Shown in pieces: positions 1-64,000 of a stretch of DNA of 64,000 nucleotides. Positions within the stretch are counted from its first letter, which is position 1. Each line of letters begins with the position of its first letter. Where the stretch lies: NCBI GenBank assembly GCA_051294375.1, contig CM119271.1, positions 13,259,039 through 13,323,038 of the forward strand, in the 5' to 3' direction. The translations under genes and the position numbers were made by a program. Source of the stretch: Paraspadella gotoi (taxonomy: Eukaryota > Animalia > Chaetognatha). A model generated the notes under the pieces. That model had not been told where the DNA came from and did no database searches. It was given only the letters and a program-made list of their open reading frames with translations.

Positions 1-1269
1 TAGCTCCATGAAAACCAACCGAAAAAATACCTAAATCCTTTATCCACGACACTTTTCTAAAATTTTTCTAATTAAACTTTTCTATCTATTCGTTATTCTC
101 ATTTGCATATTGCAGTGTTGCTTTAGATAATTAGAGCAACATATAAAATTTATTTATATTATAAAAAAACATTTAAAAAGGCGATCTTCCACTAAAACCT
201 ACATCACTACGACGTGGAACGTGGGAGTTTCGAAAATTGTTAACCGTTTCCGGTAGAGGGCACGACGTAGTTTGTCGCCGGTCTTGATCTACGTGGTAAA
301 CATGCAGCCGCTAATCTTATGAATTAGTTTCCTTGTGTTTCAATAAATTCAAAAGATGCAGTCACCGGTTCCATTCAAGTTATTTTACTCTGTTGTTGAT
401 ATCCTTACTGTTATTGTTTTGTGTTAATCGTTCTTCTTTTTTTTTAACTGTTTCCGGTTTTATGATTTTGACATTTGATCCTTGAACGTTCTAAAACGTT
501 ATTTCTTATAGTTTTTTATAGTAACATTTATTAATCAGTCTTATACACTGTTACTGTTTATGATTATGTTAATACTGTTTTTAGTATTAAAAATTTAAAA
601 AAAAGGTAGATTCCATATGTTTTTTTACAAAAATTTGAAAATATTAATCATAGCCATATGGACCATATTAGGGTAATATTGAAAAAACAACTAATCATAG
701 ATTTAGAAAAAGGATTGATTTAACTTCTTATTCGTTACAAGAAACGTTCATAATAAGGATGCAAGGCATTCGAATACAAGGTCAGTTTGTTCTGCGACAA
801 ATCTCTTTGCACGTTAATATTCTCGCATCCTTCTTTACATTATATTCTATCCGCTCCAAAATAAAAACGGTGTGCTCCTGTGCTTCCCGTTCGTGAGCGA
901 ATATAAGAAACATACAATGAATTTAATACAGTAGCTTAATAAAAAAAACTGGGGGGGGGGAAATAAAGGGATCCTTTATGTTTTTTTATTTCCCCGGCCA
1001 GCGTTCCGAACTTGACGTTTTTGTATCAAGTGGATTTTGATTTATGTCCAGCTCCTCCTCCTCCTCCTCCTCCTCATCCTCATCCTCGCCGCCGCTTTTA
1101 GAATAAATGCTGTCGTAAACGTTTTACATGGATGCCACGCCCCCTCACCTCCCTGAAGCGGTATTTTCTAGAAGGTTGAGACATCATTATAATTTGTATC
1201 AACCCCACTCTCTCTTCTCCATTTCCTCATTCCATTCTCAGGCGCCGAGGTAACTATCTCTTTAACTCT

Positions 1270-1331
<62 letters not shown>

Positions 1332-1364
1332 CCTCGGTTGGCGCAATCTCGTATCCTTTGGCGT

Positions 1365-1485
1365 CAACTCATTCATTTTTGACGTCAGCTGATGTCATTC
1401 TCATTCATTTTTGACGTCAGCAGATTTCATTCTCATTCTTTATTGACGTCAGCTGATGTCATTCTCATTCTTTCTTGACGTCATG
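1365..1485. repeat. 32-bp tandem repeat (4 copies), each carrying a TGACGTCA palindrome
   Basis: Unit ctcattcatttttgacgtcagctgatgtcatt; TGACGTCA at 1380, 1412, 1444 and 1476. Confidence 0.85.
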
Positions 1486-1619
1486 GATTTTTTTTTAACA
1501 AAAAAAAAACCCAAATTTTTTTACGTCATCTTATTCTCATTCTTTCATTCATTCATTCATTCATTCATTCAGTCTTGACATCATCTGATGTCATTGTCAT
1601 TCTTCAATGTCTCCACGAA

Positions 1620-1880
1620 ATTCATGAATTCAAAACCAATATAAAAATATAAAAATATAAAAATATAAAATATCAAAATATAAAAATATAAAAATATAAA
1701 AATATAAAAATATAAAAATATAAAAATATAAAAATATAAAAATATAAAAATATAAAAATATAAAAATTATCCATTCATTTAATAAATAAGCCATCTTGCC
1801 CCTGACTTTGGACAGGCTTACAAGATAATGACCTAGCAGGTCCCTGCAAGCTTTCAATCAAGATTCTTTCACAGTCGAGT
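1620..1880 (-). mobile_element. Dispersed non-autonomous repeat family (other copies ~18400-18480, 20710-20810, 32420-32535, 48420-48580, 54300-54410)
   Basis: Shared core gaaagcttgcagg...cctgtccaaagtcaggggcaagatggcttatttattaaatgaatggataattt recurs in both orientations; class not determined. Confidence 0.7.
1640..1766. repeat. (ATATAAAAA)n 9-bp microsatellite inside a dispersed repeat copy
   Basis: Direct reading; explains the spurious IFIFLYFY ORF. Confidence 0.9.
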
Positions 1881-2114
1881 TTATTCACTCCCATTTTTAT
1901 TCTTGTTTTGTAGTTATCATGATTAAAGATTTTTGTTTTTTAGTTTCGTGTAATTATTGGATATAAAAACGTAATCATGCTTTGGACCGTTTTAATAAAT
2001 GATTAATTACTTATGTATGTAGTTAAGTCATATAAATACCTACCGAACATTGTTTCTTACTTTTATCTTCTTAACTCAATTTTCCTACCGCATTTTCTCA
2101 TCGCCGCGGGATTT

Positions 2115-2400
2115 TTCTGCATCCTAGATGCCTCTTCAATTTCTGCATCCTAGATACCTCTTCAACTTCTGCATCCTAGATACCTCTTCAATTTCTGCAT
2201 CCTAGATACCTATTCAATTTCTGCATCCTAGATACCTCTTCAATTTCTGCATCCTAGATACCTCTTCAATTTCTGCATCCTAGATACCTCTTCAATTTCT
2301 GCATCCTAGATACTTCTTCAATTTCTGCATCCTAGATACCTATTCAATTTCTGCATCCTAGATACCTCTTCAATTTCTGCATCCTAGATGCCTCTTCAAC
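2115..2400. repeat. 26-bp minisatellite (~11 copies)
   Basis: Unit tcttcaatttctgcatcctagatacc in tandem. Confidence 0.92.
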
Positions 2401-2539
2401 TTCGCGAATTCCGTAACAAAAAGATACAAGCGGCATAATTTTTTTTGCAGCAACTCTTGCCGCATATCTTTTATCTTCTTCCACCTGCGGCGTCTGACAG
2501 GAGCCGGTTTTTTCTTTTTTTTTATCAATTGCGATTTTT

Positions 2540-2910
2540 TTAGTTGCGCCGCGAGTACTCGCCGAGCAACTCTATAAGTCACTTTTCAGTCGGTCGGTCA
2601 GTCGGTTGGTCTGTTGGTCGGTATGTTTATCCGTTGGTCTGTCCCACTTACATTAAAAAAGCATATAATTTGCCTATAGTTGATGCTTAATTTGTTAAGA
2701 CAGAATAAAACCTAAAATCTAAGGGACTGCTAGCGCCGCCTTTAAAAAATAAGGAATAAAAGACATAATTTTGATGGAGTGCATGTCATAAATATACGGG
2801 CTAAGAAAGTTTTTTAGTCATATCATATCATGTCATATCATGTGATCAAATGAAAATACACGTGAAAATAAAGTCACCGCGGCGCAACACATTGGAATCA
2901 CCGTTCTTGT
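2540..2910 (+). mobile_element. Helentron-associated non-autonomous element (DINE-1/HINE-like)
   Basis: 5' hairpin GTTGCGCCGCGAGTACTCGC(C/G)GAGCAAC, then ctctataagtcactttt, a (GTCG/GTCT)n microsatellite, and 3' end GCGCAACACATTGGAAT..CCGTTCTTGTT; flanked by T runs; multiple copies in the window. Confidence 0.65.
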
Positions 2911-3227
2911 TTTTTTCATTTCACTATCGCTCTTCTGAGAGTTGGGAATTTTATAAGAAAGACGGAGAACGCTCAGGAAATTCTGAAGCTTGTTATATGA
3001 AAGTGGTACAAGCAATATATGAAAAATTATTTTCTGACCATTCATTTCATAAACAAGCTATCTTGACTTCTTACTTTAAACGGGCTACGGAGGGATACTA
3101 GAAAGTAATATAGCAAGACTATGCAGAGCTTTTTAAAAATTAAAACTCAAATTTACATGGAACAAATTTTGTAATTATATAAAAGGACCTTTATAATATG
3201 AAAATATTACGTGGGTGGATTTAATTT

Positions 3228-3270
<43 letters not shown>

Positions 3271-3531
3271 AAATTAATCGTGCCAAAACTAATGACGAAA
3301 AAAGTGATCAACAAATCTGTTCGGAATGATTCCATGTACTTTTTATCTTTGGTCATCCCTGATGGTTGTTGTCGACTTTTTACTTGGTCCGTCATCAATG
3401 ACGGTCGGCCTCGATTGTTCCATGTGCAAAAGTCCAACTGCCCCTTCAGTGTGACTCGCTTTTCCATCAGATTGACTGAGAGACATCCATCGCTTTCATC
3501 AGAGGCCACGTTTATTCATACCACGTCTTTT

Positions 3532-3591
<60 letters not shown>

Positions 3592-4055
3592 TCTTTCCTT
3601 ACTTAAAAGAAACATGCAGCAATGAAATCGATAGAACCTAATTATTTTGAAGCATTTTTAAAAATATTATTGAACAATGAATATAAAATGCATCGGTAAG
3701 TACATTTTTTGACAAAGTATTTGTATGAAATTTTTTTTTTAAATTTAAATTCCAATTATTTAAAAAAATTGTAATTAAGTTAGTAACAGATACAAAACGG
3801 CTAGAAGTGAATGTCGACTGGTAGACAGGAGTCTGATTCTACAAAATATAGTGGGTGCGCCCGGGTGCTCGATTGGGTGCATCTGGGTGGACGGTTAGTG
3901 CGACTGTGAGCTTTAATAAATGCCCCTTGGTGCACGAGTAGGTGCGCCTAGGCGCGCGAGCGAGTGCATAAGTTAGCTATAAACATCTTACATACTACAT
4001 ACATACTACATGTTACATAAAAAATGCCTTAAAATGCTCTCCGTTTGTTAATAAC

Positions 4056-5210
4056 TTAATAATAAAGAAAATAGCAAAATATTGGTAATGACAAAAGAAA
4101 CATGTTGAGGCCTGTGTAATCTTTAAAAATTTCTTCATCGAGCACCGTGAGAAAATCGTGAAAAAGGGAACCGACGCCCACCTCTAAATTTCGTAGAATC
4201 CTGCTTTGTTTCATGGCCTTTAAAATTTGTTTAATTTCAATGTAATGAATTGAATCCGATGTAGTTTTTGAGGAAAAATAGATCGGGAAATTACGATAGC
4301 GAGTCTGGTAGTAATTAACGATGCGTTTGTACGAAATCTCATTAGTTTCTCGCGAGGAATTGTGAATTATAAAAAGGTACGAGTTAAAAGCTATCGGAAT
4401 AAGCGCGATGACGAATTTGACGAAAATCGTTACTTTTTTCTCGAGGTTAATCGTTTTGAGGATCAGACTGATCCAAATGAATTGAGGCAAGAGCGAAATG
4501 TAAAGGTAGATGGAGGATTGACTGATGTCGAATAAGGCTATTATTCCTCTTCTATAAAATGGGATATGCGAGAACCGAAACGCCTCGCTCATTCTATGCA
4601 ATGACTTTATATTTTTAAAATCATTTTTTCTAATAATATTGGCTTTTACGAGAGTAAGTGATGATATGATAAGCGCCAAAAAAGTACAAATTAGCAATAC
4701 AACCAATCTTTTTCCTTTAACCCATACGTGATATAAATTTTCGGGGCACCCTTCCAAAAATAAGCCTATGAAGCATAGTGCAAAATAGGCGGGAGAATAA
4801 TTCGCTAAACTTTTAAAGCTTCTGTATAACCCGTCTTTTGATTTAAACAAAGTATAATAGTCGATATTTTTTATGCATGATTTCGTTGAACATAAGCGCA
4901 AACCTAGTTGATTAGAAATATTCTCATGATCAAAAGTATTGTAAATGTTTAAGCAAACTATTGTAAATGGCATTATCGAAGCAGTGGTGAAACAAGCTAT
5001 TTTTGAGGTCAGTTTTTTTTCTAAAAATAACACATTGACGTACAACATTCCCAAACTTAGATCCAACAGCAGCAGAAACAAAATAGTAGAATAATGCGGA
5101 CTAAGAAACTTGTAATTTCCGACCAAATAAACTTCTTCATTGACAAATCCTCGACGAATAGTATTCAGTTTGCAATATTTAATGCAAGGTATCATGTCTT
5201 GATAAGGCAA
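4056..5210 (-). CDS. Uncharacterised multi-pass membrane protein (384-aa ORF; probably extends upstream to ~5377 across a homopolymer frameshift)
   Basis: Long stop-free ORF in AT-rich DNA with several hydrophobic segments. Upstream sequence reads FTFSFGEFFLAAGFKWSPDRFEKC...IIDK in an offset frame behind a ttttgtctttag acceptor-like site. Confidence 0.6.
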   Translation of the reverse strand: MPYQDMIPCIKYCKLNTIRRGFVNEEVYLVGNYKFLSPHYSTILFLLLLDLSLGMLYVNVLFLEKKLTSKIACFTTASIMPFTIVCLNIYNTFDHENISNQLGLRLCSTKSCIKNIDYYTLFKSKDGLYRSFKSLANYSPAYFALCFIGLFLEGCPENLYHVWVKGKRLVVLLICTFLALIISSLTLVKANIIRKNDFKNIKSLHRMSEAFRFSHIPFYRRGIIALFDISQSSIYLYISLLPQFIWISLILKTINLEKKVTIFVKFVIALIPIAFNSYLFIIHNSSRETNEISYKRIVNYYQTRYRNFPIYFSSKTTSDSIHYIEIKQILKAMKQSRILRNLEVGVGSLFHDFLTVLDEEIFKDYTGLNMFLLSLPIFCYFLYY

Positions 5211-5990
5211 GATGTTATCCCATCTTTTTTTATCTATAATTCCCTGCGCAACGAAACATAATTTTGTATCTACTATACATTTTTCAAATCTATCAGGTGA
5301 CCATTTGAAACCCGCCGCTAGAAAAAATTCACCAAAGGAAAACGTGAAGACATTTTAATATTTTAAAAAGAGATACCTAAAGACAAAACATACTCATTTG
5401 TTATGTATAAATATTATTTATTTTGGTTTACTTTTACTTTAACTAGAAGAGGTAAAAGCTAGCTTAAAAATGATCTCCCAGCTCGATAGCCTAATGTTTT
5501 TTAATAAAAATTGTTTATCTTACTTTCTGGCTGGAAGAATAATTTTAACCTAACCGTTAATATATTTTTTAACGGTTAAATTCGGTTAATTTTCAAATAT
5601 GATTTTTTTTATTTTTTGATATAAAATCTTTGATTTTTTGAAAGAAAATTATTTTTTTCCTGTCATCTCTTATTCTCCTTTCCTTTTATCACCATATTTT
5701 TTCACTTCTCTTCTCCATTTTTTCCCTGTTTATTTTCAACCCTTTTAATCTTTTTTCTATCCTAATCTCTCTCTTAATCTTTCTTCCCCTCACATAATCT
5801 CCTTCTGTACCTTTCTTTTTCTCTCTCTCTTTTCCCCTCCTTCTTTTCCCCCTTTCCTCTCCTTTTTCCCCCCTTTTCTTTTACCTTTCCTTTTTTTCTG
5901 AAATATATATATATTAAGGGGTAGTAAAATTCCTAAATTTAACTTTAATTAAAATTCTAAAAGTGAGGAACGACGGCGGGTTTCAAATGT

Positions 5991-7058
5991 TCACTTTGTA
6001 TCAAAATAGATGAGACTAGGACTGAAAGTCTTTCGTATCTGTTCCACGAATTGTACAAAATGTGATTCCCTTATTATGCGATCATCGCCTTGACAGAAAA
6101 ATGAGACGAGACAAAGCGACCAGAATATCATAACAATAGATTGGGCAAAAGTTGCCGTGCTCTTTTGCTTCATCTCCCTTCTTTTAAACAGACTTAGAAT
6201 GAGGCCTTTTACTTCCGTCAGAGTGAATATCCTCAGCAGAACCAATGGAGAGAGCATGGCATACCAAAGTGTGATCTTTAATCCCCAAACATAGATCAAA
6301 TAGATATTGACGACTACTCCTACAGTTCCCTGTACCATTCCAGCCATGCCCAGAAGAGACGCCAGCTTGGCTCGGGATTTGCTTGCAAAAGATGCCAAGC
6401 TGATGCTTGACAAACAGAAGGATACAATGCTGTGATAATTGCTTATTTCCCAGGAGCAAGTTTTAGACTGGGTAGCTTGCCATTGACATGTACATGGTTG
6501 GGATAATTTGATCAGAGAATTGTTGAGACTGATTTCAAAAAGAGCAACTTTTTTGTTACCAATGAAGAGACATTGCTTAGTCGTTCCGCTGGTCAAGTCC
6601 AAGATAAGCGTCGCGGCTTGCAATAGAATTTGCGGAAACGATTCCAAGATGACGTGTAGGAATTCCAGCTGGTTCACTAGCTGAATCTTTGTTCGTAGCA
6701 AAGCGGGACGTCCTGTGAGGTCGGGTTGCTGCTCGTCTAGATGAAGGTCGACTATAAAAAGAACATTGCCCAAGCCAAAGAGACAAAGAAATGCGGCTCC
6801 CATCTTGCGCCAAACGTTGATGCAGAATCGCGGATACGAAGCCGCTTCTTGCCGCAAATAGCGCCCAATGTTCAGATTTGTCATGGCGCTGTGAATTATC
6901 AAAACTGCGCCCATGGCAGCGCCAAAGCAGCGCTCCAGATAAAAACTCTTTTGACAGAAAAAAATCATTGTTTGAAAATCAGTTGTTAAGTCGGTAATGT
7001 TCATAAAGATGACACCGATTAGGAATATCTTTTGGACACTCGTTTTTAAAAACGGCAT
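5991..7058 (-). CDS. XK-related (Xkr scramblase-like) membrane protein, single long exon
   Basis: 355-aa ORF with an N-terminal TM ending DLTTD (cf. D-x-x-TD) and LESFPQILLQ (cf. XK-family LESAPQLxLQ); several TM segments. Confidence 0.7.
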   Translation of the reverse strand: MPFLKTSVQKIFLIGVIFMNITDLTTDFQTMIFFCQKSFYLERCFGAAMGAVLIIHSAMTNLNIGRYLRQEAASYPRFCINVWRKMGAAFLCLFGLGNVLFIVDLHLDEQQPDLTGRPALLRTKIQLVNQLEFLHVILESFPQILLQAATLILDLTSGTTKQCLFIGNKKVALFEISLNNSLIKLSQPCTCQWQATQSKTCSWEISNYHSIVSFCLSSISLASFASKSRAKLASLLGMAGMVQGTVGVVVNIYLIYVWGLKITLWYAMLSPLVLLRIFTLTEVKGLILSLFKRREMKQKSTATFAQSIVMIFWSLCLVSFFCQGDDRIIRESHFVQFVEQIRKTFSPSLIYFDTK

Positions 7059-8887
7059 TTTGAATAAGAATTACTCTGATGGACTTAAAAATATTATAGT
7101 CCTATTTATTCAATTAATGAACAATATTTGTGTGGATTGAACCAATATCAATGAGCTGTTTAGATATTGAACATTGGAAAAAAAAATATTTATACAAAAA
7201 CTGTTTCAACGTCATCGCAAGCACAGTGAAACTGATGATTAATTTCATTATTTTTTATAATGGAAGTATACAGTGCTGAAGCACCTTCAACGATACAAAC
7301 TCGGAGACTAAAAATTAAAAATACCCTATTCAGAGAAATTATCGCCATTTTGCTTAACTCTACATCTTCATCGAATCCTCGTCTCAATTCATTCTCTCCG
7401 TGTCTCTCGTGATCGACTCCTCGTCTCGATACCTCTCGTCTACATGGCCTCTTCTCTCTCTCTCTCTTTCTTTTCTCTTTCTCTCTCTGTCTCAATCCTT
7501 TTTACTACATATTTCGGATTAAAAAATCACTTTAGTATTTTAATGTGTTGCCACTAAGAGACACATCTCGAAATATTTGACAATTATACCGTTTTGCCTT
7601 CAGCACTGTATAACTCCAATATAAAAATAATAAACTCCTGTTGTTATTGTCAGCGATGACGTTCGACAATGTTAATGTAAAACTTGATCGATCTATTTCT
7701 ATTTCCATTTCAAATTATATAGGTTATTATATTATTATCATTTTTATTTATTTTCGATTTATTGTCGATGTCATTATTTCATGAAAATCAGAAGAGAACG
7801 GAAAAGTTCAAGTCAGCAGAAAATAATAAGAGGGGAAAAAAATAATGTGTAGAATTTTAGGTATATTTTTTTGAAAGCATGCCTGAACGTAATTTTGATT
7901 AATATATTTAGCTAACCCTTAACCTGAAAATCCCTAACGCGATCGGTTCAAACTAAAATCAAGTCCCTAGTGGTGATCATATCTATAACCTAATCTTATC
8001 TCTATCCCTAACCACTAACCAAATCTCTATCCATAACCACTAACCAAATCTGTAAACATATAAATTCAATTAATCTGATTTTACCATAAAACGGACACTT
8101 TTGAAATAATTTGTTTTTTTGTTGTTTTTTTTTTGCTTTTGTTTTCTTTTCTAGAATGAACAAAATGCGAAGTCATGCCTTTTGATAACACGTCCCGCAT
8201 TTTTTCATTTCTCACCCAAAGTTTTGGACATTTTTTTTATTTCGATAAATAAAACGGTTTCTTGTTCTTTGGCGCGAAAAAAAAAAGGAAACAGACTTTC
8301 GCCATTTTTTTTATGAAAAAAGCGTCTCAACTCTTACAGAGAAACGGAAATAAAAAAAGACGAAAAAGAATGAACATTTTATTAACGGATTTAAAGAATA
8401 GATTCATATTCTGCAGCACGAAACAATAACAAGCGCTGCGATTATACTGTACAAGTGTACAACTGTACCTAGTTGGTCTTGCAGAACCATTTCCATAGAG
8501 AGTCAGCAATATTAAATCGGTATCTCGAGGCGATTCTTGTGAATGTTATGGTATATTGTATTATGAGTAGGCTATTAGCTATCAAAATCTAAGACAGACT
8601 GTCTACCTAATTGACACGACGAAATTCTTGTATATAGAAAGAATGAATTAATAAATGAATTAATTAATGATTAAAAAATAAATAAAAGGAGGGATGAAAG
8701 AATAAATAAATAAATGTAGTCATGAATGATTGAAATTTAAAAAAAAGAATGAGAGAATGAAAAAAAAAGAAAGATTGAACTAACAAAAAATGAACAAATG
8801 AATGACTAAAAGAATGAAAAAATGAATGAATGAATGAATGAATGAATGAATGAATGAATGAATGAAACCCCCCCCCTTAAATGCACG

Positions 8888-11022
8888 TCAGCCCCTCGTC
8901 GTCGTCCCCACTTCGCAAGCAAAATCCACCGCCTTAAAATGACAAGGGAGATTCGCCCAAGAGTTGTCGACTGCTGATCCGTTGCCAAGGAACGCGTAGA
9001 CGCATGGATTGAGGTTCGAGTCTTTGGGATAACCCGCGAACCAAGCCGGGTGGTCGTTTGGTATATCTGGTTCAGGTTAAGGGGGAATAGAATAGACATC
9101 TGGTCATTGGTCACGTTTCTTTTTAGATNNNNNNNNNNTAAGGGGGAATAGAATAGACATCTGGTCAATGGTTACGTTTCTTTTTAGATTGTGTCTTTCT
9201 GTTTGGTCTGTTTGTTTGTTTGTTAGACTGTCAGTCTCTCTCTTCTCTCTCTCTCCTCTCTCTCCCTCGCTCTCTCCCTCCATCCCCCTCCTCTTCTTCC
9301 CCACCCGCTCCGTCTCCGAGCCACTGAACTTCCCCGCCCCCGGTTCGAATTTTGCGTTGAGCCAAAATGAGATCTGCATTTTCTTCAAGTTTTCGTCGGC
9401 GGCCAAGTTGGTCTTCAAGAGAGTGAAGACGTTGTTCCACTCGGCGAGAGTCTCAAACGCAACCAGGTTAGTTCCTTGCGCCCTTGAGAAAAGGAAGGAT
9501 AGACAGAGAGACGGACAAGTGGAAGGATAAAAGAAAACAAGGAACGGTTATTCCAAGGTGTTGCGCCGCATTACTTTTCTTTTTACTTATCATTAAAAAC
9601 AAAAGGTGGTGCCAGTAGTCGCTTAGATTTTATTTTTAATAAATGAGCAACAATCTATAGGCAATTTATAAGCGTTTTTAACGTAAGTGGGACAGACCTA
9701 CGGACAGACATACCGATGGACCGACCGACGGACCGACCAACCGACCAAAAAGTGACTTATAGAGTTGCCCCGCGAGTACTCGCGGCGCAACTAAAAACAA
9801 ATATATGAAAAAAAAGGACCATTCCCTTAAGTACCTATTAGATCGGGGAATCCAATATTGTTATAATTCTTATGCCTTATTATATATGTAGTAGATTTGG
9901 CTTCAAGTGTGCTTATGATAGCGTTTATTCAACGATTAAACGATAAATGCTCACTATCTTTTTTATCACAATCACGTGACATTCACACAATCTGATCTCA
10001 CCTGCACATTCGCTCGACCTCCATCGGATTCGCCCGAAGCAACGAACCGAAGAGGAAGCGATAATTTTCGAGTCCTGGAGGAACTCCTCTTGCTGAAGTG
10101 GAAATGTAATTGATAAATATTTTAAATATTTATAATTTAAAAATAGAGAGAGAGAGACGGACGGGCAGAGACAAAAAAAACAGACGTACAGAAAGACAGA
10201 TAGTCTGGATTAAAAGTTAAAAAAAACACAGTCAGACTTTCTGACAGATAGAATGAAAGCAATCAGAAAGATAGACAGACTGAAATTCTTATAGGCTGAC
10301 GAACAGACGGACAGACAAGAATAGACTTATCGACAAAGAGACAGATAAATCAGCCTGACAGATAGAGATAAAAAGACAGAAACAGACAGAAAAAATATCG
10401 ACAGAAAGACTAAAAGCCAGCCAAGGGACAGAAAGACAGACATATAGAAAGACAGACGGACAGACAGACAGACAGAACGAAAGTCAAAAAGACGGACAGA
10501 CTCACGCGTTTGGCATCTGTCGCCCAGAAATCCGTTGATGCAATTGCAGATGGCGTCGTCGCAACGGCCTCCGTTGAAGCAGACGACGCCGTCGCAGCTG
10601 CCCGGCGTCGCAGGAGTCGTCGCCGCGGCGCCGTTGTCCCCGCTGCTGCCGCTGTTATCCGCTGTCGGAGCTGGCACAAAAAAAGTTTTTGGATATATAG
10701 GCAGTGGTTTTTAACGGTATTTAATTCAATTTATTGATAAATGATTTAATGAATAAATCATCGTTACGTTAATTAGACAATTAGAAAATAATTAATTTTG
10801 AGAATTCCGATTTAACAATCAATTTCAATTACAGCATTTTACACTTTAAAATAATGGCAGATTCATCGAAAAAATTATTAAATTAAATGATTAATAATTA
10901 ATTAACTAATTTCATTATTTTACTAATTTATTCGCTATCTTACCCAGTGGCTGCGCGTTGCAGGCTGCAGAGATTTGCATCGATCCAAACGTCAAAAGGA
11001 AAAAAAAGTAAACAAAACGCAT
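8888..11022 (-). CDS. Secreted EGF + C-type lectin-like domain protein, paralog A
   Basis: GT-AG exons: 11022-10944 (MRFVYFFFLLTFGSMQISAACNAQPLG), 10670-10506 (EGF CDGVVCFNGGRCDDAICNCINGFLGDRC), 10092-10002, 9482-9305 (LVAFETLAEW..FWLNAKF; one probable 1-bp error), 9066-8888 (PNDHPAWFAGYP..CVYA..WANLPCHFKAVDFACE..stop). Confidence 0.82.
9540..9795 (-). mobile_element. DINE-1/HINE-like element copy (intronic)
   Basis: Reverse complement of the 2540-2910 family, with the same hairpin, (CCGA)n tract and end motif. Confidence 0.65.
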
Positions 11023-11696
11023 TTTTGTTTTCCTTTTTGTTTTGTTTTGTTTATTTTAAATTAGATACTTTTGTTTTCTTTTTATTTAAAAAAGTTTTTT
11101 TTAGTCAAACTTTTTTCCTTTGTTCTTTTTTTTTACTTGATTTAGATGATTTTATTTTCTATAATTTTTTTTTACTCATTCGTGTTTTTTGAACCGTTTT
11201 TTTTTTAATATATATTTTTATCTGTCAAGAATTAAGTAGTATATGTCAATTAAATTAAAGCGCGATAGCCTTAAATAAAACGATAGATTAGAAATTATTT
11301 GACGATGTAACAATTACGAATTTCTAGTTTTTGGATATTTTTTGTATGTTTTCTTTTCAACAACTTTAAATAATAAATTTCAACAAAATACAAAAACAGT
11401 GGATTAATTAAAAACAACTTGGATATATTTTCCAAAAGCGCCTCAATTCGAAATTTTTTAAGATTTAAAGATAAGTTAAGGATTAAGTAAAAGCTTAAGT
11501 TTAGGAAATAAATATAAGGTTTGTGATTTGGTTATTAAATAGAGTTTTCGATTAGGGTGTTTGGTAAAAGTGTTTATAGGTAGGCAATTAAGTTTTAAAA
11601 AAATAATTATTTAAATTCAGCTACAATTCTTTAACAGAAACGAGGCGTTTTCGGAAAATAGCCCCTACAACTTAAAAAACCTTCCTGCCCCATGCA

Positions 11697-13918
11697 TCAT
11701 TTCCTTCTCCTTCTATCCCTGATTAATTTGCATACGAAATCCACGGTCAGGTCCTCGCAGGGTCGATTAGCCCAAGCGTTGTCCCACGTGCTTCCTTCGT
11801 CCAGATACACGTAGACGCAATTTCGGCTCGTCCGATCGAATGGGTAAAACCTGACCCAGGCCGGGTGGTCGTCGGGCAGAGTGGAACCGTCCGTCAACCA
11901 CTTGAAGACTCCGGCCTCGGGATCGAATTTGGCGTCGAGCCAAAAAGCGAGATATTTACGACCGGCGGATTTGAAGTTGGTCTTCATGATGTCGAAGACT
12001 CGGCGCCATTCCTCGAGGTCTTCGAAGGAGACGAGTTGGCCGGTTTGGGTTCTGGAAGGAGGTGCGGGGGAAGGGATGGATTTTGGGGGATGGAAGGGGC
12101 AGGCGAAATCCAGCGTTACTTAGTTGTTGGAGACGGAAAAAGTTTAATCAAAAAAAATTCATATATATAAACAAATTAAACATGCTAGATAAGAATACAA
12201 CAACATCGTCGTCGTTATTATCCGATATAATCGATATAAAAATACTGTAATAAAAAGACTTGAAAATAAAATTTAGTTGAATAGAATTACGTAGAAAAGA
12301 ACCACAAAAAAAATATAAAAACAAATAAACTCATACTAGTATGCAAACGCAAACAAAATCCAAATTAACAAGATCATTCTATAGATATATACCGGATATT
12401 ATATACATACTTATATCATAGTCTATATACATAATATAGACCATATTTAAGAGCGAAACAAAACAGCATCAAAACTAACTCGCATTTTTTATTCACATCC
12501 TTCATCGGCAAAGTTTCATTCGATCCAAATAAGAAACGATATTCTTCGAGGCCGACTGGAATCCCGCTCGCTGGAAAATAAAATATTGTATTTGTATTTG
12601 TATAAGAATAATCGATCAATAATCCATTCTCTGCCATGTTACTATTGGCCGCAGGAATTATACTAATTTCTAAGTTGAACAAATTAAACAAATTGTTAAA
12701 CCAATTGTTTCAAAACTAAATCAATACGCGTCAGTCTTTTGTTTTCTCTAATGTTCTTTCAAATCGCTTCGATCAGCGCCTCTGCCGATGTTTGACTGTT
12801 TGATATCCAACCCATTAGATACGTTACACTTTTGTTTCTCTTTTTAATTTAAAAAAAAAAAATTGTCTGTCGATCTCTCGATCTCATGAAGTACATTATA
12901 TACAATTAGCGCCTGTATCATGTGTTTCAAAATAAAAAAAAAATAAAAAATAAAAATAAAAAATCCGTTCGCCTTTTGTTCGCCCCGTTAATTTCTTCCC
13001 TACTGAAATCTCTAGCATCAGCGCCTCTTCCGGATGAAGATCGGAAACTCACGAGTCTCGCAATCGGAGCCTCGATATCCGTCCACGCAGATGCATGATC
13101 CGTCGTCCGGGAAACATTGGCCGTTGTTGAGGCACTCGACGCCGTTGCAGAGATCGGGAGGGGGCGTCGGGTCTGGTTTGGAAGATGTGAGAGTGAATGA
13201 AGTGGAGGAATGGAATTATTGAATGGAAGGAATGAATGGAATGGATGAATGGAATGGATGAATGTAATGAATGGAATGGATGAATGGAATAAACGAATGG
13301 AATGAATGAATGATTTAATGAGTGAATCAATGAATGAATGAATAAAAGAATGAATGGAATGGAAGATTTTAAATAAATGAATATATAAATGAATGACTGA
13401 ATGAATGGAATGAATGAATGGAATGAATGGAATGAATGAATGGAATGAATGAATAAATAAATGAATAAATGAATGATGTAATGAGTGAATCAATGAATGA
13501 ATGAATGAATAAAAGAATGAATGGAATGGAAGATTTTAAATAAATGAATAATTAAATGAATGACTGAATGAATGAATGAATGAATGAATGAATGAATAAA
13601 TGAATAAAAGAATGAATCAACGGAATAAATGAATGAATGGAACGAGTAAGAGAATGAATGAACGAAAGAATGAAATGAATGAAAGACAAATAAATGAATG
13701 AACGACAAAATGAATGAATGAATGAATGAATAAAAAACTAAGTTTAAAACGTATGAGTTAGTTTTACTTATTTTACTTAATCAACGCATAATCGAGACCC
13801 GCTCACCTTGGGTCCCGATGGACGGCCGCAGGCCAATAAGACTAGCGCATCCCGCCGTCCCTCTGACGGCGAACAAAAGACTCAGAAAACGAAGACAAAT
13901 TTGGAGAGCGATGTTCAT
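11697..13918 (-). CDS. Secreted EGF + C-type lectin-like domain protein, paralog B
   Basis: Exons 13918-13807 (signal peptide MNIALQICLRFLSLLFAVRGTAGC..), 13172-13053 (EGF CNGVECLNNGQCFPDDGSCICVDGYRGSDC), 12570-12480, 12051-11697 (LVSFEDLEEW..FWLDAKF..CVYV..WANRPCEDLTVDFVCK); splice phases are compatible. Confidence 0.85.
13200..13732. repeat. Degenerate (GAAT/GGAAT)n microsatellite in an intron
   Basis: Direct reading; source of the spurious HSFI ORFs. Confidence 0.9.
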
Positions 13919-14580
13919 TTTTTTTACAGCGTGGGAGGAGAGACACCTGGGATACTTTTCTGAATTTTTTTTTTTTTTCTTAATCTGAAAAAAAAGGGCA
14001 GCGCGACTTAGAAGTGAGGTAGAGCGAGCGTTAAAGAAAAGGTTCGATTTTGACATTTCAAAAACATTTGTGCGGAATAATACGGAGATGGTATTAGTAG
14101 TAATTATAGGAAAATATTTCATTTTGAAATGACCATAAGAATATTCTCGTTCATGCAAGTAGACGAAGCTGACTTTAAATCTGTGGGTAGTTTAAGAATA
14201 TCCCTCTGTGATCGATTTTGTGGGAAAATATCTGGTACAAAATTCGTGATTGGGTTCAATGAAAACGATCCCGATTTTTTTCAAAGTCTGTTCACGGTTT
14301 TTGTGAGTTGTGACTGCGGTGAATTCCCAAAAGCGTCGGCGTACACAATTTCAAAAAAAGTGGTTTGGTGAGGCAAGTATCCATTTTCCAAATCTCCGCT
14401 CAAAAAGACGATATCACATCAGTTATCTCATCAGTTTATCACATCAGTGGACGATTCCAAGTTTATTCACATCAAAATCTATGACAGTACGACATCCACC
14501 AGTTCGTGGTCGACTTCTGGACGCAATAACGAGCAAGTCTTGTGGTCGATTCGTGATCCTCGTCTGTGGATTCGGGGTCT

Positions 14581-16064
14581 TCAAAATTCGCACATGAAAT
14601 CCCTCGTCTTCCTATCGCACGGCGCGTTGGTCCAGGATCTATTGACGTTCGCTCCGCTGCCCACGTAAGCGAAGACGCATTCCCCGTGAGCCGTCGGGTC
14701 TAAAGGAAAAGGTTCGAACCAGGCGGGGAAGTCGTTGGGCAGGCGAGCGCCCGTAGAACCCCAGACGAACGATCCGGCGGAAGTTTGGAATCGGGCGTCG
14801 AGCCAGACGAAGGCCTGCGCCGTGGAAGTGGTCGTCATTTTGGTCTCGAGGAGTTGGAGGGCGGTCGACCACTCGGCCAGGGATTCGAAGGCCACTGGGG
14901 AGGCGGAGAGGCCTCTGGGAGACGGAGGGGGGGGGGGAGGAGGGGGAAATGTTGGGGGGAAATTAATAAATAGAGAAGTTAATAAATATAAATAAAAAAT
15001 AATTAAATCAATCAAATCAATCGATAAATAAATAAACAACGGAACAAGATCAATAAAATTCTGATAAATTATGACAAAAAAATGATTACTACAAAAACGA
15101 TCAAATGAAAACGACAGCCGATGACACTGACAGACGATGACACTGACACTTACATACGATGACATCGATGTCGCTTTCACCTGCACAACTCGTCCAGGTC
15201 TTCCCTCGTCGCCGCCTGATCTGACTCCAGCTTGATGTAGTAAGCGTCGTCGCCCGGAGGAGAATCTTCCTCTGTCGTGAGAGAATGATGTAGCGAGTAC
15301 GAAGACTGTTATTATAGTATTATTATAGTAATATTATAATAGTATTATTATGGTAATATATACTAGTAGTTATTTTTTTTATTTATTTATTTATTTATTC
15401 GTTTAATCTTGTAGACCTTCGTTTATGCCTTTGTTTTTTTAATGTATTATTTTATGTATATTAAGTCGTTAATTTAATTTATTTTTATAAATTCAGTTTT
15501 TAGTTTATATATATTTTATTAGTACAGTATTTATGCTTTTACTCATTCATCTATTCCTATTTTTTTTCGTTCTGTTTTGAATTTTACGTTCATTTATCAA
15601 TCAAATAATATATTTATTTATCCATTAAATAATGTATTTAGCTAACAATATTCAAACCTCTCTCGCAAAATTCTCCCTCGAAACCGGGACGACATCTGCA
15701 AATTCCGTCGACGCAATTTCCCAAATTGAAACAATAAACGAATTCGCAATCCCTTTGCTCGTTGAAGGAACCTTGGTTAAAGTTTATTTTAATTAATTTA
15801 AATATATTTAAACGTTTAATTACAAAATAGCGTTTTTCTGCGATGCCCGCGCCTCGTGCCGCATTCGGAAATGACCCACCAATGCTGCATGCCGCAAAAA
15901 AAGCCGCATCCCTCGTCTATCAATTCTCCCGAGCACACCTTTCTCTTCCCCGCACCTGGAGAGGGTTTCCCGCCGGATCTCGAGGACGCCGAATTGCAAG
16001 CGAACGAGAAACGAACGAAGACGAACAAAACGACGAACAAAATGACGAACAGATCGAAGAACAT
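14581..16064 (-). CDS. Secreted EGF + C-type lectin-like domain protein, paralog C
   Basis: Exons 16064-15956 (MFFDLFVILFVVLFVFVRFSFAC..), 15771-15658 (EGF CEFVYCFNLGNCVDGICRCRPGFEGEFC), 15271-15181, 14914-14581 (PVAFESLAEW..VWLDARF..CVFA..WTNAPCDRKTRDFMCEF*). Confidence 0.85.
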
Positions 16065-16380
16065 TTTCGTCGTTTTATTCAAGGCGGCGTCTCTTCGTCG
16101 CTAGGCAACGGGGCCGTCGTCAAGGATTTTAATCATAATTAAACATTTTTTTATGATCGTTTGAAATTCAACATTTTTTAAAAAAAACTTTATTGTTTAC
16201 GTTTGTTGTTTACTTTCAAAGGATGATAATATTTTTCACGCGATATTCCTTCTTTTTTAATGCGAACACAAAAACCAAATAAAAAAAGAATTTGGAATTT
16301 AAGCGTAAAAAAAGTTACGCTCCTTTTGCTGGAATTAACTTTTTCCCCAAATTCCCCTTCTCGCTTTTTTGTTTTTTTGG

Positions 16381-16488
<108 letters not shown>

Positions 16489-18175
16489 AATTATTCAGCC
16501 TAATTCCTTTTGTTTTTTTTTCCTATCTTCCACTTAAGCTGATTTCCCTATTTCTTTTTTTTCCCTATTTCTTTTTTTCCGCCGCAAGAGTCCGACGCTA
16601 TTTCATTGTTATGCGCGGGAGAATCTTTGGGTAAAAAATATTTCTCCGCTCAAAAACGGATTGCTGTTTTTTGTTGTTGTTCTTGTTGTCTTGTTTCTTT
16701 TGTTGATTCTTATCCCTTTTGTTTTTTGTTTTTTTCCGTTTCGATAAACCGCCGCCAGAGAGTTTTAAAGCTTGACTGGTTAAGGAGGGATCGTGACCCT
16801 TTTTCGGTGGCACGACAAGGATCTGCGATTAGGAATGAGAATCGGTCAACTTCTAATTTGCATATGCGCGTGCCTATTATCAACGCACTTAACGTTAATT
16901 AATGTAAAGGATACGATGGCAGCTAATAATTTCATAATTTATTTATTCACTTAATTTTAAGTCTTAAGGTCTAACTCAACATCAATATAGTCTCATCGAA
17001 ATTCGATCTTGCACTCGATTCCAGTTCAAGATTTGGGTGCAGTTTCTTCATAAAAAAAAACTAGGGCTCTCTTTTCCGAGAGTGCCCTATTATATATTAT
17101 AAATTCCCGGAATTTAATTGTTTTATTTAAGTATTTAAATATTATTTAATTTATGAATCAATGCTTAACCCTAATCACTAACCTAATCCCTAACCAAATT
17201 TTAAACTTAAAAAGAAAAAAATTTTTTTTTTTGATTCAAGATAAAATGGAGAGATCTGGGAAAAAAAGGCCAAAACTAGTAGTAGAAAAACTTATTTTGC
17301 GACGACGACGACGACGACGACGACAAAACCAACGACAACGATACTCAAAAAATAAAGTCGATGGAAGCCCGGCTGACCATTGACCGATGCCATTCGTTAT
17401 TCCACCAATGAGAGAGCTCGAATCTATCTCTTGCAGATTCTTCTCACGTCGTCGATCCGATTCCGGTTTCCCAAGTTCGATTCGTCTGTGATGTTATCAC
17501 ATAACGCCTCACCTTTCTTAGACTCACCCTCCCCTTACCATCCTCATGGCAAAAACCAAAGACCAAAAACTGTACAAATCGCGCCAGAATGAATTTCTGA
17601 AAAAACTACAGAAAAACCAACTTTATTTCATTACAGTATCGTTTTATTAAGAAAAAAAATATATGTACAAAAGAAAAGAGAAGTTCTTTTAAGTCAATGT
17701 ATTATTAAAAAAAAATTAGAAATTGGAAATGTGTATTTTTAAAAGAGGATCCATATGTGTAAGTTGAAAATTAATCAGATTCGTCATTCAAGAGCTAAAA
17801 CGCCCTAAAAATAAGGTTAAAGTTAAAAATACGTCAATTTCTTTCTGATCTTACGCTCTAATAAAAAATAATTGCTGAAAAAAACGGATGGCCAAATTTA
17901 AAAAAAACAAATTTTAACCAAATTTGTGACAATAGTTGTTTTTTTCCCATGAATATTATTGACCAATAATATTTTTTTATTATAACGAGACTTATTTGCG
18001 CAATGTTTTAGGGTCTCCCTTTTTTGCACAGAACTGTTTTACTCAATAACTAACATTAAGAGTAAAACAATTTTTACTTTTCCAAAAATACAATTGTTTG
18101 ACGTCAACAATGAGTCGCAGACATGGCGCCATCTTTCAGCTCAAATCTTCATCTCCGGCACGCCCAACATCTCCT

Positions 18176-20977
18176 TCAAGTTTCCTCGACGTCATCGAAA
18201 TCGGAAGAAACTCGTGGCGTCAAAAACGTCCTCGACTCGCGACCCAGTGTGACCGCGTTCCACGAGAGAACGCGACGTATTCGACCGATGAAACGATCTT
18301 TCGGAATCGATTTACGAACCTTAAGAGTAAATAAGATGCAATCTTCTATTGACTAATCATTTGACCAAATTGTATCAGGAAAAACTCTTATTTAGTTGGG
18401 ACTCGAGCTTGTGGAGTTCTAACCCTAGTCTGTCCAAAGTCAGGAGTCAAATAGCGTATTTCTTGAAAGAATGGATAATTTTAAAATAGGCTTTAAACTA
18501 AATTCATCAAAATATTTGGTTAAAGATTTCGTCATAGTTTTTTTGTTGAAACTGCTCACTGATAAAACTGAGCAGTTATTGTAATTGTATTATGTCCCCG
18601 ACCATATCAAAAGTACGACTAATTATCCCCGTTTGGCATACCTGTCCAAAAAAATATGTTCCCGGAACCCAACTGTTCAGACTATCATTTCAAATATTTC
18701 TCCAATGATTTCTTGGCCATTGATGTAAACATTAACTTTTCCGGACGAAGTGTTCATCTTGAACAACACCTGAAATTTGACAAAGAACGATCCATTTTAT
18801 CTTGAATTACGGAATTAGATCAAGTTTTCGAGTTTAAGATTAGGATAGAGATTAGGGTTAGGGATTAAGTTAAAGATTAGGTAAGTGATAGAGGTTAGGG
18901 ATTTTTTGTGATTAATGTTAGGGATTTAGATTAGGGAGTAGCTTTAGGGTTAGAGGTTAGGTTAAAAAATAGATTTAAATTAGGGTTTAGAGTTCAGTAT
19001 TAGGTTAGGGATTTGGGTTAGGGATTAAGTTAAAGATTAGGTAAGTGATAGAGGTTAGGGATTGGTTTGTGATTAATGTTAGGGATTTAGATTAGGGAGT
19101 AGCGTTTAGGTTAGAGGTTAGGTTTAAAAATTAGATTTAAATTAGGGTTTAGAGTTCAGTATTAGGTTAGGGATTTGGGTTAGGGATTAAGTTAAAGATT
19201 AGGTAAGTGATAGAGGTTAGGGATTTGGTTTGTGATTAATGTTAGGGATTTAGATTAGGGAGTAGCGTTTAGGGTTAGAGGTTAGGTTAAAAATTAGATT
19301 TAAATTTAGTTTAAGTTCAGTATTAGGTTAGGGATTTGGGTTAGGAGATTAAGTTAAAGATTAGGTAAGGATAGAGGTTAGGGATTTGGTTTGTGATTAA
19401 GTGTTAGGGATTTAGATTAGGATAGTTAGATTAGAGGTTCAGGTTTAAAAATTAAGGATAAGAGTTTAAGGGTATAGAGTTCAAGATTAGGTTAGGATCA
19501 GGGTAAGAGATTAAGTTAATAAGTTTAAAAACATATTTAGATTAAATATTAAGGTTGACATTTGTGTTTAATACTTTCTTTTTCGTCGCGTTTTATTTAA
19601 GAAAAAAATTTATGAGACAGTAAATATTGTTAAGTGTTAGTGACAGAACCCTTCAATATTAGCTGTCCCTGAGCTTCGGATCAGGATGTAACACCGTGTA
19701 CAGACGGGTTAAGCGACACGTCCCTCTTAACTGCTAGGCGACCAACGGGCGAGAACCCCGGACCTTTGGGTTGGGAGGCGAATGACTTGCCTCCTGCACC
19801 AATGGCCGCAGACGAACGGTTGGTGGATTTTAGTCCACAATACAATTTTAAATTGAGCGAACTACGCTCGAATGACAAATGACAGTCGGACATCTCGTTG
19901 TTTGCTCGATTAAAAATTGTTTTTCCTAAATATTAAGGTTAAAACTAAGTTCCGGGAAAAGCGAAAACCGTCACGCATTCATTTCATTTCAAGATTTTCA
20001 ACTCGATCCTGCGTTCTAAGTTTCCCGCCACGATTAACCTGAATCCATTCCTCGATTTTGACCTCGTATTTTTCAGAATAACATTCTATGATCTCATTTC
20101 CCTGGCGTAATTCAAAGGTGACGTTTTTAGGTTGAAATCGCAATCGAAACGCGCGTTCGGCAGGCGTCACGTGATAATCGAAGATTGTCGTTCTTCCGTC
20201 GATGGAAGCAAAGTTGATTTGGAAGAGAAGGACGAACTCATTGACCTCTGAAATGTCTAGTTTAAGTTCGGCCAGAGCTTTGGGTGAGGCGGCCGGAAAA
20301 TGTAGGCAGGTCCTGACTGAAGGGACTAGGGGGAACAATAAATACAAATATTATCCAATTATTAGTTGCGCCGCGAGTAATCGCGGAGCAACTCTATAAG
20401 TCATTTTTTGGTCGGTCTGTCGGTCCGTCGGTATGTCTGTCAGTCGGTCAGTCTCATTTACGTTAAAAATGCTCTTAACTTGCATATAGTTGGTTGCTCA
20501 TTTGTTTACAGGAAAAAAACCTCAAATCTAAGGGACTCCTAACGCCGCCTTCAGGAAATCCTAAAAAAAGAATAAAAGACAATATATCATAAATATACGG
20601 GCTAAAAAGGTTATGGTAATCATGTCATGTAATGTAACAAGAAACATATGTGATAAGGCAGTCACTGCGGCGCAACACATTTGAATACCGTTCTTGTTCG
20701 ATTGAATATTCTGCCCCTGACTTTGAACAGGCTATAGTGAGATCAGGGCTCTGTTCCTGTAGCAAGATAGTGACATAGTGGGACTCTGCAATCTTGTAAT
20801 CAAGATGAAGTGGTATTATCTCTCACGTATATTTGTATGAACATATTAAGTAATAAAAAGGGACTACTGTAAAAGAAACTATTGTACTTGGCGGTAGCAT
20901 TTAAATCTAGGGTGCTTATTGATATGAAATTAGTACAAACAATAAACAAACTATCCTTTAACATGATAATAAAAACG

Positions 20978-21065
<88 letters not shown>

Positions 21066-21783
21066 GAATAATAATATGAATAATAATATGAATAATGCTA
21101 ATACAAGTTTTAAAACAAGATTCTCTTATAGTCTTGTTAAATTACCACATTGCCATAGTATTTTATAATATTCATCGATTGAAATATAAAATTTTATACA
21201 AGTGGGTTATTCTTACGAGCTTTTTGATATGAAATTTTTCGTCTTTTGTCATTTTCGCCTTTTGTCCTGAAAGATTTGCATGTTTCGTTGGGGATGCAAT
21301 CCGTGGAATCTCTGAGAGGGAAATCGGTATTTATTAATAGCTTGGCATTGTTTATTGAATTACAAAATTACTCCTAACTTTAAAAGGTTTATCGGCGAAA
21401 CTGTGTCCTTGTTGTATCTGGAACTACGGTAAAATAACGCCGTTTGTCCTGCGTGAAAAATATTTAGCAGTTAAGGAAACGGTGATAAGAACTAATATAA
21501 TATAATAATAACAATATAATATAATATAATATATATATAATATAATAATATCAGCATTCAGCTTCGATTTTGCTAGTCAAATGTCATTTACCTGATAGTC
21601 CAACTTTTAACAAGATGAAACGAGAATTTGTTTTGTCCGGGAAAGTTTTAAATAAACAAAACAAAAAAATTAACACAAAATTTAGGATTTTTTTGTTAAC
21701 TATATTAAATATTTACCAGTAAAGTCGCCTCTTGTCACAATTCCGAAGACAACCAGAAAAATGATATTGCTTTTCAATTTCAT
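18176..21783 (-). CDS. Secreted pentraxin/laminin-G (ConA-like) domain protein; model incomplete
   Basis: Signal exon 21783-21717 (MKLKSNIIFLVVFGIVTRG); exon ~20316-20039 (CLHFP..FVLLFQINF..TIFDY..EEWIQ); exon 18769-18642 (VLFKMNTSSGKVNVYINGQ..PGTYFFGQ, one indel); exon 18319-18176 (FIGRIRRVLSWNAV). These match the pentraxin/LamG3 pattern W..V......G....Y.NG...GQ...F.G.I..V..W. Exons at 21200-21650 are unresolved. Confidence 0.6.
18835..19520. repeat. ~161-bp tandem repeat (~4 copies) built from TTAGG/TTAGGG-like submotifs
   Basis: ggattaagttaaagattaggtaagtgatagaggttaggg recurs at ~18862, 19022, 19184 and 19346. Confidence 0.85.
19630..19808 (-). mobile_element. tRNA-derived SINE-like element
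   Basis: Minus strand GGCCATTGGTGCAGGAGG (A-box-like) ... CCGGGGTTCTCGCCC (degenerate B-box) followed by a non-tRNA tail; a GC-rich island in an AT-rich intron. Confidence 0.5.
20361..20698 (+). mobile_element. DINE-1/HINE-like element copy
   Basis: Full-length relative of 2540-2910; further partial copies at ~47278-47430 (-), ~52350-52537 (+) and ~23570-23630. Confidence 0.65.
20978..21064. repeat. (AAT)n microsatellite
   Basis: Direct reading. Confidence 0.95.
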
Positions 21784-24070
21784 AATCTATGTAAAATTGG
21801 CTTTCTCAAATTTTTAATAAAACTAAAAGTATGTTAGACTCAAATTGGCTCGAACTACGATATAAAGAAAATGTTTGTACTGAAGTAAAACATCAGAGCA
21901 AGTCCAGTATTTTTAGGTCTTTTTGTACAGGACCTTTGCACATTAGGGTGGAGCGATGAAAAGGTTGAGCGATTGAACAATGTTTTTTGCTGCCTTTATA
22001 TATTTAATAAGAAATAATTGAGCTATTTTTTAATAAAATTTTGTATAACAGTATGAGTATCATAATTTGAATTTTCATTATAGTAAGATCCTTGTGGCAA
22101 GGTCTCGGAGTCCCGCCACAGCGTGACGAAGGGGGGCGTGGCAACAATTGAGTCAAGTCCTCAGATCTTGACGCCAAAGATGATCATCTCTTGGAACATA
22201 TGATTGCAGGGAAAGTGTGACGATGGAACCGAATTATTGGTGATTAAATTAATTGTCTCAAGGAGTTTTTAATCATCAGAGATAATGATTAATTACATTA
22301 GATGATCGAGTAAAACAAAATTGTTTTAATAGCATAGTAAAACATGTATTTTTCACATGAGGATAAAAGCCAGACTGAATTTAAATCAGTAAACAATTCA
22401 TTAAGTAAACAATAGATTCAATATCAATGAGACATCTTCTGTTGAATGAGTTTGATTACTTGAAAACAAAAGGTTCATTATCATATTAAGTTCTTTATCT
22501 TGATGTTTGTAGAGAAGATTTTGTGGTTTCTGGTGGCCCAAGATTGGGAATCTTGGTGCTCCAATGGCCGAGTTCGTGTTCAATCCCCGATGCCTTCTCT
22601 AGTGACCATATCCTTATAAAATCATAAAATTTTAAAATGTTTTTTATTTTATTTTAAGAGCAGTTTTGGATTCGCCAGAAAAAATGATTAAAACGTTTAT
22701 TATGTTTCAACTACAGAAAGTGAAAAAGGTGACAATTTTAATTTTTTTTCATTTTTGACGCTGAAGACATCAAAATATTTTATATTTTTGGCCTAACTTT
22801 TTATGAAGAATCGGAATCTGTAATAAAAATTCCCAAAAAATTATTTTAAAAAATGACTATTTTATAATGTTACTGTTCCCCAAACACTATAATAAAAATA
22901 TTTTTTATACCATTATCATGCTATCTTACGTCTAAATATTCTTGTTTGTTCACTCAAATAAAATTTTTGTTCACAATAGGTCCACCCTAACGCACAAGCC
23001 TTAAAAGCCATCGATTTCGTTGGACTCAAATCCGGAAGACAAGATTCAAATTTCGTTTGTTTATCGGAGAACAAACGAACATTTTTTGTACAAAACAAAT
23101 TTGTTTACCTAAAATATATTACGTTTTTGGAAAAAGCGTTGTCTTTTTCCCCCCATCTAATTCTAAGCGTCCTCAGGTTCGCGCAACTTCGGCGTCGATA
23201 CTCGTAAGCGGAACCGTATATCAAACCCACTGGTGGGGGCGGATTATAGTTGGATCCGAGGTTATCTAACTCGGAAATAACATCCGGGGTTTTTTTTTTT
23301 TTTATCTGACTCTGTGGCTTTAAATAAATTCGGTTTTGTTATAATTTGTACCTTTGCCACGTACCAAAGGATTACAACGTATTTGAGTAAAGTTCCTGTA
23401 ACTCTGTAAAAGAAATTGCAACAAAGTTGTGTTCAATATTAGTCTCGTATCAAAATTGATTTTTAAATTATCTAATCTTTTTCTTACTATTTTTTAATTT
23501 AGACGCCGAAACATTTTTTTTCCGTAACACAGTTTATATTTCTAAGCTTACGTTTCCTTTGTGATATGTACCGACCGACTTACCGACCGACAGACCGACN
23601 NNNNNNNNNACCGACAGACCGACCGACTAAAAAACATTTAACTCTTTGTCTTCTGCTTAAAATAGAGAATCCGTCGACGTATACAAGGCTGAAGTCAATT
23701 TGCAATAAATGATGTTGTTAACGATGATGTTGATGTTGAAGAATCAATGAAGATGTTGATGGTGATGTAGAAGATTCTGGAGATTCAACCGCTCCTCTTT
23801 GTTGTTGTTATTGATGTTGCTGTTGTTGTTGTAGTCGTTGTTGTTGTCTTTAATCCATTCCTGACTTCGATCGCGAATCTGGATTTCATAATCATTAAAC
23901 GCGGACGCGTTTGTACTCTCTCTCTCTCTCTCTGTCTCTCTTTCTCTGTCTCTCTTTCTCTCTCTCTCTCTCTTTCAAAATGGATCCCACCAATGAATAA
24001 TAAAAAAAGAGGGAGAAAATGGTTGAGCTGAACTTTTTTCTCCCGGAAAAGTTTGGCTAATTTCTTTCAT

Positions 24071-24158
<88 letters not shown>

Positions 24159-24991
24159 ATCTGTCCAAAATCGAATTATGAGAAAAAAGTGAGAGAGAGA
24201 GAGACCCCACCTTTGGTAGATGTTTTTGGCGGGAAAGTTTCGCTCGATGGAAAGAAACTCGCAGACTTTTTTTGGGTAAGTTAGTTTGAGAAATTAAAAA
24301 GTAAGAGGAGAGGGAAGAAGCCATCTTTGGCTATATTGTTCAAAAGTCGCTCATTTCGGGTTATATTTTGAATTAAGTTAAAGATTAGGTTTAGGGTTGG
24401 GGATAAGAGATAAGTTAAGTTAGAGTTAAGTTAAGTTAGAGTTAAGTTAATTAGGGCTTGTGGTTAAGTTAAAGTTAGATGTTATGTGTTTAATATTTAA
24501 TATAAAAACTTTCAAATTACTTGTTTCACTATTTTATGAAGGATTTAGTAATTAATCTATATTATTTATACAAATATATATTGGTTTCTTTCTTAAAAAT
24601 TAATGTTCAGCCTGTAAAAGAAAGAATAAGAATAAATCAATGAGAAAAACGTCAAGCTTATAATCGATTAAGAAACTTTTATTTCGGTAAAACAAAGACA
24701 AATTTGCTGATCAAGTCCTAATGTAATTTCCTCGAAAAGAGAAAAGAACAAATTTCTCTTTGACTCACAAAAGTCAAAATTTATCAAAAACTTGATTTCG
24801 ATATTTGAACAATTATTTCGTTTTTAATTATACTTCGGTAAAAAGTCTTTTTTTCCAAAATGTTTTTTAAAAAAAATTCAATAACTTTTTCCGCTCTCTC
24901 TCCTCTCTCTCTCTTTCATTCCCGCCTTTCTCTTCTTCGGGAAACTTAATTGAATTCCTGACTTTGCCTGAGGGATCAGTCGAATGGGGAA

Positions 24992-25047
<56 letters not shown>

Positions 25048-25110
25048 AGAGAGAAGAGAGGAGAGAGAGAGGAGTGCTCGTTGAGGCGATGGAGCGAGTA
25101 AATTTGATGG

Positions 25111-25190
<80 letters not shown>

Positions 25191-26190
25191 TGAGAAGAAG
25201 AGAGAGATGATAGGAATCCGGATGGAGATTGATTGTTTGATTGGTAGTTAATGGGTGAAAATGATTGAAAAGAAAATTATTGTTAAAGCAATTACCCCGT
25301 TACTGAGAGCATTTCTCATTTATTTCAACAAACCGAGCATAAAATATATTTACATACTAATGGAACGTAGTCAACGCTGTCAAAAAAAAAAAAATTGAAC
25401 GATATTTTCTTCATCTAACGGTTGTTCATTCCAAAACTAACTTTACAAACAAATTTTAAGACTAAACGATCTAAAAACATTAATTAATTTTATTTAAAAA
25501 AAAAAACTCGATTTGAATAAATATTTTTTTAATTTTTTTAAACCTAAATTTTTTTACTTTTCGATCGTGAGCGGATTACAATAAAATATTCATCGATGAC
25601 AACTGTATTACAATTAAGGCGTCACAGAGACAAAACAATTACGCGCGAATTTAGATAAATAATTAATACAAGGTTGCGCGCGGGTTTTTTTTTAGGTAAA
25701 TAATTAATACAACGTAGTAGATAATAATCAGTACAAACGATGCGATATCACTGTGGCAATTTGTTTTTTAAAAAAAATTATGAGAAAAATATGTAATTAA
25801 AACGAGTTAGTTAATATATATTTTTTTGTTGATTGCCAAACTAAGGAGAGAAATTTTTGGTTTTGGTTTTGTTTTCCGTTTTCCTTCGCTGTTCCATTCT
25901 CACCCTTGTTGTTGTTGTCGTTGTTCTTTTCTCTCTCATTTAGTCGGCATACTCAAAAACATAGAACATGGAAAAGTAAAAGAGAGAGAAATAGAAAAAG
26001 GGAAAAGAGAGAGAAAAAGTTGAGAGTCCAGCGTTTGACTTCAGCAAGAAAAAAAAAAGGAAAGTAAATGCCGTGATCTGATTGGCTCGTTCGCGCGTTG
26101 CCTTTTCTTTTATTATTGTGGGAGATTTAATGTTTCGATGTTGTTTTCGTTGTTGTTGTTGTTGTTTTTGTTGTTGTTGTTGTTTTCGGT

Positions 26191-29100
26191 TTAACGGTAT
26201 CTGGCCAATCTGTAGTTGACGTAGTGTTGCATCTGTGAGGAGAAAAGAGATTACGTTTAAAGTTAATTTAAAGTTTATTATCTAATTTAATTTAACATGT
26301 AGTTTATTGTAATATGTAGAAAACTAATATTTAAAAGCAGAATGCAAAATTACTTTCACCCACCTTGTAATAAAGCTTAAGTAGCGCTCCTTCCTCACCA
26401 GAAACCTGGATGATAATGTTTAAGATTAAACGTTTTTAATTGATCATTAAAAACTTGCTAATACCGATGCCATTAATTTTACAGCGGGTATACATTTCTT
26501 TAGGATTAAAATAAGTTCAAAATGTGAATATTTCCTATTAAAAAATAAAAAAAATATTAAATGTAAATGAATTAAAAATAAATAAATGATTAGATAATAA
26601 AAAAATCAATAGATAATGTTAGATAATATATAACTAATTATAGTAATAGATATTAACAAGGTCCTCACCCCGATTCCCTCGTTGGAGAGTCTCGCTGCCC
26701 TCATGAGTTCGGAGGTGATGGTCGATTGAAGCTCCTGTTAAAAAATATTTTTTTAAAAATAAACAAATAAACTAATAAGTTTAATGAATATTTTAGCTTT
26801 TTGCGGTTCACACATCGCACATCAACTGCAATTTTTAAAAAAAAAGAGTTAAACATAATAATATTGAAATCTACGCAATCAAATACGAAATAAATCTAAA
26901 TAAATCTAAATAAATCTAAACGAGGTTGAGGTTCAAATGAGCAGAGACCGAAAAAAAATTTCACCGCAAAAAAAAAAAGGAGAATTCGAAGCGAATTTCC
27001 CTGTAGACGGCAACCTCCATACAGTGTGGTCCCTTTTGAAAGAAATGTTCTTAGACCCACAAGTCATATTTAATTTTCTTTTTTAAACATTATAACATTT
27101 AAACATCTATGCTTGTTTTCTTTTTTTTTTAACGAAGGTTTCTCCGCGGTTTTTTTTTTTCATATAAATTTGTGTAAACGAAACAATTTAAATACTAAAA
27201 AGAAAAACTACTTTCAAACGCGAGACCATATCCAGAAATGTGTAACTATGTGTCGGCTCATTGAACCTTTTAACCTCTTACGCCACATTATATATTATAT
27301 TCACCGCATTTAATCATGAATATATATTAATATCAAATTACTTACATTCAGACATAGACGCTAAGAACCGTTCGTGCATCCATCTACATTGTTTGTTAAA
27401 CTGTGTTTTTTTTTTGTTTTGAAAGAAGAGGAAAACCAAAGGAAGAAAACATAAGGGGAAGTATTCTGTTTTTTTCTGTTTTTTCTGTTTTTTTTTTTTT
27501 TGTCTATCCCGACGATCGCGAACTCAAAAGGGCAGCACTTTGGGATTTCTAGAAGAATCCAACTGTCCGCGGATGAACTGTTGAATCAATGAGCGAGCAA
27601 ATATAAGGACAAAGATAAGGACAAAAATGAGACAAAGGACAACGACGAGACAAAATAGGGACAATCATAAAGACAAAGAGATGAGAAAATAAGTCCCTAG
27701 CTCATCTATGCCTGGTTCTACAAAATGTGATTTTTTTTTTTGGGAAAAAACAATAGCGACACCAAGCATTTCTGGATATTTTGGTCATTTCTGGTCATTT
27801 CTGGTCATTTCTGGTCATTTCTGGTCATTTCTGGATGCGTATATTCTAAAGTATTTTGAACGGTATTAGCGACTTTGTTTTTTGATATTTAAACTGTTTT
27901 TTATAAAAAAAAAAAATAATTGCAGGAGCCACCTTCCTTGCTTGCCTTGTTACGAAAGAACCAAGCATAGATGATATTTGTTTTATCTAGAGTTTAAAAT
28001 AAAAAAACAAATTTGAATTCTGAAGGAAGGTTGGCGACTTAATAGCATAAAATTAAAACCTGAAATCGGAAAAAAAAATCAATTAGGGTAAAAAAAATTC
28101 ACGGCATTTTAAAGTTTTGACTTTTGCTTCACAGAAAAGGGAGAAAACGGTGATGAATGCGAAGAGTAAACAAATAAGATGGTCAGTACCAATGTCCTCC
28201 TGAACTGCGAGCAAAAATCACGGAAAATTAAAATAAAACTCAGGAAACTTTGGAATATAAAATATCAATTTATTTAGTTGTATTTTGAATGTCATCTTCT
28301 GAACAATTTTCTGTGTCGTTTTTGTCCTATGAAAGACATTGATATCGTCGGACATTTACAAAAAGAAAGAGGAAACGTTGAGCAAACAATTCAAGAGTCG
28401 ATTTCATACCTAATATCGCAAAAGGTTAAATATTTCCTCGTCCAAATATGGAGGAGGAGGAGGAAGTTCAATTTCCTAATAAGGGGATCGTTCAGATATT
28501 TATAGGATTGACTTTATAACAATTTTGTCACTTTTCAGAAGGCATTGATATAACCCTTTTGAACTTTTTTGAAAAATATATGACAGAAGAGTGAGTGTGA
28601 GAGAGAGAGAGAGAGAGAGTTTATTTTTTTACTTATTCATTGATTTCAATCAAAGTATTTCTTCGTTTTGAAAATCTCTCCGTCAGAATATGGGGGAGGC
28701 GGGGGCATTTTTATGTCCTGTTTAGATAAGGTAAACAAACATTGTATCGCTTTGTAATAAAATTTAAATGAACGGGCAAAATTGAATCCCCTGTTTAAAG
28801 TTTTAGGTTTTCTTTATAACATAACAGTTTAGAAGATGTAAACTAACATTAGCCTCCTGAGTTTTATTATCAAAAAAACATTTTGATTTGATTTGAGAAG
28901 CAGAAGCAAAATTAAACTTAAAAATTAATTATTTAACCTGTTACAAAATAATAAAATTTAAAAAAAAACAAAAGAAATATTCTGTCTAATATCTATTAAA
29001 GCATAACGTGCTTAAAAAAACAAAAAAACAAAAGACGTTCTACTCACGGAGATGGATTGCCACATTTCGTGCTTCCCTCAAGAGTCTCGTGGCCGCTTTG

Positions 29101-30224
29101 TCGAGGCGACCAATCTCTTCGCCGATCGTGGAGATCTCGCCCTTCAACGCCACCTTGTAGCCCGGCCGAGATGGCGCGGTTCTTCAATCCGTTGTAGCCT
29201 GAAAATGGGGGGAAAGCGGTTTGTTGTATGGAAGCTTTAAAGACGTAAGGTGGCGTGACTTGATGTTAGAAACGTCTGCTTTAAAGTGGCCAGTATTGTT
29301 AATCTTTAATAATTTTCTTTCATAGCAACAAAGTCCCTGTACTAACAGGCACTGGCAACTCATTTCTATTCTCTCTCGCATGGGGCTTTCTCTTTATTAA
29401 CTAGAGCAGTCCTGCATGAACTTGTCCTTCATTGTGGCCAAGTCTCTTAATCTTGGCCTAAATAAACTCCCTACTCACCCGAGATGGCCTGCGTGAACTA
29501 GTCCTTCATTGCGACAAAGCCTCTTTATCTTGGCCCAAATAAACTCACTACTCACTCGAGTTGGCCTGCATGAACTAGTCCTTTGTGGCCAAGTCTCTTT
29601 ATCTTGGCCCAAATAAACTCACTTCTCACCCGAGCTGGCCTGCATGAACTCGTCCTTCATTGCGACAAAGTCTCTTTATTTTGACCCAAATAAACTCCCG
29701 ACTCACCCGAGCTGGCCTGCGTGAACTTGTCCTTCATAGCGGCCAAGTCTTTGCCGGCGTTGGTCTTCTCAATGGTCATCGTCTCCTTGGCGTTTCTCAA
29801 CTCGCCCTGGAGCTTGGTTCTCTCGGAGGCGATGGTCCTCTCCAGGTCGGAGAGGGCGTTGGCCGCTTGGACGTTGCGGTTCTCTATCTGTTTGATTTCG
29901 TCGGCGATTTCACCGGTAGTGGCTCGCTCCTTCTCGGCGGCGGCTTTGGTGGTTTCCAATTTCTGTAAAGGTAGGCGAAGGGCAAGGTAAGTTAAGGTAA
30001 GGAGAATGTGAGATGGGGAAGCCAGAAAAATCTTCGTCATTTATTTGTATATGATCTCGGAGTGTTGGCTTTTGGCTGGAATACTATGTTGTGACAGTTC
30101 GATATTTGCTGTTGCTATTAGTGTCTTAACTGTTGCACCAATGTTTTTGTGTGTGTGTATCGCCGACTGTCTCTCTTTCCCGCCCTCTCTTTCTCTCTCC
30201 CCCTCTTTTCTCTCTCTCTTCCCT

Positions 30225-30300
<76 letters not shown>

Positions 30301-33300
30301 TCCCCCTCTCCCCCTCTCCATCCCTTCCCCCCTCTTTCTCCCTCCCACTTCTTCTCACCTCCTTCAGTTCCCTGTTGATCTTCTGCACGGCCTCCCGCTC
30401 TGCGACCTTGGAGTCGAGTAGAGCCTGCAACTTCTCGAATCCCTCGGCCATCATCTTTCTCCTCTCCTCTTCCTCCTTCTTCTTGCGGATCTTGGCCCCC
30501 TCGGAGGTGACCAACATGTAGAACTGGTACCTGGAATTGGTCCGGGAAGAAAGGTTTTAATTGGTCGTTTGATTGATTGATTGATTGATTCATATTGATA
30601 AATTGGCGACTCGAAGATCCATCGATGATTGATAGATCGATAAAGAAAATAACTTGTTCGCTTGTCTTTTTTAATTTAATGCTATTGATTGCTTGATTGA
30701 TAGTTTGACTGACTGACCAGCAATATCTGTCCGATTTATAAATTCACTGATTAATTAATAGTTTAATCAATTAATCGCCAAATTGTCAGTTTATAAAATT
30801 AAAACAATCAATAGATAAGTTGTTGAGTGATTGAAATAATGAGTGAGTGGTTTAATGGTTGATTTTTTTTGGTCTTAAGATTGATTGATTGATTAGTTCA
30901 TTTATTCTTTGATTAATTAATTGATTGATTGATTATTTTTTTTATTGATTGATTGATTGATTGATTGATAGCCTGATTGATAGATTTATCAATCAATCAA
31001 CTCACCATTTCCAGTTCTTGCACTTGTAATAATTCCTGATGTTGTTCTGGATGGAGGCGATGGCCCTCTTCTCCGCCGCCTTCTCCTTGTAAGTCACGGC
31101 GACGAGACACTTGCGGATGTGCGCCTGCATCTTGAGGACGATGACGGAGAGGGCGCTCTCGCGGATCTCCTCCAGTTTGGAGAGGCGACCCGCGCGGAAC
31201 ATGATCTGAGCGACCGCGGGGGATAAAAAAAAATTCTTATATGAAAATTGACAGTTTTATGATTTAAAGAAGTAAATAAAAATAATTGTTTTTTATTCTT
31301 CGAGTTTTAAGTAATGATTATTTACATTTATGATTGTTTTCCGTGTATTTTAAGGAAACGATCGTATTAATATAAAAACTTTCTGCCGTAAGTTTTTTTC
31401 TGTTTTTGTACCGCGAAGAATTTGGCGTTAATTACCAAAAACGCGCCATTTCGGAATTAAAGGATTAAAAATAAATATTAAGGTTAAAATTAAGTTAAAA
31501 TTAAGTTAAAGTTAAAATTAACAATCTAAATGGGTCGCTCTCCGAAAATAGTGCCGTCCTTACCTCTTCCTCGCCCTTTTTCAAACCCACCTTGGTGTGT
31601 CCAGTACGGAAATCGTCGGGGTCCATCCCGGCGGCGGGCAACGCCTTGTTGGCGCATGACTTGGGGTCTCCCTTCATGTCGGCGAAGATCTTGGGCTGCA
31701 CGATGGAGTATCTGGCCATGAAGTCGGCGTAGGGAACTTTGTTGGGCAGACCCAACATGCAGATGCGGATGCCTGAAGAAAAAGTCGTTTTTGTCGTTAT
31801 TGTTGTTGTTGTCGTCGTCGTCGTCGTTTTCGAGAAGCGAACAATAAATGAATTCGAACTCGCAGTCATTAAAACGAGCAAAAAAAATTATTTTTTTGAT
31901 CAACGGATGAATCGATTAATCAACCAATCAATTAATCAACCAATTAATTAATCAATAAATAAAGAAATAATTAACTCAATAAATTAATCCGTCAATGAGT
32001 CGATCAATCAATCGATCAATTAGCCAATCAAATCCATCAAATCTAATAAAATCAAATCAAATCAATCAATCAATCAAATCGATCAATCATCAAATCTATC
32101 AATCAAATCATATAAAATGCACCTTCCAGCACTCCGTTGCAGTTGAGTTGATGCATGACCAACGGGGCGTCGATGTGACCCGACTTCTTGATCTCGTTGG
32201 GGATGATGCAGCGGACGAAATGAGGATGAGTCGAGTGCAAGTTGGTCATCAGCTTCAGGAGAGACTCCCTGGGTGAGTCAAGAAAAAAGGTAAGTTAGGT
32301 AAGGATTTTATACAAAAACGTTTGTTAGTTGTTTTATAGTTAATATTTTTGATAACCCGAACGCTTTCTTGAACAAAAATTCCAAATCTTAACTTTTCCA
32401 ACTTGCCAAGCAATTAGGTTTAACAGTGAAAGCTTGCAGGATGCTGATATGTTAATGTGATGGAAGCTTTAAATCACCAAAGCCTGTACAAAGTCTGGGG
32501 CATGATAGCTTATTTATTAAATGAATGGATTATTTTTAAATTGATCGCACCAAATTTCACGACTTCTCCCAAATGTTTTTTTCCAACTTAAACATTCCGA
32601 TCATAAAAATCTACAACATTATTCAAGATTCACTTTTTCAAACGAAGCCTCGACCATTCACGACCACATAGCCCGTCCCCAATGACCGGAGACCCACAAA
32701 TGCCACCCACAAATTCCCACGCCTCTCGATACGAACCTGTGGGCGGCGGAGATGGTCATCATAGAGGAACCCTTCTTCTTCTCTCCAGTCTCTTGGAAGA
32801 CGAGAGCAACGACGGCGTTGGTGGCGCCTTGCATCATGTTGATGACGGCGTCGTTGACGGGATCCTGTGGGGGAGTGTGGTTGAATGGAGGGTGTGGTTG
32901 AATGGAGGGTGTTGTTGAATGGAGGATGTGGTTGAAGGAGGGTGTGGTTGAATGGAGGATGTGGTTGAATCGAGGGTGTTGTTGAAGGAGGATGTGGTTG
33001 AAGGAGAGTGTGGTTGAAGGAGGATGTGGTTGAAGGAGGATGTGGTTGAAGGAGGGTGTGGTGAACGACGAAGATGATGACAACAAAGAAGATGACGAAG
33101 ACATAAAAAAAAGAATGAAGACAAAAAAGACGATGACGACGACGAAGACGACGTCGATCAAGACATGACAAAAGGAGACTATTTTGACGAAAATGACGAA
33201 GAAGGAGAAGATGAAGTTGACAATGATGACAGCGATAAAGTTAACAATGACATCGACGATGGCGGAAAAGATGATGACAAAAACGAAAATCGCAATGACA

Positions 33301-36300
33301 ATGACAGCGATGTAGATAACAATGAAATCGACGATGGCGGGAAAGATAAAGACAAAGATAAAACCGAAAATGGCAACAAAAAAAAAACAAAAAATGCTTT
33401 AGATTTTTAATTCTGAGTAATTAAAAATCTCATCAAAGATTAAACTGAAAACTAAATTAAGAATGTTATTTTAACGGTTTAATCCTACTCTAAAATATAA
33501 TTATTAATTTGAAATTCAATTAAAAACCCGAATAAAATTTGTTTTACTTTAAATGTGTAATTTTAATTTAATTCCTACTTACGTTTCGACTGTACAATCC
33601 TATTTAAATACCAACCTTGTTCTTGAACAACCAGCCGGTGACGTTGTAACCGACAGTACCGGCGTAGTGGTAAACCTCAAAGTGAGCCTCTGGCTTGCCC
33701 TTCTTGGCCGGCTTGGGCTTGCCGAAGGAATCGTGCTTGCCCAAGTGCTTGCCAATGAGCTTCTCGAGATAGGTCTTGTCTGTGGCCTTGGGCACGATGC
33801 ACTCCTCCTCCAACATGGAGAGGAGCCGCATCTTTTTCTCGATCAGCTCGATGGTCTTCACCAGATTCATGCCAAAGTCGATGAAGGCCCATTGGATGCC
33901 TTCCGCCTTGTACTCTTCCTGCTCTTGGACGAACATGTGATGATTGAAGAACTGCTGCAGCCTCTCGTTGGTGTAGTTGATGAGGAGCTGCTCCAAAGAC
34001 GTTGAGTTCGAAGATCTCGAAGCCGGCAATGTCCAAGACGCCGATGAAATGCTTCCTCGGGTTGGGCGTGTCCAGAGAATCGTTGACCAGGCGGACGATC
34101 CAGTCGAACAGGCGAGCAAAGAGGGACTTTGAAGTGGCAGAGACAGAGAATGCCACCTGATCGACATTCTGTCCTTTCTTTACGTAATCCTTGCCGACCT
34201 TCAACTTTGGCTTCATGAAGGTGTCGACGAAGAAGTCGGGGTCGATGCCGAGCAGGCTAGCGCATGACGTAACTTGGTCCATGCCATCAGGCTCTGCCTG
34301 CTCTTCGCGACCCTTTTGCTTCCACTTGGCGTTGCCCAGATGGGCAATTGCAATGGTGGCTTTGTAGCAGCCTTCCTTGTCGGGCTGAGAAAAGCCCAAA
34401 GTGTCCAGGGCAGTGTCAGTGGCCCTCATTTCCTCGGCATCGTCCATGCCAGCGACGGTCAGCACACCCTGGCTGATGAAGTAGTACTGGCCAGGATCGG
34501 GGTTATTTGACAGGCCGCACATGGATGGTACTGTGGGTAAGCGTTGGTCATCAGCTGGTAGAAGATGTGGTAGTTTCTCTCGATCTCCAGCTGAGAATGT
34601 GATGCGGGATTTTCTCCAGCAGGTAAGTTTCGATGTCGGCTGAGGCGATCTTCATGTTGGGGCCGAAATGGATACGGATGAACTTACCCTAGTGGAGAAA
34701 AAAAAACAAAGAGAGGTATTTTAGATGGTGTTTTGCCGATTGGTTTTTTGTTTTTTTTTCACGAGCCTCATATCTAATGTCATTTTAATATTTTGTATTT
34801 ATAATTTTAAATAGGAATACTTTTTTTTTCCGATAATCATGTTAGTACGCAAAAATTGAATAGAAGTATATCTGTTGCCTTTTAACTTAAGTACAATGCA
34901 GTAGTATTTTTAAAAATAATTTAGCTAAAAAAGCGAGAAACAGAAAAAGAGCCACATAATTATATAGAGAGTTGACCTAACTGCTGGTAGACCTAAAAAA
35001 TTATTAATAATTACGTTTTTGTTTTTGTTTTCATATTTATGTTTTTGTGGTTTTTGTATTTGCGTATTATTTAAAAAAATATTAGAAATTCTGGTGTTTA
35101 TTTAAGTGGCGTCATCTTCGGTCATTCACGTCTTCAATATTCTACTCATGTCATTTCATGTCATGACAACTCACGAATCGAGAAGAGTTGTTGTTTCTGA
35201 CTGTCTTGGCATTGCCGTAAGCCTCCAACGGAGGGTTAGCCTGGATGATCTGCTCTTCAAGAGACCCGGCGTTCTCGGAGGTGGCGGCCTTGGACTTGGC
35301 GGCGTTGGGGTCGGCGCAGTTGAGGGCGTAGTACTGCAACACCTTCTTGGTGTTCTCAGTCTTCCCGCTCCTGACTCGCCGGTGATCAGTGAGGACTGGT
35401 TCTTGTGCTCTGGTGAATTGGAAATGTGAATGATAAATAAATGGTAACTATTATAATAATGATGAGTATAAAAAATATTTTTTTACAGGTTATATATCTT
35501 ATGAGCCAAAACCTAAAGAGAGAAAAAAAAAAAACCCGAAAATTATAAAACAAAATTGTTTTCATGTAATAATTTAAACTTACAAATTTACAAACAACTT
35601 CTCCCTCTATAAGTTTGTTATAACTTTGACAAAGAATATTACAAATTTTTACAAATGTTAAATATTACAAATTTTTACAATTTTTTACCAAATTAAAATA
35701 AGAAATGTAAACAGCAACTTTTATTAATGTTTAATTTACGTTTGCTTTTTTATTCCATCCCAACTCAGCCCTAAATGATTCTAGCGACCTTACCCACAAT
35801 TCAACTCACCCATTTCCAAGAATTGCAAGGCCCCGTCAGCGATGGCGTACAAATGCGGCGGCGCCTCGTTTCTCCTCTTGTTCCTGTAGAAATCTCTCAT
35901 GATTGGCGTGTAGACCATGAGCCACTTGTAAGGGTTGATACAGATGCAGAAGAGGCCAGAGTAGGTGTAGATCTGAAGGACCTTGTAGCGGGTCCTCAGG
36001 TTGTGAAGAACGCAAGCTTTGTTCAAAACGGACAGGTTGGACATATCCTCTTCCTGAAAAAGGAAAAGAGTCGTAGTTTGTTTGTAGGTATTCTAGGTCA
36101 TTAATTTGTAAAGATAAAATATATTATAAAGTCACTATTTTTACATTGTAAAAATTTATTATAATTATTGTCAATTCGAAAATAAAAATTTTATTTTGAA
36201 TTTTAAATCAATGAGACATCAAACATATTAGATGAGTTATATACATTAAATATATTATGTAAGTAAGACGTTAAAGACATTAAATGAAACATTGAATACA

Positions 36301-36815
36301 TAAAATAAATTTTAAAAATTGATTATTTTTACATTGTAAAATTAAATATTTTTAAATTTTAAATAAATAGGGCAATTTTTACATCTTTTGTCAATTTAAT
36401 AATAAAAACATTTATCATGCTTCCCTCATTTTTTTTCCTTCTAAACTAAGAACAAAAAAAAATACTTTGTTTTGTTTACCGACGTAAACAAAACAAAGTA
36501 ATTTTTGTTTACGTCGAATCTTTTGTTTACCTTTTCGAATTTTGGCGGGTTTCTCTCCAAAACTTCCGCCTTAGGCAGAGTCTTTACTTCGTTCTTCGCC
36601 GTCTCGACTTCGATTGTCTCCCCGTTGTCCTAAATGAAATAATATTGATCTCCTATTCGTTTCTATTACAAGCAGCCGTAGTAGTATCTACGAAATATGC
36701 CATAACTCGTCACCATCAAACAATAAAACAATAGTCTAATCTATAAATCCATCAATATCTCGAACAATTAATAAATCTATTAAAAATTCAATTAATAAAT
36801 AAATAAATCGATAAT

Positions 36816-36847
<32 letters not shown>

Positions 36848-37289
36848 CCAATAATCAATTAATTATTAGATATCAAGTAATCTATATCTAAAAATCAATC
36901 TAAATGAAACAATTCTATCAAAACATCAACAAATAAATGAAAAATAATAGGCAATAAATAAATTAATCAATTAATATCCATCAAGCGATCAGTATCTTAC
37001 CAGCAATAAATGTGAATGAATCACATAAAGTGCTTTATTAATTAATTAATTAGTTTATTTATGAAGACTCACCGATTTGACTTTTGCCTTGATGAAAACT
37101 TCCTCCACATCCGACACCCATCGTTCAGTCTGAGTGAGAGGGAGACAAAAAGGAGATGAAAGGTCAACATAACTGGAAAAGGAGGAAAAAATATAGAGAG
37201 GGAGAGGAATGAAAGAAAGAAAAAAAAAGGAAAAGAAGGAAAGAAAGATGGGTCAACAAGATGGGACCTAGAGAGAGAGAGAGAGAGAG

Positions 37290-37356
<67 letters not shown>

Positions 37357-37590
37357 AAAAAGCAAAATAGATACTAGATAGAAAGAAAGATAGACAGATA
37401 GATTGATAGATACCGAGATAGATAAATAGATAGATACCTAGATAGAAAGAAAGATAGATAAATAGACAGACCGACCGACCTTAGCGTCGAAAGGAGCGCT
37501 TCTCTCCTTGAGGAGCTCATTCATTGGACTCTGCAGCCACAACCAATCAGGATGGTTGGGCGAAAGACGTTCCTTCTTCTTATCGGCCAT
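26191..37590 (-). CDS. Mhc: Class II myosin heavy chain-like protein with short tail (myosin A)
   Basis: Exons 37590-37480 ([37 protein letters not shown]), 37129-37073, 36629-36531 (NPPKFEK), 36053-35810 (IYTYSGLFC), 35409-35175 (GESGAGKT, NNNSSRF), 34688-33616 ([27 protein letters not shown]), 32864-32737, 32268-32123 ([17 protein letters not shown]), 31772-31591, 31205-31006 (2 IQ), 30530-30359, 29962-29707, 29198-29048, then candidate 26734-26669, 26405-26364 and 26232-26191 (stop). Several 1-bp indels must be assumed, and the terminal exon choice is inferred. Confidence 0.9.
28410..28475 (-). CDS. Candidate alternative terminal exon of myosin A: [21 protein letters not shown]
   Basis: ccttattag acceptor, phase 0, 22 codons to TAG, immediately followed by a gtatga donor; protein-level similarity to 28646-28717. 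Confidence 0.6.
   Translation of the reverse strand, partial: EIELPPPPPYLDEEIFNLLRY
28646..28717 (-). CDS. Candidate alternative terminal exon of myosin A: [23 protein letters not shown]
   Basis: ctaaacag acceptor, phase 0, 24 codons to TGA; homologous to 28410-28475. Confidence 0.6.
   Translation of the reverse strand, partial: DIKMPPPPPYSDGEIFKTKKYFD
29400..29750. repeat. ~70-bp tandem repeat derived from the myosin exon 3' end and splice donor (~5 copies)
   Basis: Unit ggcctgc(a/g)tgaact(a/t)gtccttcattg..ccaagtctctttatcttggcccaaataaactc...actcacccgag; the last copy is the real exon end. Confidence 0.88.
32875..33062. repeat. 16-17-bp minisatellite (tgtggttgaa[t]ggagg[a/g]) abutting a myosin splice acceptor
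   Basis: Direct reading; produces the spurious QPHPP ORFs. Confidence 0.9.
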
Positions 37591-38174
37591 AATTTCGGTT
37601 CGACGGTGGAACTGGAGTCAGAAGATTTGAGATTTATTACCGGAGATTTGGAGATTTATTATTTGTGATTGGAAGATTTTTTATTGGAGATTTGGAGATT
37701 AGGAGATTTGAGAAATATGGCTTGAGATTTGAGGGTTTGATATTTTAGATTAAAGATTTGGACATTTGGGATATAACATTTGATATAACATTGGGTAACA
37801 TTATAACATTGGATTTGTGATTTGAGAATTGAAATTTGAGATTTCTAAATTTCTAAAATTCATTCGAATAGAAATTTCAAAAATTTTAGGATTAATATTA
37901 ATTTAAAATAAAAGATTTTAATTTTAAAGAAGAAATCATACCTTTTGATGACAAAAAAAAACCTTTTTAAAATCCTGGAGACCCCAGACTGGACGGCTGT
38001 TTCAACCTGATTTAAAGGAGAAGCTCTATTTATACTATTAATACTGTTATTACTATAAATACTATTTTATTTATCATTTAACGTTTAAAGAACTAAATCG
38101 CGATACATTCAAACGTTGGACAAAAAAAAAAAAAAAACCCCCACGGAACGTTGGGGCACTTTTTTTCTTTTTAC

Positions 38175-38252
38175 CTGCGAAACGTCTTCGTCCACTAAAA
38201 AAAAAGCGCGCGGTCTGAAGTGGCCTCAACCCGGGACGCCCTCTCTTTTATA
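38175..38252 (-). promoter_or_regulatory. Putative core promoter (TATA + Inr-like) and non-coding first exon of myosin A
   Basis: Minus-strand TATAAAAG at 38252-38245, CCACTTCAG with the A 31 nt from the TATA start (38221), and a gcag|gtaaaa donor at 38175. Confidence 0.6.
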
Positions 38253-39166
38253 CGCCGACAATTTTTCACGGAACGCGAAATACGGGGGGGGGAAAGATCT
38301 ACCGGGAATGAATCCAAGAGAGAGGGGGGGAGTAGGAGGGGGGGGTTGGTGACATGAAAAAAAAACCCTACGGGGCTGAAAAGAGCCCCTAAACCCACTC
38401 GATTTCTCTCCGGGACCTTATTTTCCGAAAGCGTTTCGTTTTAGGTTTAATTTAGAATTAAAGAATTTTTTTTTTAAATAAAAGAGACAATTTAAACAGT
38501 TAAGACGATAAAAATATAAAACGATTTAAAACAATATGACATTCAAACAATAAATGAGTATTGAGCAAGACTAATTGCACTGATGGCACTAAAAATAAAA
38601 AATAAAATGCAAACAATTAAGCATCATTGCGGACACTGCAAATTGGAAAAGTATTAAGTATACTAATAAAAATCGTGAGTAAATATTATCATTATATATA
38701 TATAAGATATATAAGATATAAGAATATAGGATATAGGTTTTGGCATTTGGTTAAAGATATGGTTATGGTTTTGGTTTGTGATTAGGGTTAAGGGTTCAGT
38801 TTGAAGATTTTAGGATAATATGTTATACAATTTAATAATATATGAGTGAAACAAATTCAACTTTTATATTTATTTTAAAATTTAATTTAATTCAGTTTCA
38901 TATAATTAATAAGTAATAACAAAAAAAATTTTCATACGATTATGGATTGGTAATGAGGATCAAAAATTAGAATTAAGAATTAGTTTAGGCTTTATTCATT
39001 TTAAAAAAGATTGGGGTTAATTCTTTGAATTAAAATTAGGAACGGAAACGGGTCACTTTGAGAATATAGTGCCGATCCCTCTTCTTTTTCCTCGGCCTCG
39101 AATCGCACCTTTTCTCCGGTTCTCTCTTTCGATTTCACGCACGCGAATCTCTCTCTCTCTCTCTCT

Positions 39167-39215
<49 letters not shown>

Positions 39216-39433
39216 TCTTTCTTCTCATTCCTCTCCTCTCCCTCAACATTAATCCCTCCGCCAAAAAAAAAAAATGAGTTAAAGATTTCCCGCATTATAA
39301 ATCCACGCGATCCTTTTTCTTTTTCTCGATCAGTTCCTCGTAACACTTTCCTCTCTACTCCTCGGTTACAATCCCCCGAGAATCGTCATCCGCTCGACTC
39401 GAATAGCNNNNNNNNNNNNNNNNNNNNNNNNNT

Positions 39434-42400
39434 TGTGCGGTGACGTTTGTTTAACTCTGTCGTATCTCTAGGTATACCCCGGCGGGGTAGTGGGGTTAAA
39501 CCTGATCAAAGGTGGAGCCTCTGGCTTGCCCTTGCGTCGGCCTTGGGCGCGGCTTTACGGGGGTGCTCGGGGAACGCCCGAAGGAACAGCCAGTTGTGGC
39601 AATTGTCGCCCAAAACGGACGAGAGCTTGCCAATGAGCTTCACTCGAGATAGGGGCGGACCGGAAGCTCCCCTCTTCCGTCTGTGGGGCCGAATTTGGTG
39701 TACCACCCGTATGCACTCCTCCTCCCAACATGGAGAAAAGGACTGGCCCAGTCTTTTTCTCGATCAGCCTCGATGGTCTTCCACCAGATTCCATCTTGCC
39801 AAAATGTGTCGATGGGTTTGAATGCTGGCGGCCCACTATGGGCAATGTACTTCCGCGCTTGTACTCTTCCTGCTCCTTAGGTACGTCACGTACATACCGG
39901 GAGAAATGTGATGATTTGAATGGAAACGTGCTGAGGCAAGGCCTTCTTTCGGTCGTTTGGTGTGAACGTGATCGATGAAGGAGCTGCTACCAGGAGACTC
40001 GTGTGGTCGTTCGAAGATCTCGAAGGCCGGCAAATGTCCAAGGACGCCGATGAAATGCTATCCGTCGGGTGGCCCGTGCTCCAGGAGACTTATGCTGTGT
40101 CGCACAGCAGAGGGCAGGCGAACGATCCAGTCGAGTGGAGGGATGACTGCGAGCAAGTAGAGGGGACTTTTGGAAAGTGGGGACTGTTGCGCCACGGCCG
40201 GAGAATGCGCCTACCTGAATCGGACATATTCTACCATGATCATCCCCGCCGCCCGGGGGTTGTTTTTTGTTTTGGAAAATGAGAAAGAAGGGATATCCCC
40301 CCTCCCCCTTTTTCCCTTTTGCTTTACGTTAAATCCTTGCCGACCTTCAACTTGGCTTCAATGAAGGTGTGCGACGAAGAAGTCGGGTCGAGCTGTCCGT
40401 TAGCACAGCGTTAGCGCATGACGTAACTTGTTCCATGGCAGTCGGGAGGCTCCTGCCGTTGCTCTTCCGCAACTTGTTCTTGTTATTCTTCAACTTGGCG
40501 TTGCCCAGATGGGCAATTGCAATGGTGGCTTTGCTAGCAGTCCTTCCTTGTGCGGGCTGAGAAAAGCCCATAATGTCCCAGGGCAGTGTCAGTGGCGCCT
40601 CATTTCCTCGCCATCGGTCCATGCCAGCGACGGTCAGCACACACCTGGCTTGATGAAGTAGTAACTGGCCAGGAATCGGGTTATTTGACAGGCCGCACAT
40701 GGGATGGTACTGTGGGTAAGCGTTGGTCATGCGCTGGTAGAAGAATGTGTAGTTCTCTCGATCTCCAGCATGGAATATGTGAATGCGGGTTTCCTCCAGC
40801 AGTAAGTTTTCGATGTCGCGGACTGAGGCGAATCTTCAATGTTGGGGCGAAATGGATTACTGATGAACTTACCTAGTGGAGAAAAAAAAAAAACAAAGAG
40901 AGGTATTTTTAGATGTGGTTTTGCCGATTGTTTTTGTTTTTTTTTCCACGAGCCTGCATATCTAATGTCATTTTAATATTTTTGTATTTATAAATTTTAA
41001 ATAGGAATACTTTTTTTTTCGGATAATCATGTTAGTTACGAAAAATTGAATAGGAAGTATATCTGTTTGCCTTTTAACTTAGGTACAGTATGCAGTAGTA
41101 TTTTTTAAAAATAGAATTAGGCTAAAAAGCGAGAAAACAGAAAAAAAGAGCCACATCATTATATAGAGAGTTGACCTAACTGGCTGGTAAGAACCTAAAA
41201 ATTATTAATAACTTACGTTTTTCGTTTTTGTTTTCATATTTTATGTTTTGTGGGTTTTGTTATTTGCGTATTTATTTAAAAAAATATTAGAAATTTCTGG
41301 TGGTTTAATTGTAAGTGGCGTTCATCCTTCGGTCATTCCACGTCCTTCCAATATTCACTCAATGTCATTTCATGTCATGACAACTGCTCAACGAATCGAG
41401 AAGAGTTGTTTGTTTTTCTGACTGTCCTTGGCATTGGCCGTAAGCCTCCAACCGGAGGGTTAGCCTGGATGATCTGCTCTTCAAAAGACCCGGCGTTCTC
41501 GGAGGTGGCGGGCCTTGGACTGGCGGCGTTGGGGGTCGGCCGCAGTTGAGGGCGTAAGTAACTGCAACACGTTCTGTGTTTCTCAGTCCTTGCCCGCTCC
41601 TGAACTCGCCGGGTGATCAGTGAGACTGGTTCTTTGTGCTCGGTGAATTGGAAAGTTGTGAATGATAAATAAATGGTACTATTATAATAATGATGAGTAT
41701 AAAAAATATTTTTTTTACAGTTATATACTTATGAGCCCAAAACCTAAAAGAGAGAAAAAACAAAAAAAAAACCCGAAAATTATAAAAACAAAATTGGTTT
41801 TCATGTAATAATTTAAACTTTACAAATTTACAAACAACTTCTCCCTCTATAAGTTTTGTTATACTTTGACAAAAGAATATTACAAATTTTTACAAATGTT
41901 AAATATTACAAATTTTTACAATTTTTTTACCAAAATTAAAATAAAGAAATGTAAACAGCAACTTTTATTAATGTTTAATTTACGTTTGCCTTTTTTAATT
42001 CCATCGCCAAACTCAGCCCTAAATGATTCTAGCGACCTTACCGCACAATTCAACTCACCCTTTTCCAAGAATTGCAAAGGCCCCCGTCAGCGATGGCGTA
42101 GCAAATGCGGCGGCGCCTCGTTTCTTCCCTCTTGTTCCTGTTAGAAATCTCTCATGATTGGCGTGTAGACCCATGAGCCACTTGTAAGGGTTGATACAGA
42201 TGCAGAAGAGGCCAGAGTAGGTGTAGATCTGAAGGACCTTGTAGCGGGTCCTCAGGTTGTGAAGAACGCAAGCTTTGTTCAAAACGGACAGGTTGGACAT
42301 ATCCTCTTCCTGAAAAAGGAAAAGAGTCGTAGTTTGTTTGTAGGTATTTCTAGGTCATTAATTTTGTAGAAGATAAAATATATTATAAAAGTCACTATTT

Positions 42401-45075
42401 TTACATTGTAAAAATTTATTATAATTATGTCAATTGCGAAATAAAAAAATTTTATTTGGAATTTTAAATAATGAGACATCAACATATTAGATGAGTTATA
42501 TACATTAAATATATTATGTAAGTAAGACGTTAAAGACATTAAATGAAACATTGAATACATAAAATAAATTTTAAAAATTGATTATTTTTAACATTGTAAA
42601 AAATTAAATATTTTTAAAATTTTAAATAAATAGGGCAATTTTTACATCTTTTGTCAATTTAATAATAAAAACATTTATCATGCTTCCCTCATTTTTTTTC
42701 CTTCTAAACTAAGAACAAAAAAAAATACTTTGTTTTGTTTCGCGACGTAAACAAAAACAAAGTAATTTTTGTTTACGTCGAATCTTTTGTTTACCTTTTT
42801 TTCGAATTTTGGCGGGTTTCTCTCCAAAAACTTCCGACCTTAGGCAGAGTCTTTACTTCGTTCTTCGCGCCGTCTCGACTTCGATTGTCTCCGCCGTTGT
42901 CCTAAATGAAATAATATTGATCTCCTATTCGTTTCTATTACAAGCAGCCGTAGTAGTATCTACGAAATATGCATATAACTCGTCAACCATCAAACAATAA
43001 ACAATAGTCTAATCTATAATCCATCAATATCTCGAACAATTAATAAATCTAATTAAAATTCAATTATAAATAAATAAATCGATAATTCAATCAGTCATCA
43101 ATCATAAATCATCAACCAATAATCAATTAATTATTAGATATCAAGTAATCTATATCTAAAAAATCAATCTAAATGAAACAATTCTAATCAAAACATCACA
43201 AAAATGAAAAAATAATAGGATAATTAAATTAATCAATTAATATCCATCAAAGCGATCAGTAATCTTACCAGCAATAAATGTGAATGAATCACATAAAGTG
43301 CTTTATTAATTAATTAATTAGTTTATTAATGAAGACTCACCGATTTGACTTTTGCGCTTGATGAAAACTTCCTCCACATCCGACACCCATCGTTCAGTCC
43401 TGAGTGAGAAGGAGCAAAAAGGAGATGAAAGGTCAACATAACTGGAAAAGGAGGAAAAATATATATAGAGAGGAGAGAGAGAGAGAGAGAGACAAAAAAT
43501 AGAAAAAGAAGAAAGATAAGAAAAGAAAGAAAGAAAGAAAGAAAGAAAGAAAAGAAAGAAAGAAAGAAAAGAAAGAGAAAAAAAGCAAAATAGATACTAG
43601 ATAGAAAGAAAGATAGACAGATAGATTGATAGATACCGAGATAGATAAATAGATAGATACGCTAGATAGAAAGAAAGATAGATAAATGAGACAGACCGAC
43701 CGACCTTAGCGTCGAAAGGAGCGCTTCTCTCCTTGAGGAGCTCATTCATTGGACTCTGCAGCCACAAACCAATCAGGATGGTTGGGCGAAAGACGTTCCT
43801 TCTTCTTATCGGCCATAATTTCGGTTCGACGGTGGAACTGGAGTCAAAGAATTTGAGATTTATTACCGGAGATTTGGAGATTTATTATTTGTGATTGGAA
43901 GATTTTTTATTGGAGATTTGGAGATTAGGAAGATTTGAGAAATATGGCTTGAGATTTGAGGGTTTGATATTTTAGATTAAAGATTTGGACATTTGGGATA
44001 TAACATTTGATATAACATTGGGTAACATTATAACATTGGATTTGTGATTTGAGAATTGAAATTTGAGAATTTCTAAATTTCTAAAATTCATTCGAATAGA
44101 AAATTTCAAAAATTTTAGGATTAATATTAATTTAAAATAAAAGATTTTAATTTTAAGAAGAAATCATACCTTTTGATGACAAAAAAAAAAACCTTTTTAA
44201 AATCCTGGAGACCCCAGACTGGAGCGGCTTGTTTCAAACCTGATTTAAAGGGAAGCTCTTTTATAACTATTAATACTGTTATTACTATAAATACTATTTT
44301 ATTTATCATTTAACGTTTAAAGAACTAAAAGTCCGATACATTCAAACGTTGGACAAAAAAAGAAAAAAAAACCCCCACGGAACGTTGGGGCACTTTTTTT
44401 CTTTTTAACCTGCGAAACGTCTTCGTCCACTAAAAAAAAAGCGCGCGTGCTGAAGTGGCCTCAACCCGGGACGCCTCTCTTTTATACGCCGACAAATTTT
44501 CACGGAACGCGAAATACGGGGGGGGGAAAGATCTACCGGGAATGAATCCAAGAGAGAGGGGGGGAGTAGGAGGGGGTGGTGAATGAAAAAAAAACCCTAC
44601 GGGGCTGAAAAGAGCCCCTAAACCCACTCGATTTCTCTCCGGGACCTTATTTCCGAAAGCGTTTCGTTTTAGGTTTAATTTAGAATTAAAGAATTTTTTT
44701 TTTAAATAAAAGAGACAATTTAAACAGTTAAAGACGATAAAAATATAAAACGATTTAAAACAATATGACATTCAAACAATAAATGAGTATTGAGGCAAGA
44801 CTAATTGCACCTGATAGGCACTAAAATAAAAATAAAAAATGCAAACAATTAAGCATCATTGCGACACTGCAAATTGGAAAAGTATTAAGTATACTAATAA
44901 AAATCGTGAGTAAATATTATCATTATATATATATAAGATATATAAGATATAAGAATATAGGATATAGGTTTTGGCATTTGGTTAAAGATATGGTTATGGT
45001 TTTGGTTTGTGATTAGGGTTAAGCGTTCAGTTGGAAGACATTTTAGGATAATATGTTATACAATTTAATAATATA
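39434..45075 (-). other. Error-rich duplicate of ~33640-38845 (5' half of myosin A); probably a redundant unpolished read or haplotig
   Basis: Introns and intergenic sequence are essentially identical apart from scattered indels; starts right after an N gap; error density rises towards both ends. Confidence 0.85.
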
Positions 45076-46078
45076 TGATTTAATTTGGGGTGGGGTAATC
45101 CCCGAGAGTCTTTAGAGGGAGAGTCACTGACCCATGTCGGTCATCAAACTGCTGGGAGGAAACTTATGTATCTCAAGAAACGCTTTTATATTTATTTAGA
45201 ATGGTTAAAAGTTTGAGTTTAACTAGATGATTCATAATAATAATAAAATACACGTAATCGCAAAAAAATGATAACTATGTTAGTCATGTACAAGATAGTA
45301 ATATATTGGAATTGGATAATGCAGGCCTGATAATGGAGGATGTAGGAATAGAATAGAGTGTCGCTCTCGAGGCTTTATTCATTTTACACAGTATTGTAAT
45401 GACTCTTTTTGAATCTAATTATCGAGAAGGCACACGGAGAAGGGTGCGGACGTTAGTTCGGAGAATGAGAGGAAGTGACGTATTCTGTCATAGTCTTATT
45501 TTCCCTTCTCTCCTGGCTGCTGTCGGGCATTGTTCTGAATCGAGAACAGTTCGGGTCGTCACAGCGTCTGTGCTCTTCTCTGCCTTCTGTGACTTAGTCG
45601 ATCTACTCTCGTGCTAGATCACGTGGAAGAGGGATATGCGCAGAAAGAAGTCATGCTTCTCGTCCTCGGGCCTCTTCTGGACGTATACATCAGTTTCTCC
45701 TGGCTAGATCTCTGAGTGGATCGGTTCCCGTAGTCTAATATGTACACGATCTCTCATCTCTCGTTTCCTCTATGTCTCTCAGTGCTCGTCTCTCTCTCTC
45801 GTGCTCTCTACGACTCGGCTCTCCTTTCTCCGATCACGACAAAAGGTAAAAGAGGATCTATTGGAGTCGAGGATGACGATTCTCGGGGGATTGGTAACGC
45901 GAGGAGTAGAGAGGAAATGGTTACGAGGAACGATCGAGAAAAAGAAAAAGGATCGCCGGGATTTTATAATGGCGGGAAATCTTTAACTCATTTTTTTTTT
46001 TGGCGGAGGGAAATTTAAAGTGTTGAAGGGAAGAGAAGAGAGGAAATGAGAAGAAAGAGAGAGAGGAGAGAAAGGAAG

Positions 46079-46144
<66 letters not shown>

Positions 46145-46621
46145 AAAAGAAAGGAGGGAAAAGACTAAAATGAGAGAAGGAAGGGAGGAAGAAAAGAGAG
46201 AGAGAGAGAGGAGAGAGAGAGGAAAAGAAAGGAGTGAAAGACGTGAAGTGAGAGAAAGGTAAGGAGGAAAGAAAAATAAGAGTGAGAGGTTAAAATAAGA
46301 CAGAAAAAGGAGAAAACGAAAGGAGAGAGAAGAAAAAATGTAGGACAACAAAGATAGGAAGGGAGAGAGAAAGGGGAAAAAGTGAGGTAGAATAGAGAGG
46401 TTTAGAAAAGACAGGTAGAATAGTAGAAGAAGAAGGTAGGAAGTTGAAGGGAGGCTTCATCTTCATCGCCACGATGTTTGCAGAAGAAATTTTATGGGCT
46501 AAATTGGCTAATGTGATAAAGTAATATATTTTTCGAATAATTCATAAGCTTTTTCCCTTTTCTTTAAAATCATTGTTTTATTAAATTGAGTTTGCGTGTC
46601 ATTAGTTTTCTCTTAACGTGA

Positions 46622-46694
<73 letters not shown>

Positions 46695-46838
46695 CTCGCT
46701 CTCCTCTCCCTACCCCATCTCTTCCCTCCGCGTCGTCTCCTCTTCATCCCTCAATTCTTGATTCCTGTTAGTTCCCCCTTTGATTCAATTACTGTAATCA
46801 ATTCAGGCCGTTGAATCGGCTTTGAAGGGAAGGAAATG

Positions 46839-46929
<91 letters not shown>

Positions 46930-48171
46930 AGAGGAGATTGTGCTCTGCAACCCTACTAGAATCAAGACCGAGATTTCCTCAATGTTTAGAATTCGTTCTC
47001 GCTTAGAAAATTTTCAGATCCAGTTTCCAGAAGAAAAAAAAACATTTATAAAAAAAGAAGAGAGATGATTGTTTCGGAAAAATAAAAAAAAATTCCAATT
47101 TCAATAAGAATCATTAAGAAGAACGTGACATGATAGGGGAGGGGAAAAAAAGAGAGAAAGAATAAGAAATCAGAGACAAAAGAATGAAAAAAGTAAATAG
47201 AGACAAAACTGAGAAAGATGGAAGAAAAGAGAGAAATAAAAAAAATAACAATAATTTAAATAAAAAACACATGAAACAAGAACGGTAATTCAAATGTGTT
47301 TCGCCGCAGACAAATTACATGCATTTTTAACATAATTTGGACAGACCGACCGACCGACCGACCGACCGACCGACCGACAGACCGACCGACAGACCGACCG
47401 AAAAGTGGCATATAGAGTTGCTCCGCGTCCAAGTGCACAAAACACAATAACCGGACCATTGGTAACTTTCTTTCTTTTTAATCAAAGTTAGCGTTTAATT
47501 ATAACAAAAAGAATTTTTTTTTTAATCTGAAATCTGTCATCCAAACTATTTAAATGCGATAAGAACGCAATCAGCAACCTTTTTTGAAGAAAGGGCCTGT
47601 CTCTACACTATTTTCCGTAAACGCTTCTTTTCTGTTCTTAATCCCCGACTAATCTTTAAATCTAACCCAATTTCTAATTTTTTTACCCTTAAAATTAAAT
47701 TAATTTTAAAGCTAAGCCGTAAATATTGGCCCAAAACTACCAAGTCCAAAACCCGCACGAACCCCAAAGAACCTAACCCCAATCAACTTGGCCCAAATTT
47801 TAACAATAGCCAAAACAAAATCCTCCAATCATCTGAAAAACCTAGAGACGCCCTGATTTATCTTTCTTCCCTCCATCAAAAATCACTTTTCACCTGACCC
47901 CCCCCATCTTCCTTTTCACCAGCCCTGGCTCCAGCAAAACTCCATCCATCTCGCCCGACTCCATTACTTTTGATTAGATGGAAATCTGAGAAACCTAAAC
48001 ATCGCGAGATATCGTCGTCGTCGTCGTCGTCGTCGTCGTCTTCCTCATCGTTTTCGTCGTCGTCGTGTGTGTTGCTTCTTCTTTTTCTGATTGTCTTACT
48101 CAATCATGGTCTTCATCGTTGTCGTCGTCGTCGTCTTCATTTCCTCCTTCATCATCATCATCATCATCATC

Positions 48172-48213
<42 letters not shown>

Positions 48214-49773
48214 GCATCATCATCATCATCATAATCTTCCGACATTGTTATTTTGATTTTATGAGAAATTGTTTTCCTTACGTCGCGAAGATAACTCGAG
48301 GTGGGAGGTTGTAATACGAAGTGACATGGAAAAATAAAGTTGGAATTTATTAACATAAGTAATGTTTGTTAAACATTATACCACTACATTGATTGGGAAG
48401 CCATTTACTCTGAGACTGTGAGAGAGTCTTGATTGAAAGCTTGCAGGTACCTACTATGTCATTATCTTGTAAGAGTGATGGAGGCCTTAAACCACCAAAG
48501 CCTGTCAAAAGTCAGGGGCAAAATAGCTTATTTATTAAATGAATGGATAATTTTTATATTGGTTTGATAAATTTCATGCCATGATTTGACGGGAGGCAGA
48601 CAATCTAAGCTAAGAGTCTTTCTCAGCAGTCGGACATTTTTGCAGTTGAAGCAAAACAATGAAAATATCGAGAAATGGAATTTGTCTTTTTGTCCTGGGA
48701 TTTACAAGTGCGTTTTTTTTTTATCTTTTTNNNNNNNNNNNNNNNNNNNNNNNNNNNNNNNNNNNNNNNNNNNNNNNNNNNNNNNNNNNNNNNNNNNNNN
48801 NNNNNNNNNNNNNNNNNNNNNNNNNNNNNNNNNNNNNNNNNNNNNNNNNNNNNNNNNNNNNNNNNNNNNNNNNNNNNNNNNNNNNNNNNNNNNNNATAAA
48901 AAAATAAATTAAAATAAAATTGTGCCTGTAAATCCATCTACCAATTGCAGAATTTAAATTTACCATCTCTCGTACATTGGATGTCTATTCAACAATTATC
49001 AAGAAATACAATTTTATTGCTTCAGTATTCATTATACACAGAATAATTTAAGTAATACGAACTCGAATTCCTTTTTATACTTAATTCCTCATTAAGACTA
49101 AATAAATCCTTCCTTCGCCCGTAATGATCAATTACAACAATCATCACCGAATTAACTCGTCCATAATCGTTAATCAATAATTACTATTACCATTGCTATT
49201 ACTATTACCATCTTAATTCATTGTCCTTTTTTCCTAATCGCTACTCAACTCAGGAACCGAATAAAATCGAAAGTCATTAACCCCGAAAACTGAGAGAAAG
49301 CGGAAACAAGAAAGCGGCTCTCTTTTCCGAGAGTGTCCCATTTTTGTTCGCCTATTCAAAAATTGAATTTTAATTAATAAATTAATTATTAATTAAATAT
49401 ATTTGTAAACATATAAACTAATCTTTAACCCTAATCACTAACTCTAATCCCTAACCTAATCCTGAACACTAATGCTAAACCCTTATCAGTAATTTTAAAC
49501 TCTAACCTTTAACCCTAAACACTACTCTTTAACCCAAATCTCTACATTACATAATGTTTCTTTTTTTTTCTCTCTTTCTCTTTCTCTCACTGTCTTACCA
49601 TTTTAATTAATTTCAAAACTACCTTTACCTGTCTTCACCTTAAATCTGTCCTCACCATTTGACCACTATCTCTGTGTTAGAAACTTTGCCCCTCTCTCTC
49701 TTTCTCTCTCTCTTTCTTTCTCTCTCTCCCTTTCTTTTTTATACATTTTCTCTGTCAAATTAATTTAAACTTT

Positions 49774-49815
49774 AATGCTGATGAAGGCTCGCAAATAGAG
49801 CAGAAACATGTACGT
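49774..49815 (+). ncRNA. Minimal type I hammerhead ribozyme-like motif (Penelope-type), probably degenerate
   Basis: aatg-CTGATGA-aGGCTC-gcaaata-GAGCa-GAAAC-AT-GTA-cgtt: conserved core boxes, stem II, palindromic ACATGT stem III and a 4-bp stem I. Confidence 0.55.
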
Positions 49816-50510
49816 TTCTTAAAAAAAATTTTAAAAATCGTTGTTGTAAACAATTCACACATCTCTTCTAAATTCAATTAACACAACGAAAGAAAGGATT
49901 ACACAACAATAACCCAAATCTCTAAACCATAATCACAAATCAAAATCCCTAACCTTAAATACTTACATAACCCCGAACCTAATCCCTAACTCTAACCTTT
50001 AACCTGATCTTTAACTCAAAAGATTAACCTAATTCCGAATTTAAGACAAAACAGGGCATTCTGGGAAAATAAGGCCAATGGGGCGCTCTGCGAAAAGAGT
50101 GGCGAATGAGGGTTTGAAATCAATTTTTTGGCGCCTTAAATTGAGGGTGGAAGAGGCGAGTGTGGGGGGGCGGGAGCCGGGGGGCGGGAGCGGGGGGTGA
50201 GAAGTGAGGGAAAATGTGAAATCTGTGAATGAATCTTTTTCAATTTGAATCGAGGGGAGAGGGGGGGAAATTCAGCGGCTGAATTTCGATGTAAGAAAAA
50301 ACATGTGTTTTCGTACAGTAGAAAATTTCAGGCTCCGGAACGAATCCTGCCTTCACCTCTCTCTCTCTCTCTCTCTCTCCTCTCTCCCGCTCGCACCTTG
50401 CACCCTCTAGACTACAACCCCAAGATTCGCTCCATGGTCGACGCCTAGCGAGAGAGAGAGAGAGCATCATGAATTTCTTCAGCATTATCGAACGGGACCT
50501 CTCTCTCTCT

Positions 50511-50578
<68 letters not shown>

Positions 50579-53042
50579 CTCTCTCTTATTCCCATACATT
50601 CTCTCCATCGCCATCCATTTCAGTCGAGAAAGAAAAAAAAAACATTAAATCACTTTACATTTTACGCAATTTCTTTATTTTTGACAAATGAGATCATTTA
50701 TTATCATTTTTAAAAATAAAACAAAAAGAGAGACGAGCCATCTGGTCATTTGTGACAGAGAGATAGAGAGCTAAACGATGAACCTCAGATATCGAGTCAG
50801 TTATAAGTATCTCTTTTCATGAATGTATTGTTAACTATTTCCTTGATCCATCCCCTTTTTTAAACAATACGTTGTAGAAAATATTAAAATCCAGAGTTCT
50901 CTTGATATTCCTGTCATTCGACGTAATTTTAAGTCCAATTGCGTCATTTTCAGTCTTGTCTGTCCTTTATTATTTTACTGACACACTTTCATCGTCAAAG
51001 TCTTTGAAATAATAAAAATAATTTTACAAAAATATTACAGAAGGCTTCATATTATAAAATGAGGTTCTCGTTCTCGTTCCGAAAAAAACTACTGGACCAA
51101 ATTTATTGAAATTCGGTATGAACGATCCCTATGTGAATACAAAAAGAACTATCGAGGTGAATTTAAAAATTTGACCCCTGAGCCGAAATATGGGGCCCCG
51201 GAGGGGTCATCCTTAGGGGCAAAAAATGGTCAATTTTTAAAAAAAAATTTTATCATTATTTTTTTTTATATTATTTACATATATTTTATTTATATTATAT
51301 ATTTTTTGAATTAACAGGTTCGACGAACAAATGAAATCATCCAAGTAAATATGAATATTTTCTTGCTGGGCTATGAGGGCGGAAAGGGCTTTTAAGAATG
51401 AAATATAAAATCTGAAGAGAAAAAAATCAGTTAAATTGGTTTCTTTTGTAAACATTACACAGTACAATACAATACACATACATACATACAACAAAAAATA
51501 GCTGCGAAATAAATCCGTTAATTAAAAGTTGATTAAAAGTTGGCAAATTCTAATGTGGTTCGGGCAACTGTTCTTTTGTCGATTCTATTTCGTGGAAACG
51601 ACGCGCACGCGCATTGGCGGTGATCTTGAAAACGAAAAAAAAAATCATAACTAAAAAAAAACCGTAAAAGCCAACGAGCGTACACAAGAGGTAAATAATT
51701 AAATATAGTAGAACTAAAACCGAACGATTCGTATAAATTATACGATATATATATACATATATATATATATATAATATATATTGTATATAAATTATACTAT
51801 AATTTTCTCTGAGATATGAGTTTCTTTCTCAGTGTCTCTAAAACCATCGAATGTTTTTTCTGGATACTAGATATTCGATATTAGCTTTAGCCTCCCCCCC
51901 TGAGCTCAAGGATTTGGTTTTAATCAAAAGAGATATTGTGGTTTTATTCTTTCTCAAAGAAATCCCAAGTTTGAGGTTTTTCTCGAGATGAAAATTGAAA
52001 ACAAATAAAACAGCGATGGCATTTATAGTTATGGTTTGGTCATTTCAGTTTAAGAGAGACACGATTTCGTCTACCTATAAAAATTAACATTGCATGACAA
52101 AACATTTTTATACGAAGGCTCGTTGTTTATTGTAAAATTAATTATTATTATTATTAAAATAAATTATTATCCATAAATTGAGTGGCGCTCCACTCGAGAT
52201 AAGCGCTAAACTAAAAAGTAAATCAAAATTGAATGTAATGAACAAAAAAAAATGACAAAACTGAAAACCTCATATTTTCTTCAAAAATCACCTCGGGCGA
52301 AAATAAAGACTGACGTTCTCGGGAATCGAGCCTCGCCAAAATTTATTCTATTCCGTCTGTCGGTCGGTCGGTCGGTCTATCGGTATGTCTGTCCGTCGGT
52401 CTGTCCCACTTACATTAAAAATTCAGGAAAAACTAAAACTTTAAAGAATAAAAGACAAGATTCCGATGTAACGCGTGTTATAAATACACGTGAAAAGAAA
52501 GTCGCTGAAGCGCAACACATTTGAATTACCGTTCTTATTTACTTTTCAATACGAGTCTTGACGTTTCACGCTCACGCCAGCTCATTTCACTGAATTCCGC
52601 TTCATAATTCACGTTTCTTCGCTTCTAATCACTTTGCACCAGCTCACTATAACACCATATCTTCCATTCTAGTTCACATCACACAACCACCCTTCACATT
52701 TCACTCTGATTCACCATGGTCCATGCTCTGCCTAATTAAAGGTTTACCACTGCTCCAACCCAAGTCTCTCTCACTCCATCTCACTCTCACTCCACTCTCT
52801 CTCCATCTGGCATCCCCATCTAATTCGGAAACCGCATCTTACGAATTTTTCGTTTTTCTCTAAGAAAAAAAAAATCCCAACATCCGGGGATTCGCGAAAT
52901 TCTTTCACCCGGATGTAATAAAAAAGTTGTTCCCATGGATGTAATAGAAAATAATTCCTTCACCCGGATATAATAGAAAATGAGTGAGAAAACGACGACG
53001 AAGACGCCGTCTCGCGAACAGATGCTGAAGAGGGAGTCGGTG

Positions 53043-53085
<43 letters not shown>

Positions 53086-55052
53086 CTTAATCTCAGCAAT
53101 TCTTCGATCTTTTCTCAAATTTAAAATATTTCAAAATTTAAGGTTCAAACAGTCTCGGCAGCCCTTGAGATTATAAATAATTTTAGCTAATTTAACTTAT
53201 TTTGATTTAAACACCTATATTTAAAAAAGTTTTACACAATCACAGTTCGGTTACAGGGTCATTAAAATAAGTAATATCGCATTATACGTAATAAAACTGT
53301 TCTACAATACAAATTACAAACAGATTTTAATTAGTTATTTTATCGGGTTTTTTAACATTTTATAGATGTATTAAAAAGACTCCTGGTTATAAGTTATCCC
53401 AATATATCCTTATTTTATATAAAAATTTTTATATAAATTTATATTTAACTTAATATTTTTAAATTATTTTTTTTAAATCCTCCCTTATAAAAAATATATC
53501 AAAAGAGTCTTCTTCATAGCAGAGACTAAACAGAGTTCTCAGTTTTGATTTTATTTTTTATTTTCCAAAGATAAAATTTTTCTTTTTTTTAATAAATTTT
53601 AATCAGATCGGTGCCTGGGGCGAAGCTTGTGGCGAGATACATGGTGCGTGAAAGGCTCTACAGATGGAGGGCGAAGGTCGTACAGATGGAGACGGAGGCC
53701 TTACGGATGGAGATAATGCGGTCAGTGATTCGTGGAGTGAATTGGGTATTGAAAATTAATGAAGTGTGAAAATAACAAAATGCAAATGGCAAAAGATTAT
53801 TTTGAGATGTAAGCATGAAATAAGATAATCGGAATGTTAGCTTTAACTCTCTACTCTTAACCATATATAAAGCAAGATAGTGTGGCGGTATATTCACACC
53901 GCTGCAACGTCCACCATGCGTTTCATGCGCAATCCATTGGCTCAGAGGGGAACACAGGACCAATCCCCAGGCGTATGTTCCATCCCAGTCACTAATGATC
54001 TGTCCTCTGCGTTGGCAAGAGCGATACGTCCCTAGGTGAACCGCGCCAGTGACTGGATGCGTCAGCTGGAGAGGTCGGAAGCCCCCAAAAGCCAGACAGT
54101 GAAGATGCCGCCTCCAATGGGGCAGTCGAACAGGCAACGCCTGGTTGTCCAAAATAGTTTTGTTATTTGTATGCATAGGATTCAGCCGTTTTGAGGTTGT
54201 GTTTAATAATTGTTAGATATTTACCGCCGTTTCTAGATAACTGTAACGGGAGGTTAAGAGTTAAATAAACTAACTGCTCGTTAAGTCCTCGGTCCTGTTA
54301 TGGTTATTATCTTGTTTGAGTGATGGAGGCCTTAAACTATCTAGAGCTCTACAGAGTTCAAGTGAGAGATAACTTAATCATTAAATGAATGAAATTTTTT
54401 ATATTTGTTAGTATCAATTCAAAAGGCGAGACTGATTAGTTTAATGGAATGAAAGTATTTATTTGGTTTTGTTTTATCCTTGATGTAAATTAAAAAGAGC
54501 AAGAAGAGAATAGTCATATAATATTGGTCCGACCAATTATAAATTTCCCCCTCAATTTAATCAATTAATAACGGGGACAAGCAAAGTATTATTAAATCCT
54601 AACGAGCAAGCTTTCAATCAAGACTTATCGCCAAAGAACGTGCTTGAAAGACAGATGAAAAGGCGTGGGCTCTACGACGGGGAATGCAACTCTCGATCCG
54701 ATGGCGCGTGGATCGAAATCTAGAATCTTTTTCGAGGGCGCGAGTTTTCTTCAAGAAACCAGCAGACACGGAGATCTGCGGGGAGGCGGGGGGTGGGGTT
54801 GAAAAATGGGCCTTGTTTTCCCAGAACGCCCCGTTTTTGTTTTAAATTCGGAATTAGTTTTAACTTTTTTTTTTAGTTAAATATTAGTTTAAAGGTTAAA
54901 GATTAGGTTTAGGATTAAGTTAATAATAAAGATTAGGGACTTGGTTTGTGATTAGGATTAGGATTCGGATTAGGGATTACTATTTAAATTTAGAAATTAG
55001 GATTAAGAGTTTAGGGTTCGGGATTATGGATAAAGATTTGTTTATAAATTTA

Positions 55053-55097
55053 CCAGTCTTTTCGGAGGCTTGGGTTCGAATCTTACCGCTGCCACCA
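55053..55097 (+). pseudogene. 3' half of tRNA-Leu with encoded CCA (retro-copied fragment or extended LTR primer-binding site on the minus strand)
   Basis: ccagtcttttcggaggcttgggttcgaatcttaccgctgccaCCA resembles the metazoan tRNA-Leu 3' half CCAGTCTCTTCGGAGGCGTGGGTTCGAATCCCACCGCTGCCA (recalled, not searched); no 5' half upstream. Confidence 0.7.
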
Positions 55098-55847
55098 CAA
55101 TGAAGAAAGTAGGCGTAGTTTATTAAAGATTATTTATAAGAGTTTTATTTATATAGATAAATGAGGAGATAATAATAATTGAAGAAGGATATTATGATTA
55201 AAACGATGTTTCAAATTATAAAGTAAATAGTCCATGAACTTGGGAATTTTGATATTAGTTTCTTGAGGGTAAGTTAAAGACTCGTTTCTTCTCTCATATT
55301 CTCTCCTGTCGATTCTGTAAGGGAAGCCACCTTCTCTGATTGATCGAGAGAAAAGAAAAGGCACAAAAGCCAAACGAGCCAAGCGAGACAAGCTACACGA
55401 TCAATCCGTTTCCTGCAATGATATATTTAAACTTAATATTAAAATTAAAATTAAATTCTGCGATAAACAACATAAATGGGGCAATCTCGGAAAAGAGAGC
55501 CGAAAAATGAGGGGGTAATAACTAATATGATACGGGGGAGGGTTGTGAAAAAAGGAGGTTGCAACATCTTTAGAGGGTGGAGGCAAAAATAATAGAGCCT
55601 GATATATATTTACGCTATGGGGCCCGAGTTGCGAATTGCACCCCAAGGAGCTACAAAAACCATCTTGTTCTCTCTCTCTCTCTCTCTCTCCGTCTCGCTC
55701 ATATCTTCTCTCTCTTCTCTCTCTCTCTCCTCATCTCTCTCTCTCTCATCTCTCTCATAAGGAATAAAAAACCCGCCTTGTCGTTGTTGTTATTCCTTTT
55801 TTTTCCGAATTTCCCCCCCTCCTTTTCTCCCGAGGAAACGACTCGAG

Positions 55848-55992
55848 TATAAAAGGGAGAAGCCGAGAGCCGGCGTTCACTTCAGCGCAAAGAAAGCTTA
55901 GAGAAATCTATTCATCTTCCCGCGGATCTTTAAGCTTCTGATTGGCTGTCGTCCGCGCAAAGTAACCGAGAAACATCTTCCGATCGGAAAAG
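55848..55992 (+). promoter_or_regulatory. Putative core promoter (TATA + Inr) and non-coding first exon of myosin B
   Basis: TATAAAAG at 55848-55855, TCACTTCAG with the A at 55879 (31 nt spacing), and an aag|gtagt donor at ~55992. Confidence 0.6.
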
Positions 55993-56714
55993 GTAGTCGA
56001 CGATCGGGTTAATTAAAGGATTTCGCCGCGGGAGGGCCGGACGGGATTATTTCTTCGAAAAAAAGAATCGGGAGTTAGGAATGTTATGGCCGGAATTTTG
56101 TACGTTAACGAAAATGTCCGGGATATTGCGAAGATAATGTCGCGGGAATTTGCCCGTTGAAACGGCGCGGAATTTGGGAAACGGCCCCGAAATGGCCGGG
56201 ATTTTTTAAACCCGGGGGGAAAAATTTTGACCAGTAAACGCCTTTTGAAATCGTTTCCGGCAAGTGGCCGCATCTAGAAAACTTCCGGATCTGTCCCGAA
56301 GTATCTCTCTGTCCCATCCGTCCGTCTTTTGATTTCCCTTGAGAGCCAAACTTTTTTTTCCGCGTTTTTTGATTAAGTTTTGAAGTTTTTGTTGCAAGTT
56401 AACAAATTCAAGAATAACAAAGTCAAACGAATTTACGAAAAATAACCGACGTTAGTTTTTGTCTTCTTTTTTTTAATGATATAATTTTTAAAAAAAACAT
56501 TTTCTGAATCATCTGCTTCCGGTTTTCTTGCGCGGACTAAGATCGTCTTCTTCTATGTTTTAACTTCATTAGGCGAATATATACAAATATTTTATTTTGA
56601 ACTTAAAACAAAAAAGATAACAATCAAAACAATCAAAATTTTTTTTCCCGCATTTATTTTTTTCGTGACATCAATGTCTCCTTCATCGAGCAGAATCGGC
56701 CCTCGGACTCCAAC

Positions 56715-59700
56715 ATGGCCAAGGAACGCCCTATCCCCGAGTCAATCCCGATTGGATCTGGCTGCAGACCCGCCGATGAACGAGCTTCCTCAAGGAAGGA
56801 GCGACGCCCTTCCGACGCAAAGGTGAAGGGACGAGAAGGGTGAAGGGGGGGGTGGCGCCGGGGAATTGAATGGAGACGCCAACAGTCCGGCGCCGTAAAT
56901 GGTCGAGGTTTTGCCGGAAATTTCGAAAGCGGGATGCAATGGATTAAATCGAAATCATCGTTTAATTTAAAATTTTATTCCAATATTGAAAATTTTACTA
57001 GATTATATACATAAAATATCATCAAAATTTTGAATGATACTTTTATCATTTTAATGATAACTTTAAAAAGATTTTATATTTTGTTCCGTCTAAAGTAGAA
57101 ACAATTTTATTAACGATGCAATAAAAATGTAAATCATCTAAAAAAGCAACAATGAAAATCGTAAAAACTATTTATAAATTATTTTGATGTTTCAAATTTA
57201 AAAAAAACCAAAACATCTGAGATTTACGATTTTATTTTATTTCTTTTATATTTCTTTCCTAATTTTCTAAATTGTCTAAATCTTACATTAATATTTATCA
57301 ATTACTGAGAATGGGTGCTTGGGGTTTCGTCTTTCTGGAACAATGGAACACTATAACAAGGATGGAATTAGTTTCTAACCTTTGATGACCCCCAACTAAC
57401 ACAACAAACCGCCCCCCCCATTAGACCGCGTGTTGGGTTAGCGGATCCGGAGGAAGTCTAACATCAAAGAAACCATAAGCAAAAGACCAAGGAGATCAAA
57501 AATGCGAAAAAGTGGCAGACGGCGAAGAACACTGTCGTCACGTGCCCAAGGCGGAAGTGTTGGGATGAGGAATCCGCCCAAATTTGAGAAGGTTAATTTT
57601 TTGGGGATTGATTGGGTAGAACTGATTGATTTATTTGATTGATCGTTTGCGTCAGAGGTGATCGATAGATTGATGATTTGATTTAGTGATCGAAACGAAA
57701 CGTTTAATTTTTTTTTTTATTGATATTAAAAATTATGCTAATGTGGAAATTCGATACGTAAAAGTTTTAGATTTTAATCAAATTTATTTGTCAAAAATCA
57801 AAGCATAAAATTGGTATCGATATTTCGAACTAATGAACAATCTCAAAAATAAGAGTAATAATGTTATCCCCCCCCCCCAGGAAGAAGACATGTCGAACTT
57901 GTTCCCGTCCTCAACAAAGCCTGCGTTCTCACACAATCTGAGAACGCGTTACGAAGTCCTTGCAGATCTACACCTACTTCTGGCCTCTTCTGCATCTGTA
58001 TCAACCCCCTTAACAAAGTGGCTCATGTTGTACAACTCAGGTCATGAGAGATTACTACAGAAACAAGAGAAGGAACGAGGCGCCGCCGCATTTGTACGCC
58101 AATCGCTGACGGGGCCTTGCAAATTCTGGAGAGGGTGAGTCCAAAGGAAACAATGAAATGGAGGTCGAATAAAGCCTTGCTTCAGAAAAACTAATAATGA
58201 AAGACTATTTTTTTTTTTAAATTTATTGCAAAGTTTTTTTTTGATAGTGTTTAAATTTATTTTGAATTTTAAAAAATATTTTTTGACAGTTTTTTTTTTT
58301 GGCCTCCACTAAAACTGTATTAATTTTTTAATCTTTGGTTAGACAATTTGAACTACAATCATTGTAATATTAAATGAAATGTGCAAAAAGTGTGCAAAAA
58401 AAAATAATATAAACGACTTTTTTAAACCATCTTAATTAAAACATGTATCAATGGACAAGAGCCAGCAAGAACCAGTCCTCACTGATCACCGGCGAGTCAG
58501 GAAGGCGGGCCAAGACTGAGAACACCAAGAAGGTGTTGCAGTACTACGCCCTTCAAACTGCCCGGGCCCGACCAACGCCCCCCCCCCCGGGCCCCCCCAA
58601 GTTTTTCCAAGGCGGCCAAGTCTGAAAACGCCGGGTCCTCTTGAAGAGCAGATCATTCAAGCCAACCCGCCGTTGGAGGCGTATGGCAACGCCAAGACTG
58701 TGAGGAATAACAATTCCTCAAGATTTCGTAAGTAGTTTAAAGTATGCCAAAGTGTTGGTTAAATAGATTACTGAAAATCATGCATTAATCAATTTTATAA
58801 AAAAATCAATACAAAAAATTAAGTTATTGAAATAAAATTTAAATTTCTAAGAAACTTTCAAAATAATTTGTTAAACTATTTCAAAACTATTTTTAATATT
58901 AAAATATATCATTTTTATTCAATTTACATATTTGTACTTTCTATTTTTTCGTTCTCCTAATATTTTTATTGTTTAAAATTGAATTATAAACGTTAAAATC
59001 TTCCACTAGGGTAAGTTCATCAGAATCCATTTCGGCTCCAAACATGACAGATCGCCTCAGCCGACATCCGAAACTTACCCTGCTGAGAAGTCCCGCATCA
59101 CATTCCAGCTGGAGATCGAGAGAAAACTAACCACATCTTTCTACCACCGATGACCAAATGCTTATCCCTCAGTACCCCACCAGTGCGGCTTGTCAGAAAA
59201 GCCCTGACCCGGCAGTAACTACTTCATCAGCCAGGGTGTGCTGACCGTCGCTGGATGGGACGATGCGAGGAATGAGGGCCACTGGACACTGCCCTGACAC
59301 TCTAGGGCTTTACTCAGGCCGACAAGGACGCTTGCTAAACAAGGCTACCATCGCCATCGCCCATCTGGCACGCGAAATGGGCGCCAAAGGGTCGCGAAGA
59401 ACAAGCAGAGCCCCGACGCATGGACGAGGTCATTCTTGCTCAGCTGGCTCGGCATCGACCCCGACTTCTTCGTCGACACCTTCATGAAGCCCAAGTTGAA
59501 GGTGGGCAAAGATTTCGTGAAAAAAGGTCAAAAGTGACCAAGTGAATTTCTCGTTTCCGCCACGAAGCAAAATCTCTCTTCGCTGTTTTTTTCGATTGGA
59601 TCGTCGCGTTGGCAACGATTCTCTGGACACGACTATCTCTGTCTCGCCCAATACCCCGAGGAAGCATTTCATCGGCGTCTTGGACATTGCCCGGCTTCGA

Positions 59701-62700
59701 GATTTCTAGAGCTCACGTCTTGGAGGCAGCTCCTCATCAACTACAACCAACAGAGGCTGAGCAGTGTTCTTCAACCATCAACATGTTCCGTCCAAGAGCA
59801 GAAAGAGTACAAGGCGGAAGGCAATCCAATGGCCTTCACATCGACTTTGGCATGGATCTGGTGAAGACATCGAGCCTGAATCGAGAAAAAGAGGGCGTGC
59901 TCTCCATCTTGGAAGGAAGAGTTGCATCGTCCCAAAGCCTCCGACAAGAACCTTCACTGGAGAAGTTGAATGGGGAAACATCTTGGGGAAGCACCAATTC
60001 TTTCGTGAGCCGAACCGCCGAAAAAGGGTCAACCCCGAGGCCCCAACTTTGCTCTGTTCATTACGCGCCCCGGCGTTGTTGGAATACAACGTTACTGGTG
60101 GTTGGTTTAAGAAATAAGCGTCAGTTTCAAATACTTCTCATGGCGTTTATTCATTCATTTATTCGTTCTCTAAACTTTTAACGTTTCAATTATTTCAATT
60201 CATTCATCATTCATCATCATTTCATTCATTCCATTCATTCATGCGCCATTCATTCATTCATTTTTTATTCATTTAATAAATTCTCAACTTCATTCATTCA
60301 TTCACGACTTCACATTCATTCATTCATTCATTCATTCACTCATCACTTTTATCTTCAGGAACCCCGTGAACGAGGCCGTCGTGAACATGATGCAGTCCGG
60401 CCTCCAATCAAGTTCGTGGCCCTCGTCTTCACCGAGAAGGACCACCGGTGAAAAGAAAAAGGATCGGCGCTCATGACATCTCAGCCGCTCACAGAGAATC
60501 GTTCACAAACTCATGAACAACTGAACTCGACTCACCCTCACTTCGTCAGGTGAGGTTGGATGAGGCGGGGGGTAAGGTCAAGGGAATAAACTAAGTTGGT
60601 CTGAATCTTTGGAATGGTTTTAAATGGTGAAGTTAGTTATCGTCGATTTGTGAATGAGTTCAAGCGTCTCAATTATGAGACATGACGTGACGTGACAAGG
60701 CATTTTAAAGAACTGTTTTCTGTCATTTTAGTGAATAGAAAGTCAAATTTTTTGAGACAAAGTTTGGTTCGCAATATAAATTTATCCGCATTCGAAAAGA
60801 TTCGTGGTCAAACATCTTTTTGGTGATGTGAAGGATAAGTTCTTAGGTCGGTAAAGTGACCTAACCTGAGATAATCGTGGCATAGCTTTGTAAATTTTAT
60901 TGACCTTGTTATTTATCTTTTGCTTATCGATTGATTTAATCGTATTTTAGATGCATTCAATTCCAACGGATCAAAAATCTGGTCCACATCGACGCTCGCT
61001 TGTAATGCAATCACCACCTGCAACGGAGTGCTCGAAGTAAGTTTATTCGTTTTCGAATTATTAGAAAGTTGAATGTCCAAAGCAGTGTTGTATTACTATT
61101 ATAACGAATGAAAATATCCAAATGGTTATCCAAGAAAGAAATGTTTTAAACCATGATGTTGTAATGTATCATCTTCTATATCCTTTCCCATAATGAAAAT
61201 GTAGCTTAATAATTTTATACATTTGTAATTGTTAAAAAATAAAAAAAGTCTTTATTGGTAATAATATTTAAAAAAATTTTTACCAATTTTTGTTCAAAAC
61301 CTTAAACGCCTTCATTTCACACAAGTCCGTACATGTACGGCGTACACGTCTCACCATGTCTCACCAATGTTCCCCCACCCTTCAGGCATCCGCATCTGCA
61401 ATGTTTGGGTCTGCCCAACAAGGTGCCCTAACTCCGCTTCATGGCGCGCTATTCCATCGTCGCCCCAAAAAGATCTCCGCCGACATGAAAAGGACGACCC
61501 CAAAGGGTGTGCCAATAAGGCTTTGCCGCCTCGGGTCTCGACCCGATGATTTCAGGACAGGGCACACTAAGGTTTGATTCTTGTCTTTGTTTCTGTCCTC
61601 TCTCTGTCTCTCCTCTCATCTCTCTCTCTCTTTTCTCTCTCTCTCTCTCTCTCTCTCGTTCTTTCTTAATTTCTTTTCTCTCTCTCTCTCTTTTTTTGTT
61701 TGTCTCTCTCTCTTTCTCTCTTCTCTCCTCTCTCTCTCTCTCCTCTCTCTTCTCTCTCTCTCCATCTCTCTCCTCTCTCTCCTCTCTCGTTTTTTCTTAA
61801 TTTCTCTCTGTCTTCTCTCTTTTGGTGTTTGTTCTCTTCTCTCTCTCTCTCGTCTCTCTCTCTCTGTCTCTCTCTCTCTCCTTCTCTCTCTCACTCACCT
61901 CCCAACCCACCGACGGTTGATGTTCCGCGCGGGTCCGCCCTCCAAGCTGAGGAGATCCGCGAGGAGAGCCCCTCTCCGTCATGTCCTCAAAGTGCGCGCG
62001 CACATCGCAAGGTGTCTCGTCAGCGTCACCTACAAGGGGAAGATAGCGGAGAAGAAGGCCATCTTCTCCCATTCAGAAAACATCAGGAATTATTTACAAG
62101 ATGCAAGAAACTGGCCATGGTGAGCGTTAAATAAAAGAATCGACCAATCAAACTAATAATCAATCATGAGAAGAACTGATCAATCAAAAAAAAACAAATC
62201 ATTGAAACAGCCATTCAATAAATCGACCGATTGAAGCTTTTTTTTTTATGCAATAACAAATAACAAATAAATCAAAATCAATTCAATAATCTATTGGCCC
62301 GAATCAATCTATTCTTCAACCAATAAAATAAATTAAAATTAAGACCAACATTGAATAAATCATCACCGGTTCAATCAATCACTCGAATTATTATCTATAA
62401 ATCAATTGTTGGAAATCTCTGCACAACCGACCCATATTGATTAATTCAAACGTTGGATCGTAAATGATCAAACAAACCAATCAATTAGCAAAAATCTACT
62501 GTTAAACCGAAAATCATCAAACAATCATTTAAACAATCAACCTTATCGCCATTTCTTAAATTATTAATCAATCATGCGAAAAAACTGACAATCAATCAAA
62601 CAATCGGTTTGAACAGCCATCAATAAATCGACATGAATTGCTCTTTTTATTCATTCATAACGATTCGTCAGTCAATCGCTAATTAAATCGTCCAATCGTA

Positions 62701-63599
62701 GACTCAATCGACCAATCAATCAATCACAATCTACCACCAGTTCTAGCATGCTGGTCGTCTCGGAATCGGCCAAGATCCGCAAGAAGAAAGGAGGAAGAAG
62801 AGAGACGCCGATGAGGCGCCGGGTTGGAGAAGCTCAAGGCTTTCTTGGAAAGGAGAAGGTCCAGGGGAGGGAGAAGGTGCAGAAGGTCAAACGACGGACT
62901 CAAAGGGTGAGTTAAAGAGCGGGAAGGTCGTGGGTAAGATCGTTGTGTTGTTGTCCATCTGGCGAGGAGTGGAATAGCGATGCTGGCGCTAAAATTGGAT
63001 TAATATTATTCGATTCAAAGCGAAATGGAATTGTTTTTTAAAAAAAAAAATTTCCAGTCAATGAAAGTAAAAGAGAGAGGTTTGTGTATAAATACTTAAA
63101 CTGAATCGTAAGTATTCGAGTATCCACAATGAATTGTAATTCGTTTAGAGTTCTTCCAAATGCTGCAATATGCAAATTAAATGAGTTGCAAGGTTAAATA
63201 AATACTTCATCTCCTTTCAGGATTGAATGATGATATCTACGTCCTCTCTCTCTCTTCTCTTCTCTCTCTCTCTCTTCTCTTCTCTCTTCTCCTCTCTCTC
63301 TCTCTTTCCCCTTCTCCTCCTCTTCCTCTCCACCTTTTCCAGAAAGCCGCCTCCATCCGCGAGGAGCACGCCCGCGAGCTCAAGTCAGCGGCGCCATCGC
63401 CACCGACATCAAATCCTTGGACACGAAGGCCGCCAACGCCGCCGTCGCCCTCACGGATCTCGACGCGGACCATCGTGGCGGAGAGGAACAAGTTGACGAG
63501 CGAGTTGAAGGCACGCCAAAGGAGGTCATGAGTCAGGACCAAGGTCAACATGCAGAAGGAGTTGGCGACATGAGGACAAAGTGGCGCAGCTTCCGCGAG
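56715..63599 (+). CDS. Mhc: Class II myosin heavy chain-like paralog (myosin B), 3'-incomplete in the window, many indels
   Basis: Exons ~56715-56822 (MAKERLSP..PDWIWLQ), 57425-57591, 57881-58134, ~58460-58727, 59010-~60118, 60359-60549, 60951-61036, 61386-61571, ~61917-62119, ~62733-62906, 63343-63599. Colinear with myosin A, but introns are unrelated and synonymous sites differ. Confidence 0.85.
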
Positions 63600-64000
63600 G
63601 TAAGGGGAATGGATGGATGATGGATGGATGGATGGATGGATGATGGATGGAGGAGGATGGATGGATGGATGGATGGATGGATGGATGGATGGATGGATGA
63701 AGGAATTTAATTAATGAATGAATGAATCAATGAATGTATAAAATATTAATGAATAATAGATAAACTAATGAATCAATCAATCAATCCCTCAATCATTCAA
63801 TGACTGAAAAATTAATTAATGAATGATTGAATAATTGAATAAATATATTGAAGAACAAACGACTCCATTATAGAATTTTAAAAATTATAAAACATAGTAT
63901 TTAACAGTTGGGTTTCTTTCTTGGGGCTACAGTGTGCTCCTGTGTAGTACAAAGAATCACATTGTCTTTAACGTCTGACGACGATTACAATGAGCGACTT

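Follow-up and report, generated by a model that had tools for sequence, protein, structure and literature searches.

A myosin II gene of Paraspadella gotoi occupies the minus strand from 37590 to 26191 of the window, by which we mean the whole 64,000-nt stretch of DNA analysed. Its product comprises a striated-type myosin II motor and neck, then a 194-residue coil, then one of five alternative last exons. Allowing for frame slips, the common body amounts to 1,019 codons, and with the last exons the products reach 1,036-1,068 aa; the sum of about 1,050-1,070 aa given in the initial annotation matches the longest form. The features, coordinates first, are as follows.

33616..37590, minus strand: exons 1-6 (37590-37480, 37129-37073, 36629-36531, 36053-35810, 35409-35175, 34688-33616), N-terminal SH3-like domain and most of the motor; five frame slips; AG/GT sites
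32864-32737, 32268-32123, 31772-31591, minus strand: exons 7-9, loop 2, SH helix and converter; from tblastn and splice sites
31205-31006, minus strand: exon 10, converter end and two light-chain-binding (IQ-type) segments to the WxW hook; from relative P0046 aligned to the squid neck
30530-30359, minus strand: exon 11 (172 nt, 57 codons), without the head-rod proline; short Lys/Glu/Arg-rich helix and coil start
29962-29707, minus strand: exon 12 (256 nt, 85 codons), central part of the 194-residue coil; matches transcript L001 at 77.5% of nucleotides
29198-29048, minus strand: exon 13 (151 nt, 50 codons), coil end, three frame slips, and the phase-0 donor common to all ends
28646..28717, minus strand: last exon c, coding for 23 aa with a PPxY motif; found also at the end of P0023, P0043, P0066 and P0074
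28410..28475, minus strand: last exon b, coding for 21 aa with a PPxY motif; found also at the end of P0021, P0051, P0070 and P0126
27524..27577, minus strand: last exon d, 17 aa, Leu-Pro-Phe C-terminus; same end type in P0019, P0025 and P0047
27338..27400, minus strand: last exon a, coding for about 20 aa with a W-x-H-E-R motif; found also at the end of P0001, P0022 and P0039
26191..26734, minus strand: end e, three exons (26734-26669, 26405-26364, 26232-26191), 49 aa; spliced in that order in L001
25651..26190, minus strand: 3' UTR of end e, with two blocks conserved with the relative's transcript L001
about 56716-63600, plus strand: paralog, divergently oriented, of noisy sequence; belongs to the same tail family and is cut off by the edge of the window

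The larger of exons 1-6 are 76-96% identical to relative P0046 by tblastn. AG/GT splice sites flank all three coil exons, and exon 13 has an 85% nucleotide match to L001, with two 1-base gaps and one 2-base gap. No rod exon was detected on either strand of the 64 kb by tblastn with three full-length myosin II queries, which beyond the neck gave only one match at E=0.8 and one at E=1.8. The initial annotation had counted just three coil exons (57, 85 and 50 codons) after the IQ exon, and that count holds. It had also noted short exons with stops; these are present, but they are in fact five alternative terminal exons, all in phase 0 (starts 28717, 28475, 27577, 27400 and 26734+26405+26232), each matched by transcript-derived relatives. 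L001 splices exons 12, 13 and e1-e3, stops, and continues into UTR blocks matching the window (26106-26002, 73% over 107 nt; 25736-25651, 74% over 87 nt). One relative carries all five ends on an identical 400-residue body (P0019, P0021, P0022, P0023 and P0027), and two to four ends on one body recur in 15 further sets (one tail group alone or others). PPxY and short C-terminal motifs belong to a known class of motifs that typically serve as adaptor-binding tags. The PPxY in two ends is the sole recognisable motif, and no transmembrane or cargo domain was found in any transcript-supported end, so the cargo or membrane anchoring first proposed for this gene is not borne out. A hydrophobic reading frame near 28204-28134 was considered as a membrane anchor and rejected, as no relative ends in this way. 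As a lead only, the last helix of end e resembles the first IQ segment.

The window copy contains eight frame slips (P-loop exon, one; 1,073-nt exon, four; exon 13, three) and lies in a region built from noisy long reads. These slips are likely to be sequencing read errors: the 1-base slip in the P-loop is absent from both the duplicate and the paralog, and a second copy at 39433-45100 backs the error reading for most of the motor slips, while no second copy covers the three of exon 13. This second copy is 92.9% identical to 33600-39000, with 294 gap columns against 51 mismatches; it is a noisy repeat of that segment, and reading it as a paralog is wrong. The real paralog, with the same kind of tail start, is the one on the plus strand. 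The intact motor of the initial annotation must be qualified as well: P-loop, switch 1, switch 2, relay and SH helix are kept in 187-189 of 189 relatives, but the window copy as assembled has five slips in the motor.

These 189 relatives, complete proteins of 980-1,100 aa from marine transcript assemblies, end as the window gene does, which upholds the earlier view of a natural rod-less class II-type motor belonging to a family rather than a broken gene. A query with exon 12 matched 62 of 491 candidates, 23 of them 1,010-1,068 aa long and none longer. Among 293 fetched proteins with the family motor signature, the stretch that follows the SH-helix motif measures 340-379 residues in 251, about 1,230 in ten and 400-419 in one, and is shorter in 31. 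The Myosin_tail_1 model (PF01576) matches none of five short proteins and scores 518 bits in a long sister, and the N-terminal SH3-like model (PF02736) is above cut-off in all five complete relatives tested, window exons 1-3 corresponding to it. The two light-chain segments and WxW hook rest on alignment to the squid neck; the Pfam IQ model gave no match. There are at least 11 tail groups, only 27-49% alike. Motor segments are 100% identical across tail groups; many of the relatives' assemblies may therefore be chimeras, and counting proteins gives too high a figure for genes. Against 1.84 billion representatives the tail profile gave 103 matches, nearly all family fragments, with six repeat proteins judged to be chance, a figure that does not bound the family because complete members may sit under conventional myosins at 50% clustering. 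Against solved structures the same profile gave nothing below E 0.06. In the ESM Atlas the whole protein leads to generic myosin clusters and the tail to scores under 0.9, mostly in myosin-tail clusters, which we take as a lead only. Automatic annotation labels the short proteins "myosin heavy chain 6/7". The design is shared by many transcribed relatives, which form a large family with many gene copies, probably confined to arrow worms.

The motor is of the striated type. Structural-database scores are 840-961 bits against striated chains and 657-683 against smooth and non-muscle chains, and the motor tree, rooted on vertebrates with no non-muscle outgroup, nests the family among protostome striated chains, consistent with a striated class II motor. 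Striated-type motors are low-duty in known cases. The lineage also has a full-length sister myosin, the P0246 cluster (1,905-1,943 aa), which keeps the head-rod proline and the full rod and which the initial annotation had missed. Its motor is 78% identical to that of a short relative over the first 860 residues, and 99-100% in some segments, whereas the short coil is only 22-27% like the sister's S2 or tail. Short and long motors intermingle in one clade (SH-aLRT 100) on a long stem of 1.5 changes per column; the window row is 13% filled in this tree, and its placement is taken from segment identities. The sister's rod groups with rotifers (support 94, and 98 in a second tree built without 8 of the 28 rows, which were near-duplicates plus one long branch), and a grouping with arthropods is rejected (p-AU 0.001), in quick trees without bootstrap that include no named chaetognath, annelid, priapulid or monogonont sequence. 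From the rotifer grouping, a chaetognath lineage for the family appears likely. In the Kollmar scheme, as given in the main text of PMC5583752, shared motor intron positions are a criterion for class II.

The coil is the most distinctive part of the protein. It is free of indels in 186 of 189 proteins and has the same span in five distant members; the head-rod proline occurs in 0 of 189 short relatives, against five of the five long myosins shown. The hydrophobic period is 3.53, and the net charge is +1.7, versus -9 to -15 in S2 regions. The 28-residue charge power is 0.46 (shuffles 1.02), against 2.7-4.2 in four S2 regions, although this test is weak at 194 residues, with two of the four true S2 regions (2.71 and 2.86) below the 95th percentile of the shuffles (2.94). 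With the register set by eye from the profile, parallel g-e' charge pairs in the coil's first half are repulsive in 13 cases and attractive in 2 (2 of 2,000 shuffles are as extreme), and conventional S2 has few such pairs of either kind, which leaves the baseline for this comparison thin. The parallel HMM-like dimer of the initial annotation does not emerge from these counts. Alanine makes up 20% of the coil, small or hydrophobic residues occupy many g and e positions, and the charge per 28 residues is acidic in the first half (net -1 to -3) and basic in the second (+1 to +2), a slight bias. As to a possible descent of the coil from S2, the last 60 residues fit best at one S2 offset in four of nine long rods, and among the top three in seven of nine, but the whole-tail profile places S2 ahead of every later rod piece in only 1 of 13. 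A monomer model was poor (mean pLDDT 54), drawing a single helix across 824-1037 that is followed by a break and a final helix at 1044-1067, and a predicted complex of two tail copies scored 0.00 twice, which gives no answer on pairing.

Set against known systems, the family is closest to bilaterian striated myosin II (squid 3i5f, water bug 7kog and human MYH7, together with bdelloid rotifer and mollusc chains), with which it shares the SH3-like N-terminus, catalytic motifs, light-chain segments and WxW hook, the best structural-database scores, and 52-55% identity over the head. A filament-forming rod defines striated-muscle myosin II, and the conventional rod runs to some 1,100 residues with a distal assembly domain. 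Unlike these myosins, the short family has no LMM, assembly domain or head-rod proline, but a neutral, alanine-rich 194-residue coil, only about a fifth of the normal tail length, and five alternative ends. Myosin X is of an unrelated motor class, with PH and MyTH4-FERM domains. It is nevertheless alike in having a charged helix after the neck and a short coil (available text of PMC10240527). The engineered 25-heptad HMM of human beta-cardiac myosin, as described in the accessible part of PMC6582153, likewise has two heads, about 25 tail heptads, no filament-forming rod and a similar length; in contrast to the natural coil, which is rebuilt and non-acidic, it is artificial, needs a GCN4 zipper, and has a native S2 that lets the heads fold back. 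In smooth-muscle SM1/SM2, within the portion of PMC2173570 available, alternative splicing also swaps a short C-terminal piece, but there the piece is attached to a complete rod and adjusts how filaments assemble. A literature search, with subscription papers on chaetognath muscle outside its range, found no description of a rod-less muscle myosin family: the main text of PMC5583752 does not mention chaetognath, Sagitta, truncated or short-tailed, PMC12460157 does not mention myosin in its main text and three text supplements, and the main text of the Spadella preprint names myosins only as markers.

We suggest, with a probability of about 0.5, that this is a striated-type myosin II that builds no thick filaments and acts as a two-headed muscle motor anchored by its end tag. 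The absence of thick-filament building is predicted from the missing rod features, and a location in muscle is likely on the grounds of motor type and abundance alone. The muscle myosin of this lineage would have duplicated and lost its rod, and short and long motors, kept alike, would act with similar kinetics on a common actin. At 0.15 nm per residue the coil measures about 29 nm, and it would serve as a spacer of fixed length, and the lack of a hinge proline and of an acidic S2, along with the short charged helix, may give a stiffer neck and a weaker folded-back off state. Splicing would choose the anchor, with PPxY ends directed to WW-domain proteins, while end e may bind a light chain or calmodulin.

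The main rival, which we hold to be possible at rather long odds, is that the coil is antiparallel (or a four-helix bundle), making a tiny bipolar unit with heads at both ends that cross-links and slides opposite actin. The strictly fixed coil length and common span, the repulsive g-e' pairs, which fit a plain parallel dimer poorly, the small and hydrophobic g and e residues with abundant alanine, and the acidic and basic halves all accord with it, and myosin X offers a precedent for an antiparallel dimer (available text of PMC10240527); yet the asymmetry in charge is small, the register was chosen by eye, the S2 baseline is thin, and the varied C-terminal tags equally suit an anchored end. 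It is distinctly improbable that the short chains ride on the sister's thick filaments, adding or tuning heads. The near identity of short and long motors in stretches, and their intermingling in the tree, would fit such a role, and non-muscle myosin 2A without its assembly domain joins established filaments (available text of PMC11257479); but that construct keeps most of its rod, whereas here the whole LMM is gone and the coil resembles the sister's S2 at only 22-27%, apparently without the rod-packing charge repeat.

Lower still we place an unconventional motor moving cargo or membranes in non-muscle cells, for which the missing rod, the adaptor-type tags, and a charged helix after the neck resembling the lever extensions of transport myosins might be cited; the motor is nonetheless striated-type and kept alike to that of a filament myosin, no cargo, lipid-binding or transmembrane domain was found, and the existence of at least 11 tail groups, many of them recovered complete from plankton RNA, suggests bulk expression of a structural kind. 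That the window copy is a dead or misassembled fragment of ordinary myosin II is very improbable indeed. Eight slips in a noisy-long-read region with a false duplicate invite that reading, but its stops, its alternative exons and its UTR blocks are all matched in independently derived transcripts of relatives, so that splicing to rod exons elsewhere, the misassembly by which the initial annotation could have failed, does not hold; the gene pieces read have no in-frame stop, synonymous changes exceed replacements (48 versus 27 among 138 codons compared with L001), and the family stands even if this copy is dead.

A secondary-muscle sarcomere type without thick filaments was reportedly described in chaetognaths by Duvert in 1991. 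The secondary muscle has a second sarcomere type described as unique (PMC2020476, PMC5054868). An unlikely further proposal is that arrow worms turned their muscle myosin into a family of bipolar mini-motors, contracting actin without thick filaments and with splice-chosen anchors, and that these power this second sarcomere type.

Automatic annotation would dismiss such chains as fragments. Here, an ordinary full-length chain has been kept, and beside it rod-less chains form at least 11 tail groups, with interchangeable ends and a coil whose length does not vary. These chains would be natural, selected counterparts of hand-built HMM constructs and a test case for what the hinge proline and acidic S2 contribute to folding back into the off state; at the molecular level they are candidates for the sarcomere types of arrow-worm muscle that still lack an explanation.

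The short myosin is a real and new form of class II myosin; it lacks the defining features of the conventional filament-forming myosin II, and its motor places it among the striated myosins of class II. Of the solved structures, striated myosins match best, at 840-961 bits (smooth and non-muscle ones reach 657-683), and the catalytic motifs are retained in 187-189 of 189 relatives. We found no description of such a family in the literature searched, a scope outside which most subscription papers fall, and term searches gave no trace of it in the main text of the 79-class myosin survey (PMC5583752) or in the main text and three supplements of the chaetognath genome paper (PMC12460157). The gene's shared body is 1,019 codons long, frame slips allowed for.

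Shared body and alternative last exons of the short myosin gene (window positions)
37590 to 29048, minus strand: shared body, 13 exons from the ATG (37590) to a phase-0 donor (29048), AG/GT sites throughout
28717, minus strand, phase 0: end c, product 1,042 aa
28475, minus strand, phase 0: end b, product 1,040 aa
27577, minus strand, phase 0: end d, product 1,036 aa, terminus Leu-Pro-Phe
27400, minus strand, phase 0: end a, product about 1,039 aa
26734, minus strand, phase 0: end e, product 1,068 aa

The initial annotation had seen three coiled-coil exons after the neck, and these are borne out, at 172, 256 and 151 nt. Searches with three full-length myosin II proteins turned up no rod exon in any part of the 64-kb window, and the long minus-strand frames scanned downstream of the gene gave simple repeats only. 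The same annotation had allowed that misassembly might have parted the gene from rod exons elsewhere. For the family this is ruled out by L001, a relative's intron-free transcript contig and the single locus that the metagenome collection yielded (1 of 157 pattern matches), in which exons 12 and 13, the middle and end of the coil, are joined to the small exons at 26734, 26405 and 26232, followed by a stop; because it ends at the gene's apparent end, misassembly of the window's own copy also appears unlikely. Past the stop, two blocks of its UTR match 26106-26002 (73% over 107 nt, E 2e-8) and 25736-25651 (74% over 87 nt, E 1e-6), and the 138 codons compared comprise 63 identical, 48 synonymous and 27 replacements.

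Eight frame slips interrupt the main copy: the P-loop exon has one, the large motor exon four and exon 13 three. At most motor slip sites the slip is absent from the duplicate or from the plus-strand paralog, and exon 13 has no second copy. The gene pieces read contain no in-frame stops, and we give very little credence to a dead or misassembled gene copy. The duplicate, at 39433-45100, repeats 33600-39000 at 92.9% identity (51 mismatches, 294 gap columns); this indel-rich second copy adjoins an N gap, and we read it as an assembly artefact, an uncorrected long read. Two separate genes lie in the window, both with their own motor and short tail. An intronic tandem repeat at 29410-29750 (77 bp, 4.5 copies) duplicates the 3' end of coil exon 12 with its donor site. 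Elsewhere, C-type lectin-like and EGF exons alternate on the minus strand at 8900-15300 (Pfam matches in three of five frames tested), probably forming a single modular secreted protein gene, and a degenerate repeat at 18790-19520 holds many TTAGGG-like words, and comparable stretches lie near 24380-24480, 49420-49560 and 54890-55040.

The middle coil exon, used as query, matched 62 proteins among 491 candidates (148-2,000 aa): 23 were 1,010-1,068 aa long with SH3-like and motor domains, the others were fragments, and none was longer. Among the best 120 of 7,842 matches for P0046, a relative's complete protein from marine transcript assemblies, 119 came from JGI or MERC, at 67-100%, and the remaining one was a lizard myosin at 50%. 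Following the SH-helix motif, 251 of 293 fetched proteins with the family motor signature have 340-379 residues, 31 have fewer than 340, one has 400-419 and 10 have about 1,230. Clustering at 60% splits the 189 complete short proteins into 11 tail groups; compared with the group of the window, their tails are 27-49% and their motors 81-93% identical. Still more distant groups, reached with a tail profile, keep the coil span and have 21-88 residues beyond it. Two very distant members (P0513 and P0532) share the coil span, lack the WxW hook at the end of the neck and have a more conventional converter sequence; they may have branched off early in the family. Across tail groups, and between these and the long myosin, motor segments match at 100%, and identical N-termini recur on different tails, which points to gene conversion, chimeric assembly or both, and for the same reason protein counts exceed gene counts.

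Directly after the coil the relatives split into five end types. All five occur on one identical 400-residue body (P0019, P0021, P0022, P0023 and P0027), two to four occur in 15 further sets, and counterparts of ends a and e are present in other tail groups. In ends b and c the sequence PPPPPY forms a PPxY motif, a class bound by WW domains, and 12 fetched proteins have the same kind of terminus. The last helix of end e may resemble the family's first IQ segment, a lead in that the likeness was spotted before being tested: 14 of 15 distinct ends from the closest group scored above all 300 shuffles, and seven from other groups were equalled by 2-11 of 300. A sixth end type of about 30 residues, proline-containing, occurs in another tail group (P0151, P0169, P0368, P0408) and was not found in the window.

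The full-length sister myosins of the P0246 cluster (1,905-1,943 aa) share 78% motor identity with the short family, against at most 55% for named chains; 99-100% identical motor segments are also seen between the full-length and the short forms, and the motors group unlike the tails, again as gene conversion or chimeric assembly would produce. In trees whose rows held no named chaetognath or annelid sequences, the short and long forms share a single motor clade, which has a long stem and in which the long forms nest among the short, and the rod of the long chain falls with rotifers (SH-aLRT 94 for 28 rows, 98 for 20); its grouping with arthropods was rejected (p-AU 0.001). Chaetognaths are placed with gnathiferans and have thousands of genes duplicated in tandem (PMC12460157), and they rank second in plankton biomass, after copepods (PMC2020476). 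We consider it quite probable that the short family and its long sister are a chaetognath lineage. Its muscle motor, whose stem measures 1.5 changes per column against 0.36 for that of the rod, would have been rebuilt once and held constant thereafter.

The head-rod junction proline, present in the five long chains compared, occurs in none of the 189 short proteins, where a short Lys/Glu/Arg-rich helix replaces it. The coil is free of indels in 186 of 189, and this invariant length points to a spacer role. In its profile (55 of the 189 proteins, at most eight per group, one aberrant group excluded) hydrophobic residues recur with a period of 3.53, alanine makes up 20% and the net charge averages +1.7, versus -9 to -15 in four conventional S2 regions. 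The 28-residue charge repeat is absent, at a score of 0.46 (shuffles 1.02, S2 2.7-4.2), with two true S2 regions also below the shuffles' 95th percentile; descent of the coil from S2 is plausible.

We favour, at a probability of about 0.5, a two-headed motor that would be tethered by its splice-chosen end. A bipolar mini-unit, ranked second, seems rather unlikely to us, and is kept as a serious rival because of the coil's charge pattern: in its first half, which is strictly heptad, the parallel g-e' pairs comprise 13 repulsive and 2 attractive ones (ten group representatives), an imbalance as extreme in 2 of 2,000 shuffles, and the coil runs from weakly acidic to weakly basic. Nucleation of thick filaments is the established role of the assembly domain (PMC11257479), and since this domain and the LMM are absent, the short chain should not, we predict, nucleate them; that short chains ride on thick filaments is improbable, and we place cargo transport behind it. 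The natural coil is similar in length to that of an engineered 25-heptad HMM, whose S2 permits the heads to fold back (PMC6582153); it lacks the acidic character, so that its off state would be weaker.

A striated-type motor like that of filament myosin, together with many copies in plankton RNA, points to action in muscle. In 1991 Duvert reportedly described one secondary-muscle sarcomere type without thick filaments. The striation of chaetognath secondary muscle has been termed unique, with two sarcomere types alternating (PMC2020476, PMC5054868), and we hypothesize that the short myosins may be linked to these sarcomeres.

Follow-up and report, generated by a model that had tools for sequence, protein, structure and literature searches.

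A short striated-type myosin II gene of the arrow worm Paraspadella gotoi with five alternative C-terminal tails, two of them bearing PPPPPY

In a 64,000-nucleotide stretch of the Paraspadella gotoi genome (hereafter the window), two mini-exons encoding PPPPPY lie just downstream of the last coiled-coil exon of a myosin gene, raising the question of what kind of myosin would carry such ends and what they might do. The gene, short myosin A, runs on the minus strand from 37590 to 26191 and encodes a motor, a neck and a rod of ~187 residues, followed by five alternative ends. Its shared body (29048..37590, minus strand) is made of 13 coding exons that specify an SH3-like N-terminus, the motor, the neck and the ~187-residue rod. 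Using the database protein P0031 as a tblastn query, all body exons are matched, the motor exons mostly at 73-96% identity, and the mRNA contig L001 is 75% identical to the body at the nucleotide level. Several single-base indels separate the body from L001, some of them in motor exons; these are likely assembly errors. We infer that the indels in myosin A and in the neighbouring copies are unpolished long-read errors, because the neighbouring copies are far worse than myosin A. The last common exon (29048..29198, minus strand) is shared by all five ends and has its donor at 29048, with GTGAGT next. The earlier note had the two mini-exons follow it in phase 0. As assembled, the exon measures 151 nt against the 155 expected from L001 and has no single open frame; it is 4 nt short relative to L001, near 29163, 29160 and 29076, and with these restored it ends in phase 0, a phase judged via homologues and not via polished reads. 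Eleven database proteins continue past the anchor at this point with a Val, as read-through of a GT donor would give. Upstream, about four tandem 78-nt copies at 29400-29750 duplicate the end of the rod exon 29962-29707 including its donor, and these units put extra GTGAG donor-like copies in the intron.

Both mini-exons are present on the minus strand as the earlier note had read them, each with AG directly before it. Tail a (28646..28717; 72 nt, 23 residues) has 8 a-type counterparts in the database and tail b (28410..28475; 66 nt, 21 residues) has 5 of b type. Aligned over their first 16 codons, the two agree at 33 of 48 nt and at 11 of 16 residues; 7 of the codon differences leave the residue unchanged and 5 alter it. 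The likeness is confined to frame 0, and readings of either exon in another frame were therefore rejected. PPxY occurs eight times in the six frames of the window, PPPPPY only at exons a and b. When the 2.86-kb tail region was resampled with a first-order model and read in three frames, PPPPPY appeared in none of 2000 resamples, and at least two PPxY appeared in 6 of 2000. AATAAA or ATTAAA is found in the tail region at 28625, 28274, 27314 and 26114; a and b, or c and d, may be alternative acceptors with a common 3' end instead of having separate polyadenylation sites.

The splice from 29048 into tail b (29048 to 28475) is seen in X1, one of two sequencing runs found with matches here. An X1 contig of 313 nt lies on 28190-28475 without mismatches or gaps, and its 27-nt loose end equals 29048-29074 letter for letter, that is, the end of the last common exon. 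The junction rests on one contig at a depth of 5.3, its short side of 27 letters being below the 31-letter bridging mark. An AATAAA at 28274 lies downstream of tail b, and transcribed sequence from b reaches at least 28190. The RNA nature of X1 and X2 is a guess, neither being on record as RNA, and the assembly and X1 may share one source. In the search for runs, X1 had a share of 0.27 and X2 of 0.07; on the compared stretch, which takes in a, b and 540 bases downstream, X2 gave only short repeat-like matches. The earlier note had named two junctions to look for, and the X1 contig supplies the second; the first, 29048 to 28717, has no cover in X1 or X2, which is uninformative either way, and exon a rests instead on the 8 database a-type tails that follow the same anchor.

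Two PY ends are real, as the earlier note had it, but its list was incomplete, for tails c, d and e use the same donor. The donor at 29048 serves five acceptors in the order a 28717, b 28475, c 27577, d 27400 and e 26734. Tail c (27524..27577, minus strand; 17 residues) is AG-preceded and in frame 0, was located by tblastn of homologous tails and has 39 database proteins; LPF stands at the C-terminus of 37 family proteins. Tail d (27338..27400, minus strand; 20 residues; 38 database proteins) is identical to homologous tails at 16 of 17 residues. Tail e (26191..26734, minus strand; 49 residues; 38 database proteins) is spread over exons 26734-26669, 26405-26364 and 26232-26191, with an open frame, GT-AG borders and tblastn support, and is predicted to form a helix-turn-helix. 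Tails c, d and e may also be read as IQ-like or as PDZ ligands. The mRNA contigs L001 and L002 both end in tail e, with a stop codon and 3' UTR. Of 175 candidate stretches in a scan of JGI contigs, 2 were confirmed; both look like mRNA and have tail e, so that the scan shows the exon cluster of no other species at the genomic level. The 3' UTR that follows tail e (25650-26110, minus strand) has two blocks, neither of them a repeat, in common with the L002 UTR; one is 73% identical over 108 nt, the other 74% over 87 nt, and they may be conserved UTR elements.

That one donor serves several acceptors is supported by the b junction, the one of the five seen for the window gene, and, in a relative, by all five tails on one body. 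The 1017-residue body is identical in P0019 (tail c), P0021 (b), P0022 (d), P0023 (a) and P0027 (e), and a second rod end, of 120 aa, likewise occurs with all five tails. Among 194 family proteins, a set that includes a last search seeded with a PY tail, we counted 39 c, 38 d, 38 e, 8 a and 5 b tails, together with 11 Val read-throughs, 10 other or truncated ends and 45 proteins with no anchor. In the 159 proteins examined before the PY-seeded search, 10 of the 98 classified a-e tails are PY tails, which makes them a minority class. Queried with one rod exon, the databases gave 62 proteins from 543 candidates, all from jgi or merc and none from NCBI or UniRef; merc we take to be a marine plankton metatranscriptome catalogue. 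The PY-seeded search returned 58 proteins, of which 35 were new; all 35 carry the family anchor, and the 58 include no outside donor for the PY exon. In the ESM Atlas, the whole protein led to generic myosin clusters only, and the tail to leads below 0.9. These database proteins come from mixed-community assemblies in which chimeras are possible: P0061, P0107 and P0281 mix a-type and b-type halves and may be such assembly chimeras. P0291 has a d-type tail continuing into e-type, and P0242 runs out of frame through other sequence into d-type; both could be additional splice forms, in which c and d would have a terminal exon in common, or else chimeras of assembly.

The frameshifting indels of the window copy, together with a degraded duplicate and assembly gaps in the window, are what one would expect if the locus were a broken or mis-assembled ordinary myosin II whose tail exons are chance or pseudogene remnants. 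We consider this very improbable, given 42 open full-length short proteins, two mRNA contigs with a stop codon and 3' UTR, the X1 junction, the resampling result and the conservation of all five tails in relatives.

By sequence, the motor is that of a striated-type class II myosin. In a PDB search, squid, scallop and beta-cardiac myosins scored 874-976 bits versus 685-701 for smooth and non-muscle myosins. The full-length family members (n=42) span 1010-1068 aa; all 42 have the P-loop, switch I, switch II and SH1-region motifs, and 41 the relay motif. Pfam Myosin_N is above cut-off in 5 of 5 scanned short proteins, and Myosin_head was also found. As to the two light-chain-binding sites of a myosin II neck, the Pfam IQ model gave no match, though the neck aligns gap-free to named myosins. 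Myosin_tail_1 is found in 0 of 6 full-length short proteins and is present in P0150, a JGI protein of 1908 aa with a complete rod. The rod of the short family corresponds to residues 831-1017 of P0021, ~27 heptads. It is collinear with the start of S2 of P0150 and of named myosins and stops ~175 residues into S2, with insertions of ~4 and ~14 residues relative to P0150. The proline at the head-rod junction is absent from all 99 family sequences compared (one has Pro one position earlier), versus its presence in 110 of 120 long myosins. The rod is Ala-rich, and its a/d hydrophobic repeat shows register shifts; given these features and the loss of the proline, its dimer geometry is uncertain. 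Structure prediction from a 17-row alignment, covering neck, rod and tail e, gave an almost wholly helical model whose hinge lies at 183-187 and which has a turn within tail e (mean pLDDT 76; pTM 0.27, at which relative positions are unreliable). At the start of the rod, 30500-30440 on the minus strand, a Lys/Glu/Arg-rich run follows the site of the proline lost in the family and presumably resembles a short single-alpha-helix lever extension.

Judged by this rod, short myosin A is not a conventional filament-forming myosin II. In non-muscle myosin 2, assembly-competence domains are described at the far end of the rod (PMC13438149), and all five isoforms would be unable to form ordinary thick filaments because the distal rod with these regions is absent. 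The suggestion that PY tails take the place of filament assembly in their own isoforms is not supported: the whole gene is without the light-meromyosin rod, so all five isoforms are without the normal assembly region. Short chains might still join filaments by pairing or co-assembling with the full-length myosin, or by means of the helical tails d and e; the proline run of a and b would then mainly end the coiled coil and block assembly. Tail e is indeed predicted to be helical and to continue the rod helix, d and e are frequent tails with counterparts in distant paralogues, and alternative tailpieces alter filament assembly of smooth muscle myosin (PMC2173570). Set against this, the rod has diverged from the S2 of P0150, and insertions of the sizes given above would hinder in-register pairing; a simple helix stop also leaves the invariant Tyr, Asp and Glu of the PY tails unexplained. 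We regard co-assembly as unlikely.

The reading that we prefer, at a probability of about 0.47, is a filament-free short motor in which each tail would tether the molecule to a different partner, the PPPPPY tails to group I WW domains. A striated-type myosin II cut after ~187 rod residues would be spliced to one of five C-terminal tails, giving a two-headed motor that is predicted to be unable to build ordinary thick filaments, whichever of the five isoforms is made. A motor without hold on its neighbours would need another anchor to do work, and five conserved tails are obvious candidates; for tails a and b, likely partners would be cortical or Z-line scaffolds with group I WW domains. Such a molecule would presumably dimerize, hydrolyse ATP, stay out of filaments and be tethered within muscle, in the PY isoforms by a WW protein. 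In muscle, PPxY-WW contacts link dystroglycan to dystrophin, and dystroglycan is also associated with Kibra and Yorkie (PMC6971923).

The PY tails themselves bear on what they would bind. The 13 database PY tails (10 distinct) have I2, L4, P5-P9, Y10, D12 and E14 invariant and I15 and F16 in 12 of 13, so that the core I-x-L-PPPPPY-x-D-x-E is unchanged throughout. These tails, 8 a-type and 5 b-type, follow the same anchor. The earlier note's reading of a and b as duplicated, coding, alternative last exons of a short class-II-type myosin is supported, and the Tyr of PPxY is invariant in 13 of 13. The PPxY motif, the group I WW ligand, is found in the short terminal segment of both window exons and all 13 database tails, and in the last 60 residues of 0 of 120 long myosins.

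NEDD4-family ligases recognise PPxY, and the PY tails could be degradation tags that recruit a WW-HECT ligase of this family, making the a and b isoforms short-lived rather than tethered. An invariant PPxY in a short terminal peptide is consistent with a degron, as is the rarity of the PY isoforms (the rarest classes, at 10 of 98 classified tails). That rarity was counted on transcript-derived proteins and is silent on protein half-life, and the conservation of I2, L4, D12 and E14 (with I15 and F16 in 12 of 13) and the keeping of two copies exceed what a minimal degron needs. A degron role therefore appears improbable to us. Alternatively, the tails could bind the EVH1 domains of Ena/VASP proteins, tying the motor to the growing ends of actin or to sites of adhesion, with the Tyr incidental or regulatory. 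The EVH1 consensus is [FWYL]PxΦP, with LPPPP as a ligand, and acidic flanks and extra prolines raise affinity (PMC8789275). This pattern, acidic flanks included, is matched by window exon b and by every one of the 13 PY tails from the database; extra prolines are present in the tails as well. Window exon a fails it, having Met for Leu, and the Tyr after the prolines is invariant though the consensus does not require it. This Tyr and the Met of window exon a appear to favour WW over EVH1; the LPPPP core, the extra proline and the acidic flank would keep an EVH1 reading alive, which we rate as rather unlikely.

Striated myosin II (squid, scallop, human MYH7 and P0150) has the same SH3-like N-terminus, motor motifs, neck and start of S2, but a rod of ~1090 residues, about six times the ~187 here, where Myosin_tail_1 and the head-rod proline are missing and five unrelated short tails follow. 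Heavy meromyosin and the 25-heptad laboratory constructs, which we take to be heads plus a short S2, are like the short family in form; they are artificial, whereas here a diverged ~27-heptad rod with its own C-terminal motifs is naturally encoded. Alternative C-terminal exons are described in Capitella and Lottia Mhc, on a full-length Mhc (PMC3912159); here they sit on a truncated rod, number five and include two with PPPPPY. Smooth muscle SM1/SM2 likewise differ in an alternative tailpiece after a full rod (PMC2173570), unlike the truncated rod here. Catchin and the Drosophila myosin rod protein are partial myosin II products of invertebrate muscle, with a rod and without a motor (PMC3912159), the mirror of the short family. 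In Toxoplasma MyoB/C, one gene gives spliced alternative tails that set localisation and solubility (PMC2198869); these are class XIV myosins with two tails of unrelated sequence, so the likeness is a functional analogy only.

Among the matches listed by full-text literature searches there was no account of a comparable short myosin II or of a PPxY myosin II tail; older work on chaetognath muscle ultrastructure and biochemistry could mention one. A eukaryote-wide myosin census includes no chaetognath in its main text or species table (PMC5583752), and the chaetognath genome paper uses the word 'myosin' 0 times in its main text and three of its supplements (PMC12460157). In the Spadella atlas, 'myosin heavy chain' marks muscle cluster 1 and 'myosin-7' cluster 2, with structures not given, and its supplements could hold these genes (10.1101/2025.01.31.635879). 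Myosin II is known as a filament-forming motor, with catchin and myosin rod protein as described headless products; these literature searches brought up no natural, conserved family of several genes in which the head is kept and the filament-forming rod lost. Taken by themselves, the PY exons matter less than the truncated family that contains them. Heterosarcomeric secondary muscle, and A and B fibres, are among the characters of chaetognaths (PMC4254178). It is conceivable, if doubtful, that a family of filament-free myosins II with plug-in tails is the basis of the heterosarcomeric secondary muscle of arrow worms, pulling actin from membrane or Z-line anchors; the plug-in set would consist of two PY tails, one LPF-ending tail and two helical tails. 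In a chaetognath, the short family would offer named molecules and isoform-specific epitopes for these odd muscle types, and a single motor with five tails is a natural test case for how short linear motifs redirect a motor of muscle.

We also considered the origin of the family. Among proteins longer than 1814 aa, P0150 is 74% identical over 84% of the query, and named myosins are at most 54% identical (best 120 of 7994). Over motor and neck, P0150 and the short family share 78% identity, against ~48-56% for named myosins, and together they form one long-branched clade with support 100. In motor trees, built without a non-muscle outgroup, this clade lies beside a nematode in FastTree and has an open position in IQ-TREE, on a long branch. 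The P0150 rod is sister to bdelloid rotifers, with UFBoot 86 under LG+F+G4 (21 of 22 rows, one dropped for a short alignment) and 97/97 under LG+C20 (13 of those rows), in trees that are without chaetognath, monogonont rotifer or annelid references and in which P0150 is flagged for odd amino-acid composition. Grouping of this rod with molluscs was rejected (p-AU 0.0003). Chaetognaths are related to gnathiferans, rotifers included, and have many genes expanded by tandem duplication (PMC12460157). Taken with the merc source of the family proteins, these findings probably place the lineage among the arrow worms.

A profile search of 1.84 billion representatives returned 52 proteins, the distant ones being further short myosins or their exons. 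Inspected by eye, several distant relatives have d-like or e-like ends and several a Val read-through at the same anchor; PPPPPY is found in 0 of 51 proteins new in this search. P0239-P0280 are distant short-rod paralogues, several of them with ~25-50% identity to P0021; they show the family to be divided into several subfamilies, which have d-like and e-like tails of their own. The donor position and tails d and e are probably old in the family and the PY pair younger. A duplicate of the lineage's full-length muscle myosin would have lost its distal rod; the helical tails d and e would have come first, because relatives of both occur in distant paralogues, and a PY exon later, followed by its tandem duplication.

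Other parts of the window hold a second myosin gene, a partial copy of the first and two further coding regions. The paralogue, myosin B (55850..63600, plus strand), is oriented divergently to A and indel-ridden, with 80% nucleotide identity to A over 1138 nt of the motor; its rod exons give blastx matches to short-family rods, and for its last common exon and its tails one would have to look past 64000. A TATA-like element is found near 55850, and 55927-55966 matches the L001 5' UTR (88% over 41 nt). Trans-splicing as a phylum marker was dropped from consideration, since the 5' end of L001 matches genomic sequence upstream of myosin B and is therefore uninformative. At 39430-45078 on the minus strand the 5' half of myosin A is present once more, in a much-gapped copy of 91-92% identity that falls to 69% before it stops at an N gap at 39408; this copy is likely a duplicated haplotype or a raw read in the assembly, not a gene. 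Exons at 9100-16100 (minus strand) encode, in a repeating arrangement, EGF-like domains and C-type lectin domains (PF00059; a match above cut-off and a weak one); the product of this lectin-EGF gene is likely secreted or exposed at the surface. Finally, a 133-aa open frame at 6577-6978 (minus strand), which has no Pfam match, contains hydrophobic stretches and an ESFPQ motif that, we presume, recalls XK-related proteins.
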